Part shown: piece by piece, positions 1 through 64,000 of the stretch
Layout: the number at the start of each line of letters is the position of its first letter
How positions within the stretch are numbered: the stretch's first letter is position 1
DNA from: an uncultured Spirochaetota bacterium
Lineage (GTDB): Bacteria; Spirochaetota; Spirochaetia; SZUA-6; Fen-1364
Direction of reading: 5' to 3'
Assembly: GCA_963753085.1 (NCBI GenBank)
Contig: CAVWBF010000022.1
Location: 177,086-241,085, forward strand
Length of the DNA: 64,000 bases
The notes under the pieces: model-generated
Told to the model about the DNA's origin: nothing
What the model saw: only the letters and a program-made list of their open reading frames with translations
Databases searched by the model: none
Program-made: the position numbers and the translations under genes

Positions 1-2005
1 CCTTGTCCTGGAGGCGTGGAGGACATCCCTGCAGGACGAGTTCGACCTCGCGTCACTTGCAATGCTCCTCGGCGAGCTTGCTGCCGGGACGGTCAGGGTG
101 GACGAGGCTGTCACGTCGGCTCCCTCGCCGTTCTGCGGGAGCATTGCATGGAAGCAGACGAACACGTTCATGTACGCCGACGATACTCCGGCGGGAGGGG
201 GCGGGCAGTCGCGCACGCGGGCTGACCTGGTCCGCGAGCTTGCCCTTTCCTCGGAGCTGCGACCGCGCGTAGGGGCGGAGACGGCGCGGATCTTCCAGGC
301 AAAGCTCCAGAGAACAGCGTCCGGGTATGCGCCCCGGGACGTCCGCGAGCTGCTGGACTGGCTGAAGGAAAGAGTGGTCCTGGCGCAGGATGAATGGCTG
401 GAGCTCCTCGAGGCGAGCGCTTCGGACGATGCGACCGCCGCCCAGCTTCGCGAGGTGCTTCTCTCCCGGCTCGTCGAATCGAAGTTTGGCGACATTCCCG
501 TCGTGATGGCACGAGAGCTGGAGCCGCGCATCCGAAAGTCACTTGATCCCGGCGGGGATGAGACGCTCGGAGAGATCGTCTCCCAGTGGCTTCGATGCTT
601 CGGCCCCGTTCCGCCATCCCTCATCTCGAAGACGTTCGGGCTCGACACGGACAGGGTGAATGCGATCCTCGACGACCTCGTGCAGGAAGAGGTGGTCGTG
701 GTGGACAGGCTCCTCGCCGGCTCCGAGGAGCTTCTCATCTGCGACCGGGAAAACCTGGAAGCGCTGCTGAGGATTTCGCGTGCCCGCGCTCGTCCCGTCG
801 TGGAGCCGCTTCCAGCGGAGAGGCTTCCCTATTTTGTCGCGGCGCACCAGGGCCTGGCGCACCGGGGGACAGGCCTGGATGACATGAAGGAGCGGTGGGA
901 AAAGCTGTTCGGCATCTGCCTCCCCGCGCGGCTGTGGGAAGAGGAAGTTTTTCCCGCCCGGCTCGACGCCTACACGGGCCGCTGGCTGGATACCTTGTTT
1001 TCCGAGGCAGGCCTCGTATGGCTCGGGTGCGGAAAGCAGCGCGTCGGCTTCTGCTTCGGTCCCGACGCGGAGCTGTATCGGGCGGATCCGGGCGGGGGAT
1101 CCTCGGCTGAGGTGATTTTTCCAGGTGCCTCGGGAAAGTTCAGCTTCTGGGACCTTGCCGATCACTCGAAGCTGGACACGGGGACGCTCACCGCCCGTCT
1201 CTGGGACCTGGCATGGAAGGGGGAAGTCTCCACGGATTCCTTTCAGCCGCTTCGAAGGGCACTGGCCAGCGGCTTTCAGCCGGAGCAGCCCGGACGCGAG
1301 GGAAAGGGAGCGCGTCACGGCTTTGCCCGGTGGCAGGCCTCGCGTCCGTCGGCCGGGTTCTGGTTTCGCATTCACTCGGAAGGGGAGCGCGACGCTCTTG
1401 ACGAAGAAGAGAACGCGCGCGACCGCATCAGGCAGGTGCTGCAGCGCTACGGCGTGGTGTTTCGCGAGATCCTGGAAGCGGAGCTTCCTCCCCTGAGATG
1501 GTCGCGCCTGTTTCGGAGCCTGCGCCTCATGGAGTTTTCAGGAGAGGTCGTGGCCGGGAGATTTTTCGACGGAGTGCAGGGCCTCCAGTTCGCCTCACCC
1601 GCCGTCGTGGAGTCCCTCGGGGAGCCTCCACGGGAGGAGGCCATCTTCTGGATGAATGCGGCTGACCCTGCGTCCCTGTGCGGCGTGGACATCGAGGGCC
1701 TCAAGGCCATGCTTCCTTCCCGGCTTCCAACCACGCATGTCGTGTTTCACGGTGCCAGGGTTGTCCTGGTCTCCCGGCGCACGGGCCGGGACCTGGAGCT
1801 TCGCGTTCCTCCCGAGGCGCCTCGAATACCCGACTACCTCGGGTTCCTGAAGACTCTCACCTCGCGCGACCAGAGGCCGCTCGCAGCGGTTCACGTTCTG
1901 ACCGTCAACGGGGAGCCGGTGGGGAAGAGCCCGTATCGGCAAAGACTGCTCGATGCGGGTTTCGTGGACGACTACCGGCGCCTGACCCTGCGCGCACGAG
2001 CCTGA
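1..2005 (+). CDS. C-terminal portion of a large Lhr-like ATP-dependent helicase (DEAD/H-associated C-terminal domain). The 5' end lies outside the window.
   Basis: Frame 2 stays open from nt 2 to the stop at 2005, more than 660 aa. The ATG at 62 is internal. Tentatively matched to the C-terminal region of Lhr-type helicases, but no helicase motifs lie inside the window. Confidence 0.4.
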   Translation, partial: LVLEAWRTSLQDEFDLASLAMLLGELAAGTVRVDEAVTSAPSPFCGSIAWKQTNTFMYADDTPAGGGGQSRTRADLVRELALSSELRPRVGAETARIFQAKLQRTASGYAPRDVRELLDWLKERVVLAQDEWLELLEASASDDATAAQLREVLLSRLVESKFGDIPVVMARELEPRIRKSLDPGGDETLGEIVSQWLRCFGPVPPSLISKTFGLDTDRVNAILDDLVQEEVVVVDRLLAGSEELLICDRENLEALLRISRARARPVVEPLPAERLPYFVAAHQGLAHRGTGLDDMKERWEKLFGICLPARLWEEEVFPARLDAYTGRWLDTLFSEAGLVWLGCGKQRVGFCFGPDAELYRADPGGGSSAEVIFPGASGKFSFWDLADHSKLDTGTLTARLWDLAWKGEVSTDSFQPLRRALASGFQPEQPGREGKGARHGFARWQASRPSAGFWFRIHSEGERDALDEEENARDRIRQVLQRYGVVFREILEAELPPLRWSRLFRSLRLMEFSGEVVAGRFFDGVQGLQFASPAVVESLGEPPREEAIFWMNAADPASLCGVDIEGLKAMLPSRLPTTHVVFHGARVVLVSRRTGRDLELRVPPEAPRIPDYLGFLKTLTSRDQRPLAAVHVLTVNGEPVGKSPYRQRLLDAGFVDDYRRLTLRARA

Positions 2006-2027
2006 CCCCCGCGGCGTCGCGAAGGGC

Positions 2028-2678
2028 CTAGAAGGACATCCTCATACCGAAGCCCAGCTTCCCCTCGTCCAGCTCGAAGCCAGGCTGGAAGGTGACCTTG
2101 CCTTCCGCGATGTTCTTCCGCGCCGTCCGCGCGGCGTTGTCCGCTGAGACGTGGCGCAGCACGATGTCAAGGATCATGCCGCCGGCCAGCACGCCTGCAA
2201 GTGGGAGATAGGAGAGCAGGCTGTTCGATCCCCACGCGGTTTGAATGCTGGAAAGCGGAGCGTTCAGGTAATCCAGGGAGCCGAACTGCACGTTCGCCGG
2301 CAGAACGAAGTAGGCGCTCACGAGCGTCCCGGCCAGCACCGTCACGTCCCACGCCACGAAGAGCCACCCGCCAAGAGTGTCCCCGGTCATGAACTGTCCG
2401 ACTCCCGGAAGGACAAATGACGCGGCCCTGGCCCGCGCGACGTAGCGGTCCTTTTGTGCCGCAATGGCAAGGTGCGTTGTGATCTTCTGCAGGTCGCTCA
2501 CGGTCATGGATCCGACCTGGGGGGATGAAAGCTCGGCGGCTGCCGCGGCAAGCTCCTGCTCCACGTACGAGGTCACGTCCGTGGACGGAAGCGTTGCTGC
2601 CGGGGCAGGCGACGTCTGCCCGAACGCGGCGCTCCCCGCGGCGCAGGCAAGGAAGACGGTGACAAGCAGGTTTTTCAT
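2028..2678 (-). CDS. Hypothetical secreted protein or lipoprotein
   Basis: 216-aa ORF with an N-terminal signal peptide (MKNLLVTVFLACAAGSAAFG). It converges on the upstream gene and has no recognisable catalytic motifs. Confidence 0.45.
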   Translation of the reverse strand: MKNLLVTVFLACAAGSAAFGQTSPAPAATLPSTDVTSYVEQELAAAAAELSSPQVGSMTVSDLQKITTHLAIAAQKDRYVARARAASFVLPGVGQFMTGDTLGGWLFVAWDVTVLAGTLVSAYFVLPANVQFGSLDYLNAPLSSIQTAWGSNSLLSYLPLAGVLAGGMILDIVLRHVSADNAARTARKNIAEGKVTFQPGFELDEGKLGFGMRMSF

Positions 2679-2745
2679 GAGACCCCTCCTTTGCGTCGCA
2701 TGATACAGCGCGCGAAAGGGAGGGGCAAAGGGGTGTCGGAGGGCG

Positions 2746-3573
2746 CTACTCTCTTCTCACGGGGAGGGGATACTCGAAGACGTCCTCGCCGTCGAGGTAG
2801 AGGACGGCGGTATAGGTGCCCCGCACGGCCAGGGGAACGTCCCGGAAGGAATCGGTGAGCAGCTGGAGCTTCCCGTACTTTGAGCGGATGGCCTGCGGGG
2901 CGGAGGAAGCAATGGGCACGCCGGTGGGGTCAAGGATCTCGATGCGCTGCTCATGGCTGCCTTCTCCGGAAAACCAGAGCGTCACGAGGTCAAAGCTGTC
3001 ATGCGCGGGAAAGCGCGGGAACGCGAAGAGAGCGGGAATCCCATCCACGGATGCGTTTCCTGCCTGGTCCAGGGACCCTTTTTCCGCGGGGACCGACAGG
3101 ACGAGCTCCGGAGTGTCAGGATAGGAATCATCCACATTGACGAACAGCGAGTATTCCGCGGCCAGGTCCCCGTCCAGGGTCACTTCCACGGCGTACGTTC
3201 CTCCCTGGGGGAAGGTCGCGTGCGGGAAGGTCTGCACGAAGGTCGTCACGGTGTCCGGCGAGAACTCGATCTCCCTGGTCGTCTCCGTCACCGTCTCCTC
3301 CGTGTCCATGTTCCAGATGGAGACGCCGATCTCGTGGCTCCCGGCGCCGTCCCAGCGGGTGTACACGCAGACGGCCTCCGTGTGCGGGAACTCCACCGCG
3401 CGAGATGCATGATGGATGCCTTCCAGGATGATCCTGCCCGCATCGTCCTGGCTGATGGCCCTGGCAACGGCAAGCCCGAGGAACTCGCCGTCCGCCCGGG
3501 CCGTCATGGGCATTCCCGTGAGCGCCAGTATGAGAAAAAAAGGAACCGAAAGAGCAGACCCGGCTCGACCCAT
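2746..3573 (-). CDS. Hypothetical secreted protein
   Basis: 275-aa ORF with an N-terminal signal peptide (LSVPFFLILALTGMPMTARA). Codon usage is consistent with the neighbouring genes. Confidence 0.45.
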   Translation of the reverse strand: MGRAGSALSVPFFLILALTGMPMTARADGEFLGLAVARAISQDDAGRIILEGIHHASRAVEFPHTEAVCVYTRWDGAGSHEIGVSIWNMDTEETVTETTREIEFSPDTVTTFVQTFPHATFPQGGTYAVEVTLDGDLAAEYSLFVNVDDSYPDTPELVLSVPAEKGSLDQAGNASVDGIPALFAFPRFPAHDSFDLVTLWFSGEGSHEQRIEILDPTGVPIASSAPQAIRSKYGKLQLLTDSFRDVPLAVRGTYTAVLYLDGEDVFEYPLPVRRE

Positions 3574-3697
3574 GGGCGAAAGCTCCTGAGGTTTCCCGGC
3601 TTCCCTCTCCCTCTCAAGGATAGAAAGGGGGTGGTGCGGCTGTCAAGTTTTTCCGTCTCCGTCTTTCCGTTTCCGTGCATCGAGCGGTGGGCGCCCG

Positions 3698-5296
3698 TCA
3701 GGCGCGAGGACTGTGGGGAATGCTCAGGATGAACCTGCTGCCCTTTCCCAGCTCGCTCTCCACCGTGATGGATCCGCCGTGGGCCCGCGCAATGCTCTTT
3801 ACGATGGCCAGGCCCAGCCCGGAACCTTCAGACTCCGCATTCCGGCCGCGGTAGAACCGTTCGAAGACAAGGGGGAGGTCCTGCGGCGCGATGCCCGGTC
3901 CGTCGTCGCTCACCTCGAACACAACGGCTGCAACCTGCTGCGTGACTTTCACGTGCACGGTCCCGCCCTGCCCGCTGAACTTCACCGCGTTCGCGACGAG
4001 GTTCGACAGGGCCATCTCCACGCGGTTACGGTCGCAGGAAAGGATGATCCCGCGCTCCGCTGCGTCAACGGAGATCGTGACGCCCTTTTCCCGGGCCCGC
4101 GCGCGAAAGCCGGCAATCGCCGCCTCCACGATATCGGCTGCCCGGTACGAGTCTATGGAAAGGGAGGCGATCCCGGCGTCCAGGCGCGAAAGGTCGAGAA
4201 GGTTCTCCGTGATCCAGCGGAGCCTGGCAAGCTGGGCCTGGCTCTCGTTGAGAAACTCCTCGCGGGCCGCGGGGTCCTGAGAGGCGCTTCCCAGGAGCAG
4301 CTCGTTGAACGTTGCGAGGGCGGTGACAGGGGTTCGAAGCTCGTGGGAGGCGTCCGCAATGAACCTCTTGAGCGCGTCCCGCTCCTGGCGAAGGTCCTGG
4401 AAGCTCGCCTCGAGGTTCCCCGCCATCGTGTTGAGCTGGCCGGCCAGGGCGCCGATCTCGTCCCTGCGACCCACCTCCGCACGCGCGCCAAGGTCTCCGT
4501 CCGCCATGCGGCGAGCGGTTGATGCCAGCGCGCGAAGCGGGTCGGAGAGGGTCTTTCCCATGAGGAGACCGAATGCAACGGCGATGAGCAGGGAGCCGAG
4601 GCCGGAAAGGAGGACCGCGTCCCTCATGGTCCTCATGGCCTCGGAGCTCAGGCTGAGCGGGCTGGACAACTCCACGAAGCCAAGGGGGGACTGCTGGTCG
4701 CCGACGGGCAAGGTGACGGTGAGCAGGTGACGGGGAGGAGAGGGAGCGGCGCTCACCGCCGACTCACCCGCTTCCTCCTCGAAGATGAACCTGCGTCCCC
4801 ACGGGGTCAGCACCCGGCGAGCAAACATGCGGGACGTCCCCAGGGGCAGGTCGCGGTACATCGGAAGGAGCTCCCGCGGGCTGGCGGAGCGCGAGCCGGC
4901 CCGGGGCATCGGGAAGATGAACGGACCCGGCTGGTGGCCGCGGGTCTCTATCTCCGCCAGGCCCGACGGTACGAGCCAGAGGAACTCGTCGGCGCGGCCG
5001 GGGTCCCCCGAGTCAGCGTAGACGCTGCGGTCCGCGGCGAGGATCCGGACCCGCGAATCTCCCAGGAATGCGGAGGTGGAGGCGAGATTCTGGAGCGCCA
5101 CGCGGCGCAGGTGAGGCTCGATGAAACGCTGGGCCTGCAGGGCGACCGCTTGCGCGTTCGCCCGCAGGTATTCACCCTCCTGACTCTCCACGTAGCGCTG
5201 AACGAAATACAGGGCAAGCGCTCCCATGAGAGTGACGGAAAGCAGGATCAGGAGCGCATAGCTCCCGACCAGCTTCCAGCGGAGGGTTGTGGTCAT
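3698..5296 (-). CDS. Sensor histidine kinase (TM-HAMP-HisKA-HATPase_c)
   Basis: H-box ASHELRTPVTAL and G2 box GSGLGLAIVKSIARAHGG, with N-terminal TM helices. The start is assigned to the internal Met (MTTTLRWKL), whose ATG overlaps the upstream PDZ gene's stop as TGATG. Confidence 0.85.
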   Translation of the reverse strand: MTTTLRWKLVGSYALLILLSVTLMGALALYFVQRYVESQEGEYLRANAQAVALQAQRFIEPHLRRVALQNLASTSAFLGDSRVRILAADRSVYADSGDPGRADEFLWLVPSGLAEIETRGHQPGPFIFPMPRAGSRSASPRELLPMYRDLPLGTSRMFARRVLTPWGRRFIFEEEAGESAVSAAPSPPRHLLTVTLPVGDQQSPLGFVELSSPLSLSSEAMRTMRDAVLLSGLGSLLIAVAFGLLMGKTLSDPLRALASTARRMADGDLGARAEVGRRDEIGALAGQLNTMAGNLEASFQDLRQERDALKRFIADASHELRTPVTALATFNELLLGSASQDPAAREEFLNESQAQLARLRWITENLLDLSRLDAGIASLSIDSYRAADIVEAAIAGFRARAREKGVTISVDAAERGIILSCDRNRVEMALSNLVANAVKFSGQGGTVHVKVTQQVAAVVFEVSDDGPGIAPQDLPLVFERFYRGRNAESEGSGLGLAIVKSIARAHGGSITVESELGKGSRFILSIPHSPRA

Positions 5297-6100
5297 CAGA
5301 GGGAAGCAGGGGGCAGCTCGGCCCGGGGCATGGGGACCTGTGCCGTCGGGAAGCCCATCATGTACTCGACTCCGAGCCACGGCTTCTTCGTCTCAGGGCT
5401 GGCTCCCAGGGTCACCTTCAGCTCCCGCGGAGCCTTGCCGGCGGCCGGCCTGCGTTCCCGCACGGACAGCGTGACCGTATCTCCGGTCTTCTTTTCCTGG
5501 ATCAGGGAGCCCAGGGCGTGGTCCTGGTCCACGGCGATCCCGTCAACGGACAGGATGATGTCGCCCTTCCTCAGGCCCGCCTTTTCGGCCGGGCCGCCGG
5601 GCAGCAACCCGGGCGACGAGCGCGCCTTCGGAAAACGTCCAGGGCCATTCGCGGTCCCCCGGACCTCTCATCGCCATGCGCTCGCGGCCTTCCGGGAACA
5701 GGAGGACGCCCAGGTAGGCGCGTCCGCCCTGCCCGCCCAGCGCGACGGAAACGGTCTTTTCCGAGTCGCCGTGGCGAACCTTCAGGGCGACCGTGTCGCC
5801 CTCCTTGTGGGAGATGATGGCTTTCCTGACATCGATCTGCGTGTTCACGGCTGTGCCGGCCACGTCGAGGATGATGTCTCCCCGCGCGATGCCTGCCTTG
5901 TCGGCAGGGCTGCCGGGCTCCACGGAAACGACGACGACACCTGGCTCTGACGGGTGGCCGGGGCTGCCGCTCGGGGCGGAGCTGGCCTGGGAAAAACCAA
6001 GCACCGCCGTGGATGCCAGAAGGACCGCGGCAATGAGAAGCGCGCGGCGCGCTTTCGTTTTTGGAATGTTTGGAATGATTCGTCTGAATCGATGTGCCAT
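5296..6100 (-). pseudogene. Membrane-anchored tandem-PDZ protein, interrupted by an apparent +1 frameshift near 5600
   Basis: ORF 5543..6100 carries a TM helix and PDZ domain 1 (GSPADKAGIARGDIIL). Overlapping ORF 5296..5607 carries PDZ domain 2 (LPGGPAEKAGLRKGDIIL). Joining the frames at ...GALVARV|LPGGPAEKAG restores a canonical PDZ fold, which implies one extra base in the sequence. Confidence 0.55.
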
Positions 6101-6159
6101 GAGGTGTACCTCCGGCTCCTAAGCTACACCCGGACGGTTACCATGGCTTTAAAGCCAGG

Positions 6160-6891
6160 TTAAACTTCGTTAACATTCCGCTTCTGCGTGAACATGTAGC
6201 CCGTGCCTCGCACCGTGACCAGCCAGCGCGGGCTGGCCGGGTCTTCCTCGAGCTTCTCCCGCAGATGGCGCATGTGCACGTCCACTGTCCGTTGGGAGTC
6301 CACCGAGCTCTCGTAACCCCAGACAAGCTCCAGGAGCGAATCACGGCTGAAGACCTGCTCCGGGTTCGTGACCAGATGACGGAGGAGACGATACTCCGTG
6401 GGCGTGAGCGGCACGCCGCGGTCTCCGCGCTCAACGCGCATCCCCCGCAGATCCACGCGCACGTCCCCGAATGTCACTTTCTCCGAGCCTGCCGGCGATG
6501 CCAGCTCCCCGTAGGCCCGGCGCATCGCGGCACGCACGCGCGACAGGAGCTCCCGGAAGCTGAACGGCTTGACGATGTAGTCATCGGCGCCCAGCTCCAG
6601 GCCGACGATCTTGTCCACTTCCTCGTCGCGGGCCGTCACCATGAGGATGGGCAGCGTGCGTCCTTCTTCCCGCAGCGTCCTGCACACGTCGAACCCGCTC
6701 ATGTCGGGAAGCCGGATATCGAGGAGGATGAGCTGGGGGAGGTCCCGCGGGTTCTTCCCGCGCGCCAGCTCGAGGGCACGCTTTCCGGTGGTCGCAAGGA
6801 CCACCGTGAACCCTTCCGCCTTCAGGCCGTATTCCAGGCCCCGGGCAACGGAAGGCTCATCCTCCACGACGAGAATCGTTTCGCCGGGCAT
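6160..6891 (-). CDS. OmpR/PhoB-family response regulator (receiver plus winged-helix)
   Basis: Receiver motifs VVEDEP...LLDIRLPDMSGF...KPF, and a C-terminal winged helix (LTPTEYRLLRHL...VRGTGYMF). First gene of the RR-PDZ-HK string. Confidence 0.9.
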   Translation of the reverse strand: MPGETILVVEDEPSVARGLEYGLKAEGFTVVLATTGKRALELARGKNPRDLPQLILLDIRLPDMSGFDVCRTLREEGRTLPILMVTARDEEVDKIVGLELGADDYIVKPFSFRELLSRVRAAMRRAYGELASPAGSEKVTFGDVRVDLRGMRVERGDRGVPLTPTEYRLLRHLVTNPEQVFSRDSLLELVWGYESSVDSQRTVDVHMRHLREKLEEDPASPRWLVTVRGTGYMFTQKRNVNEV

Positions 6892-6947
6892 CGAGGAACT
6901 ATACTAACACGCCGGAGACGCCGGAGGAAGGACTCTTCGCGCGAGCC

Positions 6948-7040
6948 CAGCAGTTCTCATTTTGCACCTTCGAGCTTTTCGCATGTCGGCAGCTCTGCCG
7001 GATTCAGGACCTTTTCGATGGGGCAAAATGAGAACTGCTG
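6948..7040. repeat. Perfect 18-bp inverted repeat (CAGCAGTTCTCATTTTGC / GCAAAATGAGAACTGCTG) separated by 57 nt, in a divergent intergenic region
   Basis: Read directly from the sequence. The 57-nt spacer contains a nested CGGCAG..CTGCCG hairpin. The element lies between the RR start (6891) and the FecR-like gene (7135). Confidence 0.5.
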
Positions 7041-7134
7041 CCCAGGAGACGCAAAGTGAGATCTGCTGGTGCGAGCCGGACCGGGACTTTACACGCCGCT
7101 CTCCTCACCATAGATTCAGGGGGGGGGTGAAACT

Positions 7135-7785
7135 GTGAGAAAGATCTTCCTCTGTGCATGTGTTCTTCTTGCAGCTTGCGGATTGTCTTTCGCTCAGACC
7201 GGACAGCCCGGCGCGAAGGTCCCCACGGTTACCTACCTCGAAGGGACTGTCACGATCGACGGGTCCCCTGCGGGGATCGGGGACACGGTTCCGCTGGGCT
7301 CCGTTGTGGCGACTTCCGCGGCTTCCCTGGTGGACATCGAGTTCAACGCGAGGAACGCCGTCAGGCTCTCGGAGAACACGACCCTCGTCTTCAACCCCCG
7401 CAACTTCCAGTCGGGCAGCGAGCTCCGCCAGGGAGCGCTGACCCTCGTGCTGAAGCAGCTTTCCCGAGGCGCCGGCGGGGAAGGCTTCCTGGTTCGAACC
7501 CCCAGCGCCGTGGCGGGCGTGCGCGGGACGAGCTTCTTCATGAAGGTGGAAAGCCCGACGAGCACGTACGTCTGCGCATGCAACGGGGCCGTCCAGGTGC
7601 TCGGCGCGGACGGCTCGCTCCTCAAGGACCTGGTGGGCAGCCATCACCGGGGTGCGCGGATCCAGCAGGCGGGAGCCACTCCGCAGCTGACGGACGCCCC
7701 CCTCTTGTATCACACTGACGCGGACCTGGAAAAAGTGGCGGCTGACATCGGGTACAAGATCGACTGGAACGTGGTGGATCACTGA
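7135..7785 (+). CDS. FecR-domain lipoprotein
   Basis: GTG start. Lipoprotein signal with lipobox (LLAACG). Pattern TVTYLEGTVTIDG...VRLSENTTL matches the FecR/anti-sigma sensor fold. A G9 tract lies immediately upstream. Confidence 0.55.
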   Translation: MRKIFLCACVLLAACGLSFAQTGQPGAKVPTVTYLEGTVTIDGSPAGIGDTVPLGSVVATSAASLVDIEFNARNAVRLSENTTLVFNPRNFQSGSELRQGALTLVLKQLSRGAGGEGFLVRTPSAVAGVRGTSFFMKVESPTSTYVCACNGAVQVLGADGSLLKDLVGSHHRGARIQQAGATPQLTDAPLLYHTDADLEKVAADIGYKIDWNVVDH

Positions 7786-7797
7786 TCAGCGGACGGC

Positions 7798-10700
7798 TTA
7801 CGTCCCCGTCTTCCCGTGCGCGCCCCGCAGCCATGATGGGACCTCGCTCGAAGCCTGCTGCCCTGGGGATCCAACGGGCGGCCCGCCCGCATTGCTCTGC
7901 CCGCCCGCAGCATTACTTTGCCCGCTCGCGATGCCCTGCGACCCGATGCTGAGATAGACCCCGATGTCGCGGTCCGGCTGGAATGTGCCGGGCGCGGATG
8001 TGTTGATCCTTGCAGCCACACCAACCAGTGCTCCAAAAGGAATTGCATTGAAGACCATCTGAAACGCCAGGTCCCCTCCCACGTAGAGGGAGGGATCCAG
8101 GCTGAGGTCCTGGAATGGGGCGCTCCATCGGCCGATGCCCTCCACGTGCAGGGCAAGCCCCGCTCCCGTGGAGGAAATGCTGAATGCCAGCGGCTGGTCG
8201 AAAAGAGCAATCGGAATTGCATAGTCGATGCTGGCAACGGCCTGACCGGGAACGCTTCGCGTGGAGGGTCCCGGGAATCCCCGGGGAACGGCAAAGGAAT
8301 CGGTGTACTGGGTGAAGGGCCCGCCAAACACCTCGGTGGCCTTGACTCCGAGCTTGATCACCTGGTGGGGGAACACGGACGGCACGTTCAGGCCGACCTG
8401 GAAGAGGAAATCGCTTTCAGGAGCCGGATAGCTCAGGACGGGAAGCCGCGTGGCGTTCTGCACCTGCCCGCTCAGCGCAAAAGGGGAATTGAAGTCGATT
8501 GCTCCGCCCACGTGCTCGAGCTGCCAGGAAACGCCGCTCGTGACAAAGAGGCCGTTCTGCCAGCCGCCAGACAGGAGTCCTGTCGAATCCGCAAACGTGA
8601 AAGGCGTGGAGGAGTCGAGCTCTGCCAGATGCTCCAGGCCGAGTGACACGGCGAAGAACCTGCTCACATCGAAGCCCGTGCTGTTGATGACGGGAAGGGT
8701 AAGGGAGACGTTGCTCGTGACGGTCTGGGAATAGTTGCTCGAGTACTGGTAGACGAGCTGGCTTTGAACGCCCGCGAGAAACGGGCCCACGACCGACGTG
8801 ACGGTGAGGTCCGCAAAAGGTTGCCGCGAAGCAAAAAACCAGCCGGCGTCGGCAAGCCATGTCGTGGTGCCCAGAAGCGACGCCCCGTACGCCGCCGCGC
8901 CCAGGCCAAGCTCCACTCCCTGCCCCCCGGGAGCTGTCACGGTGACCGAAGGGTAGGGCAGCCAGAGAAGCGGACCCGGCCAGTCATGGTAGGGGCGCGA
9001 GGCTGACGCCGCGCCCGTCCAGCTGTACGCCGCGGGGTATTCCTGCCGCGCCAGCAGGTCCTGGGCCAGGGGCTCTGCTTTCAGGCTTTCCAGGGGAACG
9101 CTTTTCAGGCACCACCCGTCGCTCGAGTAGCTGGAATACAAAAGCGCGTCTCCGTTGGGAATGCCCGAGATGGCGGCAACGGGGTCATCGACCACCCGTG
9201 CCACCTCTTTCGATGCAAGGTCCGCGCGATACAGGGAGAGGCTGCCGTCGCGGTCTGACGAAAACAGCAGGGTGTCGTTGTCAAGGAAGGAAGGAAAGTA
9301 TTCCCCGAAAGGGTCAGGCCCGAGAACCGGCGTCGCCGCGTCCTGGCTCACGTCCGTGACACGAGACCGGATGTCCGGCAGGGCAGCGCCATCCTGCCGA
9401 AGCCCCTGGTAGTCCGCCACGTACACGTCCTGGAACCCGCGCACGTTGAGCGTAAACGCAAGACGGCGCCCGTCAGGAGAGAAAGCGGGCGTGTACACGT
9501 TTGCCTCCGAGCGGGAGAAGAGGACCCGAAGGCTTCCGGTCTCCTGGTCAACGGAGACGATGCGCGAATATGGACCGCTTCCCTGCACCGCCACAAGCGC
9601 GGTGCCGTCCTGCGACACGCAGGGCTGCCAGATGTGCGCCCCGTGAGTGAGCTGTCGCAACCGACCCGTGTCAACGTCCAGCCGGTAGAGGTCTGATATC
9701 TCCTGCTCGTCAACGGGATCTATCCACGTTACGGCCTGCGAGGTGAAGTAAAGCGTCTTTCCGTCCCCGGTGGCGGTGAATGAAAGGCCGTCGTCGATCA
9801 CTGCGTGGAGGATCTCCTCCTTGCCGCTTGCCGGGTCATACCGAACGATGGCCGGAAAGTGGTCCTGCGACGTGTGATACACGTAGAGCCCCCGCGCCGT
9901 TGCCTGCGGATGGATCCAGTCTCCCGGCTTTCTCGGCGTAATGAGAGAACCGGCGGGGATGCCCGTGTCCGGCCGGTATTTTTCCTCCAGGTGTTTTTTC
10001 AGAGAGTCGAACACCTCGGAGGCACTCTTGCCGGTGACCTTGCTGATTGCGCTCCAGGGCCCGAAGAAGGGAAAGCGCAGGTACGCGTCCATGATCCTTT
10101 GAAACGCATCCCGTCCGTACATGGAAAGGAGGAAATCCACGAGGATATAGCCGCCCACGTAGATGCGCCCCGGAGGCGGAAAGGAGGAGCCATATGCCGC
10201 CTGCTCCAGGCTGAAGAGCTTTCCCTCTTCCACGGGAGCCTTGGAGTACATCTCGAACAACGGGTTTCTCCCCCGTCCCCCGGCGGTGAAGATCGTCTCA
10301 GTGTTCGTGCTTGGTCCCTCGATCATCCATCCGGGGAGGAACGCGAAATGAGCGCCGGCCGCATCGGGTCCGAAAACGCGTGAGAGGGCGTAGAAGAACC
10401 CCCGGTCCATGGATGCATGGACGTAATGGGTCAGCTCGTGCGTGAGGAGGATCTTGAGCCAGCTCTCCGTCCTGGCCCCCAGGAAGTGATCTGTCGGCGC
10501 TGTCAGGTACAGCTCGATGTGAGGCGGCAGGAACGTCGTGAATCCGTTTGCCTCGTCGATTCGACCGCGGATGACAACGCGGACCTTCTTCGGATACGAA
10601 TGGAAGAAACCGGTAATACGCTGGTAGACGGGCTCACAGAACGTGAGAAGCTCATCCACGGAATGGCGATCCCGGGGCTCGAAGACAAAGAGAAAATGCT

Positions 10701-10827
10701 CGGTCTCGGCCTGCTCCCATTGGAGTGTCTGTGCGTCAAGGGGCGCGGGCCGCGCCAGGCTTGCGCAGGCGGCAAGCGCGAGGATGAGGGTGAGAGCCGG
10801 CAGCATCGAAGGCCCGACGTTTTTCAT
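7798..10827 (-). CDS. Large secreted zinc metalloprotease (HEXXH) with TolB-like beta-propeller repeats and a C-terminal beta-rich domain
   Basis: The start is assigned to the internal Met (MKNVGPSMLPALTLILALAACASLA, signal peptide), whose ATG overlaps the folA stop as ATGA. It has a HELTHYVH zinc motif and repeats of the type PAFSPDGRRLAF, YVADYQG, LSLYRADL. The C-terminal ~450 aa are rich in G/S/T/Y, like beta-barrel or adhesin regions. Confidence 0.6.
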   Translation of the reverse strand: MKNVGPSMLPALTLILALAACASLARPAPLDAQTLQWEQAETEHFLFVFEPRDRHSVDELLTFCEPVYQRITGFFHSYPKKVRVVIRGRIDEANGFTTFLPPHIELYLTAPTDHFLGARTESWLKILLTHELTHYVHASMDRGFFYALSRVFGPDAAGAHFAFLPGWMIEGPSTNTETIFTAGGRGRNPLFEMYSKAPVEEGKLFSLEQAAYGSSFPPPGRIYVGGYILVDFLLSMYGRDAFQRIMDAYLRFPFFGPWSAISKVTGKSASEVFDSLKKHLEEKYRPDTGIPAGSLITPRKPGDWIHPQATARGLYVYHTSQDHFPAIVRYDPASGKEEILHAVIDDGLSFTATGDGKTLYFTSQAVTWIDPVDEQEISDLYRLDVDTGRLRQLTHGAHIWQPCVSQDGTALVAVQGSGPYSRIVSVDQETGSLRVLFSRSEANVYTPAFSPDGRRLAFTLNVRGFQDVYVADYQGLRQDGAALPDIRSRVTDVSQDAATPVLGPDPFGEYFPSFLDNDTLLFSSDRDGSLSLYRADLASKEVARVVDDPVAAISGIPNGDALLYSSYSSDGWCLKSVPLESLKAEPLAQDLLARQEYPAAYSWTGAASASRPYHDWPGPLLWLPYPSVTVTAPGGQGVELGLGAAAYGASLLGTTTWLADAGWFFASRQPFADLTVTSVVGPFLAGVQSQLVYQYSSNYSQTVTSNVSLTLPVINSTGFDVSRFFAVSLGLEHLAELDSSTPFTFADSTGLLSGGWQNGLFVTSGVSWQLEHVGGAIDFNSPFALSGQVQNATRLPVLSYPAPESDFLFQVGLNVPSVFPHQVIKLGVKATEVFGGPFTQYTDSFAVPRGFPGPSTRSVPGQAVASIDYAIPIALFDQPLAFSISSTGAGLALHVEGIGRWSAPFQDLSLDPSLYVGGDLAFQMVFNAIPFGALVGVAARINTSAPGTFQPDRDIGVYLSIGSQGIASGQSNAAGGQSNAGGPPVGSPGQQASSEVPSWLRGAHGKTGT

Positions 10828-11312
10828 GCATCGTTCCTCTCGTAATCCACGAACCGGTGTCCCGGGGTCCCCGGAGCACCGGCGCGGGCAGGCGTTTCCG
10901 CGACTATCCGCCATTGCTCCCACTGCACCTCGGGGAAGCACGCATCCCCGTCGTATGCGCCGTCCACGTGAGTGATATACATGCGCCGCGCAATCGGGAG
11001 AAACAACTCGTACACTGCCGCGCCGCCAATGACGAAAAGCTCATCTCCTGCAGCCATGGTCAGAGCCTCGTCGCGTGTGTGCGCAACCTCGCAGCCTGGA
11101 ACCTCGAGCCCCGGCCTGCGGGAAAGAACGATGTTGCGCCGCCCGGGCAGCGGCCTGCCCATGGACTGGAAGGTCTTTCTCCCCATGACCACGGCATGTC
11201 CCATCGTGAGGCGCTTGAACCGGGCAAGGTCGTCCGGCAGGCGCCACGGAAGCCTGCCCGCGTTCCCGATCACGAGATTGGAGGCAACCGCCGCGATCAG
11301 GGAAATGGGCAT
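10824..11312 (-). CDS. folA: Dihydrofolate reductase
   Basis: 162 aa. MPISLIAAVASNLVIGNAGRLPWRLPDDLARFKRLTMGHAVVMGRKTFQSMGRPLPGRRNIVLSR is a canonical DHFR N-terminus. The 425-aa ORF listed at this locus is an upstream alternate-start extension of folA that overlaps thyA in another frame, so folA is trimmed to the internal Met. Confidence 0.9.
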   Translation of the reverse strand: MPISLIAAVASNLVIGNAGRLPWRLPDDLARFKRLTMGHAVVMGRKTFQSMGRPLPGRRNIVLSRRPGLEVPGCEVAHTRDEALTMAAGDELFVIGGAAVYELFLPIARRMYITHVDGAYDGDACFPEVQWEQWRIVAETPARAGAPGTPGHRFVDYERNDA

Positions 11313-11326
11313 GGCGCGTCCGGGCT

Positions 11327-12121
11327 CTAGACCGCGATGGCTCCGCGCAGGGGCGGATGCGGCTGGTAACCTTCTATTGAAATATCCTCGAAACGGAAGT
11401 CGAAGATGCCCTTCACTGCCTGGTTGAGCAAGAGGCGGGGAAGGGGGCGCGGCTCGCGGGTGAGCTGCGTCTCCACCTGGGAGATGTGGTTCCTGTAGAC
11501 GTGGGCGTCCCCGAGGACGTGGATGAACTCGTGGGCAACCAGGCCGCAGGCCTGCGCCATCATGAGGGTGAGCAGGCTGTAGGAGGCGATATTGAACGGT
11601 ACGCCCAGGAACACGTCCGCGCTGCGCTGGTACAGGAGACAGGAGAGGCGGTTGTCCGCGGCGTAGAACTGGAAGAGGCAGTGGCAGGGTGCCAGGGCCA
11701 TCCTGTCGATCTCCGCCACGTTCCACGCGGAGACGATGTGGCGGCGCGACCACGGCTCCTTGCGCAGCCCCTCCACGACCGCGGAGATCTGGTCGATGGC
11801 GCGGCCGTCGGGGGCCGGCCAGGATCTCCACTGCCGGCCGTAGACCGGGCCCAGGTCTCCGTCGGGGCCGGCCCACTGGTCCCAGATGTGCACGCCCACG
11901 TCGTTCAGGGGCTTCACGTTGGTCTCTCCGCGCAGGAACCAGAGCAGCTCGTGGATGATGGCTTTCGTGTTCAGCTTCTTCGTGGTGAGAAGCGGGAAGC
12001 CTTCCCCGAGGTCGAAGCGCATCTGCCAGCCGAAGATGCTCCGGGTGCCGACCCCCGTCCTGTCGGGCCTGTCCACGCCATGGTCCAGGATGTGCCTGCA
12101 CAGCTCGAGGTACTGCTTCAT
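11327..12121 (-). CDS. thyA: Thymidylate synthase
   Basis: 264 aa beginning [38 protein letters not shown], a ThyA signature. It sits 14 nt upstream of folA. Confidence 0.92.
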
Positions 12122-12130
12122 TCCCTCACC

Positions 12131-13027
12131 TCACAGCGAGTCTTCGCGGTTGACCACCTTGTTGAGCGGGTACTCGATGATCCCCGTGGCGCCTTTTTCT
12201 ATCAGCCGCGGCACGAGCTCCCGCACCACCGATTCCCGGATCACGATCTCCACGGAGAACCAGGCGGAGTCATGGAGCTTGGCAACGGTGGGCGAGGTGA
12301 GGCTGGGAAGAAGCCCGACCACCTCCTCGAAGCTCGCCTCGGGAACGTTCATCTTGATGCCCACGAGGTTCTCGGCGGCCAGGGCGCCCCGGAGGAGAAG
12401 GGCGATGGACTGGATCTTGCGCTTCTTTGCCGGGTCCTTCATGGCCGCCTTGTTGGCGATGAGCTTCGTGTTGGTTTCCAGGAGCGTGTGGACGATCTTC
12501 AGGCCGTTCGCCCTGAGGGTGGTCCCGGTCTCCGTCACCTCGACAATCGCGTCCACGAGGCCGTCAACGGCCTTTGCCTCCGTGGCTCCCCAGGAGAACT
12601 CCACCTTCACCTTGATCCCGCGCTCCTCGAAGTACCGCTTCGTGAACCTGACCAGCTCCGTGGATATGGTCTTCCCCGCGCAGTCCTCCAGTCGCGTGAT
12701 GCTGGATGCCACGGGGCACGCGAGCACCCACTTCGCCTTGCTCGTGCTGGCCTTGGAGTAGATGAGGTCCGTGACGATCTCCACGTCCGCCTCGTTCTCC
12801 AGTATCCAGTCCAGCCCGGTGAGCCCCGCATCGAGGACCCCGTTCTCCACGTAGCGCGCCATCTCCTGCGCGCGCACGAGGTTGCAGGTGATCTCCGGGT
12901 CGTCGATGGAAGGGAAATAGGATCGTTCCGAGGTGGAGATCTTCCATCCGGCCTTCTGGAAAAGCTCGATGGTGGCCCGCTCCAGGCTGCCCTTGGGAAC
13001 GCCGAGCTTGATGATGTGGTCCTTCAT
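12131..13027 (-). CDS. hisG: ATP phosphoribosyltransferase, long form
   Basis: Starts at the internal Met ([15 protein letters not shown]) and is about 298 aa, including the C-terminal regulatory domain. Its ATG overlaps the hisI stop as ATGA. Confidence 0.88.
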
Positions 13028-13407
13028 TTCTTCTCTCCGTAGACGTCGGCGGGGTCGAAGACTTTCACGCCGTCCACCCGTTCCACGCCGTTTTCCACGA
13101 CGCGGAAGAAGCAGCTCCTGTAGCCGGTGTGGCAGGCCGCGTCCCCGATCTGGCGGACCCGGGCCAGCACGCAGTCCGCGTCGCAATCGATGCGGAGCTC
13201 CCTGACCTCCTGGACGTTCCCCGAGCTCTCACCCTTCTTCCAGAGCTTGTTCCGCGACCTGCTCCAGTAATGCATGATCCCCGTGGACTGCGTCAATTCC
13301 CAGGCCTCGCTGTTCATGAAGGCCACCATGAGGACCTCTCCGGTCTTCCAGTCCTGGGCGATGGCAGGAACGAGGCCGTCGAGCTTGGTAAAATCCAGCT
13401 TCACCAT
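13024..13407 (-). CDS. hisI: Phosphoribosyl-AMP cyclohydrolase (monofunctional)
   Basis: Starts at the internal Met ([20 protein letters not shown]). 127 aa with [10 protein letters not shown]...CHTGYRSCF zinc-site residues. Trimmed from a longer ORF. Confidence 0.85.
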
Positions 13408-13421
13408 GGAAGAAACCCCTT

Positions 13422-14675
13422 TCACACAGAAACGTCCGAGCGCCGGCGCCTGAATCCCACCTCGCGGCCGAAGATGAGGCCGTAGGTGTCGATGGCGATC
13501 TGCAGCTCCTCGTTCGTGGGCACGACGAGAATGGCGATGGGCGAATAGGGCGCGGAGACGATCCCCTCCCCGGCGCCCAGCGACACGTTCTCCGCGTAGT
13601 CCATGAATATACCGAGGTTTTCCAGGCGGTGGCAAATCCTTTCCCGCATCCTGACCCCGTTCTGGCCGATGCCGCCGGTGAACACGAGGGCGTCCACCTT
13701 GACGAGGTTCGCCACGTACGCCCCGATGTACTTGCGCACCCTGTACGCGTAGACCTCCAGTGCCTGGGTTGCCCTCTGGTTGCCCTTTGCCGTCTCCGAC
13801 TCCAGGTCGCGGAGGTCGTTGGAGATCCCTGACAGCCCGAGAAGACCGCTTTTCCTGTTGAGGAGCGACGTCACCTCGGCTGAACTGTAGCCCCGGCGCT
13901 CCAGGAACTCGATGATCGCCGGGTCGATATCTCCGCTCCTGGTTCCCATCACGAGGCCTTCCAGGGGGGTGAAGCCCATGGAGGTGTCCACGGACTTCCC
14001 GTGCTCGATGGCTGTGACCGAAGCGCCGTTGCCGAGGTGGCAGGTGATGATGTTCGTGTTCTCGGGGAACCGCTTCAGGAGCTCCAGGGCGCGCGAAGCG
14101 ACGTACCGGTGGCTCGTGCCGTGAAACCCGTACCGGCGGATCTTGTACTTCTCGTACAGCTCGTAGGGAAGCCCGTAGAGGTACGCGGCGGGCGGCAATG
14201 TCTGGTGGAACGCGGTGTCGAAGACTGCCACGTGCTGCACGCCGGGCAGGATCCCCTGCGCCTCGCGGATGCCAATGAGGTTGGGCGGATTGTGCAGCGG
14301 CGCAAGCTCGACGTTCTTCTCTACCGCGGCAACCACCGCCTCGTCGATGACGACCGAGCTCGCGTACTGCTCTCCCCCGTGCACCACCCTGTGGCCGACG
14401 CCGGTGATGTCCTCTATGCGGGCAAGGACTCCCTGCTCCGGGTCCGTGAGAGCATCCCGCACCAGCTCCATGGCCGCCTTGTGATGTGGCACCTGCACCT
14501 CGCGACGGTATTCGCCCTTCGGAGTCTTCTGGGATATCCTCCCCTTCAGCTCGCCGATCCTTTCCACGATGCCTCGCCCCATGCTGACGCGCTGGGGCAT
14601 CTGGTAGACTTCATACTTCAGCGACGAGCTTCCGCAGTTGATGACCAGTATTTTTGCGTCCGATCCTGCCTGCAT
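13422..14675 (-). CDS. ackA: Acetate kinase
   Basis: Starts at the internal Met ([23 protein letters not shown]). About 417 aa, with AckA motifs and the ASKHA fold. The ORF track extends 22 codons further upstream. Confidence 0.9.
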
Positions 14676-14751
14676 AGAGAGCCTCCGAGCTGTTTGAGAA
14701 CACCTCCATTGGTACCAGAAACGGGGCTTCTGTGCTACCATTTTTACCCCG

Positions 14752-15648
14752 ATGCCGCTTTCCCTGGTCTACCATGCCGGCGCCCTCGGCGACTTCATCA
14801 CCACCCTTCCGGCCATGGAAGGGTGGCGGCGTCTTCACCCAAAGGACAGGATCGTTCTCCTCGGCAGGCCTGAGCTTGCGGGTCTGGCCCGTGAAGGGCT
14901 TTTCAATGAGGCGTGGGACGCCCGGTCTTCCCTGTTCGCCCCGCTTTTCGGCGCCGGTCCGGATCCAGAGTCCCAGGTCAGGAGCCGGTTCTCCGGTTTC
15001 GTTTCAGCGCTTCTGTTCTGTGTCGATTCCTCTCTGTTGCCGCTGAATCTGTCGCGCCTGGGAGTCAGGGAGATTGTTCGACAGGATCCTTTTCCTTCGC
15101 GGAAGGCCCCCATCGTGGATTATCACCTTTCCCTCTTTCCCGGCCTTTTCTTCTCCGAGGAGGATCGCCGTCCCGGGATCTCGCGGGGGACGAGCGGCCT
15201 GACCGTGCCGCCTCACGCCGTTCTGCTGCACCCCGGCAGCGGCGATCCCCGGAAGAACTGGCCGCTCTCGAGGTTCCTGGGCCTCGCGGAGTTGCTGCAG
15301 AGCTCAGGCCTCAGGGTGCAGTGGGTGGCCGGGCCCGCGGAAGAAGACGTGGTAATGCCCGTCGGAGCCCGCGTGTGGCGGAGCGCTCCCCTGGAGGATC
15401 TGGCCGCGGCTTTCAGGCGATGTCTGCTGTATGTGGGAAACGATTCAGGGGTCGCGCACCTTGCCGCATCTGCCGGTTGCCCCACCGTTGCCCTGTTCGG
15501 CGCGAGTGACCCCGAGGTGTGGGCGCCGCGGGGAAAGAGCGTGCAGGTTGTTGCAGCGCCGAACGGGATGATCGAGTCTCTTTCAGTGGAGACGGTTTTT
15601 TCAGCGTGTCAGGGATTGCTGCGGAAATTGACTTTCAGGAGCCGCTGA
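14752..15648 (+). CDS. Glycosyltransferase family 9 (ADP-heptose:LPS heptosyltransferase-like)
   Basis: C-terminal GT9 signature LLYVGNDSGVAHLAASAGCPTVALFGASDP. Divergent from ackA. Confidence 0.75.
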   Translation: MPLSLVYHAGALGDFITTLPAMEGWRRLHPKDRIVLLGRPELAGLAREGLFNEAWDARSSLFAPLFGAGPDPESQVRSRFSGFVSALLFCVDSSLLPLNLSRLGVREIVRQDPFPSRKAPIVDYHLSLFPGLFFSEEDRRPGISRGTSGLTVPPHAVLLHPGSGDPRKNWPLSRFLGLAELLQSSGLRVQWVAGPAEEDVVMPVGARVWRSAPLEDLAAAFRRCLLYVGNDSGVAHLAASAGCPTVALFGASDPEVWAPRGKSVQVVAAPNGMIESLSVETVFSACQGLLRKLTFRSR

Positions 15649-15773
15649 CGTTTTTCTTCTCTGCAGTCTGCGTCCGCACAACTGCGCGCAGCGTCGGAGG
15701 TTGTGTTCGGCGGTGAAGAGGCCCGCGCGAGAGAGAAGCGTGGGCTCCACTCTCTCCCGCGCGGAGGAGATCC

Positions 15774-15878
15774 TTACCTCTTCCGAGCGGTCTTCTTGGC
15801 CTTCTTGGCCGACTTCTTGGCCGTCTTCTTGGCAGCCTTCTTCGCGCTCTTCTTCTTCGCCGTCTTCTTTACAGGCAT
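15774..15878 (-). CDS. Small lysine/alanine-rich basic protein, histone H1-like (34 aa: MPVKKTAKKKSAKKAAKKTAKKSAKKAKKTARKR)
   Basis: ATG preceded by an AAAGGGG ribosome-binding site. The repetitive AKK codons are read directly from the minus strand, and the stop is TAA. A GC-rich hairpin lies downstream. Not in the ORF track because it is under 60 aa. Confidence 0.45.
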   Translation of the reverse strand: MPVKKTAKKKSAKKAAKKTAKKSAKKAKKTARKR

Positions 15879-16039
15879 GTTCGCCCCTTTCATCCCATGA
15901 ACTTGTCATCAAGCATAGTGCATGATGCCAGACTTGTCAAGGATTTCTCACGAGGGAAAGGGACGGACAGCGGGCCGGCCCGGCCTCCCGGGAAGGAGTC
16001 CGGACAGCCGCTTAGCGATACAAACACGTGTTCGACGAC

Positions 16040-18671
<2,632 letters not shown>

Positions 18672-18675
18672 GTCT

Positions 18676-20175
18676 TCAGAACGTCTTCTTGAACGCGGTC
18701 ACGGCCGCGTTCAGCACCTCGGGCTCGGAAAGCGTGCCGAGGTTCCTGATGCCGGCCAGGATCTCGGGCTCACGGTTCCTCAGCCAGGAAAGGAACTTCT
18801 GCTCGAACTCGCGAACCCGGCCCACGGGCACATCATCCAGGAAGCCCCGGGTTGCCGCGTACAGCACCATGACCTGCTCTTCCACCGGCATGGGGGAGTA
18901 CTGCTGCTGCTTGAGTGCCTCCACGAGGCGGGCGCCTCGCGCCAGCTGCGCCTGGGTTGCCTTGTCCAGCTCCGTTCCCATCTGCGCGAACGCTTCCAGC
19001 TCCCGATAGGCCGCAAGGTCGATGCGCAGCGAGCCGGCCACCTGCTTCATTGCCTTGATCTGGGCATTGCCTCCCACGCGGGAAACCGACAGCCCGACGT
19101 CGATGGCGGGCCTGATCCCCGCATTGTACAGGTCGGTGCGCAGGTAGATCTGGCCGTCGGTGATGGAGATGACGTTTGTCGGGATGTAAGCGGACACCTC
19201 GCCTTCCTGCGTTTCGATGAGCGGGATGGCAGTCAGGGAGCCGCCCCCGAGGTCGTCTGAGATCCGCGCGGCGCGTTCCAGGAGACGGGAGTGCAGGTAG
19301 AAGACATCGCCGGGATACGCCTCCCGCCCGGGCGGACGGCGCAGGAGAAGGGAAAGCTGACGGTATGCGTTTGCCTGCCGGGAAAGGTCGTCGTACACGA
19401 CCAGGGTGTCCTTGTGCTCCTCGTACATGAAGTACTCTGCCATGGCGCACCCGGCATAGGGGGCGATGTACTGCAGCGCCGCCGGCTCCGCCGCGGTTGC
19501 CGCCACCACGATCGTGTGGTCGAGAGCGCCGCGCGCCCGCAGGGCATCGACGATGCCCGCCACCATGGATGCCTTCTGGCCGATGGCCACGTACACGCAG
19601 ATCACGTCCCTGCCTTTCTGGTTCATGATCGCGTCGATGGCGATTGCCTCCTTGCCCGCCCCGCGGTCACCGATGAGAAGCTCCCGCTGTCCCTTGCCGA
19701 TGGGGACCATGGCGTCGATGGCCTTGACGCCGGTCTGCAGCGGCTCCTTGACGGACTGGCGGTCGCGAATGCCCGGCGCCTTGAACTCCACCGGTCTCCT
19801 TCGCGCGCTGGCGATTTCTCCCTTGTCGTCAATGGGCACGCCGAGCGGGTTGACCACCCTGCCGATCAGCTCGTGCCCTACGGGCACCTCGAGGACGCGG
19901 CCTGTTCTCTTCACCTTGCCGCCTTCGTGCAGGTCCAGGTAGTCCCCGAGGATGACCGCTCCGACGGAGTCCTCCTCCAGGTTCAGCGCAAGCCCGAAGA
20001 CACCGGTCTCGAACTCCAGCATCTCCATGGCCATGGCCCCGCGCATGCCGTAGATCCGGGCAATGCCGTCGCCGAGCTCAACGACCGTGCCGACTTCGTC
20101 AACGGCGAGGTTTCGCGAGTAGCTGCGGATCTCTTCCCGGATCCGCGTGGATATCTCTTCAAGGTTGATCCGCAT
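18676..20175 (-). CDS. atpA: F1 ATP synthase alpha subunit
   Basis: 499 aa with P-loop [13 protein letters not shown] and conserved alpha-subunit blocks. Confidence 0.95.
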
Positions 20176-20196
20176 GGCTTTTCCTGTGCCTTCCCT

Positions 20197-20730
20197 TCAT
20201 TTCATGAGCCTGTTCTGCATGTCCTTGAGCTGCCCGCCGGCGGTGAACTCGATCTCCTGGCCCTCACTGAGCGCGAGGACTCCGCCGATGAGCGACGGTC
20301 GAAGCTCGGTCTTCAATTCCACCGTCCCCCCGTATCTCCCCTCCAGCGCGGACCTGATGCGTCCCTTCTCCTCGTCTCCCAGCGGGAAGGCGGAGAGGAT
20401 GGTGGCCCGGCGCACGCCGCGCGCGATGCGCGAGAGGCGCTCGTACTCGTCGTCGATCTCGCCAAGGAGGCGCGCCCGCCCGCGCTCCGCCACAAGGAGG
20501 AGCATCGTCAGCACCCGGGGATCCACTTTCCCCTCGAAGGCGGAGATCACGAGCCGGCGCTTCGTGGATCGGCCCACCACGCGGGAGGCCAGGAAGTCGC
20601 GCGCCTCCCTGTCCTCGTACAGCGCATCGCGCGCGGCGCGCAGGTCCGCTTCCACCTCCCGGATGGAGGACGTCTCGGCGGCAAGCTCGAACAGGGCGCG
20701 CGCGTAGTTGCGGGACAGGCCGCTTGTCAT
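20197..20730 (-). CDS. atpH: F1 ATP synthase delta (OSCP) subunit
   Basis: 177 aa beginning YARALFELA, with a C-terminal GGVLALSEGQEIEF pattern. Confidence 0.85.
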   Translation of the reverse strand: MTSGLSRNYARALFELAAETSSIREVEADLRAARDALYEDREARDFLASRVVGRSTKRRLVISAFEGKVDPRVLTMLLLVAERGRARLLGEIDDEYERLSRIARGVRRATILSAFPLGDEEKGRIRSALEGRYGGTVELKTELRPSLIGGVLALSEGQEIEFTAGGQLKDMQNRLMK

Positions 20731-20735
20731 CTCAT

Positions 20736-21233
20736 TCAGTTCCGGGAGCCGATCAGCCGGTCCGCGAACTCCTCCACGAAGGCCCGGTTGTCAGTGGTCC
20801 CGGTTTCCCGCTTCAGGATTGCCTCCGCGATGGCAAAGGACATGTCGACGATCTGCCCGCGGATCCCCAGCTCGGCCGTCTCACGGGCCTTCTCGATTTC
20901 CTGGGTAGCCCGCGCTTTCACCTCGCGTACCTCGGCCCAGGACTTCTCCAGCATCTCCTCGCGAAGCCGGGCCGCCTCGGTGCGCGCTTCTTCAATGATG
21001 TTCGCGGCCTCGAGTTTTCCCTGTCGGAGGGTGGCGTCGTACTCGGCCACCACGGCCTTTGCCTTCTCCCCGGCCAGGCGCGCGGACTCGATGTCCGAGG
21101 CGATCTTCTGCGACCTCCTGTCCAAAGCGCCGGTGATCCTGTCCCACGCGGTGAAGCGCAGGATGAGGAGGATGATGCCGAACGTGATCCACAGCCAGAT
21201 GACCAGACCGGGATCGACTCGCAAGAGTGCCAC
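20736..21233 (-). CDS. atpF: Fo ATP synthase subunit b
   Basis: 165 aa with a single N-terminal TM helix followed by a long charged coiled coil (EARTEAARLREEMLEK...). Confidence 0.85.
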   Translation of the reverse strand: MALLRVDPGLVIWLWITFGIILLILRFTAWDRITGALDRRSQKIASDIESARLAGEKAKAVVAEYDATLRQGKLEAANIIEEARTEAARLREEMLEKSWAEVREVKARATQEIEKARETAELGIRGQIVDMSFAIAEAILKRETGTTDNRAFVEEFADRLIGSRN

Positions 21234-21245
21234 GACGGACCCCCG

Positions 21246-21497
21246 TTACATGACGATGGCGAGGATGCAGATGACCAGGGCGATGATGCCGACTCCCTCC
21301 ACGAGGACGGCGGCCAGCAGCATGTTGGTCTGGATCTTTCCCGAGGCCTCCGGCTGGCGCGAGATGCCTTCCGCCGCGGCGGCGCCGATGCGGCCCAGGC
21401 CGAGCCCGACGCCAAGGACCGCCAGCCCGGCGCCGATGGTCGCGCCGATGAAAGCGCCGAACTTCATGATGGCAGGTGCGAGGGTTCCGATGTCCAT
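21246..21497 (-). CDS. atpE: Fo ATP synthase subunit c
   Basis: 83 aa. Two TM helices with a GxGxGxG N-helix and the conserved carboxylate in LVEGVGIIA. Trimmed from a longer ORF. Confidence 0.9.
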   Translation of the reverse strand: MDIGTLAPAIMKFGAFIGATIGAGLAVLGVGLGLGRIGAAAAEGISRQPEASGKIQTNMLLAAVLVEGVGIIALVICILAIVM

Positions 21498-21529
21498 GTC
21501 CGATCTCCTTTCGGGAAAACCCGAGCGAG

Positions 21530-22519
21530 CTAGTGTTTGCGCTGCGCAATCCCGATGAACAGCGCCGAGAGGAACGAGAAAATGTAGGCCTGGAGCACGG
21601 CCACGAAGAGCTCCAGCGCCATGATGGCAAGGTCCACCACCACCGCAATGGGACCGATGGCAACGGACTGGAACTTCACGATGAGAAGGAGGATGAGAAG
21701 CATCGCGACGTGCCCCCCGATCATGTTGGCGAAGAGCCTCATGATGAGCGCCAGGGTCTTGGAAAGGATGCCCACGAACTCCAGGAGAAGCGTGAAGGGG
21801 AGCATCCATCCGGGGGTCCCCTCGGGGGCAAGCTTCCTCCAGTACCCGAAGGCTCCCTTTGCCCGCATGCCTGACGCGTTGAAGACGACGAAGGTGATGA
21901 GCCCGAGGGCCAGGGTGGTCGCGAGGTTTCCCGTCACGGCGCCCCCCAGCCACACCGCCTCATTCTCCCCCGGGGGCCTGATGGGCGCGAAGGGCGGAAT
22001 CATCCCGAGCAGGTTCCCGTAGAGGATGAACAGGAAGAGGGTGAAACACAGGAGATGGAACCGCCTGCCCTCGGGTCCGAGCACCGGCTCGTAGACCTGC
22101 TCCCGCATGTACTGGAGCAGGCTCTCGAAGAGGCTCTGCATGCGCGTGGGAGTTCGGAAGGGATCCTTCAATTTGTGCGCCAGGTAGAACATGGAGGCCA
22201 GCACGAGGAGGCCGACCGCGGTCATGAGGATGAAATGCTTCGTGATGGAGAGCGCGATGACCGTGCGGCCGATCGAGAACAGGGGAACCTTCGCGAAGGG
22301 ATGGTCGATGCTGTCGGTGATCTCCGCAAACAGGGCTGTTGAGAGACTGAACTCGCGAGGCGGACCTGCCTCGGCGACCACGGGCGCGGAGGGGAGCAGA
22401 GAGAATGCAAGGCATGCAAGGGCCGCGCGCAGCGCGACGCCTCTCCAGACGCGCCGGATGGTTTCCTCCTTGACCCGCAGACGAGCCGGTTTCTCAGGCG
22501 ACGTCCCGCTCGCAGACAT
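21530..22519 (-). CDS. atpB: Fo ATP synthase subunit a, with an N-terminal extension
   Basis: C-terminal conserved Arg region (LALIMRLFANMIGGH) and a multi-TM profile. It has an ~80-aa N-terminal extension with a signal-like segment. Confidence 0.88.
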   Translation of the reverse strand: MSASGTSPEKPARLRVKEETIRRVWRGVALRAALACLAFSLLPSAPVVAEAGPPREFSLSTALFAEITDSIDHPFAKVPLFSIGRTVIALSITKHFILMTAVGLLVLASMFYLAHKLKDPFRTPTRMQSLFESLLQYMREQVYEPVLGPEGRRFHLLCFTLFLFILYGNLLGMIPPFAPIRPPGENEAVWLGGAVTGNLATTLALGLITFVVFNASGMRAKGAFGYWRKLAPEGTPGWMLPFTLLLEFVGILSKTLALIMRLFANMIGGHVAMLLILLLIVKFQSVAIGPIAVVVDLAIMALELFVAVLQAYIFSFLSALFIGIAQRKH

Positions 22520-22679
22520 CCGTTGCGTCGCTGAAAAAAGGGCTTCTCAATTCATGAATCGGGATTTTCCGGGCCGCAGAGTAGCACAATCTGTCCTGAG
22601 CGTCTACCGGCGTGGCTGACTCGTCTTTCCCCATTCATCCGGAAATTCAGTACCTTATCAACCGTAGAGGAGAAGCGCG

Positions 22680-24183
22680 TTGCAACTGCCACGGACCCTT
22701 GGAGAACTGAAAAAGTCTGGATTCAAACCTCACAGCGTCAAGGAAGAGATGCGGGCCAACGTCGTGCGCATGCTGCGCGCGAAGGAAGAGCTCTTCCCCG
22801 GCATCATCGGCTACGATTCGACGGTGATCCCAGGGCTCGTGAATGCCATCCTTTCCCACCATGACTTCATCCTGCTGGGGCTTCGCGGCCAGGCAAAGAC
22901 GCGGATCCTCCGCGCCCTGGTGCGATTCCTCGACGAGCAGATCCCCGTGATCGCGGGGACGGAGATCAATGACGACCCGTTCTCCCCGGTGAGCAGGAAG
23001 GGGCGGGAGACCGTCGCCTCCAAAGGGGATGACACTCCCATCGAATGGCTTGCCCGGGAGGACCGCTACCGGGAGAAGCTGGCCACTCCGGATGTCACCA
23101 TTGCAGACCTGATCGGCGACATCGATCCCATCAAGGCCGCCACCCGCAAGCTCACGTACGCGGACGAAGAGGTCATCCACTTCGGGATCATCCCCCGCAC
23201 CAACAGGGGCATCTTCGCCATCAACGAGCTTCCCGACCTTCCCCCCGGATCCAGGTCGGCCTGCTCAATATTATGGAAGAAAAGGACATCCAGATCCGGG
23301 GATTCCCCATCCGGATGAGGCTTGACATCCTCATGGTCTACTCGGCGAACCCCGAGGACTACACCAACCGGGGCAATATCATCACGCCGCTCAAGGACAG
23401 GATCGACTCCCAGATCATCACCCACTATCCCCAGGACCGGCAGGCGGCCATGCGCATCACGGCGCAGGAGGCGTGGACGGGGCGGGATTGCGGCATCGAG
23501 CTTCTCATGCCGGACTGGTTCCGCGAGCTGGTGGAGGAGGTGGCGTTTGCCGCCCGGGCCAGCGAGTTCGTGAACCAGGCCTCCGGAGTCTCGGCGCGCA
23601 TGAGCATATCGCTCCTTGAGAACGTGATGAGCAACATGGAGAGGCGCGCCATCATCCAGGGAGAGAAGCGCGTGTACCCGCGCATCGGCGACCTCCATTC
23701 AGCGGTGACGGCCATCACGGGCAAGGTGGAGCTCGTCTACGAGGGAGAGCAGCAGGGCGCCGCCATCGTGGCGCGCAAGATCATCGGGGAAGCGGTGAAG
23801 GAGACTTTCCGCCGCAGGTTCCCCGATCCGACGCCGAAGAAGAAAAAGAAGGAAGGGGGGAGGAACAGCCGGCCCGCACGGAGTCTTCCCCGTTCAATGC
23901 CGTGCTTTCCTGGTTCTCCAAGGGCAACACCGTGGAGACCTCGGACGAGATGCCCTATGACGAGTACATGAAGAGGCTGGAGAAGGTCCAGGGCCTGAAG
24001 GAGCTGGCAGCCCGTCACCTCGAGCTGAAGGAAGGAGACGGTATTGGCCTCGGCATGGAGTTCGTCCTGGAAGGCCTCCACCAGCACTCCATGGTGTCCA
24101 AGCGGGAGGAAGGCGTGAAGGTGGCCTACCGCGACATGCTCAAGGCCATGTTCGACCACATGGCGCAGAGCGACGACGCCTAG
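22680..24183 (+). pseudogene. ChlI/MoxR-like AAA+ ATPase (partner of the vWA protein), disrupted by two single-base frameshifts
   Basis: TTG start after a GAGGAG ribosome-binding site. Conserved N-terminus LPRTLGELKKSGF. The frame changes at a C6 run (23241-23246): ...INELPDLPP|RIQVGLLNIMEEKDIQIRG. A second change falls near a G6/A5 run (23840-23860), and the C-terminus continues in frame 1 (...SWFSKGNTVETSDEMPYDEY...HMAQSDDA). Confidence 0.6.
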
Positions 24184-24197
24184 GGAGAACCGCGACA

Positions 24198-25289
24198 GTG
24201 CAGTGGGAATACTCGGAGTGGGACCAGACTCTCCAGGACCTCCTGAAGAGCTTCCAGGACCTCATGAGCCTCTTCAACTACCTCCTCCTCATGGCGGGCG
24301 GGGATGTTGACAAGGTCTTCAAGTGGATGGAGTACCTCCAGGAGCGGGGAAGCATCGACCCCGGCGTGGATCTCGAGGAGTTCCGCCGCAAGCTGGAGGA
24401 GAACCGCATCGTGGAGAAGCTGAAGGAGGGCGGGTACAGCCTCACGGCAAAAGGGGAGCAGGTCATCCGCAAGGATTCCCTGAACCAGATCTTCTCCAAC
24501 CTCCAGAAGTCCGGCTTCGGCCAGCACCGCGTGCCCTCCGCCGGAAGCGGTGAGGAAAGGCTGACGGAGACGCGCGCATGGCGCTTCGGGGACCCTGTCA
24601 CGCAGATCGACGCCCTGGGGACCATCTCCAACGCCGTGAAGCGCGGCGGGGTAGAGGAGATTTCCCTCTCCGAGGAGGACCTGGAGGTCTACGAGACGGA
24701 GCACCTTTCCTCCTGCGCAACGATGCTCCTCATCGACATCAGCCACAGCATGATCCTCTACGGGGAGGACAGGATCACCCCTGCAAAGCAGGTGGCACTG
24801 GCGCTGACGGAGCTGATCCTCACCCGCTATCCCAAGGACACGCTGCGGGTGGGGACGTTCGGCGACGAGGCCCGGGAGATCGCCATCAGCGACATCCCCT
24901 ATCTCCAGGTCGGTCCGTTCCATACCAACACGCGGGCGGGGCTGGAGATGGCGCAGACCATCCTGGAAGGAACGCGCCAGGCCAACCGCCAGATCTTCAT
25001 GGTCACCGACGGGAAGCCTACCGCCATCACGGAGAACGGTGAAGTCTACAAGAACCCGTACGGCTTCGACCCGAAGATCCTAGCCCAGACGCTGGAGGCG
25101 GCGGCCGCGTGCAGGAAGGCGGGAATCACCATCACGACCTTCATGCTTGCCACGGACCCCGAGCTGGTGAACTTTGTCGATGAGATGACCAAGCTCAACA
25201 AGGGCAGGGCATATTTCGCTTCGGCGGACAAGCTCGGAGAGTTTCTCTTCGCGGACTACATCAGGAACAAACGCCGAATGCTCCACTGA
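24198..25289 (+). CDS. von Willebrand factor A (vWA) domain protein
   Basis: MIDAS motif LLIDISHSM...TDG, about 363 aa. It sits immediately downstream of the AAA+ gene, a classic AAA+/vWA pair. Confidence 0.8.
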   Translation: MQWEYSEWDQTLQDLLKSFQDLMSLFNYLLLMAGGDVDKVFKWMEYLQERGSIDPGVDLEEFRRKLEENRIVEKLKEGGYSLTAKGEQVIRKDSLNQIFSNLQKSGFGQHRVPSAGSGEERLTETRAWRFGDPVTQIDALGTISNAVKRGGVEEISLSEEDLEVYETEHLSSCATMLLIDISHSMILYGEDRITPAKQVALALTELILTRYPKDTLRVGTFGDEAREIAISDIPYLQVGPFHTNTRAGLEMAQTILEGTRQANRQIFMVTDGKPTAITENGEVYKNPYGFDPKILAQTLEAAAACRKAGITITTFMLATDPELVNFVDEMTKLNKGRAYFASADKLGEFLFADYIRNKRRMLH

Positions 25290-25291
25290 CG

Positions 25292-27388
25292 GTGAAGGCG
25301 ACGGTGAAAACCGTATCTTTCCCGAGAACCAGCGTCGTGGGCTTCGTGCTTGCCTCCGTCCTCCTGGCGGGGGTGGCGTGGACAGCTGTCCGCAGCCTCG
25401 GGGATTTCCGGCAGGCCACCGCATGGGTTTCTCACACCCTCAGCGTGCGCGAAGAGGCCGAGGGTCTTCTCCTCCTTCTCACCGATGCACAGACGGAACA
25501 AAGCGGATACCTCCTCACCGGCGCACCCTCCTCCCTTTCCCGCTATGAACAGGCGCTCGCCGCGATTCCGCGGCGACTCGCGAGGCTGCGCGCGCTGACC
25601 GCGGACAACACGGCCCAGCAAGCGAACGTCGCGGCGCTCGATGACCTTCTGCCTCGCATGGTGGTCACGCTCCTGCGGGAAGTCGAGGCGCGGCGGCGCC
25701 AGGGTCTGAATGCCGCCGTGGACATGGCGAGGGCCGGTGAAGGGGAGAGGATCATCGATCGGGTCCGTGATGTCGTCACCGGCATCGGCGCAGAGGAGAA
25801 TCGGCTTCTCACGGAACGAAGGGCCCTGGAGGAAATAGAGGCCCGCTGGGCCATGGAAAGGACCATCGGCGGACTTTGTGCCGCCATTGGCCTCCTGGTT
25901 CTTGCGACAGTGCTCCTTGCGCGAGCCCTCCACCATCGGGAGAAACAGGAGACCAGGTTCCAGGCACTCCTGGAATCCGCGCCGGACGCCATGGTCGTGA
26001 TCGACTCCCAGGGCTCCATCGTGATGGTCAACGCCCAGACGGAGAAGCTATTCGGCTACGAGAGGCGCGAGCTCCTCGGAAAGCCCGTTGAGATCCTGGT
26101 GCCTGAACGCTTCCGGGAAAGGCACACGGGCCATCGGAGGGACTTCTTTGCCCATCCGCACACCCGGCCAATGGGGGTCGGCCTTGAGCTCTTCGGCGTG
26201 CGCAGGGACGCCTCCGAGTTTCCCGTGGAGATCGGGCTCAGCCCGCTTGCCACGGCTGAGGGGATGCTCGTGACGGCCGCCATCCGGGACATCACGGACC
26301 GAAAGCGCGCGGAGGATGCGCTGCAGGACCTCCGCGAGCTCTACGAAAAGCTCCTTGGCGTCCAAAGCGACGTTGGTGACGGGGTCACGATAACCAACGG
26401 GACGCGCCTGGTCTTTGCCAACGACGCCCTGTGCAGGATGTACGGGTACACCCTCGAGGAGCTGATGGCGCTTCCCTCCCAGCTCGATCTGGTCGTCCCC
26501 GAAGAACGCGAGAGGCTGGCCGAGCGCCTGCGCAGGCGCATGGCAGGGGAGAGCCTTACGGAGTTCGGGGAGACCCAGGCCATTCGCAAGGACGGAACGC
26601 GTATCATCAACGAGTACGCCGTGAAGCCGGTCAAGGTCAAAGGGGAGACGCTCATCATTTCCATCGTTCGGAATATCACCGAGCGAAAGCGCGCCGAGGA
26701 GTCCATTCGCCAGCTCTCCCAACGACTCCTCCAGGTGCAGGATGAGGAGCAGCAGCGCATCTCGCGGGAGCTGCAATCCGGGGTGGTGCGGGCGCTGGAC
26801 GAGCTTCGCTCGCAGCTGTCGCTCGTGAAGGATTCAGGGACAGTGTTCGACTGGAGGACATCCGACGCCCTGCGGGCCAGCCTCGACCTTGTCCGCAAGG
26901 CGCTCAAGGAGGCGCGAACGCTTTCTCACCTCCTCCATCCCCGTCTCCTCGAGGAATCCGGCATCGTGGAGGCCATCCGGTATTATCAGAACGGGTTTCA
27001 GGAGAGGACCGGCATCAGGGTCATCCTTGACGCGCCGGGCACCTTCGGGAGGCTTTCCGCGGAGGCAGAGCGGTCCCTGTTCCGAGTGGTGCAGGAGTGC
27101 CTGGCGAACATCCATCGTCATGCCCAGGCAGCAACGGCATGGATCTCCCTCCGCGCGGAGACTGACGGCATCAGGCTGGAGGTCCGCGACGACGGGCGCG
27201 GCATGCACCCCGGGGCCTCCGCGGCCTCGGGAGGGGTAGGGATCAGGAGCCTCATGGAACGCATGAGCCAGCTGGGAGGCCGGCTTGAGATACTGTCGGA
27301 TGGAGCGGCAAAGGGGACCCGGGTCATCGCAACGCTTCCGCTCTCCGTCCTGCGCCGCGAAGAGAGCCCTGCAACCCCTCCGGCCTGA
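25292..27388 (+). CDS. Sensor histidine kinase: TM-CHASE3, two PAS domains, HisKA_3, HATPase_c (NarL-partner type)
   Basis: GTG start. N-terminal TM and CHASE3-like helix. PAS cores (MVVIDSQGSIVMVNAQTEKLFGY; VTITNGTRLVFANDALCRMYGY). H-box QDEEQQRISRELQSG. G-box GGVGIRSLMERMSQLGG. Confidence 0.8.
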   Translation: MKATVKTVSFPRTSVVGFVLASVLLAGVAWTAVRSLGDFRQATAWVSHTLSVREEAEGLLLLLTDAQTEQSGYLLTGAPSSLSRYEQALAAIPRRLARLRALTADNTAQQANVAALDDLLPRMVVTLLREVEARRRQGLNAAVDMARAGEGERIIDRVRDVVTGIGAEENRLLTERRALEEIEARWAMERTIGGLCAAIGLLVLATVLLARALHHREKQETRFQALLESAPDAMVVIDSQGSIVMVNAQTEKLFGYERRELLGKPVEILVPERFRERHTGHRRDFFAHPHTRPMGVGLELFGVRRDASEFPVEIGLSPLATAEGMLVTAAIRDITDRKRAEDALQDLRELYEKLLGVQSDVGDGVTITNGTRLVFANDALCRMYGYTLEELMALPSQLDLVVPEERERLAERLRRRMAGESLTEFGETQAIRKDGTRIINEYAVKPVKVKGETLIISIVRNITERKRAEESIRQLSQRLLQVQDEEQQRISRELQSGVVRALDELRSQLSLVKDSGTVFDWRTSDALRASLDLVRKALKEARTLSHLLHPRLLEESGIVEAIRYYQNGFQERTGIRVILDAPGTFGRLSAEAERSLFRVVQECLANIHRHAQAATAWISLRAETDGIRLEVRDDGRGMHPGASAASGGVGIRSLMERMSQLGGRLEILSDGAAKGTRVIATLPLSVLRREESPATPPA

Positions 27389-27498
27389 GCTTCCTGCAGC
27401 CTGAGAACGCGCCCCTGCCCTTTTTTCCAGTGGCTCACTCCCCGAACGGTTAGTATTTTCAAGCATATTTCGTTTTTCGGAGAGGAGAGCCGTCCTTC

Positions 27499-29271
27499 AT
27501 GTACACGGTCACAAAGAGAGAGCGCGCTTTCACCCTTGCCGGCATCATGGTCGCGCTCTTTCTGGGCGCGCTCGACCAGACGATCGTCGGCACCGCAATG
27601 CCGAGGATCCTCCAGGACCTGAACGGGCTGAACCTGTATTCGTGGCTCGTCACGGCCTACCTGCTGGCCTCCACCTCCATGATCCCCATCTACGGCAAGC
27701 TCTCCGACCTGTACGGCCGCAAGCTCGTGGTTCTCACCGGCGTCATCCTGTTCCTCGCCGGCTCCGTGCTCTCGGGCCAGTCGCGAAGCATGACGGAGCT
27801 GATCGTGTTCCGCGCCCTCCAGGGACTCGGCGCGGCGGGGATCTTTTCCATGGCCTTCACCGTGATTGCCGACCTTTTTCCGCCCGCGGAGAGGGGTCGG
27901 TACAACGGCCTTTTCGGCGCGGTTTTCGGAACATCGAGCATCGTGGGTCCGCTCCTGGGGGGGTTCCTGACGGACGCCCTCTCCTGGCGCTGGGTCTTCT
28001 ACGTCAACATGCCCGTCGGGCTCGTGGCTCTCCTGTTCATCCTTTTCCAGATGCCCGCGCTGAAGCCCACGCTGGAAAGGAAGGTCAGAATCGACTGGTG
28101 GGGGTCCGCCGCCCTCCTCCTGGGAATCATTCCGATTCTCCTTGCCCTGAGCATCGGGGGCACGGAGATCGCGTGGGGTTCGTGGCAGATCATTGGCCTC
28201 TTTGGCCTGGGCGCCGTCGGAGTTGTCATCTTCATCCTCATCGAGCGGAGGGCGCAGGAGCCGATCCTTCCCTTCGACCTGTTTCAGAACAGGACCTACG
28301 TGGTGGGCAATATAGGGGCCCTTCTCATTGCCGGAGTCGGCTTCTTCGGCGCAATCCTCTTTCTCCCGATCTACATGGTCATGGTGGTGGGGGTCTCCGC
28401 GAGCGCCGCGGGGCTGACGCTCATGCCGATGACCCTTGGCATGGTGGTTGCCAGCTTCCTCTCGGGACAGATCGTGAGCAGGTTCGGAAAATACAAGCTC
28501 CTGCTCCTGGCCGGAGCGGCGCTCATGATCGTCGGGTACTGCACAATGCTCGCGCTGAACGACCACATGACGCGAGCACAGGTGACGTGGCGCATGATCC
28601 TGCTCGGCGTCGGCCTTGGCCCTGCGCTTCCCCTGTTCACCCTTGCCATCCAGAACTCGGTGAACCCCCGGGAGATCGGGGCTGCGACGAGCAGCAGCCA
28701 GTTCTTCCGCCAGATCGGGTCCACCGTGGGCGTGGCGGTGTTCGGGACGCTCATGGCCGTCACGCTTGCCACCGAGCTTCCCCGGTCCCTGCCGGCCCCG
28801 CTGCGTGAGGCCGGCCTGGGAAAGATGAGCTTCAGCATGGGCCAGCTCCAGTCGGGGAACATGGGGGCAGTGGGTGACCAGGTCAAGGCCGGCGTGAACA
28901 CGGTCTACCACCAGGTCGAGCTTGCCATGACGAAAAACGACCAGGCAGCGCTCGCCGGCCTCGTTTCCAATCCGCTCCTCCCCGCTATGGCAAGGAGCAT
29001 GCTGCAGAGCAGGTTGGCCTACCCCGGCAGATCGCAAGAGGCCACCCAGGAGACGTTGACGGAGGTCAAGGCCATCCTCGACGCGGAGGCGGCGGACATG
29101 ACCGCCGGGCTCACTTCCGCGCTGAAGACCGCATTCACGGCGGCCGTCCACCGCGTGTACTTCCTGGGTCTCCTCATTCTTGCGGCGGGGTTTCTCGTGA
29201 CGCTTTTTCTGCCGGAGCTCGCCCTTCGGAAGACCGCGGGGCATGCCGCGCCCGCTTCCGCGGAGGGGTAG
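27499..29271 (+). CDS. MFS transporter, DHA2 (EmrB/QacA) drug:H+ antiporter family, 14 TMS
   Basis: 590 aa with motif A-like GKLSDLYGRKLVV and about 14 hydrophobic segments. Confidence 0.85.
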   Translation: MYTVTKRERAFTLAGIMVALFLGALDQTIVGTAMPRILQDLNGLNLYSWLVTAYLLASTSMIPIYGKLSDLYGRKLVVLTGVILFLAGSVLSGQSRSMTELIVFRALQGLGAAGIFSMAFTVIADLFPPAERGRYNGLFGAVFGTSSIVGPLLGGFLTDALSWRWVFYVNMPVGLVALLFILFQMPALKPTLERKVRIDWWGSAALLLGIIPILLALSIGGTEIAWGSWQIIGLFGLGAVGVVIFILIERRAQEPILPFDLFQNRTYVVGNIGALLIAGVGFFGAILFLPIYMVMVVGVSASAAGLTLMPMTLGMVVASFLSGQIVSRFGKYKLLLLAGAALMIVGYCTMLALNDHMTRAQVTWRMILLGVGLGPALPLFTLAIQNSVNPREIGAATSSSQFFRQIGSTVGVAVFGTLMAVTLATELPRSLPAPLREAGLGKMSFSMGQLQSGNMGAVGDQVKAGVNTVYHQVELAMTKNDQAALAGLVSNPLLPAMARSMLQSRLAYPGRSQEATQETLTEVKAILDAEAADMTAGLTSALKTAFTAAVHRVYFLGLLILAAGFLVTLFLPELALRKTAGHAAPASAEG

Positions 29272-29341
29272 TCTTTACCCTGCCGCTGATTCGATGTAAC
29301 TTTCCCCTGAACCCTGTAAACACCACGGAGAGTCCACGGCC

Positions 29342-31192
29342 ATGGCAACGCACAAGTTCCAGGCGGAAGTCAACCAGCTCCTCACGCTCATCATCCATTC
29401 CCTGTACTCCCATCCGGAGATCTTCCTGCGGGAGCTCGTATCCAACGCCTCGGATGCGCTGGATAAGCTGAAGTACCTCACGATGACTCAGGATGAGTAC
29501 AAGGGCGTGCCCTTTGTTCCGCGCATCGATATTTCCTATGACACGAAAGACAGGAAGACCCTGACGGTCTCCGATACGGGCATCGGGATGAACGACAAGG
29601 AGCTGGAAGAGAACCTGGGGACCATCGCGAGGTCCGGCACCAGGCAGTTCATCCAGACAATGGCAGCGGACGCAAAGAAAGGGTCCGGCATGATCGGCCA
29701 GTTCGGCGTCGGGTTCTATTCCTCGTTCATGGTGGCAGACACCGTGGAGGTGGTCTCCCGCAGGACCGGGGACGCGAAGGCATGGAAGTGGACCAGCGAC
29801 GGCAAGGGGGAATACGAGATCACGGATGCGGAGCGCGACGGGCCGGGAACCACCGTCACCCTTGCCCTGAACGAGCAGGGCAGGGAGTTCGCGGACCGAT
29901 GGCGGATCGAGGACATCATCCGCAAGTACTCCAACCACATCGCCTTTCCCATCCACCTCCACTACCAGGAGGAAGGACAGCACGGCGGGAAAGTGGACAC
30001 GGTGTCGCAGGTCAACGCGGCTCTTGCCCTGTGGAAGAGACCGAAGAACGAGCTGTCAGACGACGATTACAAGGAGTTCTACAAGACCCTCACCCACGAA
30101 ACGGATGACCCTCTTCACTGGATCCATCTCTCGGTTGAGGGCGCCCTCGCCTACACGACGCTGTTCTACATCCCCGGCAAGGCCCCCTTCGACCTTTTCC
30201 GCTACGACTACCAGCCCGGGGTCAAGCTGTACATCAAGCGGGTGTTCATCACGGAAAGCGAGAAGGAGCTTCTTCCCGTCTACCTGCGCTTCGTGCGGGG
30301 GATCATCGACTCGGAGGACCTCCCGCTGAACGTGAGCCGCGAGATCCTCCAGAAGAACCGGGTCATGGAGAACATCCGCTCTTCCTCGGTGAGAAAGATC
30401 CTCCAGGAGCTCACCCAGCTGGCAAAGGACAAGGCGAAGTACGAGACCTTCTGGAGCGAGCTCGGTCGGGTCCTCAAGGAAGGCCTCCTGCAGGACATCG
30501 AGCACAAGGACCAGCTGCTGGAGCTGGTGCGCTACAAGTCCACGGCCGTGGAGGGCTGGACCAGTCTCACCGAGTACCGCGACCGGATGAAGAAGGACCA
30601 GAAGGCCATCTACTACATCACGGGCAACCGGGAGGCGGGGCTTCGCAGCTCACCGCTCCTGGAGGCGTACAAGGCCAAGGGGCTCGAGGTCCTCGTCATG
30701 GACGATGAGATCGACGAGATCGTGGCCTCCTCCATCGGCACGTTCATGGAGACGGAGCTGAAGGCCGTGAACCGTTCCGCCGCCGCCGAGGACCTGAAGA
30801 CAGAAGCCGACGCCGGCAAGGCCGCGGCAATCGATCCGCTCGTGAAGAAGGTGAAGCTGATCCTCGGTGACGCCGTGAAGGATGTACGAGCTTCCACCAG
30901 GCTCGCGGATTCCCCGTCCTGCATCGTCGTGGACGACAAGGATCCCACCCTGCAGATGCAGCAGATCCTGAAGCTCATGGGAAACCGGGACTTCCCCGAG
31001 GTGAAGCCCATCCTGGAGCTCAACCCGTCCCACCCCATCGTGGTGAAGCTCGCGGCCGCCCAGGACCAGGGCGTCATCGAGGACACGAGCCGCCTCCTCC
31101 TGGACCAGGCCCTCCTCGTTGAAGGCGGAGAGATCAAGGACCCCGCGGGGTTCGTGAAGAGACTGAACAGGGCGCTGGAGAAAGCCCTGTAG
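29342..31192 (+). CDS. htpG: Molecular chaperone Hsp90
   Basis: 616 aa beginning FQAEVNQLLTLIIHSLYSHPEIFLRELVSNASDALDK, the HtpG N-terminal ATPase signature. Confidence 0.95.
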   Translation: MATHKFQAEVNQLLTLIIHSLYSHPEIFLRELVSNASDALDKLKYLTMTQDEYKGVPFVPRIDISYDTKDRKTLTVSDTGIGMNDKELEENLGTIARSGTRQFIQTMAADAKKGSGMIGQFGVGFYSSFMVADTVEVVSRRTGDAKAWKWTSDGKGEYEITDAERDGPGTTVTLALNEQGREFADRWRIEDIIRKYSNHIAFPIHLHYQEEGQHGGKVDTVSQVNAALALWKRPKNELSDDDYKEFYKTLTHETDDPLHWIHLSVEGALAYTTLFYIPGKAPFDLFRYDYQPGVKLYIKRVFITESEKELLPVYLRFVRGIIDSEDLPLNVSREILQKNRVMENIRSSSVRKILQELTQLAKDKAKYETFWSELGRVLKEGLLQDIEHKDQLLELVRYKSTAVEGWTSLTEYRDRMKKDQKAIYYITGNREAGLRSSPLLEAYKAKGLEVLVMDDEIDEIVASSIGTFMETELKAVNRSAAAEDLKTEADAGKAAAIDPLVKKVKLILGDAVKDVRASTRLADSPSCIVVDDKDPTLQMQQILKLMGNRDFPEVKPILELNPSHPIVVKLAAAQDQGVIEDTSRLLLDQALLVEGGEIKDPAGFVKRLNRALEKAL

Positions 31193-31198
31193 CAGTCC

Positions 31199-33919
31199 AT
31201 GAAAAAGTTTCTCACCGTTGTCCTGAGGGTCGTTCTCGTCATTCTCTGCGTCGCTGTCCTGGGAGCCGCCTTCCTGGTGGGGCGCTGGCTCTTCCGCCAG
31301 GAGGATCCCCTTTCGTTCCTGCCGGAGCGCTACGTCGCGCTTGTCCAGGTGCCTTCCATCCGCGCCGTCTACGATGACTGGCTGAACCTTCCCGCCGCTG
31401 ACGTTGTCCTTTCCCGTCCCGAGCTTGCCTCCTACCGCGGCGCGCTCTCGGATGCGCGCGGGCTTGCCCTGACCAGGTCGCCAATCCTGCAGAGGCTGCT
31501 CGATGTCCATGCCGACATCGTTCTCCTCCCGGACAAGAAGGTCCTTGCCGTCCTGGACCTCGGGTGGCGGGGCATCCTGGCGCCGCTTGCCCGGGTTGTC
31601 GGCCCCGTTCTCTCGATCAATGGCTTCAGCTTTCTCAATGACGGGGGAGTCCAGATGTACCGCTACACGAGCGGACCTGCCACCATTCAGGCTGCTCTCA
31701 GGGAGAACGTTGCCGTCATTTCCCTGGATGAGGACGTGGTGAAGGATGCCCTGGCGCGAAGCGCCGGCGGCCGGGGGCTGGCGGCCAGGGCGAGCAGGGA
31801 CCTGATCGACATGCTTCGTCCGAGAAGCAGCCGGGCCGTGCGGGTGCTCGTTGAAACCCAGAGCCTTTCCGGCCAGCTTCTTGGCGGCAGCGGACCGGGG
31901 GAAAGCGTGATGTCCGCTCTCCAGCTGCCCGGCCAGTCGATCCTCGATGCCGAAGTGCTCTCCCTGGATCGAGCAGAAAATGCCGGGGGCGGCAGGAGCG
32001 TTTCCTCGTCTCCCGGGGGGCAAGCGAAGGGCCTTCGACTGGGCGCCGAGCTGCCCATTTCTCCGTCGCTCCCCGAGCTGCAAAAGGTTCTCTCGCTGGC
32101 GCCGCGGCCCATCGGGGTCCTCCGCTACGTTCCCTCCTCCGCATACCTCCTGAGCGTCGTCAACCTCGCGCCGCTTGCAGACCTCTACCGCCTGGCGGCC
32201 GCCGTGGAAGGCGCGAATGTCCAGGAGCTCTACAAGAAGGCGGACGATGCCGCCCGCTCCGTTGTCGGTGCTGGAATCGACGAGCTGGTCTTTTCCTGGA
32301 TAGGCTCCGAGGTCGGCGCTTTCCAGCTGCCCGGCTCGAACGAGGCGGTGTACTTTGCCAGGATCAGCGATGCAAAGGCCTGCGCCAGCGCAATCAGCAA
32401 GCTGACGGGATCCATCGTGGCCGGGAAAGACAGCTCCCTTGTTCTGGACGGGGTCAGAATCAACAGGCTTTCCATTCCGTGGTACGTCGGCATGATCCTG
32501 CAGGCCTTCAACGTAAGCGTGCCCGAGCCCTATTTTCTCATCCGGGGGGACTATTTCTTCTGCTCGCTTGATCCCGGCAACCTCGCCTCCGTTGTGAAGA
32601 CCGCGGACACGGGAGACAATATCGCGCTCTCCGGATCGTTCCCGCGGCTGACTGAACGGATCCCGGCGGATTCGTCCCTCATGGTCTGGTACGACAGGTC
32701 ACGGGCCCAGCCGTTCTTCCTGGCCGGGTCGGGCATCCTCCCCGAGGTGCTTCGGCTCTATGAGAGCGGAGTGATTGTCATCCGCGCCTCCTCCACCCGG
32801 GTTGGCGTCACGCTGCTGGCGGCCAGCGGGAACCAGGGCGCGGCCCAGCCGCTTCCCGGTTTCCCCCTGGCCGTGGACGGCGGCGTGGGCAGCAATCTCC
32901 TGGCGTTCCGGTTTGCGGATGCGGGCCCCGCGCTCCTGGCGTGGATCCGTGACAGGTCCACACTGGAGCTGGCAGACGCTGGCGGCACGCGAATCGCGGA
33001 AGCGAAGCTCGAGGCGGACAGCGTCCTGGTTCCCGAGACGCTTCGACCGGGAGTCCTTTCCGCAATCTGGGCCGTGTCGCCCGGAGGGACGGTCTGGCGC
33101 TTCGGCCCGAAGCTCGAGCCGCTTGCCCCGTTCCCCGTGGCCACCGCCGTTGCCAGCTCCATGCCGCCCGCGCTCGTGGGCGGAAAGCTCGAGCTTTTCT
33201 CCCGGGCTGATTCCACCCTTGTCCTGATCGGGCCGGACGGCAGCCGCGCGGCTTCGGGTGACAGGGTCGAGGCTCCCCTGCTGTCAGACCCCGATTCCCT
33301 GGGAACCCGCATTGCGTTCTATCCGAAGAGCTTCGACGCGCGGATACACCTGAGGGATCTTTCAGGCGCCGAGGCACCGGGCTGGCCGGTGAGTGCTTCC
33401 GGGATCTCTTTCTGCGCGCCCCGATTCGTCCCGGTGCCCGGCGCCTTCCGCGTCACCTTCCTTACCCAGGCCGGGCTCCTCTACGCATGGGATCCCGCGG
33501 GCTCTCCCGTGCCGCAGTTCCCCCTGACCCTTCCCGGAGTTTTCTACACCACACCGGAGGTGCTCAGCGTGGACGGGCAGGGGGCCCTTGCCATCCTGGC
33601 GCAGGACGGCACGCTGAGCATTGTCGGGATGAACGGCGCGGTGCTTCGACAGACGGTGGTCCCTGACCTGGACGGGAAGGACGCGCGAATGCTCGTCGCG
33701 GACCTGTATCGGGACGGCCGGCAGGAGATACTCCTGTACGGCTCGGGAGCTTTCATCGCCGGCTACGATTCATCCCTCCGCCCCCTGGCAGGGTTCCCGC
33801 TGAAAGGCGTTTCACCTCCGCAGCTCCTGGAGCTGAACCACGACGGGAGGCTGGACCTCGTCACTGCGGGGCTGGACGGAAAGATCTACGCGTACGCGCT
33901 GCGGAAGGCCGGCAGGTGA
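31199..33919 (+). CDS. Large membrane-anchored hypothetical protein with C-terminal FG-GAP / beta-propeller-like repeats
   Basis: 906 aa with an N-terminal TM anchor (VVLRVVLVILCVAVLGAAFLV). C-terminal repeats LYRDGRQEILLYGSG and LNHDGRLDLVTAGLDGKIYAY. Starts 7 nt after htpG. Confidence 0.5.
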   Translation: MKKFLTVVLRVVLVILCVAVLGAAFLVGRWLFRQEDPLSFLPERYVALVQVPSIRAVYDDWLNLPAADVVLSRPELASYRGALSDARGLALTRSPILQRLLDVHADIVLLPDKKVLAVLDLGWRGILAPLARVVGPVLSINGFSFLNDGGVQMYRYTSGPATIQAALRENVAVISLDEDVVKDALARSAGGRGLAARASRDLIDMLRPRSSRAVRVLVETQSLSGQLLGGSGPGESVMSALQLPGQSILDAEVLSLDRAENAGGGRSVSSSPGGQAKGLRLGAELPISPSLPELQKVLSLAPRPIGVLRYVPSSAYLLSVVNLAPLADLYRLAAAVEGANVQELYKKADDAARSVVGAGIDELVFSWIGSEVGAFQLPGSNEAVYFARISDAKACASAISKLTGSIVAGKDSSLVLDGVRINRLSIPWYVGMILQAFNVSVPEPYFLIRGDYFFCSLDPGNLASVVKTADTGDNIALSGSFPRLTERIPADSSLMVWYDRSRAQPFFLAGSGILPEVLRLYESGVIVIRASSTRVGVTLLAASGNQGAAQPLPGFPLAVDGGVGSNLLAFRFADAGPALLAWIRDRSTLELADAGGTRIAEAKLEADSVLVPETLRPGVLSAIWAVSPGGTVWRFGPKLEPLAPFPVATAVASSMPPALVGGKLELFSRADSTLVLIGPDGSRAASGDRVEAPLLSDPDSLGTRIAFYPKSFDARIHLRDLSGAEAPGWPVSASGISFCAPRFVPVPGAFRVTFLTQAGLLYAWDPAGSPVPQFPLTLPGVFYTTPEVLSVDGQGALAILAQDGTLSIVGMNGAVLRQTVVPDLDGKDARMLVADLYRDGRQEILLYGSGAFIAGYDSSLRPLAGFPLKGVSPPQLLELNHDGRLDLVTAGLDGKIYAYALRKAGR

Positions 33920-34986
33920 ATCGACGCCGCGTCTTCACTCTTGCAGCGTGCGTCTTCTGCCTCATGCTCTCCTGCCAGAGCTCGCCGTCGGACCGCGTGG
34001 AGGCCAGCCCGGGAGCGCAGGACCTCGCACGGCTGGACGCAATCGAGCTGAAGCTTCTCGACTTGAAGCTCACCCCTGATGCGGCGGGCCTTGCCGGCGT
34101 GCGCTTGCAGCTGGACGGCATTGCCTCGCGGCCCGGTCAGGGCCGCCTGCTTTCCGCGCGGGTTCGGGCGCTGCAGGGCCAGGCCGCCCTCATGGCGGAT
34201 GATCGCTCTGGCGCGCGGAGCTTTGCTGATGCGGCGGCCGCTCTTTCCGACTCAGAGGACGGGGTATGGCTGGTCAGGGCCGGCCTCGAGAGCGACCCGG
34301 CAAGGCGTCTTGCCGTTCTGGACCTGGGCCTGGCAAAGGCGGATCGCAAACCCCGCCTTCTCTGCGAGCGGGGAGAGGAGCTTCTCAGGCAGGGCCGGTA
34401 CGCGGAGGCCGCGCAGGATCTCGACGAAGGCCTGCGGGGGCTCGATGACCGCTACAAGGCACTCTACGGAGCTGATCGTGAGAAGGCCCTTTCCCTGGCG
34501 CAGGCCGTCCAGACCTCTCCTGCAACTGCCGCGGCTCTCAGCCCGGATGCGCTGCAGGCCCCTCTCACCATTCGATCAATGGTGGAAAGAGCGTTCTCGG
34601 GAACGCACCTTCTCAGCGCCCTTTCCCCCCGGCAGAGCCCGTCGTTCGAGGACACCCGTTCCGCGGTGGCTGCCGCTGGCCTTCTCCTGCAGCCCGACGC
34701 TTCCCCGGATGCGCCTGCCGCGCGCAGGGATGTCGCCTTCTTCCTCTGGGGGATTGTGCTTCGCGCGGAAAGAAACCCGAAGCTCGTGGGCATGTACCGA
34801 AGCAAGTACTCCAGCAGCCCCGTGCCGGATGTGCCCGCGGATGCTCCCTGGTTCGAGGCGACCCTCGGCCTGGTGGAGCGCGAGATCATGGACCTGCCGG
34901 ACGGCGTGCACTTCCAGCCGGACGGCGCGGTGAGCCGCGTGGACTACCTGCAGATGCTGAACCGTCTGCAGAAGATGTATCCGTAG
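33916..34986 (+). CDS. Hypothetical lipoprotein with a possible C-terminal SLH-like segment
   Basis: GTG start overlapping the upstream stop as GTGA. Lipobox LMLSC. The C-terminal HFQPDGAVSRVDYLQMLNRL resembles an S-layer-homology motif, but only weakly. Confidence 0.4.
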   Translation: MNRRRVFTLAACVFCLMLSCQSSPSDRVEASPGAQDLARLDAIELKLLDLKLTPDAAGLAGVRLQLDGIASRPGQGRLLSARVRALQGQAALMADDRSGARSFADAAAALSDSEDGVWLVRAGLESDPARRLAVLDLGLAKADRKPRLLCERGEELLRQGRYAEAAQDLDEGLRGLDDRYKALYGADREKALSLAQAVQTSPATAAALSPDALQAPLTIRSMVERAFSGTHLLSALSPRQSPSFEDTRSAVAAAGLLLQPDASPDAPAARRDVAFFLWGIVLRAERNPKLVGMYRSKYSSSPVPDVPADAPWFEATLGLVEREIMDLPDGVHFQPDGAVSRVDYLQMLNRLQKMYP

Positions 34987-35090
34987 CCAGGGATGGCGGA
35001 GCCGCGCCGAGCACAGGACGTGCGGAAGGCGCGGCAGTAGCCAGGGATGGCGGAGCCGCGCCGAGCACAGGACGTGCGGAAGGCGCGGCG
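34983..35090. repeat. Perfect 54-bp tandem duplication (two copies) spanning the stop of the upstream gene and the leader of the ADH gene
   Basis: Positions 34983-35035 are identical to 35037-35089, with a period of 54 nt. Each copy contains ATGGCGGAGCCG...: copy 1 closes a 15-codon mini-ORF, and copy 2 was called as the ADH start by the ORF finder. Confidence 0.85.
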
Positions 35091-35103
35091 AAAGGTGGTC
35101 CCC

Positions 35104-36069
35104 ATGGTGACGTCGCGCTACGCGGAGCTGGTCGCACAGCGCCAGATGGCTTTGAAAGAGGAAAAGCTCGAATGCGGGCACGACGAGATGCTGGTCCGCA
35201 CCACCCACTGCGGGCTGTGCCAGTACGACGGCAGCTACTTCAAGGGCATCATCGGCACCCTTCCCCAGAGGCTGGGGCATGAGCCGGTGGGCGTGGTGGA
35301 GCAGGTCGGGAAGAACGTTGCCGGTTTCAAGGTCGGTGATCGCGTGACGGGCCTGTTTGCCCATCTGCGCTCGTTCGCCACGTACTGCATCGCGGACCCG
35401 AAGCTCGCCGTGCCGGTGCCTCCGGGAGTGCCGTCGGAGCTCGCGCTGGGGGAGCCCTTGAAGTGCATTTCCACCATTGCCAGGGCCGCCAATCCGCAAT
35501 TCGGGGACCATGTGCTTCTCATCGGCGCGGGCTTCATGGGTCTCCTCGTGGTGGCCGCGCTGCGGGGAAGCGCGGAGGGACACCTGATCGTCGCCGACAT
35601 AAACGATGACCGCCTGAAGCTCGCACGTCAGTGCGGCGCCGCCGAGACACTGCGAAGCGACGACCCGGCGTTCCTGGATCGGGTCCGGGACCTGACGCGC
35701 GGCCACGGGATCGACGTGGCGGTGGAGGTTGTCGGCCTTCCGGCGCCCGCGGAGCTTGCCGCAAAGACCCTGCGCCGCGGCGGCCGCCCTCGGTACGTCC
35801 TGGCGGGATGGCACGGCCAGCCCGGCACGTTCACCCTGAGAAACTGGACCACGGTGGGGGCGGAGATCATCTCCGCGCACCCCTCGTATTCCCTCGACCC
35901 GATGGAAGATCTGCGCCGCGGCATGGACGCCCTGGCCAGGGGCGTCTTTCCCATGGAGAAGCTCGTCACTCACCGTTTTCCACTTTCGCGCGTGCAGGAG
36001 GGAATGGAAACGATGGTGGGAGGCACGCCCGGCTACATCAAGGGCGTGATCGAGATGGGCCGAGGTTAG
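35104..36069 (+). CDS. Zinc-dependent alcohol dehydrogenase (MDR family, threonine/sorbitol dehydrogenase-like)
   Basis: Catalytic-zinc ligands (C-G-H-E pattern, GHEPVG) and Rossmann motif GAGFMGLL. Start chosen at the ATG at 35104, which has an AAAGGTGG ribosome-binding site. The ORF-track start at 35047 lies inside the repeat. Confidence 0.8.
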   Translation: MVTSRYAELVAQRQMALKEEKLECGHDEMLVRTTHCGLCQYDGSYFKGIIGTLPQRLGHEPVGVVEQVGKNVAGFKVGDRVTGLFAHLRSFATYCIADPKLAVPVPPGVPSELALGEPLKCISTIARAANPQFGDHVLLIGAGFMGLLVVAALRGSAEGHLIVADINDDRLKLARQCGAAETLRSDDPAFLDRVRDLTRGHGIDVAVEVVGLPAPAELAAKTLRRGGRPRYVLAGWHGQPGTFTLRNWTTVGAEIISAHPSYSLDPMEDLRRGMDALARGVFPMEKLVTHRFPLSRVQEGMETMVGGTPGYIKGVIEMGRG

Positions 36070-36089
36070 ATACTGCGTGCCCTCGGGCC

Positions 36090-37928
36090 TCAGAGCACCG
36101 AAAAATAGACGGCCCCCACGGCCTGCGCGAATTGCGCAACGGTGTAGCGGCCATCATCGCGCAGTTGACGCATGAGGCCCGTTGCCGCCAGGTCATCGTC
36201 AGCGACCTCGATCGCGAGGTCAGGGGAAACGCGCGAAGCGCCCTCCCTGATGAGTGCCATGCACGCTGGGTCTTTCACGACCCGACCGAACAGCACGGGG
36301 CGCATGACGCGCACACCAAGTATCTGCTTCGTTTCCCGACACGTCACGGCAAGATACTCGCCGATTTCCCGAAAAACGTCGCGGATCGTTTCATCTCGTC
36401 CTCCCGCCGCAAGGCGCATGAGGAGCTCGAGCAATGGCTTTCGCATGTCCCGGGGCTCGGTGGCAATGGATATCGTCCCGTCCTTCAGCGTGCAATAGCC
36501 GTCTCTGAAGATCTCGTCATACAGATCGGGCCGGCTCCTGCTGAAATGCTTGAGTGCCAGACGGAAGACGCCGCTCTGGCACACGTATTTCTGAACGGTG
36601 CCGGCCAGCCCGGTATTGAAGTTGTTGATGCTTCGCGGATCATCCGCGCCGAACTCCCGCTCGGGGAGACTGCCGAGATCGATGATGTAGTTGTACACTT
36701 CGAGGGGGATCTCCGGCAGGTGTCCCGCCGGGTCGAGCCATCCCGTGCCAAGCTCGGTCCCCAAGGTAAAGGCAATGATGCCGTCGTCGGCATTCCGCTG
36801 TCCCGAAACGGCACCTTCAAGCGCCGCGGTGAATGCTGCCATGGGTCCGTCGTTGATGTTTCTGAACCTCCCCCCAGGGCGGCAGAACGCTGAAAGCTTT
36901 CGGTCGAGGTTCGTGATCTGGGCGAAATCGGATTCGAAGTCGATGGCGGGGTTGCCCCTGATCCCCCGCGTCTTGTACACCTCCCCACCCACGATCTTGT
37001 TTCGAACCACGACATCGGGAAAACACATGCCGATGGCGTCCAGCCCCGCCAGATGGGGACCGAGGTACGTTTCCAGCTTGTCGACCGCGGCCCTGATCTC
37101 CTCGTCGCGCGCCCCCGCGCCTGCCACCGAGTCGAGCCGGGAGGCGAGTGTTTCACGCCGCTTCGCCGCGGGGATGCGCTCTACCGCGGCGCGCGCCCGC
37201 CCCCACCGCGCAAGCAGAGCGATGGGGTCAACGAGCTGGCGGGATTCCGTAAACCGGGCGGGGAACCAATCGTACTCCTTGTATCCGACGATGCGCTCGT
37301 GGACACACACGATCAGCTTGATATCGGTTCCTCCGATATCCATCCCGATTGCGGCGGCTCCCGCAAGGCGGCCGGGCACTTCTTTCAGCCGGGCGCTCAG
37401 TGGGGGCCCGTTCAAAGAGGCTGACGCGGCCGCCGAAGGAGGGGCCCGACCGATATCCTCGATGAAGAAACGAAACGACGCCGTCGGCGTTGTCGCCTCG
37501 TCAAGTGCGTCCGTCATCCGTTCCGCGACGTTGAGGCAGCGTCCGTAGCCCTGGCGGCGTCTCTTTGCCACGCCGGTTCCGAAACTGTCGTCGAGCGACT
37601 GGAGGAGGGCCGTGATGCCCTTTTCAGCAACGGGCCGGTAGAACGTCAGCGATCTGCCTCCGTAGGTGGAGAGGATGTTATAGACCCGTGCCTCCAGATA
37701 TCTGCGCATGAACGCTGACTGTTCCGCACTCGCGGCATCGGGCCGCGGCAGGGAAAGGGTGAACTCCCGGGCCTCGGGCTGGTCTGCCGCGCGCAGCGTC
37801 AGTCGGACCGGGACTGCGTCGGGATGACCATCCAGGGCATCGGAGACATCGGTGATGTACACCGGCCGTCCGCTCGATGCGGCTTCAAGGAATGAGTCAA
37901 TGCGTTCAACCAGGCTCTTCTTGCTCAT
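36090..37928 (-). CDS. ASKHA-superfamily (ROK/glucokinase-like) protein with a ~190-aa N-terminal extension. Co-operonic with GRE module 1.
   Basis: 612 aa. Phosphate-1 motif AIGMDIGGTDIKLIV and later ASKHA-like blocks (FTLGTELGTGWL). Its start overlaps the activase 3' end by 23 nt. Confidence 0.55.
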   Translation of the reverse strand: MSKKSLVERIDSFLEAASSGRPVYITDVSDALDGHPDAVPVRLTLRAADQPEAREFTLSLPRPDAASAEQSAFMRRYLEARVYNILSTYGGRSLTFYRPVAEKGITALLQSLDDSFGTGVAKRRRQGYGRCLNVAERMTDALDEATTPTASFRFFIEDIGRAPPSAAASASLNGPPLSARLKEVPGRLAGAAAIGMDIGGTDIKLIVCVHERIVGYKEYDWFPARFTESRQLVDPIALLARWGRARAAVERIPAAKRRETLASRLDSVAGAGARDEEIRAAVDKLETYLGPHLAGLDAIGMCFPDVVVRNKIVGGEVYKTRGIRGNPAIDFESDFAQITNLDRKLSAFCRPGGRFRNINDGPMAAFTAALEGAVSGQRNADDGIIAFTLGTELGTGWLDPAGHLPEIPLEVYNYIIDLGSLPEREFGADDPRSINNFNTGLAGTVQKYVCQSGVFRLALKHFSRSRPDLYDEIFRDGYCTLKDGTISIATEPRDMRKPLLELLMRLAAGGRDETIRDVFREIGEYLAVTCRETKQILGVRVMRPVLFGRVVKDPACMALIREGASRVSPDLAIEVADDDLAATGLMRQLRDDGRYTVAQFAQAVGAVYFSVL

Positions 37929-38835
37929 CCAGGACCCTTTTCACTCCCGCGTTCTGCAGAACCTGTCGGAACGCGGCAAGCTCGGGCGGCGAATAGCGCC
38001 GTGAATCGCTGGGGAATGCCCATCTCTGCCCGAGGCGCCGGTACTTCGCCTCCGCGAAGGGATTGAAGTTCAACAGCTCCACGGGAGGCTGCGGCTGGAG
38101 GCCGGCGACGATTCGCCCTATTCCTTGCAGGTTGGATTCAGTCGCCGTGAGCTCCGGGATGAGCGGTATTCGCACAACGAGATTCGCCCGAACGCGGATC
38201 AGGTACTGGAGGTTCCGGAGTATCGGTACGAGGGACCACCCCAGCAGTTCCCGGTGCCGGCGCTCGTCGGCAACCTTGACATCGACGAACACCTCATCCG
38301 TCACCCGAGCCATCGCCTCCACGTGCGAAAGCCGCGCGGCCAGGCATGTCTCGATGGCCGTGCCTGCTCCCTTCTTCCGGCAGCCGGCAAGCACCTCCAC
38401 GGCAAACTCAGGCTGCAGAAGCGGCTCGCCTCCGCTCAATGTCACTCCCCCCCGGGATACGTCGAAGAAGGTCTGGTCGCGGAGCAGCTCGCTGACCGCC
38501 TCCTCAGAGCTCATCTCCCGCGCATCGAAAGCCATTGCGCCGGTCGGGCACGCCTCTACGCATCTCCCGCACTTTGTGCACCGCGTTTCGTCGACACGCA
38601 CGTCGCGCACTGAATCCGCCACGGACAGCGCCGATTCCGCACAGACGTGGAGGCACGTCCCGCAGCCGATGCACCGCGCCGCCGTATGGAACAGCCTCTG
38701 CCCGGAGACCATCCCCTCCGGATTGTGGCACCAGGGGCACCGAAGGGGGCATCCCTTGAGAAAGAGCGTGCTCCGAAGGCCCTGCCCATCATGAATGGAG
38801 AAGCGCTTGCAGTCGAACACCCAGCCGGTGGTCAT
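37906..38835 (-). CDS. Glycyl-radical enzyme activating enzyme (radical SAM, with two auxiliary ferredoxin-like 4Fe-4S clusters)
   Basis: Radical-SAM motif CPLRCPWCHNPE after FDCKRFSIHDGQGLR. Two CxxCxxCxxxCP motifs (CIGCGTCLHVC; CTKCGRCVEACP). Its ATG overlaps the GRE stop as ATGA. Confidence 0.88.
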   Translation of the reverse strand: MTTGWVFDCKRFSIHDGQGLRSTLFLKGCPLRCPWCHNPEGMVSGQRLFHTAARCIGCGTCLHVCAESALSVADSVRDVRVDETRCTKCGRCVEACPTGAMAFDAREMSSEEAVSELLRDQTFFDVSRGGVTLSGGEPLLQPEFAVEVLAGCRKKGAGTAIETCLAARLSHVEAMARVTDEVFVDVKVADERRHRELLGWSLVPILRNLQYLIRVRANLVVRIPLIPELTATESNLQGIGRIVAGLQPQPPVELLNFNPFAEAKYRRLGQRWAFPSDSRRYSPPELAAFRQVLQNAGVKRVLDEQEEPG

Positions 38836-41204
38836 GATGACAACCCATGGGTTGTGCGCTCGATGATCTCCTCCTGGAGGTCAGCTGCCAGCTCGGTATA
38901 ATAGGCGGTGTATCCGGCCACCCGCACGGTGAGGTTCCGGTACCGGTCGGGGTTCTCGCGAGCAGCCCGCAAGTCCGCTTCGTTGATGACATTGAACTGT
39001 ACATGGCTGATCTTCAGGCGAACGAACGCGCGGAGGAATTGGGAAAAGGCCTTCAATCCACGCGCGTCTGCAAACAGCTCGGGAGAGAATTTCAGGTTCA
39101 ACAGGGTTCCATTGCTGCCGAGCTTTGAATCCACCCGGGCCACTGAATTGAGCACCGCCGTTGGTCCGTTCATATCCCTTCCGTAGAGCGCGGACATCCC
39201 TCCATCGGCAAGCGGCGTTCGCGCGCGCCTGCCGTCAGGAGTCGCGCCGACGTTCTGGCCCATGGGCACGTGCGCCGAGACCGTGTACAGACCAGTGTGG
39301 TAGCGCCCCCCCCTGGCGTTGGTGTACTTCCGCAGCCCCTCCGCGAACACCCTCACCCATGTATGCGCCAGCTCGTCAACCCACTCCACGTCGTTGCCGT
39401 ACTTCGGCGCCTTGTTCACGAGCCGGTGCATCAGAATCTGGTCGGACTGGAAATCCGTTTCCATGCCCCGCAGCACTTTCTCCGCGGTCACCACCTTCTC
39501 TTCGTACACCAGCTTCTTGAGGGCGGCCAGGCTATCCGCGACGTTGGCCGGCTGGATGGCCTGGATCCCCGACAGGTTGTAGTGGGCTCCGCCGCGCGTG
39601 ACGTCGACCCCCGTGTCGATGCAATCACGGATGACGGATGAGAGAAACGGGGTGGGCAGCAGCTCGCCATGGATCCGGTCCACGGTGTCGCAGCAGCGGA
39701 TCATGCGCCCGGTGAAGTGTTCGATCTGCCGGGCGAATGCCGCTTCGAGCTGCTCGAACGTGTGGAAATCGGTAAGTCTCCCGAGGTTCAGCCCGAGGGG
39801 CTTGCGGTCCACGAGGCAGAAGCCGCCCGTCAGCGTCAGCTCGAGCGCCTTGACGAGGTTGAACATGGCAGCGTCGCTCCAGCCCAGGTTGTTTCCGTGC
39901 GTGGTCAGCTCCACGCAGCCCACGATGGCGTAGTTGCGCGCGTCGGCCTCGGTGATGCCGACCCCCCGAAGCGCCGGAATCACCGCCTGGTCGCTGAACA
40001 CCTGCGGCATTCCGCTTCCTCTTCCAATGACCCGCGAACACGCCATGAGCAGGTCGTCGGGGCTGCCTTCGAACAGCCTGGCGGAGAGATTGGGCTGGGG
40101 GAGGCCGATCAGCTCCTGGGCCCTGAGGAAAAGGAAGGAGAGCTCGTTCGATGCATCCCGGCCGGCGCCGTCCTGGCCGCCGAGGGCGACGTTGAAGCCG
40201 ATGGGGAATCCCGCGAAATACTTTGCGCTGTGCGAATTGCGCAGGTAGACGATCTGGTTGAACTTGAGCCACAACGCGCATACCAGCTCCAGGGCGCCCG
40301 GCAGGTCCAGCGCCCCCGAGTCCAGGTCCGCCCGCATGTACGGGTACAAGTACTGGTCCACGCGGCCCGGGGAGAAGGAGGAAGCGTTGGATTCCATGTG
40401 GAGAATCACGAACAGGAACCAGACCGATTGAAGGGCTTCGCGGAAAGTGCGCGGCGGACGGTCGGCCAGGCCGTCGCAGATGCGTGCCACCCCGGCAAGC
40501 TCCTCATCGGCGGTCCCCGCCGGCCCGCTCGCCAATTCGCGTGCCAGTGCCGCGTACCGCCTCATGAACGTGCGGGCGCCTTCCAGGCTGAGAATCACCG
40601 CCTCGAAGAAGCGACCCGGATCACACCGCGTGCGGGCTCGCTCCTCCGCCTCCCGCTGCAGCCCCGCGGGTCCGAGACGCAGCCACCCTTCGGCGTCCGG
40701 GCAGATGTGGCCCTGGGCATGATCCTTCTGGTTGATCTTCACGACGCGCGCAATCGCGTCGATCTCCGGGCCGATCTCTTTCCTGATGGCGTCCTCGAGG
40801 GTGTGACCGGACCAGTACGGGAGGATCTCGTCACGGAAGGTCCGCACGTCCTCCGCGCGCACGTTGAACCGATCCTGCTCGCGCGTCGGGAGCTGCTCTA
40901 TTTCCTTGTCCACCCACGATATGCCTGCCTCGGGGAACACCACCCCGGCACGCACGCCGGCCGTCCGGTTGCCCACAATGAGCTCTCCCGGGTCTATCCG
41001 GATCTTCATCTCGCTCAGGCAGGCCTGGAGTGACCTCGCTCTTCGGACGATGACCGGCTCCCCCTCCGTCTCGCGGTACACTCTCGTGATTATTCCCGCC
41101 TGTTCTATTGAAAGGAACCGCGGCTCGGCCAGCATTTCGCTCTTGAGCTGCTCGAAGCGCCCGCTCAGCGGAAGCCGCTCTATCTCTGCGACATACTCAC
41201 GCAT
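38832..41204 (-). CDS. Glycyl radical enzyme, eliminase/dehydratase type (PFL superfamily), substrate unknown: GRE 1
   Basis: 790 aa. C-terminal glycyl-radical motif TVRVAGYTAYY and active-site block IVGCVELTTHGNN (the Cys-x-Glu typical of 1,2-eliminases such as glycerol/propanediol dehydratase, CutC and HypD). Confidence 0.9.
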   Translation of the reverse strand: MREYVAEIERLPLSGRFEQLKSEMLAEPRFLSIEQAGIITRVYRETEGEPVIVRRARSLQACLSEMKIRIDPGELIVGNRTAGVRAGVVFPEAGISWVDKEIEQLPTREQDRFNVRAEDVRTFRDEILPYWSGHTLEDAIRKEIGPEIDAIARVVKINQKDHAQGHICPDAEGWLRLGPAGLQREAEERARTRCDPGRFFEAVILSLEGARTFMRRYAALARELASGPAGTADEELAGVARICDGLADRPPRTFREALQSVWFLFVILHMESNASSFSPGRVDQYLYPYMRADLDSGALDLPGALELVCALWLKFNQIVYLRNSHSAKYFAGFPIGFNVALGGQDGAGRDASNELSFLFLRAQELIGLPQPNLSARLFEGSPDDLLMACSRVIGRGSGMPQVFSDQAVIPALRGVGITEADARNYAIVGCVELTTHGNNLGWSDAAMFNLVKALELTLTGGFCLVDRKPLGLNLGRLTDFHTFEQLEAAFARQIEHFTGRMIRCCDTVDRIHGELLPTPFLSSVIRDCIDTGVDVTRGGAHYNLSGIQAIQPANVADSLAALKKLVYEEKVVTAEKVLRGMETDFQSDQILMHRLVNKAPKYGNDVEWVDELAHTWVRVFAEGLRKYTNARGGRYHTGLYTVSAHVPMGQNVGATPDGRRARTPLADGGMSALYGRDMNGPTAVLNSVARVDSKLGSNGTLLNLKFSPELFADARGLKAFSQFLRAFVRLKISHVQFNVINEADLRAARENPDRYRNLTVRVAGYTAYYTELAADLQEEIIERTTHGLSS

Positions 41205-41309
41205 ATCATCCCTTTGTCACGTCATTTCTCCCGCCGAAAGCATATCGCTCAACCAGGGCGGGAAACAACTCAGAAAACTGGCAGGAAAGTGCAGAAAAGT
41301 GAAGTCGAA

Positions 41310-42113
41310 TCAACCCGCGAGCTGCTTTTTGCGGAATTCCCTCGGAGACAAGCCCGTCTCCTTCTTGAAAATGCGGGAGAAATACCTCGCGCCGTCGAAG
41401 CCGACATGCTCGGCGATCTCCTCCACCGTCAGGCGCCGATCGAGAAGGAGAAGCTTGGTCTTGTCGATCCTGACAAGGTTGCGATAGTGCATGGGGGTCA
41501 CGCGCATCTTCCGCTTGAAGATGCGAAAAAGATAGGAGGAGCTCACCGAGATTGTTTGCGCGAGCGTCTCGATGCCGAAATCGCTTCTGTAATGCTCATG
41601 GATGTAACTGAGACAGCGTTCGACCTGGGTATCATTCTCCCGTGACCTCTCGCGGTAGCTCTGCCTGATCAGAAGGAAAAGAGTCTTGAGGCAGGAGGCG
41701 ATCACGTCACCAGCCAGGGCGCGCTTTCCGGTGAACTCGAGATAGATGATCTCGAAGAGCTCCCGCATGACGCCCCGCAGGTCCTTGAGCTTGATGGCAT
41801 GACCGAAGGAAGGACACGGGCCCAGGTCGGCCCAGATGCAGATGATTTCCTGCCGGGTGCCCAATTCGAGGTGTTCCTGGTGGGAGAGGCCGGGCGGATA
41901 GACTACGACGTCGAAGAGCGAGATGTCGATGGATTCATCACCGACCTCGATTGTTGCCTTCCCCTCGATGAAGAAGATGAGCTCGAAATAGGGATGTGAG
42001 TGTTTTTGAAAATTCCAGATGCTGCTCCTGCCGTCGAAACGCTCGCACCACTTCGCGGTCGCGCGGTCAAGGCGAAGATTTTCCAAAAAAGTGGATATCG
42101 ATTCATCCGGCAT
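41310..42113 (-). CDS. AraC-family transcriptional regulator (N-terminal cupin sensor, C-terminal HTH)
   Basis: 267 aa. Cupin-like N-terminus (HSHPYFELIFFIEGKATIE) and AraC HTH (IAEHVGFDGARYFSRIFKKETGLSPREFR). Sits directly upstream of GRE 1 on the same strand. Confidence 0.85.
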   Translation of the reverse strand: MPDESISTFLENLRLDRATAKWCERFDGRSSIWNFQKHSHPYFELIFFIEGKATIEVGDESIDISLFDVVVYPPGLSHQEHLELGTRQEIICIWADLGPCPSFGHAIKLKDLRGVMRELFEIIYLEFTGKRALAGDVIASCLKTLFLLIRQSYRERSRENDTQVERCLSYIHEHYRSDFGIETLAQTISVSSSYLFRIFKRKMRVTPMHYRNLVRIDKTKLLLLDRRLTVEEIAEHVGFDGARYFSRIFKKETGLSPREFRKKQLAG

Positions 42114-42310
42114 GCGCCGGGCCTCTCACCGAGCACAGATTACCACACCGCGGTTCAAACGGGGAGAGGTCGCCCGGCAGCGTTTTGGTTCACAATTGTT
42201 CACCTATTGGATAGTTATGGCCGTTCCATTCCCTGCTGGATACCTTACCATAGGCCAAGTCGTTAGCGCCGCAATTTTGGAAGGAGGGTCGATTATGAGC
42301 TAAAAAGTTC

Positions 42311-42377
42311 TTGCCAAGGACGAGAGAAACATGCATAATCGAAACGGTTTCATATGAAACACTTTGATGTTTCATAT
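42311..42377 (+). promoter_or_regulatory. Candidate sigma70 promoter (TTGCCA, 17 nt, CATAAT) followed by a perfect 14-bp palindromic operator GTTTCATATGAAAC (42347-42360) and a half-site GTTTCATAT (42369-42377)
   Basis: Read directly. The element lies in the AT-rich divergent region between araC-like and the ABC substrate-binding gene. An AAGGGAGG ribosome-binding site precedes the ATG at 42398. Confidence 0.4.
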
Positions 42378-42397
42378 CAATTCAAGGGAGGTGCCGT

Positions 42398-43345
42398 ATG
42401 GCAAGAATGAAGAGAGCTTTGATCATCGGGACCGTGTTGCTGTTAGCGGTGGCTTTCGGAGCGAGCGCTCAAGCCAAGTTGGTCAAGGCGGCGTTCGTCA
42501 TCTCGAACGCGGCCAATGAATCACAGGCGTTCTCGTCGAAGCAGTTCCTCAAGTTCGGGTCGCAGTTCGGCTTCGACATGTACACCTTCGACGCGAAGGG
42601 TGATACGCAGGCCGAGTCGCAGATCGTGACGAACTGCATCGCGCAGAAGTTCAAGGTCATTTTCCTGAACCCGAACGACATCAGCGCTATTGTCCCCGCC
42701 ATCATCAAGGCCAAGGCGGCTGGCATGATCGTGGGCATGTTCTCCTCCGACCTCGCGCCGGAGAACCAGAAGTACCGTGACTTCTACGCGGGTGTCAACG
42801 ATACAATGGCAGGCCAACAGGCTGCCCAGGCATTCATGAAGCACTTCCCGAGCGGAGCCAAGATCGTGGAGATCGGCGGCCAGGCGGGTCACGACGCCCA
42901 GATCAAGCGACATGATGGTTTCAATGGCGCCCAGGGGATCAAAGGTTCGAATATCCAGGTCCTCGACTACAAGGCCTGCCAGCAGTGGGCGACCGACCAG
43001 GCGCAGGCCATCATGGAAGATGACATCGTGAAGTACGGCAGCGATATCCAGGGCGTGTTCGTCCATTGGGACAACGGAGCAACCGGCGTGATCCAGGCGG
43101 CCAAGGCCGCGGGCATCACGGGCCTGTACATCGTCGGAGTGGACGGCAACCGCGCCGGCTACTACCAGGTTCAGAGCGGCGACCAGGCGGTCAGCATCGC
43201 CCAGGACTTCGTGCTCATGACCAAGACGGACCTCGGCCTCGCTCGAGACGTCCTGGCCGGCAAAAAGGTTAAGCAGATCAACTACGTCCCGCTCTTCGTC
43301 GTCGACAAGAGCTCCATCGCGAGTTTCGATCCGCCCGAGTGGTAG
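42398..43345 (+). CDS. Sugar ABC transporter periplasmic substrate-binding protein (type I PBP, ribose/monosaccharide class)
   Basis: 315 aa with a signal peptide (LIIGTVLLLAVAFGASAQA). Sequence pattern consistent with RbsB-like PBP1 binding proteins. First gene of the ABC operon. Confidence 0.8.
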   Translation: MARMKRALIIGTVLLLAVAFGASAQAKLVKAAFVISNAANESQAFSSKQFLKFGSQFGFDMYTFDAKGDTQAESQIVTNCIAQKFKVIFLNPNDISAIVPAIIKAKAAGMIVGMFSSDLAPENQKYRDFYAGVNDTMAGQQAAQAFMKHFPSGAKIVEIGGQAGHDAQIKRHDGFNGAQGIKGSNIQVLDYKACQQWATDQAQAIMEDDIVKYGSDIQGVFVHWDNGATGVIQAAKAAGITGLYIVGVDGNRAGYYQVQSGDQAVSIAQDFVLMTKTDLGLARDVLAGKKVKQINYVPLFVVDKSSIASFDPPEW

Positions 43346-43418
43346 GATCCGCATAGTCTGAAAGGCTCGTTTCGCCTCTGGCGGGACGAGCCTTGTTCTA
43401 CTATCTTCACTCAAGGAT

Positions 43419-44924
43419 GTGACCATGGAAGCAGCCGGCTCTGAGGTCATCTTGTCCATCAGGGACGTGAGCAAGTCTTTCCCCGGGGTCAAGGCCCTGG
43501 ATCGGGTCTCCATCGATTTCCGGCGCGGCACGGTGCACGGCATCGTCGGCGAAAACGGCGCGGGCAAGTCGACGTTGATGAAGATCCTGTCCGGCGTCTA
43601 CCAGAAGGACAGCGGGACGATCGAGTTCGACGGGGCGCGCGTCGAGCACACAACACCGCACCAGTCCATGCAGAGCGGGCTGGCGATCATCTACCAGGAG
43701 CTCAACCTCGTCAACACGATGAGCGTCGGGGAGAACGTCTTCCTCGGCCGGTTCAAGGAAATGAAGGGCATGAGGGGCACCCATGCCAGGGCGCGGGAGC
43801 TCCTGGACAGCATCGGCAGCACGGTGCCCACCACGAGGCTGGTATCAGAGCTTTCCGTGTCAGAGAAGCAGATGGTGGAGATCGTCAAGGCCCTGTCCTT
43901 CCAGTCGAAGCTCATCATCATGGACGAGCCCAGCTCGAGCCTCACCGCGGAAGAGATGGCCGAGCTGATCACAATCATCCGCCAGCTCAAGGAGAAGGGG
44001 ATCTCGATCATCTACATCAGCCACAAGCTCGACGAGATCTTCCAGTTCTGCGACGTGGTGAGCGTGATGCGGGACGGACGGGTGGTGGACACCAAGGCTG
44101 TGGCCGAGTTCACGCGCAACGAGCTGATCTCCAAGATGGTCGGCCGCACGATAGAGAACGAGTATCCTCCGCGCCCTCACAGCGTGGGAGAGGTCGTGAT
44201 GGAGGTCCGTTCCATCAAGACCCACAAGCTCCACGACATCTCGTTCAAGCTTCACAAGGGCGAGATCCTGGGGCTTGTCGGCCTGGTCGGTGCGGGCCGC
44301 ACCGAGATCGTCCGGGCCATCTACGGCGCTGACAAGGCACGCGGACACGAGGTCCTCCTGGGCGGCAAGCCCGCGACCATTCGCAACCCCAGGCATGCCA
44401 AGGACTTCGGCATCGGGCTGATTCCGGAAGACCGCAAGCTCCAGGGCCTCGTCCTGCCCTTTTCCGTTGAATCGAACATTTCCATGGGGAGCATAGGGAA
44501 GTTCAGCCGGCTCGGCTTCATCCGCCGTTCGCTGGAAAAGGGCATCGGGGCCCGCCAGGTGGAGGCCCTGTCGATCAAGACGCCCTCGACACGGGTTGCC
44601 GTGAACAACCTCTCCGGCGGCAACCAGCAGAAAGTCATCGTCGGGCGATGGCTGGAGATCTCACCGCAGATCTTCATCATGGACGAGCCGACCCGGGGCA
44701 TCGACGTCGGCGCCAAGTACGAGATCTACCTCCTGATGAAAAGGATCGTCGAGGCGGGAGGATCGATCATCCTCATCTCCTCCGAGCTTCCCGAGGTGCT
44801 CAACATGGCAAACCGTGTGCTGACGATATTCGAGGGACGGGTCACCGGGGAGTTCTCCCCTGAGAAGACCCCGGTTGACGAGATCATGAAGGCCGCGCTG
44901 GGCCTCGAGGGAGGCGCTGCATAG
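43419..44924 (+). CDS. Sugar ABC transporter ATP-binding protein with two fused nucleotide-binding domains (RbsA/MglA-like)
   Basis: 501 aa. Walker A GENGAGKST, signature LSGGNQQKV, and a second nucleotide-binding domain with GLVGAGRTE. The true start may be the ATG at 43425. Confidence 0.9.
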   Translation: MTMEAAGSEVILSIRDVSKSFPGVKALDRVSIDFRRGTVHGIVGENGAGKSTLMKILSGVYQKDSGTIEFDGARVEHTTPHQSMQSGLAIIYQELNLVNTMSVGENVFLGRFKEMKGMRGTHARARELLDSIGSTVPTTRLVSELSVSEKQMVEIVKALSFQSKLIIMDEPSSSLTAEEMAELITIIRQLKEKGISIIYISHKLDEIFQFCDVVSVMRDGRVVDTKAVAEFTRNELISKMVGRTIENEYPPRPHSVGEVVMEVRSIKTHKLHDISFKLHKGEILGLVGLVGAGRTEIVRAIYGADKARGHEVLLGGKPATIRNPRHAKDFGIGLIPEDRKLQGLVLPFSVESNISMGSIGKFSRLGFIRRSLEKGIGARQVEALSIKTPSTRVAVNNLSGGNQQKVIVGRWLEISPQIFIMDEPTRGIDVGAKYEIYLLMKRIVEAGGSIILISSELPEVLNMANRVLTIFEGRVTGEFSPEKTPVDEIMKAALGLEGGAA

Positions 44925-44926
44925 CC

Positions 44927-45919
44927 ATGGCAGAAGTTGCGATGCGCGTGGGAAGGAACCCGGTGGCCAGGGCCGCGCAGGCCTTCTTCCGGGACTACCT
45001 GGTCCTGGTGATGATCGCGGTGCTGGTCACCATCACGGCGATCGTAGAACCCAAGTTCCTCAATCCGCGGAACCTGACCAACATCATGCGCCAGTTCGGG
45101 CCTCTCATGATGGTCTCACTCGGCATGACCTTCGTCATCATCGGCGGCTTCATTGACCTCTCGGTGGCCGGCATCATAAACCTCGTCGCCGTGGTCACCA
45201 TCTCCCTGATCGGTCCGTTGGGGCAGGTACCCGCTCTCCTGGCCGGCCTGACAATCGGGGCCGCATGCGGGGCGCTCAACGCTGCCGCCATCCTGACCTC
45301 GGGGGCTCTCACCCAGGCTGAAGCGCTGTTCCTCACCTTCGGCATGAGCACGGTGTTCTCGGCCTTTGCCCTGCTGTACAGCGGGGGCATGACGATGCAC
45401 TTCTGGGACATCAAGACGAGCAAGGCGATGTTCGAGACGATCGGTGCCGGGACCGTGGGCCCGTTCTCCGTTTCGTTCGTGATTTTCCTGGTGGTGCTTC
45501 TGATTCTCTGGATCTTCCAGACCAAGACGACAGAGGGACGGGCCATCAGCCTCACGGGAGGCAACAAGACGGCTGCGCGCCTCAGCGGCATCCGAATATT
45601 GCGGAGCATTTTCGTGATCTACGTGGTCTGCGGCCTGATGACAGGGGTGGGGGCCATCGTCCTGTTCTCCCGGATCACCACGGCCGCCCCCGTCATCGGC
45701 GCGGGCTACGAAACCAACGCCATCCTTTCGGTCGTCGTCGGAGGCACCACGCTGAAAGGGGGCAAGGGGAGCGTCCTGCGCACCGTGATGGGCGTGCTCC
45801 TTGTCATCCTCATGTCCAATTGCCTTGACCTCCTTGGTGTCTCGACCTACCTCCAGGTGGTTACGAAGGGCGCAATCCTGATCCTCGCGATCTGGCTCGA
45901 CAACCGCAAGCAGGTGTAG
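44927..45919 (+). CDS. Sugar ABC transporter permease (RbsC-like, BPD_transp_2)
   Basis: 330 aa, polytopic membrane protein directly after the ATPase. Confidence 0.85.
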   Translation: MAEVAMRVGRNPVARAAQAFFRDYLVLVMIAVLVTITAIVEPKFLNPRNLTNIMRQFGPLMMVSLGMTFVIIGGFIDLSVAGIINLVAVVTISLIGPLGQVPALLAGLTIGAACGALNAAAILTSGALTQAEALFLTFGMSTVFSAFALLYSGGMTMHFWDIKTSKAMFETIGAGTVGPFSVSFVIFLVVLLILWIFQTKTTEGRAISLTGGNKTAARLSGIRILRSIFVIYVVCGLMTGVGAIVLFSRITTAAPVIGAGYETNAILSVVVGGTTLKGGKGSVLRTVMGVLLVILMSNCLDLLGVSTYLQVVTKGAILILAIWLDNRKQV

Positions 45920-45930
45920 GAGGTACGGCC

Positions 45931-46920
45931 ATGGCAGGCAACGCAATCGGGGCGAGGATGACGGGAAACGGAGTCAGCGCGAGGATATACTCGTTTGTCA
46001 TGAGGCAGAAGGCATTCGTCGCCATCATCGTGATGCTGGCCGTGATGCTCTTCTCCCCCAGACATTTCTACACCGCCTACAACCTCCTCGACATGCTCAA
46101 CTCCACGTCGATCCTTCTCATCCTCTCCTTCGGGGTCACGCTCACCATCATCGCGGGCGGCTGCGACCTCTCCATCGGGGGGATCCTCGTGGTCTCTGGC
46201 ATCCTGTCCATCAAGCTCCAGGACGTGATGCCCATGGAGCTTGCCATCGCCGCCGCCGTGATCTTCGGCGTGGTGGTCGGCTTCGTGAACGGATTCCTCT
46301 CCGTCCACCAGAAGACGGAGCCGTTCATCATCACACTCGGCATGGGCCTCCTGCTCACCGGCGTGGCCCAGCAGCTCACCGACGCCCATCCGGTGCCCGC
46401 GAAGAATCCCGCCTTCATGGTGATCGGGAACGGGGATTTCCACGGGGTGCCCAACCTCGTGATAATCACGGTGGTCTGCTTCGCCCTGGCGTTCTGGCTC
46501 ATGCGCTACACCCAGTTCGGCCGCAACCTCTACGCGATCGGCGGGGACTACGAGGTTGCGCGCTACTCGGGCATCCCGGTCATCCGAACGAAGTGGATTG
46601 CCTTCGTGATCAGCGGCGGCGCTGCCGGCCTGGCAGGAATGCTTCTCTCTTCCAAGCTGAACACCGGCTCCTCGATCTACGGCGACCTGACCGCCCTCGT
46701 GGTGAACTGCGGCGTCGTGGTCGGGGGAACCTCGTTCGCGGGCGGCATCGGAGGAATCCCGCAATCGGGCCTCGGCCTCCTGGTGTTCGGCATGCTCGAC
46801 AACGTGATGAACATGCTCGCGATCAAGTCCTACTACCAGGTATTGTTGAAGGGCGCGGTCATCGTGGCGATCATCTGGCTCGATTGCTTCGCTCAGAAGA
46901 GGAAGCGCGAGTTTGTCTGA
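45931..46920 (+). CDS. Sugar ABC transporter permease (second RbsC-like subunit)
   Basis: 329 aa, a paralogous permease. Last gene of the transporter operon. Confidence 0.85.
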   Translation: MAGNAIGARMTGNGVSARIYSFVMRQKAFVAIIVMLAVMLFSPRHFYTAYNLLDMLNSTSILLILSFGVTLTIIAGGCDLSIGGILVVSGILSIKLQDVMPMELAIAAAVIFGVVVGFVNGFLSVHQKTEPFIITLGMGLLLTGVAQQLTDAHPVPAKNPAFMVIGNGDFHGVPNLVIITVVCFALAFWLMRYTQFGRNLYAIGGDYEVARYSGIPVIRTKWIAFVISGGAAGLAGMLLSSKLNTGSSIYGDLTALVVNCGVVVGGTSFAGGIGGIPQSGLGLLVFGMLDNVMNMLAIKSYYQVLLKGAVIVAIIWLDCFAQKRKREFV

Positions 46921-46946
46921 GCCGCGGCGCCGGGTCTCCTCCTGGC

Positions 46947-47810
46947 TCATGCAAGCGCGTTTTCCAGGGCCTGCCGCATGACCTCTTTGTCGGGCTCGAG
47001 GCCTGTCCACATCGTGATGTTCAGGGCTGCCTGGTTGATCAACATCTTCAGACCGCTCTGCCAGCGCACGCCGCGCTTGTCAGCCTCCCGGAGGAAGGGA
47101 GTGGAGGCAGGATTGGGTATGACATCCTGCACGTACATCCTGGAGGTGATCGTATCGTAGTCGATGTCGGGCTTGTCGTTGACATGAGGATACAGGCCGA
47201 TCGAAGTTGCGTTGACCACGATGTCCGTGTCCGCGGGAATCTTGAGTTTCCCTGCCCAGGGAACATACTCGGTGGCAACCCGGGTGTTTTCTTTCAGGAT
47301 CCTGATCAGGCTCTCGGCCAGCGCGACGTCCCTGGGGATGTTCACGATTGTCAGTTTTCGGGCGCCGGCAAGGGCAAGCTCGACACAGATGGCCCGGGAA
47401 GCCCCGCCCGCGCCCAGGACCACCACGCTCTTCCCGGACGGGTCCACCCCGGCGCCCTCCAAGGCTATCATGAAGCCCTTCCCGTCCGTGTTCTCACCCT
47501 TCAGAACCCCGTTCTCATTGATGATGGTATTGACGGCGCCGATCAGCCGGGCGCTGGGAGCCACGTCGTCGAGATACTTGAGGACCTCGATCTTGTGGGG
47601 GATGGTGCAGTTGATGCCGCGCATTTTCATGGCTTTCAGACCCTTGATGGCGTCGCCCAGGGAGGCCGCCTCGACATCAATGGTCAGAAAGCGCCATCGC
47701 TCCAGTCCCAGGCTGCGGAAGGCCGCCTCCTGGATCACGACGCCGGGGTTCTCAGCCACCGGGTGGCCAAAGACACCCACCAGGTTGTCCAGGTAGTTCT
47801 GTTCCTTCAT
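46947..47810 (-). CDS. Shikimate/quinate 5-dehydrogenase family oxidoreductase (AroE-like)
   Basis: Starts at the internal Met (MKEQNYLDNLVGVFGHPV...) after a GGAGGA ribosome-binding site. About 287 aa with NAD(P) motif VVLGAGGASRAI and an N-terminal substrate domain typical of AroE, YdiB or RifI. Confidence 0.8.
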   Translation of the reverse strand: MKEQNYLDNLVGVFGHPVAENPGVVIQEAAFRSLGLERWRFLTIDVEAASLGDAIKGLKAMKMRGINCTIPHKIEVLKYLDDVAPSARLIGAVNTIINENGVLKGENTDGKGFMIALEGAGVDPSGKSVVVLGAGGASRAICVELALAGARKLTIVNIPRDVALAESLIRILKENTRVATEYVPWAGKLKIPADTDIVVNATSIGLYPHVNDKPDIDYDTITSRMYVQDVIPNPASTPFLREADKRGVRWQSGLKMLINQAALNITMWTGLEPDKEVMRQALENALA

Positions 47811-47834
47811 TTCTTTCCTCCTCGGCCAATTGTA

Positions 47835-47863
47835 TTGACACTTCGTACTGATCGCAATAGAAT
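47835..47863 (+). promoter_or_regulatory. Candidate sigma70 promoter for the GRE 2 operon: TTGACA, 17 nt, TAGAAT
   Basis: Consensus -35 with a near-consensus -10 and 17-nt spacing, in the divergent region between the aroE-like gene and GRE activase 2. Confidence 0.35.
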
Positions 47864-47885
47864 TGCATTTCATTCGTAATCTCTC

Positions 47886-48794
47886 GTGCCTGCGGACAAA
47901 GACATGATTTTTAACATACAACGATTCTCCACGCACGATGGGCCGGGCATACGTACGATAGTCTTCTTCAAAGGGTGCGCTTTGCACTGTCCCTGGTGCG
48001 AGAATCCCGAGAGCCAATCCTTCAGGCAGGAGCTTGCCTGGGACGAGAGGAAGTGCATCGGCTGCCTCGACTGCGTGCACGCGGCAAAGGACGGAGAAGC
48101 GGTGGCCGAAAAGGGCAGGCCGGTGTTTCACCGCCGGAAGATCGGTGACCCTGGCGCGCTTGCCAGCGTGTGCCCCACTGGAGCCTTGGCCGTCCTGGGG
48201 GAGGAAACAACGGTTTCCCAGATCGTGCAGGAAGTCCAGAAGGACGTTGCCTTCTATAGAAAGAGCGGCGGCGGGGTCACCATTTCAGGCGGCGAGCCCT
48301 ACGATCAGCCCGCTTTCCTGCTGGAGCTCCTGAATGCGCTGGGCGGGATTGGCGTTACCGTAGCAATAGAGACCACCTTGAGCGTTCCCTGGAGCGCAAT
48401 CGAGCCCAGCCTCCCGGGGGTAGAGGCATTCCTCGTGGACATCAAGCATGCCAACGCGCAGACGCTGAGAAGCGTTACGGGCGGAAATCTTCCCCTCATC
48501 GTCGGCAACTTGCGGAAGCTGGAAAGCCTGCACGCCCGGGTGACCATCCGCGTCCCCGTGATTCCCGGTTTCAACGACGCGGGATCGGATATGGCCGACA
48601 TCGTGGATCTGGCGGCGTCACTGGAGAACGTGAGGGAGATCCACTTCCTGCCGTTTCACACGCTAGGCATCGGCAAGTATCGCCTGCTTGGAAAGGAATA
48701 CCGTTTTTTGAAGGAAGCCGGGCCCGCGGAAGATATGCAAGAATGGATCGACCTTGCTCGCAGCAAGGGGCTGGAAGCCGGCATTGGAGGATAG
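47886..48794 (+). CDS. Glycyl-radical enzyme activating enzyme 2 (radical SAM with auxiliary 4Fe-4S clusters)
   Basis: CALHCPWCENPE radical-SAM motif after FNIQRFSTHDGPGIR. CIGCLDCVHAA and a second cysteine cluster. GTG start, though the true start may be the ATG at 47904. Confidence 0.88.
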   Translation: MPADKDMIFNIQRFSTHDGPGIRTIVFFKGCALHCPWCENPESQSFRQELAWDERKCIGCLDCVHAAKDGEAVAEKGRPVFHRRKIGDPGALASVCPTGALAVLGEETTVSQIVQEVQKDVAFYRKSGGGVTISGGEPYDQPAFLLELLNALGGIGVTVAIETTLSVPWSAIEPSLPGVEAFLVDIKHANAQTLRSVTGGNLPLIVGNLRKLESLHARVTIRVPVIPGFNDAGSDMADIVDLAASLENVREIHFLPFHTLGIGKYRLLGKEYRFLKEAGPAEDMQEWIDLARSKGLEAGIGG

Positions 48795-48795
48795 A

Positions 48796-51210
48796 GTGGA
48801 AGCAACCCGAATCAAGCCCATGGTGTCGGACCGGATCGCAAAGCAGAAGGACCGGCTCCTGAAGACAAGGCCGACCGTGTGCGTCGAGCGCGCCCGCATC
48901 TACACCGAGTGCTACCGCCGCAACCAGGACCAACCCCTCGTCATTACCCGGGCGCTGGCACTCGAAGAGACGCTTCGCGGGATGAGCATCTACATCGATG
49001 ACGGGGAGCTCACCGTCGGCAACCAGTCCTCCAGGCCGCGGGCAGCGCCCATTTTCCCCGAGTACGCGGTGGGGTGGATCCTCAATGAGCTGGACGCGTT
49101 TGCCGGGAGGCCGGGAGATGCTTTCTACCCGACGGAAGAGGCCAAGGCGGCGCTGCGCGAGATCTGCCCATGGTGGCAGGGAAAGACTCTTTTCGAAAAG
49201 GGTACCGCCCTGCTGCCTCCCCTCATGCGGGAGATCCACGATGCGGAGATCATCCGAGCGGAGGGCAACCTGACCTCGGGTGACGGCCATATTGCCGCGA
49301 ACTTTCCCCGGATCCTTTCGGAAGGCCTGGGCGGGTACCGCCAGCGTGTTGCCCGCAAGCGGGAAGCACTGGACCTCTCCGACTGGGCGGACCTCAGAAA
49401 GGAGCAGTTCTACCGCGCCGTGGACATCGCGCTCACCGGGCTTTCCGCCTTCATACGTCGATTCGAGGAACGGGCCCGCCTCATGGGCGCGCAGGAAAGC
49501 GATCCGGCCCGGCGGGAGGAGCTGGAGACGATCTCCCGAAACTGCGCGGTCATTGCCGAACGGCCGCCTGAGGATTTCCACCAGGCGCTTCAGCTTGTCT
49601 ACTTTGTCCATCTGGTTCTCCAGATCGAGAGCAACGGGCACTCGGTTTCTCTTGGCCGGGCTGACCAGTACCTGTACCCGTTCTATGCCCGTGACGTGGA
49701 GGCGGGGCGGCTCAAAGAGGATTTCGCTCGAGAGCTCCTGGAAAGCACGTGGCTGAAGCTCTTCTCCATCAACAAGATACGGTCCTGGTCGCATACCCGG
49801 TTTTCCGCGGGAAGCCCGTTGTACCAGAACGTGACCATCGGCGGGCAGACCCGCCGGGAAAAGGACGCGGTAAATCCGCTCAGCTTCCTGATCCTCGAGT
49901 CGGTGGGAAATCTCCGCCTCCCCCAGCCAAACCTCAGCGTACGCTACCACCGGGAGCTGGGCGATGACTTCCTCTCCGCATGCATCTGCGTGATCGAGAA
50001 GGGCTTCGGGATGCCTGCCTTCAAAAATGATGAGATCATCATCCCCGCCCTCATCAGGCAGGGGGTTGAACGGGAGGACGCTTTCGATTACTCGGCCATC
50101 GGGTGCATCGAGGTGGCCGTGCCCGGCAAGTGGGGCTACCGGTGCACCGGCATGAGCTTCCTCAATTTCCCCCGGGTGCTGCTTGCAGCGCTTCGAAACG
50201 GCCATGACAGCAGGTCCGGAAAGACCTTCTGTCCCGGCACGGGAAGTTTGGAGAACTTCTCCGGCTTCGACGACGTGATGAAAGCCTGGGAAAAACAGGT
50301 GAAGTTCTACGCAGGCGCCACCGTTGCCATCGACACCGCGGTGGACACCGCGTTGGAGGAAAACGTTCCCGATATCCTGTGCTCCGCCCTGGTGGATGAC
50401 TGCATCGATCGGGGGAAGACCCTGAAGGAGGGAGGAGCGAAATACGATTTCATCTCCGGCCTCCAGGTCGGGATCGCCAACCTGGGAAACTCACTTGCCG
50501 CCATCAGGAAGCTCGTCTTCGAGGAAAAGAAAATCGGCAAGGCGGAGCTCATGGAGGCGCTGGAGAAAAACTTCGAAGGCGCGGCGGGGGAGAAGATCCG
50601 CCAGCTCCTCCTCAATCGCGCTCCCAAGTACGGAAACGACGATGACTCGGTGGACCTGCTCCTGCGGGACGCCTACACGGTGTTCATCGACGAGCTCTCC
50701 CGGTACCACAACACGCGCTATGGCAGGGGCCCCATCGGGGGGACCTATTACGCCGGGACCTCCAGCATCTCAGCCAACGTTCCCTCGGGGTCAGTGGTTC
50801 CGGCAACGCCGGACGGCCGCAAAGCCTGGACGCCCCTGGCGGAGGGATGCTCCCCATCGTCGGGAACGGACACCCGGGGACCCACCGCCGTCTTCAAGTC
50901 CGTCGCAAAGCTCCCGACGGAGAAGATCTGCGGGGGGGTGCTCCTGAACCAGAAGCTTTCCCCCGCGGCAATTGCCTCCCCGGCGGACAAGGAGAAGCTC
51001 GCCGCGCTCCTCCGCGCATTCTTCGATGACCTGAAGGGCTGGCACGTGCAGTACAACATCGTCTCGCGCCAGACTCTGCTCGCCGCCCAGAAGGCCCCGG
51101 AGAGCTACCGGGACCTCGTGGTGCGCGTGGCCGGCTATTCGGCCCTCTTCACGACACTTGCGCCGGAGACGCAGAACGATATCATCGCCCGTACGGAGCA
51201 CAGCCTGTAA
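48796..51210 (+). CDS. Glycyl radical enzyme, eliminase/dehydratase type, substrate unknown: GRE 2, a paralog of GRE 1
   Basis: About 805 aa. Glycyl-radical motif VVRVAGYSALF and active-site block AIGCIEVAVPGKWG (Cys-x-Glu). GTG start 5 nt after a GGAGG ribosome-binding site and immediately after the activase stop. The ORF track begins earlier, at 48754. Confidence 0.9.
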   Translation: MEATRIKPMVSDRIAKQKDRLLKTRPTVCVERARIYTECYRRNQDQPLVITRALALEETLRGMSIYIDDGELTVGNQSSRPRAAPIFPEYAVGWILNELDAFAGRPGDAFYPTEEAKAALREICPWWQGKTLFEKGTALLPPLMREIHDAEIIRAEGNLTSGDGHIAANFPRILSEGLGGYRQRVARKREALDLSDWADLRKEQFYRAVDIALTGLSAFIRRFEERARLMGAQESDPARREELETISRNCAVIAERPPEDFHQALQLVYFVHLVLQIESNGHSVSLGRADQYLYPFYARDVEAGRLKEDFARELLESTWLKLFSINKIRSWSHTRFSAGSPLYQNVTIGGQTRREKDAVNPLSFLILESVGNLRLPQPNLSVRYHRELGDDFLSACICVIEKGFGMPAFKNDEIIIPALIRQGVEREDAFDYSAIGCIEVAVPGKWGYRCTGMSFLNFPRVLLAALRNGHDSRSGKTFCPGTGSLENFSGFDDVMKAWEKQVKFYAGATVAIDTAVDTALEENVPDILCSALVDDCIDRGKTLKEGGAKYDFISGLQVGIANLGNSLAAIRKLVFEEKKIGKAELMEALEKNFEGAAGEKIRQLLLNRAPKYGNDDDSVDLLLRDAYTVFIDELSRYHNTRYGRGPIGGTYYAGTSSISANVPSGSVVPATPDGRKAWTPLAEGCSPSSGTDTRGPTAVFKSVAKLPTEKICGGVLLNQKLSPAAIASPADKEKLAALLRAFFDDLKGWHVQYNIVSRQTLLAAQKAPESYRDLVVRVAGYSALFTTLAPETQNDIIARTEHSL

Positions 51211-51226
51211 CCGGAGGGAACGGGGC

Positions 51227-52199
51227 ATGGAAAAGCTTCTCTGCGGCGTCGACCTGGGAGGCACCAAGCTCGCCGCCTGCCTGATGACGCCGGGGGGCAG
51301 GATCGTTGACCGGGAGGTGGTCTTCGATCACGCCGGCAAGGACGAGATGGAAGTCGTGCGGAGGATCCGTGACCTTGTGGACACGCTCCTCACGCGCGGA
51401 GGCCTGTCCGTGGGGGATATCGAGGGAATCGGGGTCGGGTTTGCCGGACACCTGCGGTTTCGAGACGGGGTCACCATCACGACCTCCAACTACAAGGGCT
51501 TCAAGATCAAGAACTTTCCGCTCCGCGCGGCTGTCGAAGGGAGGTTTTCGACCCGGGTTGTCGTTGACAACGATGCCAACGCCCAGGGCCTTGCGGAGTA
51601 TCTTTTCGGCGCCGGCAAGGGTTGCGGACCGTCCATGATCTTCGTGACTCTCAGCACGGGAATCGGGGCGGGCATCATCCTGAACGGCAGGCTCTACCGG
51701 GGGATGACGGGCACCGCCGGTGAGGTGGGGCACATGATCGTGAATACGCAGAGCGACCAGGTCTGCGGCTGCGGCAATCACGGGTGCTGGATGGCGCATG
51801 CGAGCGGCCTTGCGCTTCCCCAGGTGGTGCGGAAGAAGAGGCGGGAGGGGCTTGCGACCAGGCTGTCGCTGTCCGAGCGCGAATGGGAGACCATCGACGG
51901 AAAGTCACTCGGGGAAGGGCTTCGCGAGCAATGACGCGCTGTGCCGGGCGGTCGTCCGGGAATACGCGGACTACTCCGGCATCGGGCTGTATAACCTCTT
52001 CCAGATCTTCAACCCCGATGTCTTTGTCCTGGGCGGCGGCCTGATGAGCTGGGGCGACTTTTTTCTCGATGGGATACGACGGAAGTTCCGGGAGATGGTC
52101 CGGGAGATGCTCGTCGATCCCGTGCGGATTCTGCCCTCCACCCTTCAGCAGGACGCTGGCGTAATAGGGGCAGCCGCGCTACTCTTGGAGAAGGAATGA
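51227..52199 (+). pseudogene. ROK-family sugar kinase or regulator-like protein, interrupted by an apparent single-base frameshift near 51905-51925
   Basis: N-terminal part MEKLLCGVDLGGTKLAACL and GHMIVNTQSDQVCGCGNHGCWMAHASG (ROK zinc motif) in frame 2. The C-terminal part ALCRAVVREYADYSGIGLYNLFQIFNPDVFVLGGGL...AGVIGAAALLL is in frame 3. The break falls at the GGGG in GGGGAAGGG. Its stop overlaps the deoR-like ATG as ATGA. Confidence 0.6.
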
Positions 52200-52939
52200 A
52201 CAAGAGACAGCGGCGCATCATCGACTCGCTGAACGGCAGCGCCATGACGTCGGTCAACGAGCTTTCCCGGCTCCTCAACGTCTCCGCGGTGACAATCCGG
52301 CAGGACCTGACCCTCCTGGAGGAGGAGGGGTTTCTCCGGAGAGTGCACGGAGGCGCCGTCCTGGAGAGCGCTGACGACATCTCCAAGCGGCTCGTCATGA
52401 ACTACGAGAAGAAGCAGCGGATTGCGCGCGCCGCCGCGGAGCACGTGGGGGAAGGGGAGTCGATCTTCATCGAAGCGGGGTCCACCAACGCGATCCTCGT
52501 GAAGGAGCTGGGCAAGCGGGAAGGCGTCACCATCATCACGTCCAACGTGTTCATTGCCCGGCAGCTGAAGAAAAACGAGCACGCCTCCATCATCCTCCTG
52601 GGAGGACTCTACCAGCATGAAAGCGAAAGCCTCGTGGGGAAGCTCGCGAAGCTCTGCCTGGACAACGTCAATTTCACCAAGGCCTTCATCGGCGTTGACG
52701 GGTTCACGAAGGAGGCCGGGTTCACGAGCACCGACATGATGCGCGCCGAGATATCCGCCCAGATCGTGAGGAAAGGCGCCGAGGTGTTCGTCGTGACTGA
52801 CTCCAGCAAGTTCGGCAAGGTCCAGCTGACGAACCTGTTTTATCCGCGCGACATCCGCTGCCTCATCACTGACGACGGCATCCCGCCAGCCGACAAGGCG
52901 TACCTCGAGGAGAACGGCGTGGAGGTGATCATCGCCTGA
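52196..52939 (+). CDS. DeoR-family transcriptional regulator (HTH plus sugar-phosphate-binding DeoR C-terminal domain)
   Basis: 247 aa with HTH SVNELSRLLNVSAVTIRQDLTLLEEEG and the DeoR C-terminal effector domain. Confidence 0.85.
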   Translation: MNKRQRRIIDSLNGSAMTSVNELSRLLNVSAVTIRQDLTLLEEEGFLRRVHGGAVLESADDISKRLVMNYEKKQRIARAAAEHVGEGESIFIEAGSTNAILVKELGKREGVTIITSNVFIARQLKKNEHASIILLGGLYQHESESLVGKLAKLCLDNVNFTKAFIGVDGFTKEAGFTSTDMMRAEISAQIVRKGAEVFVVTDSSKFGKVQLTNLFYPRDIRCLITDDGIPPADKAYLEENGVEVIIA

Positions 52940-52971
52940 AGAGGGCGTCCGGAACGAGCCGGGCCGCCGCT

Positions 52972-54111
52972 TTACTCCGTCGGCACCGTGACCCAGCTGT
53001 CGGATTTCGCCGACGCGTACGCGGCGTCCAGGATCAGCTGGTTGAGGAGACCGTCCCGGATTCCAGGCTCGGGTTTCTTTCCTTCCGCCACCGCGCGCAG
53101 GAACGCGTACTGGCATTCCGCGTGCGCGCGCGTCCAGCCCAGGATGGAGCGTGCAGGCGGAACTGCTGCCCCCTTGTAGTGCTGCACCGTCTCCAGCCGT
53201 GTCCATCCCAGGTCACCGCCCAGGAAGCCGCCGGCTTTCGTTCCGTCGAACCAGTACAGCCAGTTGGCGTCCATCAGGCTGAAGCGCAGCGCGCCCTTGC
53301 TTCCGTAGATCTCGAGGTTCAGGTCATCCAGGGACCCTGTGGCAAACCGCGAAACCTCGATTGTGCCGAAGCCTCCGCCGGCAAGCCGCACCTCAAGCCA
53401 GGCCGCGTCATCAACCGTCACATCTCCCAGCGTCCTGGAGCCGCGTTCGACCGGCCTTTGCTTGATGTATGTCTTCATGATGGCACGAACGGAATGGAGC
53501 TCCCCCAGGAGGTGCCGCACCAGGTCGATCAGGTGCGACCCCATGTCCACCAGGGCCCCGCCGCCGGACAGCTCCTGTTTCATTCTCCAGCCCAGCGGCC
53601 GCTGGGGATCCTGGTAGCCGGTGTGGAAATACTCCGCTCGAAAGTTGTAGATCTCCCCCAGGGCCCCATCCGCGATCATCTGCCGTGCGCGCGTGATGGC
53701 CGGGACGAAGCGATAATTGAACGTCATCCCCACTGAGACGCCGGCCTTTTCCGCCACCCGGACGATCTCCCTTGCCTCCGCGGCGTTCAACGCAAGCGGC
53801 TTCTCGCAGTAGACGTGCTTGCCTGCCGCAATAGCCGCCAGGAGTGTCTGGCGATGCTGGTAATTCGGCGTTGAGCAGTCGACAACGGTCACTTCCTTCA
53901 GCCGCACGAGCTCCCCGACGTCGCTGAACGAGGCCGCGTACCCGCCCTCCGCCGCAGCCGCGCGCGCGGACTCCGCGTGCGAGGTGCACACCGCGGCCAG
54001 GGAAAGCTTTGGCAGGGTGCCGGGATAGTACACGGGAAGCTCCCGGTACGAGAGGGTATGGACCCGCCCGATATAGCCGTAGCCGACAAGCCCGATTCCG
54101 ATGGTTTCCAT
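52972..54111 (-). CDS. Gfo/Idh/MocA-family NAD(P)-dependent oxidoreductase (inositol/sugar dehydrogenase-like)
   Basis: 379 aa. N-terminal Rossmann GIGLVGYGYIGRVH and an EKP-containing middle region (HVYCEKPLAL). Confidence 0.85.
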   Translation of the reverse strand: METIGIGLVGYGYIGRVHTLSYRELPVYYPGTLPKLSLAAVCTSHAESARAAAAEGGYAASFSDVGELVRLKEVTVVDCSTPNYQHRQTLLAAIAAGKHVYCEKPLALNAAEAREIVRVAEKAGVSVGMTFNYRFVPAITRARQMIADGALGEIYNFRAEYFHTGYQDPQRPLGWRMKQELSGGGALVDMGSHLIDLVRHLLGELHSVRAIMKTYIKQRPVERGSRTLGDVTVDDAAWLEVRLAGGGFGTIEVSRFATGSLDDLNLEIYGSKGALRFSLMDANWLYWFDGTKAGGFLGGDLGWTRLETVQHYKGAAVPPARSILGWTRAHAECQYAFLRAVAEGKKPEPGIRDGLLNQLILDAAYASAKSDSWVTVPTE

Positions 54112-54128
54112 GGCGCTATGAAACCGTA

Positions 54129-54968
54129 TCAGAGCGCGCGCGACAAGTATTCATCGATGCCCTTCCGCCAGGGGGGAAGGGCGCGCCCGGTGACGAGCCG
54201 ATACAGGCGGCAGTCCAGGACGGTCCGTCCCGGCCTGCGCGCGGCCCGGGAAACCTTCCCCGTATCGAGTGTCTCCAGCGGGACGGAGCGGCCCGCCTTT
54301 TGCAGCACGTAGCGGGCGAACTCCAGGCGCGTGCACGAGCCCAGGCTCGTCACGTTGTACGTCCCATAGGCGCCGGTGGGGATGAGGTCGTGGATGGCAA
54401 TTGCCAGGTGCATCGTGTAGGTCGGAGACTCCACCTGATCTTCCGGCATCCGAACCACGCCGTCCTTGCGAGCGGCCGTCAGGACCCTGTCCACGTAGTT
54501 TCCGAGCCGGTGCCCGAAAAGCCACGCCGTTCGAACGACGTACGTCTTCGGCCAGATTCCCTGCGCAAGCTTCTCTCCTGCCAGCTTGGACTTCCCGTAC
54601 TGGTTGATCGGGCTTGGAGAAGCGAACTCGTCGTAGTCCTCGCGCGCTCGGCCGTCGAAAACGTAGTCGGTGGAGATGTACAGGTAACCGCAATCGAGCT
54701 CCCGGGCGGCCAGGGCGAGGTTCTGCGATCCCGTGGCATTCACCTTCCATGCGGCGTCAGGTTCTTTTTCGCATACCTCGACGTCCACGAGGGCCGCCGC
54801 GTTCAGGATGAAATCCGGCTTCAAGCTCTTCAGTCTCTCGATGGTCTCCGCGCGGGCGGTGATGTCGATCTCCCCGATGTCCCAGGGGACGACCTGGTGA
54901 GAGGAGCCGAGCGCGCTGCACAGCTCGCTTCCCAGCATCCCCTTCGCGCCGATCACCGCGATCTTCAC
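54129..54968 (-). CDS. NAD(P)-dependent sugar-nucleotide reductase / epimerase-dehydratase family (dTDP-4-dehydrorhamnose reductase RmlD-like)
   Basis: 279 aa. MKIAVIGAKGMLGSEL Rossmann and YGKSK catalytic dyad context (INQYGKSKLAGE). Its ATG overlaps the upstream stop as ATGA. Confidence 0.75.
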   Translation of the reverse strand: MKIAVIGAKGMLGSELCSALGSSHQVVPWDIGEIDITARAETIERLKSLKPDFILNAAALVDVEVCEKEPDAAWKVNATGSQNLALAARELDCGYLYISTDYVFDGRAREDYDEFASPSPINQYGKSKLAGEKLAQGIWPKTYVVRTAWLFGHRLGNYVDRVLTAARKDGVVRMPEDQVESPTYTMHLAIAIHDLIPTGAYGTYNVTSLGSCTRLEFARYVLQKAGRSVPLETLDTGKVSRAARRPGRTVLDCRLYRLVTGRALPPWRKGIDEYLSRAL

Positions 54969-55744
54969 TTCGAAGCCTTTCCCGCGGCCTCATCGAGTGC
55001 GGCGCGGACCCGTTTCACCGCCTTCGTGATGTCCCCCGTGCCGGCCCTGTACCTGCCCTCGGGTCCCTTGAAAAACGGGGAGGAAAACTCACCCACCGTC
55101 ATGCCGACATCGACGAACTGCTTCACGTTCCCAGCGTTGAGCCCGCCGTCCTCCATGAGGTCGACGGCTTTCTCCCGCCCCGCCTCGGCCAGCATGTCGT
55201 GCATCCTGCGAACGGTCGCCACCACAATGGGGTCGATGGTGTGCGGGCTTTTTCCCGGGACCGCCGGCTTCCAGAACGGCGCCCTGCTCTCGTACTCGAT
55301 GATGTCGACAAACGGGATGTATTGCTCGAAGAACACAACGGGCAGACCTTGCCAGGCCCATACGCCGACTTTCAGCTCAAGGGTCTCCTTGATGTAGGTG
55401 ATGTTCTGGATGAGCATCTCGTTCGTGGTCTCGATGGGCAGGGAGATCAGGCTTGCCCCCGCCTGTTTCAGGAGGCGGAAGAGCTCCTGGTCGGGCCGCA
55501 TCATCTGCAGCTGGACCTCGATCTCGAGATCGGTATGCGGGCGGATCCCCTCCAGGATGTCGATGCCGCCGCGCGGAGCAGAGAAATCCATGTACACCCC
55601 GTCCCGCATCTCCAGGTGGATCCAATCCACCCCGCCCGCCGTCAACTCCTTCACCTGGGCGCCAAGCTCGCCGTAATCCGCCCAGAACAGCCCCGCGGCA
55701 ATCTTGGGTTTCCCTGTTATTTTCCCGATGCTTTCCTTTGCCAT
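54965..55744 (-). CDS. Ribulose-phosphate 3-epimerase family (RPE-like sugar-phosphate epimerase, TIM barrel)
   Basis: Starts at the internal Met MAKESIGK after a GGGAGGA ribosome-binding site. IHLEMRDGVYMDF matches the RPE metal-binding H-x-D...D pattern. About 259 aa. Confidence 0.65.
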   Translation of the reverse strand: MAKESIGKITGKPKIAAGLFWADYGELGAQVKELTAGGVDWIHLEMRDGVYMDFSAPRGGIDILEGIRPHTDLEIEVQLQMMRPDQELFRLLKQAGASLISLPIETTNEMLIQNITYIKETLELKVGVWAWQGLPVVFFEQYIPFVDIIEYESRAPFWKPAVPGKSPHTIDPIVVATVRRMHDMLAEAGREKAVDLMEDGGLNAGNVKQFVDVGMTVGEFSSPFFKGPEGRYRAGTGDITKAVKRVRAALDEAAGKASK

Positions 55745-55781
55745 TGGTTCCTCCCGATAAGTAGGCGATTTCCCCAATCTA

Positions 55782-55793
55782 TTTCATATGAAA
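55782..55793. promoter_or_regulatory. Palindromic motif TTTCATATGAAA in the promoter region of the RPE-RmlD-Gfo operon, identical to the core of the operator at 42347-42360
   Basis: Read directly. It lies 38 nt upstream of the RPE-like start codon in an AT-rich intergenic region. Confidence 0.35.
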
Positions 55794-55885
55794 GGAATAT
55801 AGCTTTCGAATTAAGATTAATAGTCTACAATACGAAAGTCAAGCTGGCCTGCTGACGCATAAAGTGAGGAGCCCGGCTCGCGCGC

Positions 55886-57307
55886 CTACGCAGCCCTTGT
55901 GCTTCCGTGCAGCTTTCCCCGGGCCAGGGATGCAAAGATCCCGGCGAGGCATAGGCCTGCAAAGATCAGGAACGCTGCGCGGAAGCCGGTCAGAAAGGCG
56001 TCGTGTTTTTCAGGGGTGATCTGCACCTTTCCCACGTATAAAGCGATGATCATCCCCGCGGTCGCCATGCTCAGCATCTGGCCGATCAGGCGCATGGCGG
56101 CCGTTGTGGCGGACGCCACTCCGTAATGCTTTCTCTCCACGGAGCCCATGATCGCGCTCGTGTTGGGGGATGAGAAAAGCGCGAACCCGAGGCCGCAGAG
56201 CATGAGGACCGTCACGATGTGGACAAACGAGGATGAGGCGTCCAGGAACGATGTGAGGAGGAGCCCGGCGGTGCTCATTGCCATCCCGGCTGAAGCCACC
56301 ACCCGGGGCTCCATCCGGTCGGAAAGCCGGCCCGCAAGGGGGGAAAAGACAGACATCATGAACGGCTGGGAAAGGAGGACGAGGCCCGAGGTGCGGGGGT
56401 CCAGGCCCTTGATGTACTGGAGGTACAGGCTCAGGAGGAAGGTGAGGGCAAAGGTGGCGGCGTAGTTGATCAGGGCGGACAGGTTGGACATCCCGAAGAC
56501 GACGTTGCTGCGGAAGAGTCCCATGTCGAGCACGGGGTTGGCGGCCCGGTTCTCCCACAGCACGAACCCCGCCAGGCACGCCACCCCCACGGCCATCACG
56601 ATGGCCCCCGAAAGCTCGGGCAGGAGGCGGAAGCCGTTCATGACAGCAAGGAGGGTCAGGGCGTAGAGTGCCGCGCCGGTCCAGTCCATCTTCTGGCCGG
56701 CGGCCTCGGCCCATTCGTCCTTCATCTTCCACAGGGTGAGAACGATGACCAGAAGCCCGAGGGCCGTCGTGAAGTAGAAGATGGCCCGCCAGCCGAAGGA
56801 CTGCGTGATGAGCCCGCCGATGAAGGGCCCCAGCGCGAGTCCCGCGTAGACCGAGGCCACGGTGACCCCCAGCGCGCGCCCCCTTTCGCTGGGCGGGTAG
56901 ACCGAGGTGACGATGGCGGTAGCCGTTGCGAACATGAGGGCATCCGCCGTTCCCTGCAGCGCGCGCAGGACGATCAGCATCGTTTCAGAGGTGGCAAGGC
57001 CGCAGAGGAGGGACACGATGGTGTAGCCGATCATGCCGGCCAGGAAGACTTTCCTGCGGCCATGGATGTCGGCGAGCCTTCCCATCGGCACCAGGAACAT
57101 GGCGGCAGCCAGCAGGTAGGCAGTGGAGATCCAGCTCAGGCTGAAGGCGTCCGCGGAAAACTCCCTGCCGATGGTGGGGAGCGCGATGTTGACGGACGAC
57201 CCCATGAATGGCGTAAGGAACGATGCCATTGAGGTCACGAAGAGAACGACCCCTTTGCTCACACCGGAGCGCGGCGCACCCGTTGCTTCCTGCATCCCGG
57301 ACCTCAT
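55886..57307 (-). CDS. MFS transporter (12-14 TMS)
   Basis: Start chosen at MRSGMQEA..., whose ATG overlaps the upstream stop as ATGA. GRLADIHGRRKVF motif A. About 474 aa. Confidence 0.8.
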   Translation of the reverse strand: MRSGMQEATGAPRSGVSKGVVLFVTSMASFLTPFMGSSVNIALPTIGREFSADAFSLSWISTAYLLAAAMFLVPMGRLADIHGRRKVFLAGMIGYTIVSLLCGLATSETMLIVLRALQGTADALMFATATAIVTSVYPPSERGRALGVTVASVYAGLALGPFIGGLITQSFGWRAIFYFTTALGLLVIVLTLWKMKDEWAEAAGQKMDWTGAALYALTLLAVMNGFRLLPELSGAIVMAVGVACLAGFVLWENRAANPVLDMGLFRSNVVFGMSNLSALINYAATFALTFLLSLYLQYIKGLDPRTSGLVLLSQPFMMSVFSPLAGRLSDRMEPRVVASAGMAMSTAGLLLTSFLDASSSFVHIVTVLMLCGLGFALFSSPNTSAIMGSVERKHYGVASATTAAMRLIGQMLSMATAGMIIALYVGKVQITPEKHDAFLTGFRAAFLIFAGLCLAGIFASLARGKLHGSTRAA

Positions 57308-58215
57308 GAGGCTCCCTGCTGTCGCGGCAGGATGAAGATCTCCGGCCTGTACTCGAAATGCATCGTGTCGAAGAAGAGCCACTTGCCTCCCCAGACAAAA
57401 CCGTGCCGTTCGAAGCAGGAGACAACGGAGAGAGGAATCGTCCACCGCCGCTTGTACGTGGTGGCCCACCACTGGTCCGTTTTTTCCATCACCCACCGCC
57501 AGTAGGGAGCCCTCCCGCTATATGTGCGGGGGATGAGATCCACGGCCAGCCCGTAGCTGTGGTAGCTGCGCGACACGGTGCCCGCGACATCGCGATAGTT
57601 GAATCCGTCAACCTCGGCAAGACTTTTGAAGAAGGAAGCTGCCTGCGGGTCGGTGCGCCGAAGGGCATCGCACTCCGCCGCCACTTTTGCAAGCGCCCCC
57701 GCGATCCCCTGGTGGATTTCGACCGAAAACCCGAGGAATCTCACAGTGACGATGCGGCTCCGAGTTTCCCGCGGAGAGCCCGCCCTCCAGAGGCTTTCCA
57801 GGAAGTCCTCAGAACGGCGCGGCGGATGGAGCCGCGCGTCCTCCAGTGCCTTCTTCAGCCTGGCCGCGGTTTCGGCATCCAGGTGCGGGAGCGGAGGGAG
57901 GCCGCCGAGCGGGTAGGGATAGAAGCGAAATCGAGCGTAGCGCTCCCAGTCGGCGCGATCTTTCTCAGGGAGGATTCGGCCGTGCGCCCAGAAAAACCAT
58001 TCCCCGTCCACCTCCACTGCCCAGTCGCCGTCACGCTGTGCGGCCGCGGTGATGCGCTCGGGGTATGCGTCAGCCAGGGCCTTGAGCTCGCGCTCACCGG
58101 TGCCCTCGCCTCCCGGCGGCGGGAACAGCGTCACTCCCTGGGCCCAGCCGGCGGCCGCCATCCCGAGGAGGATGCAGGCCGCGAGGGCGGCCCGCGCCGG
58201 GGACTTCAATCCCAT
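57304..58215 (-). CDS. Secreted M15-family D-Ala-D-Ala carboxypeptidase-like peptidase (VanY/endolysin-type zinc peptidase)
   Basis: Starts at the internal Met with a signal peptide (MGLKSPARAALAACILLGMAAAGWA). SYHSYGLAVD is the H-x(3-6)-D zinc-binding motif, with a later HFEY. Confidence 0.7.
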   Translation of the reverse strand: MGLKSPARAALAACILLGMAAAGWAQGVTLFPPPGGEGTGERELKALADAYPERITAAAQRDGDWAVEVDGEWFFWAHGRILPEKDRADWERYARFRFYPYPLGGLPPLPHLDAETAARLKKALEDARLHPPRRSEDFLESLWRAGSPRETRSRIVTVRFLGFSVEIHQGIAGALAKVAAECDALRRTDPQAASFFKSLAEVDGFNYRDVAGTVSRSYHSYGLAVDLIPRTYSGRAPYWRWVMEKTDQWWATTYKRRWTIPLSVVSCFERHGFVWGGKWLFFDTMHFEYRPEIFILPRQQGAS

Positions 58216-59036
58216 ATCCCTGCAACTGCCGCCGCGGAGCTGTCTTCTCCGATGGGCTGCAGGCCGTAGATATCCTCGATGGTGCGAAGGATCGAGTAAT
58301 GCGTAATGGGTTGATCGTAGACTCCCGCCCTGACATGCGCACCCGCCATGATGGTGGCGATGGGAGTCTGAGCGGGCGCCTGCGAACCGGGCCCTTCGTC
58401 GAACGTGACGATCAGCAGGCTGTTGTTGGAAACCGCCCACCGCGCGTAACCTTCCATGTGAGCCCTCAACCATTCATCGCCTTCCGCAACCGAGCCATCA
58501 TGCATGTCGTTGCGAAGGTTGGGGATGACAAAGCAGACCGTGGGGAGGGACGCAAAGTCCAGGGTGGGAAAGTCTGACAGGCGGCGGTTGGCGGTGTCCG
58601 CAACGTTCGTGAAGATGGCCCAGGGGTTGTGCTTGCGCACGTACCCGTGAAAGGAGTCGCCGCGAAACCCAGTGGCCGGCAGGTCCTCGCTGTAGCCGGC
58701 AAAGCTGAGGCCGGCTCGTGAAAGGGAGACGGCGAGGTTCGGGCCGGTGAGGTCGTGGCGACCGTCGTCCCGGACCCCATGGGTGGATCCGCTGAAAAGG
58801 GCGATGTAGTTCGGCTCACTGGGGTGCGCAACAGCGTATGACCTGCTGAAAAGCGCCCCCCGTGATGCAAGTGACGCAAGGTAGGCGCTCTCAGCGACCT
58901 GAGCCAGGGAATGGTTCTCTTCTATCACGACGACAATATGATCAAAACGGGGCAGGGGCCGGCCGGCGGCCCCAAGGCCGGCTGCCGCGGCCATACAGAG
59001 AGCAGCAATGGCGAGCTGCCTGGCAAAATGCATCAT
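58206..59036 (-). CDS. Secreted phosphoesterase-family protein (acid phosphatase / phospholipase C superfamily, PF04185-like)
   Basis: Signal peptide. FDHIVVVIEENHSLAQV is the hallmark N-terminal motif of this phosphoesterase family. Confidence 0.7.
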   Translation of the reverse strand: MMHFARQLAIAALCMAAAAGLGAAGRPLPRFDHIVVVIEENHSLAQVAESAYLASLASRGALFSRSYAVAHPSEPNYIALFSGSTHGVRDDGRHDLTGPNLAVSLSRAGLSFAGYSEDLPATGFRGDSFHGYVRKHNPWAIFTNVADTANRRLSDFPTLDFASLPTVCFVIPNLRNDMHDGSVAEGDEWLRAHMEGYARWAVSNNSLLIVTFDEGPGSQAPAQTPIATIMAGAHVRAGVYDQPITHYSILRTIEDIYGLQPIGEDSSAAAVAGIWD

Positions 59037-59138
59037 TCGATAAGATATTCCTTCAATCCTGATCTCGACAATGTTTCCGCAGGGTCGAGCATACGCGTCC
59101 TTGGCGAATCAAATGTCCGTGCGCTGTAAACAGGATGC

Positions 59139-60233
59139 TCAGGGGCCGCGTGCGGATTGGGCGCTGGCGCAGCTGGAGCGAATGCGAAGCTCAGGGACTA
59201 TCCGAAATACCTCAGGAGTGAAGCTCCCGCGGCTCATTCCTTCCATGATAGAGGCGAGGACGCGCTCCGAGAGCCTGTCGTATCCTGGGTCCACCGATGT
59301 GAGCTCCATGCCCCGGGCAAGCCGGGTGTTGCCCCATCCCACCACGGCGGAGTCGACGCCGGCGTTGAGCCCCGCCCCCCGCAGGGCCCTGACCGCTCCC
59401 GTTGCCGTCTCATCAGAGGAGCAGAGGAAGGCGCGGCATCCGGGCATCCGCCCCAGGACGCTTCGCGCCGCCTGGCTTCCTCCGTCGAGGCCCGGGACGC
59501 AGGTTTCCACGATGCCGGCTTCAGGACGCATACCGCGGCCGGAGATCCCCTCCGCGAAACCCAGCTGCAGCGCGGCCTGCGCATGTGCCGCGCCCGAAGC
59601 CAGGAGAGCGATGATGCCGTACCCGAGGTCCCTCAGGTAGCCCACGGCCCTGCGGGCGCCCTCGGCGTCATCCAGCACGACCTGCGGGCAGGACGCCTCG
59701 GAGGCGAAGCTTCGGATGAGGATGGTGCCCGCGAGCGGCGCCTCCGCGCCGTCCTGGGGCTCCATCGAGCCCGCGGGCTGAAGAACGAGAAGCGCACCGC
59801 TTTCGCGCGATTCCTGGTACAGGCTGCGGGCAAGAAGGACGTCGCCGTGATGGCAGGAGAAACGGACCGGCAGCGGCACTTTTCTCAGCTGGGTCTCGAG
59901 GCTTTCCAGGAGAAGGGCGTTTGCCTCGTCCAGCTCATCGCATACAAGGTGAGCCCAGGGGAAACTGAGGAGCTTTCGCGGCACCGGTGAGCGCTCCCGC
60001 GCATAGATGACGATGGTGCCTTTGCCGCTGTAGCGCTCGATATACCCATCCAGCACCAGCTTGGCCAAGGCATTTCTGACAGTCAGGTGAGTGGTATTGA
60101 ACCGGTCCTTGAGCACCCGCTCCGGCGGAAACCAGTCGCCCTTCTTATAGGTGCCTGAAAGGATCTCCTTTTTCAGCTCGCCGTAGATCTGCTCGTACAG
60201 GTAGCGCTTTGAGTCTTCTCGGTCCGGGGGCAT
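59139..60233 (-). CDS. AraR-like transcriptional regulator: GntR-family winged HTH fused to a LacI/GalR-type periplasmic-binding-fold sugar sensor domain
   Basis: Starts at MPPDREDSKRYLYEQIYGELKKEIL. GntR HTH (FPPERVLKDRFNTTHLTVRNALAKLVLDGYI) plus C-terminal PBP1 effector-domain features. An alternative start is at 60281. Confidence 0.75.
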   Translation of the reverse strand: MPPDREDSKRYLYEQIYGELKKEILSGTYKKGDWFPPERVLKDRFNTTHLTVRNALAKLVLDGYIERYSGKGTIVIYARERSPVPRKLLSFPWAHLVCDELDEANALLLESLETQLRKVPLPVRFSCHHGDVLLARSLYQESRESGALLVLQPAGSMEPQDGAEAPLAGTILIRSFASEASCPQVVLDDAEGARRAVGYLRDLGYGIIALLASGAAHAQAALQLGFAEGISGRGMRPEAGIVETCVPGLDGGSQAARSVLGRMPGCRAFLCSSDETATGAVRALRGAGLNAGVDSAVVGWGNTRLARGMELTSVDPGYDRLSERVLASIMEGMSRGSFTPEVFRIVPELRIRSSCASAQSARGP

Positions 60234-60281
60234 GCGTCTTCCGTTGTGTGCCACTGTAGAGCGGGATGCTCCGGGTTTCAA

Positions 60282-60563
60282 GAAGAGCCTCTTCTCAGCG
60301 CGCGTCCTGATCGCATGAAAACCCTCTTCATCGCTATATATAATATCCAGACTTTCTACTCCTTGGCAATTAGATTTTAATTAGTTATTGTATAAATAAT
60401 TGAATAACTTTATCAAGAATAGCGCTATATAGTTTTATGTCTTATTCTGGTTTCGTGGAGAATCCGAAGAAAAATCGAAAATTCCTGTTGACAAACAGGC
60501 CAACCTATTATATATAGCGCTATATACAGTGATGCGACTGGTGGGATTCAAAGGAGACGCTCC
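60282..60563. promoter_or_regulatory. AT-rich (~30% GC) divergent control region with three regularly spaced GCGCTATATA-type sites, including a perfect 16-bp palindrome TATATAGCGCTATATA (60511-60526) overlapping a TTGACA, 17 nt, TATATA promoter
   Basis: Read directly: -35 TTGACA at 60488-60493, and sites at about 60329-60340, 60419-60431 and 60511-60526 with ~93-nt spacing. An AAGGAG ribosome-binding site precedes the ATG at 60564. Confidence 0.5.
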
Positions 60564-61328
60564 ATGGACCTTGGTCTGAAAGGAAAAACGGCAATCGTGA
60601 CGGGAGGCGGGACCGGAATCGGGGCGGGCATCTGCGAAGCCCTGGCCCAGGAGGGGGTCAACGTCGCGATCAACTGGATTGTCGGCAAGGACGAGGTGAC
60701 GGCTTTTGCCGCCGAGCTGTCCGCCAGGTATGGATCGGACTGCCGCCCCTTTTACGCCGACGTGTCCAAGGCGGAGGATCTGGACGCGATGGTGAAAGAG
60801 GTGGCCGCCGCGTACGGCCACATCGACATCCTGGTCAACAATGCCGGCATCTGGCCCACGGAGAACATCCTGGACATGACGGATTGCAGCTGGGAAAAAG
60901 TCATCAGGATCAATCTCAACGGCCCGTTCCTTCTTTCCCGGCGGGTGGCAAAACACATGGTGGACGCGGGCATCAAGGGAAGCATCATCAACCTTTCCTC
61001 GAAGTCCGGCATTACGTACAACACCGCCGGGCATGCCCATTACGCTTCGGCCAAGGCCGGGATCAACATGCTGACCAAGACCCTGGCCCGTGAGCTTCTG
61101 CCCTACGGCATCCGGGCCAACGCGATTGCACCGGGCATGGTCCGAACGCCGATCAACGAGGACAAGTGGACGGACCCCGAGCTGAAGAAGGCATACGAAG
61201 CGCGTATTCCCTCCGGGAGATTCGCGCAGCCGGTCGAGATCGGCTACACGGTTGCCTTCCTGGCATCAGAGAAGTCTTTCAACATCATGGGAACGGTGAT
61301 CGATATCACCGGCGGAATGCTGATATAG
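60564..61328 (+). CDS. Short-chain dehydrogenase/reductase (classical SDR)
   Basis: 254 aa. TGGGTGIGAGI coenzyme motif, NNAG, catalytic Y-x3-K (YASAK). Confidence 0.85.
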   Translation: MDLGLKGKTAIVTGGGTGIGAGICEALAQEGVNVAINWIVGKDEVTAFAAELSARYGSDCRPFYADVSKAEDLDAMVKEVAAAYGHIDILVNNAGIWPTENILDMTDCSWEKVIRINLNGPFLLSRRVAKHMVDAGIKGSIINLSSKSGITYNTAGHAHYASAKAGINMLTKTLARELLPYGIRANAIAPGMVRTPINEDKWTDPELKKAYEARIPSGRFAQPVEIGYTVAFLASEKSFNIMGTVIDITGGMLI

Positions 61329-61360
61329 AGGGCGCCGTTTCGGGCGCGGGAGGAAACGTC

Positions 61361-62140
61361 GTGGGCGTTGACTTGAAGGGAAAAACGTGCGTTGTGACGG
61401 GCTCCGCCAAGAGCATCGGACTTGGCGTGGCGGAGATGTACGCGGGGCTGGGAGCGAAAGTGGCGATGATCGACCTCAATCCCGAGGTCGTGACGCAGGC
61501 GGAGCGCATGGGCAAGGCAGGGCATTGCGTGCGCGGGTACGTGGTCGACATCACGGACCGCGACGCGGTCATGAGGTGCTTTGACGACATCGAGAAGACA
61601 CTCGGGGACGTCTATGCGCTGGCAAACGTCGCCGGGGCCGTGGATCAGCAGCCTTTCACGGAGATCACACCCGAGCGGCTGGACACGATGAACAGGATCA
61701 ACATCAACGGCTCCGTGTGGTGCGCGCAGGCGGCCCTGCGGACCATGAAGGGTTTGAAGAACGGCCGCATCATCAATTTTGCCTCCAAGTCGGGAAAGAC
61801 GGGCTCTGCCATCATGGCGGCCTACTCGGGAGCCAAGGGGGCAATCATCTCCGTCACCCACGCCATGGCGTTCGAGCTGGCTAAGGACAACATCAAGGTC
61901 AACTGCCTGTGCCCCGGCATCGTGGAAAACACCGGCGTGTGGGGCTCGGTGAGCAAGGGCTACGTGGAGAACCTCAAGATGGAGGAGGAGGCGGTCGTGA
62001 AGCAGTTCACCTCCAAGGTACCCCTCGGAAGATTGTGCAGAATCGACGACGTGGTGTCGTTCGTGAGGTTCCTGACCGTGGACGGAGACTACTGCACGGG
62101 GCAGGCGTTCAACATCACGGGCGGCCGTGAGATGCATTAA
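61361..62140 (+). CDS. Short-chain dehydrogenase/reductase (second SDR)
   Basis: GTG start 6 nt after a GGGAGGA ribosome-binding site. [10 protein letters not shown] motif and YSGAKGAI catalytic Tyr/Lys. The ORF-track extension back to 61166 overlaps the first SDR and is not credible. Confidence 0.8.
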
Positions 62141-62160
62141 GAACTGATGACAAGGAGGAA

Positions 62161-62481
62161 ATGATGGCGGAGAACCAGAATGAAGCATTGGGAATGATCG
62201 AGACGCGCGGGTTCAGCGCGATGGTGGAAGCAGCCGACGCCATGGTGAAGGCGGCAAAGGTGGACCTGATCGGGTTCGAGAAAATCGGCGGCGGGTACGT
62301 GACGGCGATTGTCCGAGGGGATGTGGCCGCCTGCCGGGCCGCGGTGGAGGCGGGCAGCCGCGCCGCTGAGAAGGTGGGGGAGATCGTCAGCACGCACGTG
62401 ATTCCGCGGCCGCACACCTCCGTGGATGCGGCTTTGCCCATAGGGCGGCAGCCGATCGGGCGCACTGAAGGGAAGGCGTAG
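62161..62481 (+). CDS. Bacterial microcompartment hexameric shell protein (BMC-H, PduA/EutM type)
   Basis: [57 protein letters not shown]...HVIPRPH is the canonical Pfam00936 sequence. Confidence 0.9.
62197..62440 (+). repeat. About 245-bp direct repeat, copy A: the BMC-H core coding region, >95% identical to 63211..63454
   Basis: Long identical nucleotide runs are visible between the two BMC-H genes. The mirrored identical peptides in the minus-strand ORFs 62115..62717 and 62967..63407 confirm the duplication. Confidence 0.85.
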
Positions 62482-62483
62482 CC

Positions 62484-63125
62484 ATGGCCGTGGACCTGAG
62501 GAGCTACGTGTTCCTGGATTCGCTTCAGCTGCAGAACGCTTCGTTCATTGCCACGGTGTCCAAGGGGTACTACCCCATAGGCGGACAGGCCTGCTGCGTG
62601 ATCGAGATTGCCCCGGGGATCGAGATCAACAGGCTCACCGATATTGCCCTGAAGGCGACAAACGTCACCCCCGGGCTGCAGATCGTGGAACGCGCGTACG
62701 GGCTTCTGGAGGTGCACTCGGACAGCCAGGGGGACGCCCGCATGGCGGGGGAAGCGGTGCTGAAGGAGCTGAAGAAAAGCGAATCAGACCGGCTGAAGCC
62801 GCGGGTGATGACGAGCCAGCTCATCAAGAACATTTCGGACCACCATGCCCAGCTGATCAACAAGGTGCGCCACGGCAACATGGTTCTCCGCGGTGACACG
62901 CTCTACGTGCTGGAGGTGGAGCCGGCCGGCTACGCTTACTATGCGGCCAACGAAGCGGAGAAAACCTCAGAGGTCAACATCATCGAGGTGCTGGGCTTCG
63001 GGGCGTTCGGAAGGGTCTACATCGCGGGAGAAGAGGCGGAGGTGATCGAGGCGCGCAGGATCGTGGAAGCGCGGCTGGAAAGCCTTTCGGGACGGCAGAT
63101 AGCCGCGAATGCGGCGCGGATATAG
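62484..63125 (+). CDS. Probable tandem-domain BMC shell protein (BMC-T-like, divergent)
   Basis: 213 aa with two BMC-like halves (…[16 protein letters not shown]…; …[26 protein letters not shown]…), flanked by BMC-H genes. Confidence 0.55.
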
Positions 63126-63141
63126 GAAAAGAGGCACGTAC

Positions 63142-63504
63142 ATGGCTGAAAACGACTTTGATGCCCAGGGCGCGGGGTCCGCGCACAGCGCAGGGTCTGC
63201 GCTCGGAATGATCGAGACGCGCGGGTTCAGCGCGATGGTGGAAGCGGCCGACGCCATGGTGAAGGCGGCAAAGGTGGACCTGATCGGGTTCGAGAAAATC
63301 GGCGGCGGGTACGTGACGGCGATTGTCCGAGGGGATGTGGCCGCCTGCCGGGCCGCGGTGGAAGCGGGCAGCCGCGCCGCGGAGAAGGTGGGGGAGATCG
63401 TCAGCACGCACGTGATCCCGCGGCCTCACGAGAGCGTGGATGCGGCGCTGCCCCTGGGGCGGCAGGCACCCGCGCGGAAGCCGGCCCCGGCGGGAAAGAA
63501 GTAG
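63142..63504 (+). CDS. BMC-H shell protein, near-identical paralog of 62161..62481 with a longer N-terminal tail and a Pro/Ala/Lys-rich C-terminal tail
   Basis: The core domain is about 97% nucleotide-identical to the first BMC-H gene. Starts at MAENDFDAQ. Confidence 0.9.
63211..63454 (+). repeat. About 245-bp direct repeat, copy B, paired with 62197..62440
   Basis: Same as copy A. Confidence 0.85.
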
Positions 63505-63516
63505 AGAGCCGCTCCC

Positions 63517-63825
63517 ATGGTACTGGCGCGGGTGACGGGCACCGTGGTCTCCACGCACAAGCCGGGCTCGATGCAGGGGCTTCGACTCCTTCTTCTGGAG
63601 AAGGTGGACGCGGTGACCCTGAAGGGCAAGGGCGATTACGTGGTGGGCATTGACGGCGTTGGCGCGAACGCCGGGGAGATCGTCTTCTACGTGACCGGCT
63701 CCAGCGCGCGCATGACGGATACCACCAAGGGCAAGCCCTCGGATGCCACCATCATCGCAATCGTGGACGTCATTGAGAAAGACGGGACCGTCACCTACCA
63801 GAAAGCGGGAGAGGCGGCCTCGTGA
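63517..63825 (+). CDS. BMC pentameric vertex protein (EutN/PduN/CcmL family)
   Basis: 102 aa. MVLARVTGTVVSTHKPGSMQGLRLLLLE... matches Pfam03319. Confidence 0.85.
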   Translation: MVLARVTGTVVSTHKPGSMQGLRLLLLEKVDAVTLKGKGDYVVGIDGVGANAGEIVFYVTGSSARMTDTTKGKPSDATIIAIVDVIEKDGTVTYQKAGEAAS

Positions 63826-64000
63826 ACATCGCCCGGGTGAGCGGGACAGTGGTGGCCTCGCAGAGGGCGGACACGGTGGAGGGCGCCCGGTGGCTTCTCG
63901 TGGAGGAGTGCGACCCGCGTGGAAGCGGCCGGGGAGACTTCCTGGTTGCCCTCGACATGGTGGGCGCTGACAGGGGCCAGGTTGTGCTTCTCACGCAGGG
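63822..64000 (+). CDS. Second BMC vertex protein (EutN/PduN family), 3'-truncated by the window end
   Basis: GTG start overlapping the upstream stop as GTGA. VNIARVSGTVVASQRADTVEGARWLLVEE is EutN-like. The frame is still open at 64000. Confidence 0.7.
   Translation, partial: MNIARVSGTVVASQRADTVEGARWLLVEECDPRGSGRGDFLVALDMVGADRGQVVLLTQ

Follow-up and report, generated by a model that had tools for sequence, protein, structure and literature searches.

A putative sugar kinase encoded beside a PflD-like GRE and its activase may serve a PTS-independent anhydroglycolysis

Gene content of the locus

In the 64-kb window (the whole stretch of DNA analysed), an AraC-family regulator gene, divergent from an ABC sugar transporter operon, lies upstream of a GRE gene (GRE1), which is followed on the same strand by its activase (AE1) and by a 612-aa ORF (X612; Table 1). 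GRE1 and the activase overlap in an ATGA, stop codon of the one and start codon of the other, which is visible in the sequence itself (...TCATCATGACCACC); the coordinates give a 23-nt overlap between the activase and the 612-aa ORF, and the convergent Zn-dependent alcohol dehydrogenase (Zn-ADH) gene is separated from X612 by 20 nt. This arrangement, including the upstream regulator and a second, paralogous GRE–activase module, had been described in a first-pass annotation, and every ORF was recovered where it had been placed. Zn-ADH was rejected as a conserved partner of the module, as just 4 of the 80 loci encode a homologue, with an identity of about 25%. The shikimate-dehydrogenase (DH)-like protein encoded beyond the transporter probably comprises 287 aa, translated from M108 of an ORF running to 48131.

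Table 1. Features of the locus, in order of position in the window
Feature	Coordinates	Strand	Assignment
Zn-dependent alcohol dehydrogenase	35047..36069	+	ADH_N + ADH_zinc_N
612-aa ORF (X612)	36090..37928	-	start MSKKSLVER
X612 putative kinase core, ~residues 191-612	36090..37358	-	predicted ROK/hexokinase-like ASKHA fold
X612 N-terminal domain, ~residues 1-190	37359..37928	-	alpha/beta, AF2 model
Activase AE1 (GRE-activating radical-SAM), 309 aa, ferredoxin-like insert	37906..38835	-	Radical_SAM + Fer4; TIGR02494
GRE1, 790 aa	38832..41204	-	PFL-like 647 bits + Gly_radical
AraC-family regulator	41310..42113	-	cupin sensor domain + HTH_18; Pfam HTH_18 2.5e-22, HTH_AraC, Cupin_2
ABC sugar transporter, divergently transcribed	42398..46920	+	Pfam Peripla_BP_4, ABC_tran x2, BPD_transp_2 x2
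ABC binding protein, RbsB/XylF/AlsB-like	42398-43345	+	NCBIfam RbsB/XylF-like
ABC double ATPase	43419-44924	+	ABC_tran x2
ABC permeases, two	44927-45919, 45931-46920	+	BPD_transp_2 x2
Shikimate-dehydrogenase-like oxidoreductase	46947..47810	-	Shikimate_dh_N + SDH_C; TIGR00507 218 bits vs cutoff 200
Module 2 (AE2 + GRE2)	47886..51210	+	Pfam
Activase AE2	47886-48794	+	Pfam
GRE2, YbiW orthologue	ORF from 48754, start probably close to 48820	+	Pfam, PDB match
Canonical ROK-family kinase, directly after GRE2	51227..52199	+	ROK 7e-45
DeoR-family regulator	52196..52939	+	HTH_DeoR + DeoRC

GRE1 carries the Cys loop G-C430-V-E432 and the glycine-radical motif RVAGY at 761–765, with G764 as the glycyl site; it scores 771 bits against TIGR01774 and 737 against the PflD equivalog NF007437, under the cutoff of 1109. 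Its closest PDB matches are the PflD entries 8yjo/8id0; it shares 42% identity with PflD of E. coli and 35% with YbiW, and both identity and tree assign it to a sister clade of E. coli PflD. PflD and YbiW are ring-opening C-O lyases (the 'GRE isomerase' class) acting on 1,5-anhydromannitol-6-P (AM6P) and 1,5-anhydroglucitol-6-P, respectively (PMC13450708 section 5.7), and in E. coli these 6-phosphorylated anhydro-hexitols are obtained via the PTS (PMC13450708 section 5.7; PMC12441222 section 5.1); the earlier label of 'eliminase' is imprecise for this class, to which the relatives of GRE1 and GRE2 belong. In the tree, PTS-linked enzymes with an almost identical Cys loop nest within the GRE1 clade, and a phosphorylated substrate is therefore suggested for the clade; the 42% identity and the failed equivalog cutoff mean that the GRE1 substrate may not be AM6P. 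AE1 reaches 295 bits against TIGR02494 (cutoff 174). Of 80 related loci, 27 encode a homologue of the AraC regulator, which shares 32% identity with E. coli YijO across the HTH region.

With 60% identity to E. coli YbiW and 1057 bits against the YbiW structures 8id7/8yjn, GRE2 is a YbiW orthologue; its identity to GRE1 is 37%, within the 35–45% anticipated, and of the two earlier proposals that of GREs serving two related pathways is supported. The ROK gene directly after GRE2, on which the first-pass annotation was silent, is disrupted by a frameshift near 51905-51935; its match spans only profile positions 2–195 of 318 and the C-terminal part is encoded in another frame; the DeoR gene is ATGA-coupled to its stop, and a 353-aa antisense ORF at 52145-53206, overlying the DeoR gene, is an artefact. 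Since a canonical ROK kinase directly follows GRE2, 'one kinase per GRE' is the natural reading, and by analogy module 2 would explain the GRE1 module.

Predicted fold and active site of X612

No sequence matches of X612 were found in Pfam, NCBIfam or the PDB. The AlphaFold (AF2) model is of high confidence (pLDDT 91.5, pTM 0.90) and bears out the unusual ASKHA/ROK-like partner noted earlier: the best 50 Foldseek matches in the PDB are mostly ROK kinases, ROK repressors, glucokinases and hexokinases, with a best E-value of 1e-10 and best target TM-scores of 0.66–0.74. In the model the ASKHA core begins at strand 192–198, which carries D197-x-G-G-T, and its motifs comprise G195-x-D197-x-G-G-T-D-x-K204, C/S302-F-P-D305, N359-D360-G-P-M-A-A, T388-L-G-T-E-L-G-T-G-W397, E410-V-Y-N413 and Q446. 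Among 81 family sequences D197, G199, G200, K204, N359, D360, G390, T391, G394, G396, E410, N413 and Q446 are invariant. Alignment with hhalign pairs NDGPMAAFTAA with ENDANVAALAE, TLGTELGTGW with TLGTGIGGGI and PLEVYN with SELGH of a ROK kinase; at Prob 2.4 (%) against a single ROK sequence this is a register guide only, and the motif register leans mainly on the structural match. A ROK/hexokinase-type sugar-kinase fold for residues ~190–612 is confirmed in the predicted model, by structure rather than by sequence, and X612 is most likely a previously unannotated, putative sugar kinase with a new N-terminal domain.

Conservation in the family extends to about 100 invariant residues, many of them Arg or Lys (R321, R324, R432, R456, R496, K497, R549 and K552), and C556 is the only invariant cysteine, C302 being replaced by Ser in 12 of 81 sequences. 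Weak matches to Pfam ROK occur in only 6 of 60 members, the window protein having none, and weak, sub-threshold BcrAD_BadFG matches in 14 of 60; the PDB profile search gives a single match, to the HgdC activator 1hux, which is not significant (E=0.57).

The N-terminal extension of about 190 aa is real and folds confidently when modelled alone (AF2, pLDDT 89.6), and no fold in the PDB matches it at E<=1e-3, the highest TM being ~0.3. Its conserved positions are Y83-N84, S87, G90, F116, R125, Y128-G129-R130, N133-V134, R137 and F152/F154, and at HMMER profile sensitivity it occurs with the X612 family only. It is kept in an X612 clade that lacks a nearby GRE (below), and seems to belong to the enzyme itself rather than to serve for docking to the GRE.

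Linkage to GREs and exclusion of PTS genes

The X612 family is sharply bounded (416 clusters among 1.84 billion representatives), and its linkage to GREs is far beyond chance. Of 80 species genomes, 63 encode X612 next to a PflD-like GRE or to the GRE's activase, with the order GRE1-AE-X612 collinear in 49, GRE1 nearby in another arrangement in eight and AE-X612 broken by a contig end in six, and the linkage is kept in at least six phyla (Spirochaetota, Bacillota, Planctomycetota, Pseudomonadota, Myxococcota and Chloroflexota). Likewise, 37 of 67 evaluable metagenome loci seeded with GRE1 carry X612. In several genomes (L027, L069, L080, L024, L030) X612 is divergent from GRE1-AE or apart from AE, on four contigs the activase and X612 form a natural fusion (P0191), and in Propionivibrio X612 occurs with an ABC transporter and with a true orthologue of PflD, which has 69% identity to the E. 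coli enzyme. In a minority clade with identical active-site residues no GRE or activase was found within 10 kb, and X612 lies directly 3' of a glucokinase or ROK gene.

PTS genes are absent from all 82 X612 loci and from the window. Of the metagenome loci seeded with GRE1, none of 37 with X612 but 8 of 30 without it contain Frw-type PTS genes (Fisher p=9e-4), whereas ABC transporters show the reverse (16/33 versus 2/47); at the X612 loci themselves an ABC sugar transporter is present in 39–47 of 80. The shikimate-DH-like oxidoreductase is a conserved companion of X612, found at 34 of 80 X612 loci (60–78% identity) and, in the metagenome set, at 14 of 33 X612-positive versus 2 of 47 X612-negative loci. 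The FSA aldolase, which one would expect downstream, is rarer with X612 (2/33 versus 15/47) and missing from the window, so that the downstream chemistry may differ; nor does the window have a GldA gene.

A proposed route, its alternatives and known systems

The E. coli genes frwCB-pflDC-frwD, fsaB and gldA have been assigned to an 'anhydroglycolysis' of 1,5-anhydromannitol (Ma et al., JACS 2024, summarised in PMC13450708 and PMC12441222). The AraC gene, the GRE1–activase–X612 operon and the divergent ABC transporter probably represent a PTS-independent version, in which X612 would be the pathway kinase that replaces the PTS, and not a GRE accessory; this role is favoured by the strict conservation of the residues for catalysis and sugar binding, by the existence of a GRE-less clade and by the exclusion of PTS genes. 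A neutral, pyranose-like polyol would be imported unphosphorylated through the RbsB-type ABC transporter, most likely 1,5-anhydro-D-mannitol, possibly derived from imported 1,5-anhydrofructose or 1,5-anhydroglucitol via the co-conserved shikimate-DH-like and GMC oxidoreductases. X612, as a very divergent, Zn-less ROK/hexokinase-type kinase, would phosphorylate it with ATP, Asp360 acting as the base and N359, E410, N413 and Q446 holding the sugar hydroxyls; we infer both the position phosphorylated and that this step precedes the GRE. AE1 would then install the glycyl radical at G764, and GRE1, through a thiyl radical at C430 and E432 as base, would ring-open the phosphorylated sugar to a 1-deoxy-ketose phosphate, which an aldolase with its gene outside the locus would cleave. 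For the glucitol epimer, module 2 (AE2, the YbiW-like GRE2 and the canonical ROK kinase) would provide the same route. Some observations run against the kinase model: a fusion such as activase::X612 would hardly be expected of a kinase with a solely metabolic role, neither the extreme conservation nor the novel 190-residue domain is explained by it, and a simple hexose kinase would seem redundant beside the glucokinase or ROK gene of the GRE-less clade.

That pairing would be in keeping with a kinase of the same pathway acting on another step or molecule, be it the GRE product (a 1-deoxy-ketose), a sugar phosphate receiving a second phosphate, or a reaction in which PPi or polyphosphate is the donor. 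In ABC-type clusters GRE1 would then use a non-phosphorylated or different substrate. The divergence of GRE1 from PflD and the altered flanking chemistry suggested by FSA depletion and shikimate-DH-like enrichment are consistent with such a role, and the many invariant Arg/Lys residues would suit an anionic substrate. It is nevertheless unlikely, since PTS-linked and X612-linked GRE1 enzymes form one clade and so probably share one phosphorylated substrate, and since X612 is also paired with a true PflD orthologue, the E. coli counterpart of which takes AM6P.

An ATP-dependent GRE accessory touching the activase or the GRE (a chaperone, a repair factor or a gate coupling the activase to ATP or substrate) is distinctly improbable. 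X612 does lie directly 3' of the activase, translationally coupled here and in 49 of 80 genomes, and the natural fusion, the novel N-terminal domain, the unusually high conservation and the faint BcrAD_BadFG and HgdC echoes could all be read in its favour; however, a chaperone or electron-gating ATPase needs neither the invariant catalytic Asp nor the ROK sugar-binding positions, the Fe-S ligand pair is missing, HgdC-type proteins are not among the best 50 fold matches, X612 can be divergent from GRE1-AE or not adjacent to the activase, and GRE1-clade enzymes function without it in PTS-type clusters. Of the roles listed in the first-pass annotation, the invariant catalytic and sugar-binding positions, the GRE-less clade and the PTS exclusion together favour a kinase over a chaperone, repair or activation factor. 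ROK repressors (5f7q, 3bp8, 4ija) among the fold matches, and an extra N-terminal domain resembling repressor architecture, recall a non-catalytic sugar sensor or regulator of the Mlc/NagC type, which is very improbable given that neither Pfam nor the PDB yields a winged-helix or HTH match for this domain, that X612, unlike repressors, has an invariant catalytic Asp and invariant phosphate-1 and phosphate-2 motifs for ATP, and that dedicated AraC and DeoR regulators are already at the locus. The minority clade without a nearby GRE is the one point for an unrelated neighbour, a reading that the first-pass annotation had named as its possible refutation and that is itself refuted by the linkage across at least six phyla and in the metagenome loci.

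As a putative kinase, X612 can be set beside several known systems. The HgdC/BcrAD 'archerase' activators are likewise ASKHA ATPases encoded beside oxygen-sensitive radical enzymes; X612, in contrast, lacks their conserved Cys pair for a bridging [4Fe-4S] cluster and keeps sugar-kinase catalytic residues. Eukaryotic hexokinases and glucokinases are, similarly, larger ASKHA sugar kinases that take 1-deoxy pyranose analogues, mammalian hexokinase phosphorylating 1,5-anhydroglucitol (PMC12441222), and 510–540 columns align with X612, although the TM-score on the X612 query is only 0.36–0.38, sequence similarity is lacking and the N-terminal architecture is different. ROK kinases (glucokinase 2qm1/3vgk, N-acetylmannosamine kinase 6q27/2aa4, GlcNAc kinase 7p7w) share the ASKHA fold, at the target TM-scores given above, and the DxGxT, N-D and GTG motifs and sugar-contacting Glu at equivalent positions, but sequence identity is just 11–18%, the CxCGxxGCxE zinc motif is NFNTGLxGTLQKY in X612, ExGH is EVYN, and X612 adds about 120 residues of helical insertions to its N-terminal domain.

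At the level of gene clusters, E. coli ybiW-ybiY / fsaA (1,5-anhydroglucitol-6-P C-O lyase) resembles module 2 in its GRE with its own activase, whereas in the window a ROK kinase and a DeoR regulator come after GRE2, in place of reliance on a PTS. The E. coli pflDC cluster (gldA-fsaB-ptsA / frwCB-pflDC-frwD / yijO) shares with the GRE1 module a GRE of the PflD type that has CxE in its Cys loop, its own activase, an adjoining AraC-type regulator (yijO) and sugar import encoded alongside; the window differs in having an ABC transporter and X612 instead of a PTS, a GRE1 of a sister clade, no FSA or GldA gene and an added shikimate-DH-like gene. Vallitalea longa (FeADH-GRE-AE-X614-FSA-ABC), which has the FSA aldolase and the GldA-type Fe-ADH in common with E. 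coli, has all the genes of the E. coli set, except that X614 and the ABC transporter take the place of the PTS.

Gene content of the window and identity of its glycyl radical enzymes

The operon of GRE1, the first glycyl radical enzyme (GRE) of the window, lies in DNA of ~63% G+C, whose closest relative is a Spirochaetia MAG. GRE1 and its activase, AE1, share an ATGA as stop and start; the activase gene overlaps by 23 nt the gene for X612, a 612-residue protein whose name is also used here for its family, and which is 97% identical between the two genomes. A Zn-dependent alcohol dehydrogenase gene converges 20 nt downstream of X612. Every element of this arrangement, the AraC regulator included, had been described in the first-pass annotation and was recovered. 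No promoter, terminator or Rfam signal above the chance level was detected around the operon. The Zn-dependent dehydrogenase was dropped as a pathway member, since it has a homologue in only 4 of 80 loci, at ~25% identity.

Features of the window, by position
Feature	Position	Strand or orientation
X612, 612-aa ORF	36090-37928	minus
GRE activase AE1	37906-38835	minus
GRE1, 790 aa	38832-41204	minus
AraC regulator	41310-42113	minus
ABC sugar transporter with RbsB/XylF-like binding protein	42398-46920	divergent from AraC
Shikimate-dehydrogenase-like gene	probably 46947-47810	minus
Module 2: AE2, GRE2, ROK kinase, DeoR regulator	47886-52939	
ROK kinase gene after GRE2	51227-52199	plus
353-aa ORF	52145-53206	minus
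DeoR regulator gene	52196-52939	plus
GFO/IDH/MocA oxidoreductase, RmlD-type reductase and weak ribulose-phosphate-3-epimerase (RPE)-like TIM barrel	52972-55777	minus

GRE1 combines a PFL-like barrel (PF02901, 647 bits) with a glycine-radical domain (PF01228, 89.5 bits), and carries the RVxG signature of the superfamily as RVAGY at residues 761-765, with G764 as the radical glycine. Its Cys loop, V-G-C430-V-E432-L, presents the C-x-E of the GRE 1,2-eliminase and isomerase classes; this CXE is kept in GRE isomerases (PMC13450708 section 5.7). The nearest solved structures are those of PflD (8yjo, 8id0), and the identity to E. coli PflD is 42%; the score of 737 bits against the PflD equivalog model NF007437 falls below its cutoff of 1109 and places GRE1 outside the PflD orthologues. 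GRE2, the second GRE, matches the sequences of the E. coli YbiW crystal structures with 1057 bits and 60% identity. AE1 scores 295 bits against TIGR02494 (cutoff 174) and has Radical_SAM and Fer4 domains, as a GRE-activating enzyme should. The paralogy of the two GREs, claimed earlier from the sequence alone, agrees with their identity of 37%, and a neighbour-joining tree with 134 GRE1-like proteins assigns GRE1 to a clade that is sister to PflD, with YbiW as the outgroup.

Within the GRE1 clade, a nested subclade of PTS-linked enzymes has genes for a Frw-type PTS and for FSA as neighbours, and the Cys loops of subclade and clade are near-identical (GCVELTTQGN-NLGWSD versus GCVELTTHGN-NLGWSD). 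Since sugars imported by a PTS are by necessity phosphorylated, the substrate of the GRE1 clade is most likely phosphorylated. The gut loci of this clade (L121, L126, L136, L139, L149, L155 and L164), mostly on human-gut metagenome contigs, have the layout Frw-like PTS, GRE, activase and FSA, similar to the E. coli pflD locus; their enzymes are only ~42% identical to PflD and belong to a third clade of anhydro-sugar-type GREs. This third PflD/YbiW-like clade, now delimited, merits a substrate assignment of its own.

In module 2, a frameshift interrupts the ROK kinase gene, which points to an assembly error or else to a pseudogene: the N-terminal part ends at the TGA at 51932-51934, the C-terminal part (NDALCRAVVREYADYSGIGLYNLFQIFNPDVFVLGGG...) runs in another frame to the end of the gene, and the break is close to a G-run at ~51905-51920. 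The ATG of the DeoR regulator overlaps the ROK stop codon (ATGA). The 353-aa ORF, taken up as a co-conserved unknown, was rejected, being antisense to the DeoR gene and having no domain match. Downstream of the module, the best NCBIfam match of the GFO/IDH/MocA oxidoreductase is levoglucosan dehydrogenase, at 257 bits below the cutoff of 650. In three compared loci (L032, L065 and L072), GFO and RPE-like genes are again accompanied by ROK and GMC oxidoreductase genes, and a fourth, L039, has only the RPE-like, ROK and GMC genes; the genes downstream of module 2 may form a further anhydro-sugar module.

Fold and conserved residues of the X612 family

The X612 family is publicly annotated as 'hypothetical protein'; searches of Pfam, NCBIfam and PDB sequences (phmmer) with X612 gave no match, and the family profile retrieved only HgdC from the PDB sequences, at an insignificant E of 0.57. 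The AlphaFold2 model, computed from 60 homologues (pLDDT 91.5, pTM 0.90), finds its top 50 PDB fold matches mostly among ROK glucokinases, ManNAc/GlcNAc kinases, ROK repressors and hexokinases (best E-value 1e-10, best target TM-scores 0.66-0.74, identity 11-18%). From about residue 192 the protein has an ASKHA core, a duplicated RNase-H-like fold, with invariant phosphate-1 (D197-x-G-G-T201) and phosphate-2 (G390-T-E-L-G-T-G396) motifs. The register of the other motifs comes from a low-scoring profile-sequence alignment to one canonical ROK kinase, in agreement with the structural match. In this register, NDGPMAAFTAA aligns with ROK ENDANVAALAE, which holds the catalytic Asp, so that N359-D360, invariant in 81 of 81 members, stands at the ROK E-N-D; TLGTELGTGW aligns with the phosphate-2 motif TLGTGIGGGI; PLEVYN (E410-V-Y-N413) stands at the ExGH motif (SELGH) and departs from it; and NFNTGLxGTLQKY, with Q446, replaces the zinc motif CxCGxxGCxE and has no Cys at these positions. 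No variation is seen across the 81 members, which represent at least six phyla, at D197, G199, G200, K204, N359, D360, G390, T391, G394, G396, E410, N413 and Q446; these residues make up the motifs for the ATP phosphates, the catalytic base and the sites at which ROK kinases bind the sugar. The fold and these invariant ATP, catalytic and sugar positions suggest that X612 works like a sugar kinase of the ROK/hexokinase type.

X612 is nevertheless not a Pfam ROK member, as it fails the sequence tests of that family and lacks its zinc signature: PF00480 does not match the window protein at E<=1 and matches only 6 of 60 members weakly (best 1.7e-6). A profile search of 1.84 billion cluster representatives returned 416 proteins, nearly all full-length members or fragments, and no canonical ROK protein, which gives the family clear-cut boundaries. 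Modelled alone, the first 190 residues fold with confidence (pLDDT 89.6); they have no match among PDB structures at E<=1e-3, and occur in no other family at the sensitivity of the family profile over the same representatives. X612-like regions are also found fused to an aldose 1-epimerase and a PRK/uridine kinase (P0268, 2826 aa) and to DUF218 (P0262, 1178 aa).

Linkage of X612 to glycyl radical enzymes and sugar import

A genome scan, limited to a single genome for each species, identified at least 329 carriers of X612, of which the best 80 loci were analysed. A GRE1-type gene (~60% identical), an activase gene and X612 are collinear in 49 of the 80; a GRE1-type gene is nearby in another arrangement in 8, activase and X612 lie at a contig end in 6, and in one, from Propionivibrio, the order is PflD-type GRE, activase, GMC oxidoreductase and X612. 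The remaining 16 loci lack a GRE, and in 11 of them the flanking sequence is short. Among the phyla represented are Spirochaetota, Bacillota, Planctomycetota, Pseudomonadota, Myxococcota and Chloroflexota. Other companions in the best 80 loci are an ABC transporter like that of the window (39-47), the shikimate-dehydrogenase-like gene (34, at 60-78% identity), an AraC regulator (27), a ROK kinase (18) and a YbiW-like GRE (17).

In Propionivibrio, X612 and an ABC transporter accompany a PflD orthologue proper, with 69% identity to the E. coli enzyme, and the X612 proteins nest in the family tree among the partners of GRE1-type enzymes, which suggests that GRE1-type and PflD-type GREs use the same kinase product. 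In a close relative, a Spirochaetota MAG (CAVUXE010000075.1; L009 and L079), two GRE1-activase-X612 modules flank one ABC transporter, with X612 proteins 88% and 46% identical to that of the window; GRE and kinase appear to have been duplicated as a pair.

The reverse test used 80 metagenome loci seeded with GRE1 (57-70% identity). X612 follows GRE1 and activase collinearly in 36 and lies elsewhere in one; in 30, X612 is absent although the downstream sequence extends for 2.9 kb or more. Genes of a Frw-type PTS (40-68% identical to E. coli FrwC/FrwB/PtsA) are present in none of the X612-positive and in eight of the X612-negative loci (Fisher p=9e-4), and FSA aldolase shows the same tendency (2/33 against 15/47, p=0.006), whereas the ABC transporter (16/33 against 2/47) and the shikimate-dehydrogenase-like gene (14/33 against 2/47) go with X612. 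Homologues of PtsA, FrwB, FrwC and FrwD number zero in the window and in the 82 X612 loci of the genome scan. In loci without the PTS, its place would be taken by an ABC importer together with X612.

The shikimate-dehydrogenase-like protein scores above the aroE cutoff of TIGR00507 and retains the catalytic K/D motifs (NCTIPHK, GENTDG); at the carboxylate-binding segment, GNPIAHSKSP in E. coli AroE, it reads GHPVAENPG. Its identity across phyla exceeds the conservation of X612. This altered segment, the cross-phylum conservation and the enrichment in X612-positive loci suggest a substrate other than shikimate.

Proposed route, alternatives and relation to the E. coli pathway

In E. coli, the ring of 1,5-anhydroglucitol-6-P is opened by YbiW and that of 1,5-anhydromannitol-6-P by PflD, both of them C-O lyases ('GRE isomerases') (PMC13450708 section 5.7; PMC12441222 section 5.1, summarising Ma et al. 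2024); the substrates are phosphorylated on import by a PTS, and the product, 1-deoxyfructose-6-P, is cleaved by FsaA or FsaB (PMC13450708; PMC12441222). From the gene content, fold, residue conservation, synteny and PTS exclusion, all directly observed, a related route can be proposed, in which the kinase activity, the substrate, the phosphorylated position and the order of steps are predictions. A neutral sugar resembling an anhydro-hexitol would be imported by the ABC transporter and phosphorylated by X612 with ATP, Asp360 acting as the base; GRE1, activated by AE1, would then open the ring by radical chemistry, with a thiyl radical at C430 and E432 as the base, and an aldolase encoded elsewhere would complete the cleavage. 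The glucitol epimer would be handled by module 2, with AE2, the YbiW-like GRE2 and the ROK kinase; one kinase per GRE would explain why a kinase gene follows each GRE in the window. More speculatively, anhydroglucitol, anhydrofructose and anhydromannitol might be interconverted before phosphorylation by the shikimate-dehydrogenase-like enzyme and, in other genomes, by pyranose-oxidase-like GMC oxidoreductases.

Other roles for X612 have to be weighed against that of a sugar kinase. The possibility, raised in the first-pass annotation, that it is an unrelated neighbour is unlikely given the conserved linkage to GREs across at least six phyla in the best 80 loci, and a sensor or repressor is unlikely as well: ROK repressors figure among the fold matches, but X612 has no HTH and its catalytic motifs are intact. 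An archerase or Fe-S role was likewise discarded, because the two conserved Cys that ligate the inter-subunit [4Fe-4S] in HgdC/BcrAD_BadFG proteins are missing; the Pfam BcrAD_BadFG matches, in 14 of 60 members, are sub-threshold. Kinase action at a different step, or with another substrate or phosphoryl donor, is rather unlikely, even though the depletion of FSA in X612-positive loci, the large number of conserved basic residues and the pairing of X612 with another kinase gene would accord with it.

An ATP-dependent accessory of the activase or the GRE is a very unlikely role for X612. The tight coupling to the activase gene, the extreme conservation, the N-terminal domain that the kinase reading does not explain and a natural activase::X612 fusion in four contigs speak for it but are outweighed by the evidence against. 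The sugar-kinase residues are invariant, and an Fe-S ligand pair is lacking, only C556 being invariant and C302 being Ser in 12 of 81 members. In one X612 clade, the active site and the N-terminal domain are the same although no GRE lies within 10 kb, and X612 directly follows a glucokinase or ROK gene; X612 stands apart from the activase in some genomes, and GRE1-clade enzymes occur without it. In the X612 clade without a nearby GRE (L017 8909-11827, L042 8924-11878, L078 9033-11833, also L070 and L084), in which every putative active-site residue matches the GRE-linked clade, the preceding gene is a Glk-family glucokinase in Planctomycetota and a ROK kinase in Clostridia. The fusion protein (P0191, 901 aa) joins a radical SAM and Fer4 activase to an X612-family protein, and its locus (L087 8001-10706) reads ABC, DeoR, GRE (791 aa), AE::X612, GRE (802 aa), AE and a fucose-isomerase-like gene. 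The fusion also hints that X612 might form a complex with the activase through its N-terminal domain, coupling ATP or substrate to radical installation or channelling the phosphorylated sugar into the GRE; this is improbable, and would, if true, make X612 the first ATP-dependent ASKHA partner of a GRE system.

With X612 as the sugar kinase, a recently discovered radical sugar pathway would be extended. The first description of radical 'anhydroglycolysis' dates from 2024 and covers the PTS-dependent form of E. coli alone; in the literature searched, the original 2024 pathway paper aside, no anhydro-hexitol kinase and no description of the X612 family was found. The missing phosphorylation step of a PTS-independent, ABC-transporter form is predicted here, and this form would be widespread among anaerobes of the environment and the gut (Spirochaetota, Clostridia, Planctomycetota, Propionivibrio, Anaeromyxobacter and Chloroflexota). 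The step is assigned to a 'hypothetical' family without a Pfam or NCBIfam model, present in at least 329 species genomes, which gives this widespread unannotated family a testable function; a 190-residue domain without a PDB fold match is newly delimited, and the conserved shikimate-dehydrogenase-like companion may widen the substrate range to 1,5-anhydrofructose or 1,5-anhydroglucitol. The predictions on the kinase step, the GRE clade, the companion enzyme and the 190-residue domain are directly testable with recombinant proteins.

Compared with known ROK sugar kinases, X612 would work alike and differs in the failed ROK sequence tests and in its new domain. In E. coli, the genes are arranged as gldA-fsaB-ptsA / frwC-frwB-pflD-pflC-frwD / yijO (AraC-type) and, separately, ybiW-ybiY / fsaA. 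Neither an FSA-type aldolase nor a GldA-type reductase was found within the 64-kb window; FSA is present in L020, and both are present in the Vallitalea longa cluster, which encodes X614, the X612 member of that species, in the order Fe-ADH, GRE, AE, X614, FSA aldolase and ABC transporter. The module of the window would work like the E. coli frw-pflDC system and, unlike it, has an ABC importer and a putative soluble kinase, a GRE of another clade and other companion genes, whereas the Vallitalea longa cluster amounts to the E. coli gene set with X614 and an ABC transporter in place of the Frw PTS.

Follow-up and report, generated by a model that had tools for sequence, protein, structure and literature searches.

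Among the described systems closest to the locus analysed here is a glycyl radical enzyme pathway that has been named anhydroglycolysis (Ma et al. 2024 JACS, as summarised in PMC13450708, PMC12441222). In this pathway YbiW converts 1,5-anhydroglucitol-6-phosphate to 1-deoxyfructose-6-phosphate, and PflD performs the same conversion on 1,5-anhydromannitol-6-phosphate (PMC13450708, PMC12441222). The E. coli regulator YciT has a palindromic recognition motif and binding sites ahead of ybiUVWY and of fsaA, and deletion of yciT raises expression, on the log2 scale, by 7.7 for ybiY, 7.0 for ybiU, ~3 for ybiW and 1.8 for fsaA (PMC8464067). Reg-Seq combined with DNA-affinity mass spectrometry places YciT, acting as a repressor, at about -5 of the ybiY promoter, which is ~100 bp off the ChIP-exo position, as the preprint remarks (bioRxiv 10.1101/2025.05.13.653802). 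Our literature search found no paper linking YciT to anhydroglycolysis.

The stretch of DNA analysed here, 64 kb in length and called the window in what follows, holds a gene cluster with two glycyl radical enzymes, each with its own activase (Table 1). Among solved structures the best match of GRE2 is E. coli YbiW, with 60% identity over 802 aa; the glycyl motif RVAGYS is conserved, and GCIE of GRE2 aligns with Cys441/Glu443 of YbiW (residue roles per PMC13450708). By homology, the sugar of the cluster would thus be a 1,5-anhydrohexitol broken down by glycyl radical enzymes of the YbiW/PflD type. We consider it very probable that the palindromes described below are operators of the DeoR-family protein encoded in the cluster, and that they control three units of a PTS-independent form of anhydroglycolysis, a proposal that draws on sequence comparison and on analogy with YciT.

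Table 1. Genes, predicted promoters and candidate regulator boxes of the cluster, in window coordinates.
Feature	Position	Strand	Remark
Unknown gene	36090-37928	-	
GRE activase	37906-38835	-	
PflD-like GRE1	38832-41204	-	best match PflD
AraC-family regulator	41310-42113	-	divergent from ABC operon
Promoter-like TTGCCA-17-CATAAT, ABC operon	42311-42339	+	10/12 match
YciT-type box 1, GTTTCATATGAAAC	42347-42360 (core 42348-42359)		PWM 18.2
Inner inverted repeat ATATGAAACA / TGTTTCATAT, loop CTTTGA	42352-42377	+	possible RNA hairpin
YciT-type box 2, degenerate, core TTTCATATCAAT	42368-42383 (core 42370-42381)		PWM 7.8
ABC sugar transporter operon (SBP, ATPase, two permeases), target operon 1	42398-46920	+	Pfam
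Shikimate-DH-like gene	46947-47810	-	
Promoter TTGACA-17-TAGAAT, activase-GRE2-ROK-DeoR operon	47835-47863	+	
Degenerate YciT-type box TTTCATTCGTAA	47868-47879		candidate autoregulatory site; PWM 7.1
Radical-SAM GRE activase	47904-48794	+	
YbiW-like GRE2	48754-51210	+	
ROK kinase, frameshifted	51158-52199	+	
DeoR/YciT-like regulator	52196-52939	+	HTH_DeoR and DeoRC domains
RPE-like, RmlD-like, Gfo/Idh/MocA (levoglucosan-dehydrogenase-like) operon, target operon 3	55744-52972	-	
Site-2 proximal box TTTCATATGAAA	55782-55793		leader of RPE-like operon; PWM 17.2
Site-2 middle box TTTCGAATTAAG	55804-55815		overlaps predicted -10 and start site; PWM 5.2
Predicted promoter TTGACT-17-TAATCT, RPE-like operon	55814-55842	-	read from sequence
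Site-2 distal box TACAATACGAAA (+ strand), TTTCGTATTGTA in gene orientation	55826-55837		overlaps -35
MFS gene	55886-57496	-	

The first-pass annotation had drawn attention to a perfect 14-bp palindrome following a candidate -10 of the SBP gene, to a half-site 22 nt further on and to a repeat of the core upstream of the operon of RPE-like, RmlD-like and Gfo/Idh/MocA genes. All three observations hold, and its gene calls for this operon and for the ABC operon proved correct on re-check. The core of the palindrome, TTTCATATGAAA, has exactly two identical copies in the window, which lie on opposite strands, each ahead of an operon's first gene; at both of them a GGGAGG Shine-Dalgarno sequence stands 26 nt downstream and the start codon is 37-38 nt away. 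The half-site is GTTTCATAT at 42369-42377, whose TTTC starts exactly 22 nt after the TTTC of box 1, and when read as a whole 12-mer it matches the core in 10 of 12 positions. A search of the window for the core with at most two mismatches returned four sites where 0.47 were expected, a count that none of 100 shuffles reached, and TTTC-N4-GAAA occurs only three times in the 64 kb. As the G+C content of the window is ~64%, we estimate the chance expectation of an exact AT-rich 12-mer like this one at ~2e-4. When the literature was searched for the 12-mer, nothing but cloning primers and unrelated sequences came up.

The box scores in Table 1 come from a scan of the whole window with a PWM that was built only from environmental GRE2-related loci, without any E. 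coli sequence, and box 1 is the top match of the window. The scan gave two further matches, at 11371 (7.9) and at 57717 (7.2, coding), both at chance level. The latter, TTTCGACCGAAA at 57717-57728, is the sole other TTTC-N4-GAAA in the window; it has a GC-rich centre, sits within a peptidase M15-like coding region and is most likely due to chance. In a first-order Markov null one outlier in 200 runs equalled the real top score, and we therefore rely on the dinucleotide-shuffle statistics and on the comparative data instead.

Box 1 lies ~8 nt past the -10 of the ABC operon promoter and would thus overlap the likely transcription start. Orthologous SBP leaders keep the equivalent promoter as TTGACA-17-TATAAT, and the equivalent box is found ~50-57 nt upstream of the SBP start. 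Box 2 follows 22 bp, or two helical turns, downstream of box 1, and its left half is kept in orthologues. The earlier linkage of two operons through a shared box stands, but the number of sites had been underestimated: a box ahead of the activase gene had been missed, and the site upstream of the RPE-like operon (site 2) is an array of three boxes.

The missed box begins 4 nt past the -10 of the activase promoter and also faces the divergent shikimate-DH-like gene. Its PWM score alone is not significant, while its position and sequence are kept as TTTCACTCGTAA in two related loci, L001 and L002, which also keep the promoter (TTGACA-17-TAAAAT/TAGAGT), and it is identical to repeat 4 of a four-box array in a third locus (L041). 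The activase ORF had been listed from a GTG at 47886. The conserved N-terminus of its orthologues, MIFNI, begins at the ATG at 47904, and with this as the real start the box ends 24 nt ahead of it. At site 2 the three boxes span the promoter, the middle one exactly 22 bp and the distal one exactly 44 bp from the proximal one, and in gene orientation the region reads TTGAC-TTTCGTATTGTA-N10-CTTAATTCGAAA-N10-TTTCATATGAAA. L001, which among the loci of this gene order is the closest relative, keeps the distal box as TTTCATATCCAA, in the same place and overlapping the same TTGACT, and the proximal box as CTTCATATGAAG, with 44 bp between them; its version of the promoter is TTGACT-17-TATTCT. A consensus promoter scanner made no call for the site-2 promoter. 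By score, the box ahead of the activase gene and the middle and distal boxes of site 2 are weak candidates, which are put forward for their position and conservation.

The activase, GRE2, ROK kinase and DeoR genes form one operon. When 80 loci with GRE2 relatives were compared, from Spirochaetota, Bacteroidota, Bacillota, Victivallales and other lineages, the nearest being Spirochaetota metagenome-assembled genomes, these four genes turned out to be the conserved core, and their order is kept in most of the 80. In four loci (L005, L006, L009 and L011) the operon continues beyond DeoR with the RPE-like, RmlD-like and Gfo genes, an orthologous ABC transporter adjoins the GRE2 locus in another four (L018, L034, L036 and L055), and in L018 and L036 a PflD-like GRE1 adjoins as well. 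These arrangements in relatives argue that all the units of the window are functionally linked. Exact copies of the 12-mer number 23, spread over 20 of the 80 loci, and all of them are located at most 2.5 kb upstream of the GRE operon. Allowing up to two mismatches and at most 200 nt upstream of the activase, a box is found in 38 of 48 loci with a DeoR gene compared to 2 of 16 without (Fisher p = 3.2e-6, with kinship among the loci ignored). Where two boxes are adjacent in related loci, they are 22 bp apart in 13 of 16 pairs.

Four spirochaete loci carry a perfect ACTTTCATATGAAAGT box (L006 at 7867, L007 at 7826, L009 at 1339 and L011 at 3564) ~40 nt upstream of a separate operon for a GATase1-like protein, an SBP_bac_1 protein and a permease, with a LacI-family gene between this operon and the activase. 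In these loci the YciT regulon would take in a second type of ABC transporter.

A second comparison drew on 78 loci with orthologues of the SBP, of which 49 extended far enough upstream for analysis. In 21 of the 49, the 220 nt ahead of the SBP gene held a box with a PWM score of at least 10, compared to 16 of 1136 background windows (p = 6e-22). The closest relatives keep the whole layout of -35, -10, box 1, box 2 and Shine-Dalgarno sequence, and in other genomes orthologues of the transporter are linked to GRE1/GRE2 clusters. Other SBP lineages place the box against the -35 or have a LacI-type operator instead, and the Firmicutes leaders (L018, L034 and L036) show weak boxes only; site 1, the pair of boxes ahead of the SBP gene, is thus conserved within lineages and not universally. 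The LacI-type operator, ATGTAATCGAATACAT with an upstream GATTACAT half-site, is found in nine loci (L141-L145, L150, L152, L163 and L164) that have no YciT box upstream of the SBP gene, which places the same transporter under a different regulator family.

The DeoR protein consists of an N-terminal HTH domain (PF08220, E = 7.9e-15) and a C-terminal DeoRC sensor domain (PF00455, E = 4.7e-48). Its best NCBIfam model is YciT, with 250 bits and E = 1.8e-74, and the AgaR (173 bits), GlpR, SrlR and DeoR models score far below this. The 250 bits fall short of the curated cutoff of 450 for the YciT model, but as this is a narrow model of the 'exception' type, the missed cutoff concerns strict equivalence and not homology; with E. 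coli YciT itself the protein shares 44% identity over 245 aa (E = 8e-68). We propose this protein as the most likely cognate repressor of the boxes, judging from its relatives and from the company the boxes keep. The earlier suggestion of a common repressor, with the DeoR protein as a candidate, is accordingly supported by the comparative data and by the experiments on the E. coli homologue.

The PWM, which contains no E. coli sequence, was cross-checked against E. coli. The box ACTTTCGAATGAAAGT occurs in the ybiY-fsaA intergenic region at a location that agrees with the Reg-Seq site of YciT, and boxes of the same type also precede ybiV and ybiU, the ybiU box having a weak partner 22 bp away. 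At six ChIP-exo peaks the best PWM match lies close to the peak centre (1 bp at pdeR, yfcV, sixA and rdcA, 2 bp at dmsA and 12 bp at yjiT). The ybiV and ybiY peaks, the two strongest of the pathway, are 163 and 110 bp off their boxes (L081, NC_000913.3 859079-863560), and no box at all was found at the ompX peak. A shift caused by ChIP-exo coordinates from another reference version is ruled out, as the six other peaks confirm the conversion.

What else could account for the recurring palindrome? The intergenic regions are AT-richer than the window average and one TTTC-N4-GAAA falls in coding sequence (57717), as one would expect if an AT-rich palindrome had merely recurred in AT-rich intergenic DNA. 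The shuffles never matched the observed count, however, and the equal Shine-Dalgarno distance at both sites, the 22-bp phase and a position kept across phyla all speak against it, so that we put the probability of chance recurrence at practically nil and take it as refuted by the comparative data. Binding by another regulator of the cluster is also very improbable, if slightly less so. The ROK protein, which had been named as a second candidate repressor, and the AraC-family protein are both encoded in the cluster; the AraC gene is divergent from the ABC operon, with which it has an intergenic region in common, and AraC homologues are often linked to SBP/GRE1 loci. The suggestion of the ROK protein does not survive closer analysis, since it is a glucokinase-type enzyme, frameshifted in the window, whose ROK domain starts at ORF residue 29. 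The intact 322-aa orthologue in L001 has ROK glucokinase as its best model and aligns to residues 83-383 of NagC only, and the N-terminal winged helix of the NagC/Mlc/XylR type (~80 aa) is absent ahead of the ROK domain; without an HTH the protein cannot be the repressor. As for the AraC protein, none of the 80 GRE2 loci encodes a homologue, whereas most of them carry the motif, and sites of AraC-type regulators are usually direct repeats. The motif is, moreover, bound by YciT in E. coli. We therefore reject both proteins as binders of the boxes and favor the DeoR protein.

A third alternative concerns site 1 alone, and it is the only one to which we give some weight: additionally or instead, the sequence could form a hairpin in the 5′ UTR of the SBP mRNA. 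The facing halves of boxes 1 and 2 make a perfect 10-bp stem (42352-42361 with 42368-42377), with a predicted fold of -9.8 kcal/mol (z = -2.16). The covariation at this site is strong: among 18 orthologous leaders 92% of the cells are paired and both sides have changed in 6 of the 10 pairs (AU/GC/GU/UG), including some G-U wobble pairs that are non-complementary as DNA; none of 500 shuffles reached the observed values, and slid controls gave 31-47% pairing. The box pair of the closest SBP orthologues has degenerate outer half-sites, whereas its inner halves covary like a hairpin, a pattern that a pure protein-binding model does not predict and that suggests, at the level of sequence, a hairpin constraint on top of protein binding. 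Unrelated stem-loops at the same leader position in other lineages also fit the idea of such an element, which could stabilise the 5′ end of the mRNA or serve as a stem-loop with a translational or regulatory role, with the likeness to a DNA box being partly a by-product. On the other hand, the palindromic box pair and the kinship of the sequences confound the covariation. Adjacent copies of a palindrome automatically form an inverted repeat, and template-switch mutation in quasi-palindromes can give concerted changes without selection. The site sequence is also the exact consensus of the DNA motif bound by YciT in E. coli. A scan with Rfam of the window and three related loci gave no family match at the gathering score, only a spurious one of E = 0.2 near site 1. 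Finally, the leaders of the 55782 and 47868 boxes have no significant fold (z = +0.36 and z = -0.64, respectively), which means that RNA structure cannot explain the common motif and that the DNA box is the common feature. Taken together we regard the hairpin as a tentative proposal, and operators for the DeoR protein as the preferred explanation of the boxes.

A different covarying stem is present ~70 nt upstream of the SBP start in nine other loci (L101, L103-L107, L113, L140 and L153), with the variants GTGGG/CCCAC, GTGAG/CTCAC and GCGGG/CCCGC. These leaders have a second hairpin in which UUUCUGG pairs with the Shine-Dalgarno sequence CCAGGAGG (z = -3.1 and -2.8). Rfam has no match for these stems, which could be an uncharacterised translational control element.

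We suggest the following model. Dimers of the regulator would bind 12-14-bp boxes of the consensus cTTTCATATGAAAg, placed on or just past the core promoters of the ABC transporter unit, the activase-GRE2-ROK-DeoR unit and the RPE-like/RmlD-like/Gfo unit. With a period of 22 bp the boxes would be on one face of the DNA, where a higher oligomer could bind them cooperatively. At the three promoters they lie over the -35, over the -10/+1 or at the beginning of the transcribed region, and from these positions bound regulator should block RNA polymerase and repress all three units; the regulatory mechanism would be conventional repression by promoter occlusion, of a kind that is already known. As the regulon includes the operon encoding the regulator, through the box ahead of the activase gene, the protein would also control itself, and the weakest box standing at its own operon would permit such autoregulation. 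Effectors of DeoR-family proteins are usually phosphorylated pathway intermediates, and the regulator would probably be released by a phosphorylated 1,5-anhydrohexitol or by 1-deoxyfructose-6-phosphate. ABC uptake together with the ROK kinase would take the place that the PTS has in the E. coli route. The first-pass annotation had predicted one regulon for uptake and modification of one sugar; the single regulon is supported by the comparative data and is larger than predicted, and the sugar would, by homology, be a 1,5-anhydrohexitol.

The model implies that YciT, which is poorly understood in E. coli, could be part of a multi-phylum lineage of DeoR-type regulators dedicated to anhydroglycolysis, and it would tie an environmental gene cluster of high G+C content to this recently described radical-enzyme pathway. 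The common box furthermore offers a practical route to more genes of the pathway, such as transporters, a kinase replacing the PTS and three unassigned enzymes. It is conceivable, though we lean against it, that the site-1 pair is both a YciT operator and a selected hairpin and that the regulon marks a PTS-independent, extended route for anhydro sugars. If true, the uncharacterised RPE-like, RmlD-like and levoglucosan-dehydrogenase-like enzymes would supply the YbiW/PflD radical step with a different anhydro or deoxy sugar, such as 1,5-anhydrofructose.

Some further features of the window deserve mention. The ROK gene carries a frameshift, with the switch near 51912-51922: relative to the intact orthologue in L001, residues 1-231 are encoded in one frame and residues 228-322 in the next. 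Either the gene is a pseudogene or the assembly is in error here; a genuine frameshift would mean that the kinase step of the pathway does not work in this genome. The AraC-family gene heads the unit of the PflD-like GRE1 and its activase, with 42114-42310 as its intergenic region. Its homologues often accompany SBP/GRE1 loci in metagenomes, and the protein may thus provide another regulatory input, independent of the first and perhaps meant for the mannitol isomer. At the end of the window (62484-63825), after two SDR genes, are genes for two BMC-domain shell proteins and an EutN/CcmL vertex protein. These microcompartment genes, near which there is no YciT box, may have to do with processing hydroxyacetone, propanediol or aldehydes after the pathway proper. 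An unrelated palindrome with the core ATAGCGCTAT occurs twice, at 60419-60428 and, in the extended form TATATAGCGCTATATA, at 60511-60526, between the gene of a regulator with a GntR-type HTH and a periplasmic-binding domain (59139-60281, minus strand) and an SDR gene (60564-61328). The extended copy overlaps the -10 of TTGACA(60488-60493)-17-TATATA, and the palindrome is probably the operator of this GntR-HTH regulator.

Compared with anhydroglycolysis in E. coli, the cluster has in common a YbiW-like GRE2 and a PflD-like GRE1, each with an activase of its own. It differs in the entry of the sugar, which in E. coli is phosphorylated by the PTS and here would pass through an ABC importer and a ROK kinase, and in the extra RPE-like, RmlD-like, levoglucosan-dehydrogenase-like and shikimate-dehydrogenase-like enzymes; an aldolase of the FsaA type was looked for in vain within the window. 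The regulators share their domain architecture, the TTTC-N4-GAAA half-sites and, as core target, a YbiW-type GRE with its activase, and the box overlaps the transcription start in both systems, YciT acting there as a repressor. While yciT is unlinked to the GRE genes in E. coli, the regulator is here encoded within the GRE operon, and the remaining targets are the ABC transporter, the ROK kinase and the RPE-like/RmlD-like/Gfo operon instead of ybiU, ybiV and fsaA. The boxes of this 64% G+C host, which is probably related to Spirochaetota, have ATAT at the centre where those of E. coli have GAAT/ATTC, and unlike the E. coli YciT sites they stand in 22-bp phased arrays of two or three. The E. 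coli regulators DeoR, GlpR and AgaR use multiple phased operators around the promoter, bind as oligomers and respond to sugar phosphates. The arrays described here resemble theirs in the use of multiple phased operators and differ from them in the sequence of the box.

Follow-up and report, generated by a model that had tools for sequence, protein, structure and literature searches.

Few metabolosomes are as widespread as the sugar phosphate utilisation (SPU) microcompartments, of which 26 phyla have yielded more than 280 loci (PMC8217296). The type is recognised by DeoC, RpiB and AldDH together with a BMC-P multiplet (PMC8217296, PMC11585597), its criteria being BMC-H, BMC-T, at least three BMC-P, a DeoC-type aldolase (PF01791), RpiB (PF02502) and an aldehyde dehydrogenase (PMC8217296). 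The natural substrate and the regulation of SPU systems are still largely inferred, and the papers on them cited here describe no operator or inducer (PMC8217296, PMC11585597). As for regulators encoded at metabolosome loci, the SPU6 locus of Chloroflexi has one of the GntR/UTRA (HutC) type (PMC11585597) and RMM1 loci carry a GntR regulator together with a short-chain dehydrogenase (PMC4207490), no operator for either kind of locus being described in these two papers. AraR of Bacillus subtilis, in turn, represses via 16-bp palindromes at its target promoters, whereas the promoter of araR itself has only one site (PMC3592433, PMC1950556), with each monomer reading one core motif and the spacing of the motifs setting the geometry (PMC3592433).

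The 64-kb stretch of DNA analysed here (the window) contains a divergent control region (60282-60563) that separates a regulator gene on the minus strand from an operon on the plus strand, which opens with two SDR genes and continues with microcompartment shell genes. We consider it likely that a palindrome within this region, site C, and the promoter that it overlaps form the switch by which a sugar-sensing repressor controls this SPU-type operon. Binding, repression, transcription starts and inducer we infer from sequence elements, their conservation, their co-occurrence with regulator and operon, and domain architecture, the organisms all being uncultivated MAGs. What is new is the operator motif and the target of a repressor of AraR architecture, both of which the comparisons below support well; the kind of system is already known. 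Among the papers that could be searched, none contains the motif.

As in SPU6 and RMM1, a GntR-family regulator gene stands at the edge of a metabolosome locus, but its effector domain has a LacI-type periplasmic-binding fold here and is of the UTRA or other types there. AraR is the closer parallel in several respects: both proteins are chimeras of a GntR winged helix-turn-helix (HTH) and a LacI/GalR-type sugar-binding domain, collinear over their full length; the operators of both systems are 16-bp palindromes centred on CG (for AraR, the ara boxes ORA1/ORA2, ORE1/ORE2 and ORR3); and AraR has strong sites at its catabolic promoters and a lone weaker site at its own, an arrangement that we predict from sequence here too. 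The two differ in the operator itself, which is TATATAGCGCTATATA as against the AraR consensus ATTTGTACGTACAAAT with its GT...AC (PMC1950556, PMC3592433), in the inter-operator distance (91-95 nt here and variable in relatives, against in-phase pairs at 42-43 nt for AraR) and in the target, which is a microcompartment operon rather than arabinose genes. The lac system (LacI with O1, O2 and O3) resembles the present one in that the sensor is homologous to LacI-family cores and the main operator lies on promoter and start site, with auxiliary sites ~90 nt off. In lac, the O1-O3 distance is 92 bp. Unlike LacI, with its HTH plus hinge, the protein described here has a GntR winged helix for DNA binding and no evident C-terminal tetramerisation helix, and the spacing of its sites is unconserved among relatives.

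The control region had been described in a first-pass annotation as ~30% GC within a ~67% GC genome. Over its 282 bp we measured 37.6%, the lower figure holding for the core alone (60330-60530; 29.9%), and the mean of the 64-kb window was 63.4% rather than 67%. The AT-rich gap (60282-60563) has by a wide margin the lowest GC content anywhere in the 64 kb, where the runner-up stands at 45%. Wherever regulator and SDR1 adjoin in related loci, the intergenic GC is 39-52%, as compared to 59-65% for the whole locus. The further outline given by the first-pass annotation, a divergent control region with a palindrome overlapping the promoter of the SDR-BMC operon (a candidate of the sigma-70 type), was sound, all of its elements being readable in the sequence.

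Site C, the candidate main operator, is the perfect 16-bp palindrome TATATAGCGCTATATA (60511-60526, no strand), composed of two convergent copies of the 9-bp unit TATATAGCG that overlap by two bases. It begins exactly 17 nt (spacer, 60494-60510) after the -35 hexamer TTGACA (60488-60493, plus strand), and its left arm supplies the -10 hexamer TATATA (60511-60516, plus strand), which confirms the proposed overlap of palindrome and -10 in a TTGACA-17-TATATA promoter. Conserved flanks, A[T/C]Tn...nAGT, extend the site to 60507-60530. TATATA matches the -10 consensus at four of six positions and lacks the usually critical final T; the promoter is missing from our promoter scan because the scan demands T at the last -10 position. 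Upstream of the -35 lie A-tracts (60467-60483, plus strand; AAAAA at 60470-60474 and AAAA at 60478-60481), which by analogy with the known E. coli UP-element pattern may have UP-element-like function, and A-rich columns are kept at these positions across 24 aligned promoters. Together, A-tracts, TTGACA, 17-nt spacer and TATATA make up a strong-looking candidate promoter of the sigma-70 type for the operon. The SDR1 ribosome-binding site, AAAGGAGA (60550-60557, plus strand), precedes the ATG at 60564, and relatives have GGAGG-like sites at the same position.

Taken alone, a perfect 16-bp palindrome is poor evidence of function: the window holds four against 1.6 expected. Within this intergenic region, however, only 139 of 20,000 shuffles (0.7%) yielded one. 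The other three palindromes in the window are GCGCCTGCGCAGGCGC (26524-26539), ACAACCCATGGGTTGT (38840-38855) and CCCAGCGGCCGCTGGG (53591-53606). Decisive support for the putative operator comes from cross-species conservation. A species-level scan with one genome per species returned 24 loci, every one of them from Spirochaetota MAGs (24/24; sources peat, fen and soil), and in 20 of the 24 the regulator gene (REG) is divergent from SDR1-SDR2-BMC shell genes. An alignment anchored on the palindrome comprised 24 non-identical promoters, namely those of the window, 20 loci and three metagenome contigs. Across it, TTGACA is exact throughout (24/24), its distance to the palindrome is 17 nt in all but one promoter (23/24; the exception is L022) and the 16-mer TATATAGCGCTATATA is exact in 20/24; the remaining four comprise L001, with a one-base central insertion, and L017, L020 and L024, with one or two changes in the right-hand arm. 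Mean information content per position amounted to 1.94 bit for the palindrome and 1.83 bit for the -35, as against 0.62 bit for the spacer and ~0.4 bit for the flanks. In all loci the palindrome centre lies 25-58 nt 5' of the SDR1 ATG, and in L002, L004, L007 and L011, where other genes separate regulator and SDR1 by 1-3.7 kb, the palindrome is still found beside SDR1. Both arms of site C are equally conserved although the right one has no promoter role, which argues for recognition by a symmetric protein.

The same picture emerges from the surroundings of the motif. When six full intergenic regions were aligned, the blocks that survived were the regulator's N-terminal coding block, three sites (A, B and C), the A-tract and the -35. 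Within the 64 kb, ATAGCGCTAT and GCGCTATATA were found only in this intergenic region, with 0.3-0.4 matches expected and the observed count reached by none of the shuffles; apart from one exception, the 9-mer TATATAGCG occurs over the 330 kb of window and loci only in these intergenic regions. The association of palindrome and regulator suggested in the first pass finds support in strict co-occurrence and in conservation across ~20 orthologous loci.

Two of the related loci depart from the common form in ways of their own. In L001, the palindrome with the one-base central insertion (TATATAGCTGCTATATA; L001:1766-1782) stands in a promoter otherwise near-identical to that of L023, and the insertion reflects either misassembly or a natural mutation of the operator spacing. 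In L022 (2100-3243), a contig of Treponema sp. UBA12037, no more than 9 nt separate TTGACA and palindrome and the regulator match is split over two frames, so that this copy may be decaying or mis-assembled.

A metagenome-wide scan for the 16-mer gave at least 120 matches. Of the matches listed, only three correspond to the promoter described here. Roughly half come from hypersaline-brine contigs, where the 16-mer is part of an unrelated repeat, and the remainder resemble chance occurrences in AT-rich DNA; as listed, the scan neither delimits the regulon nor proves the motif unique across organisms. The brine loci (L029, L041, L068, L083, L084, L086, L097, L125 and ~50 more) carry the 16-mer inside an element of three to five direct TATAGCGC units within ~80 nt, followed by CGCCGACCCCT. 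Usually 50-350 nt from a contig end, and with few long ORFs in the two contigs checked, this element looks like a terminal repeat or origin of a halophile replicon, or like a eukaryotic element. A scan of viral contigs for the 16-mer returned 26 scattered matches, none of them relevant.

The regulator gene (59139-60281, minus strand) encodes a GntR winged HTH and a LacI/GalR-type periplasmic-binding-protein-like sensor. Its Pfam matches (GntR over the full 64-position profile, PF00392, E=1.1e-15; Peripla_BP_3, E=2e-13; Peripla_BP_1, E=3e-7) place the predicted protein in the GntR superfamily, with an N-terminal winged HTH, and assign it the architecture of the AraR subfamily, in which a GntR HTH is fused to a LacI/GalR-type effector domain. 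The first-pass description of the adjacent divergent gene as AraR-like hence applies to its architecture, GntR and Peripla_BP_3 domains both being found. Orthology to AraR was considered and rejected: identity to the B. subtilis protein is 21%, collinear over the full length (AraR residues 5-357), the operator is different, no ara genes occur among the neighbours (SDRs and shell proteins, with AldDH, RpiB and DeoC in the orthologous locus L025), and two of the three critical DNA-contact residues of AraR are replaced (K4 by L, Q61 by S), while the third, R45, is kept, as are Y5 and E30. The best solved-structure matches to the sensor are LacI-family cores (top 9nt3, E=1e-13), and B. subtilis AraR was absent from the phmmer matches to solved structures at E <= 0.001.

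More than 130 homologues of the regulator were found, the named ones coming from Spirochaetia MAGs. Across 33 homologues at 43-98% identity, the HTH (residues ~29-77 of the 364-aa form) is near-invariant, and outside it identity falls to 43-70%; a near-invariant HTH amid a diverged remainder fits an invariant operator. Compared to the window, the structural genes of L001-L024 (SDR1, SDR2, shell proteins) are 80-96% identical and the regulator 46-67%, save for the invariant HTH. This contrast may reflect either rapid evolution of the sensor domain or the spread of operon plus promoter among these spirochaetes by transfer. A paralogue with an identical HTH is found in L016 (4978-6001), divergent from an IclR-family gene and adjoining SDR-like and uroporphyrinogen-decarboxylase-like genes, with the variant motif GCTATAGAGCGATATAG 45 nt 5' of the paralogue start; L016 may represent another regulon served by this DNA-binding family, and its related motif counts in favour of our main reading.

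Gene callers place the start of the regulator differently (364 aa vs 388 aa; P0001, P0002). We take TTG at 60281 (380 aa) rather than ATG at 60233 (364 aa) to be probably the start, in view of a 16-codon N-terminal extension (60234-60281, minus strand), (L/M)KxRxPR[SP]TVAxxGS, whose peptide sequence is kept in related loci while its codons change synonymously, and of a Shine-Dalgarno-like purine-rich block 7-10 nt 5' of the TTG in nearly all loci. A consensus scan had placed a proximal regulator promoter (TTGAAA-17-TACAGT) here, at 60281-60253; this candidate was dropped, as the pattern of peptide conservation with synonymous codon changes marks the block as coding. Immediately upstream, a small ORF (uORF; 60278-60331, minus strand; 17 codons, or 12 from a second ATG at 60316) begins just past site A, and its TGA overlaps the TTG start of the regulator (TTGA). 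The same +1-frame stop/start overlap is present in 13 of 18 related loci, with an unconserved peptide of 10-32 codons (42 and 59 codons in L004 and L019 if an ATG upstream of site A is counted); in L006 the uORF ATG is fused in frame with the regulator. The uORF may be translated, and the overlap hints that the regulator is controlled through translational coupling or through its leader.

Two more sites lie upstream of the palindrome. The first-pass annotation had placed them at about 93 and 186 nt as further sites of related sequence, and had taken their regular phasing as suggestive of looping or cooperative binding. By direct reading, ATCGCTATATATA is located at 60330-60342 and ATAGCGCTATATA at 60419-60431, and the GCGCTATATA-type units of the three sites start at 60331, 60422 and 60517. 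The total of 186 nt is therefore right, but it divides into gaps of 91 and 95 nt rather than a strict 93. Nor are the two sites copies of the palindrome, site A being a lone 9-bp unit and site B, in most relatives, a different palindrome, CGCTATATAGCG. A spacing of ~93 nt is limited to the window and the loci closest to it (L001, L023, L026). In the other loci, the distances between A, B and C vary from 74 to 390 nt, and no common helical phase was found for the three sites (Rayleigh p 0.08-0.97; 9-11 loci per site pair; periods of 10, 10.5 and 11 bp). With inter-site distances unconserved, regular phasing does not hold as a general feature. Cooperative looping of the AraR type needs two in-phase operators at the proper spacing for full repression; DNA looping between the present sites may occur, but the comparison of loci lends it no support.

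Site A, a candidate autoregulatory operator, consists of the single unit TATATAGCG (60332-60340, minus strand; extended form ATTATATATAGCG, 60332-60344, minus strand) and points at the regulator. It is kept in 15 loci, 83-140 nt 5' of the regulator ATG, and abuts a candidate regulator promoter (60340-60369, minus strand) made up of TTGCCA (60369-60364), 18 nt and TATTAT (60345-60340), which scored 10/12 consensus matches in a scan of the window. In most loci, site A stands 15 nt after TTGACc, the -35 of the relatives, unlike the TTGCCA of the window. Site B, a putative auxiliary operator, is ATAGCGCTATATAGTT (60419-60434, no strand) in the window, matching the site-C palindrome at 13/16 and CGCTATATAGCG at 10/12 positions. 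In most relatives it has the form CGCTATATAGCG, that is, two divergent TATATAGCG copies sharing TATATA, of which the window holds a degenerate version; the 12-mer is exact in nine related loci and has one or two mismatches in six more. In L002, L004, L007 and L011, site B is positioned directly 5' of the ribosome-binding site of a lactonase-like gene, downstream of a TTGACA-17-TTnAnT promoter.

The operon that site C would control comprises, all on the plus strand and assigned from Pfam and NCBIfam, SDR1 (60564-61328, ATG start), SDR2 (61358-62140, GTG start), a BMC-H gene (62161-62481), a tandem, CcmP-like BMC-T gene (62484-63125), a second BMC-H gene (63142-63504) and a BMC-P gene (63517-63825), and the window ends within it. 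To follow the operon past the window, we turned to L025 and L026. The orthologous locus L025, on a 1.56-Mb contig, continues after the first BMC-P with a second BMC-P, AldDH, two more BMC-P, RpiB and a DeoC aldolase, followed by ribulose-phosphate 3-epimerase, aldose epimerase and aldo-keto reductase. Combining the shell genes of the window with AldDH, RpiB, DeoC and three BMC-P from L025, the gene content is that of an SPU-type microcompartment, and the CcmP-like BMC-T points to the SPU2/SPU3 group. The lactonase-like gene that intervenes between regulator and SDR1 in four loci (L002:4737-5612, L004:3243-4115, L007:4760-5635, L011:1562-2437) is of the SMP-30/gluconolactonase type (291 aa; Pfam SGL, E=2e-70) and lies directly behind a CGCTATATAGCG site; no homologue was found in the 64-kb window. 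It is likely an extra member of the regulon, and its presence hints at a pathway that opens with sugar oxidation (SDR), followed by lactone hydrolysis.

In the mechanism that we propose, a dimer of the regulator would sit on the palindrome of site C, covering the -10 and the start site and thereby excluding RNA polymerase. A sugar or sugar phosphate bound in the C-terminal sensor domain would release the regulator, whereupon the two SDR genes and the microcompartment genes would be transcribed. At the regulator's own promoter, the lone TATATAGCG would afford weaker autorepression, and the pair in site B, between the two promoters, might act as an auxiliary operator and, in some genomes, as the operator of the intervening lactonase gene. 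A symmetric dimer cannot bind C and B in the same geometry, which makes the three-site model partly speculative; the monomer-per-motif reading of AraR provides a precedent for one unit in several arrangements.

Among alternatives, the one that survives best accepts the palindrome as a true operator and has it bound by a factor encoded elsewhere, e.g. a global carbon-catabolite regulator. Adjacency and co-occurrence are all that tie the protein to the DNA, and in the four loci with a lactonase gene (L002, L004, L007, L011) the palindrome lies 1-3.7 kb from the regulator gene; against this, 15 loci have the 9-bp unit at the promoter of the regulator itself as well. Two further points count against our main reading too: the GT...AC signature that GntR-family sites usually have (PMC1950556) is missing from the operator, and the paralogues in L018 and L021, which share the HTH, have no motif within 6 kb. 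The near-invariant HTH nevertheless matches the invariant site, and the unit occurs essentially nowhere else in the 330 kb, unlike the pattern expected of a global regulator. Since the unit is limited to the divergon and present at the regulator promoter, we regard a distant or global factor as unlikely. A larger regulon, or a competing regulator, is possible beyond the 64 kb of this genome that were scanned.

Alternatively, TATATAGCG could be a promoter-core module, i.e. a -10 with a GC-rich discriminator, common to the three promoters, the symmetry of site C being incidental. E. coli rrnB P1 has such a -10 and discriminator, TATAAT followed by GCGC. In A, B and C alike, one copy of the unit points toward the downstream gene, and at site C it is placed exactly 17 nt after a perfect -35. 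Yet the offset from the -35 is 17 nt for the operon, 15 nt for the regulator in most loci and ~35 nt for the lactonase gene, which has a separate -10-like hexamer at 17 nt, and at site C the right arm, which has no -35 partner, varies no more than the left. This variable offset among three promoters, together with the invariant right arm, argues for a protein recognition element. Likewise, site B lies downstream of its own -10 in the loci that carry the lactonase gene and is kept in loci where gene, -35 and promoter are absent, so the unit is more than a -10 element. We consider the promoter-module reading quite improbable.

Less probable again is that the adjacent regulator binds these sites as an activator or dual regulator of the operon. 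The direction of control is unreadable from sequence, sites A and B could be activator positions, and the imperfect -10, TATATA, might need help; with a perfect -35, optimal spacing and A-tracts, however, the promoter should need no activation. The best site, moreover, overlaps the -10 and start region, which is the classic position of a repressor, and the characterised proteins of this architecture are repressors (PMC3592433). That the palindrome works through nucleic-acid structure, as a DNA cruciform or a 5'-leader hairpin independent of protein, is hardly credible: in its favour, the inverted repeat is perfect and without a gap and its TA steps melt easily, but the RNA hairpin reaches just -2.6 kcal/mol, palindrome and leader fold no better than shuffled sequence (z = 0.27, 0.60, -0.14), the Rfam scan found no match (60100-60700, E<=1), the palindrome would lie mostly upstream of the transcript with the -10 at 60511-60516, and leader length varies among relatives (by the 25-58 nt span given above) with no conserved structure.

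The reading that we prefer, a local repressor occluding a promoter, is ordinary as a regulatory mechanism. We also put forward, tentatively and with more doubt than confidence, that one regulator and one 9-bp unit, TATATAGCG, in three geometries, together with gating by the uORF, constitute the master switch of the spirochaete SPU microcompartment. Here, the convergent overlapping pair (C) would impose tight repression on the microcompartment operon, the divergent overlapping pair (B) would serve auxiliary or lactonase control and the lone unit (A) would permit leaky autorepression, with synthesis of the regulator further gated by a translated uORF whose stop overlaps the TTG start. As a tool, regulator and operator might make a compact expression switch with tight repression.

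Within the SPU family, the spirochaete version is set apart by two additional SDRs and, in some genomes, a lactonase, and it now has a sharply delimited candidate operator, a candidate promoter and a putative cognate sensor protein. The ligand that releases the regulator from the 16-bp site should be the entry metabolite of the pathway or an early intermediate. If the three-geometry master switch is true, its inducer would reveal the natural substrate of a microcompartment type that ranks among the most widespread and the least understood.
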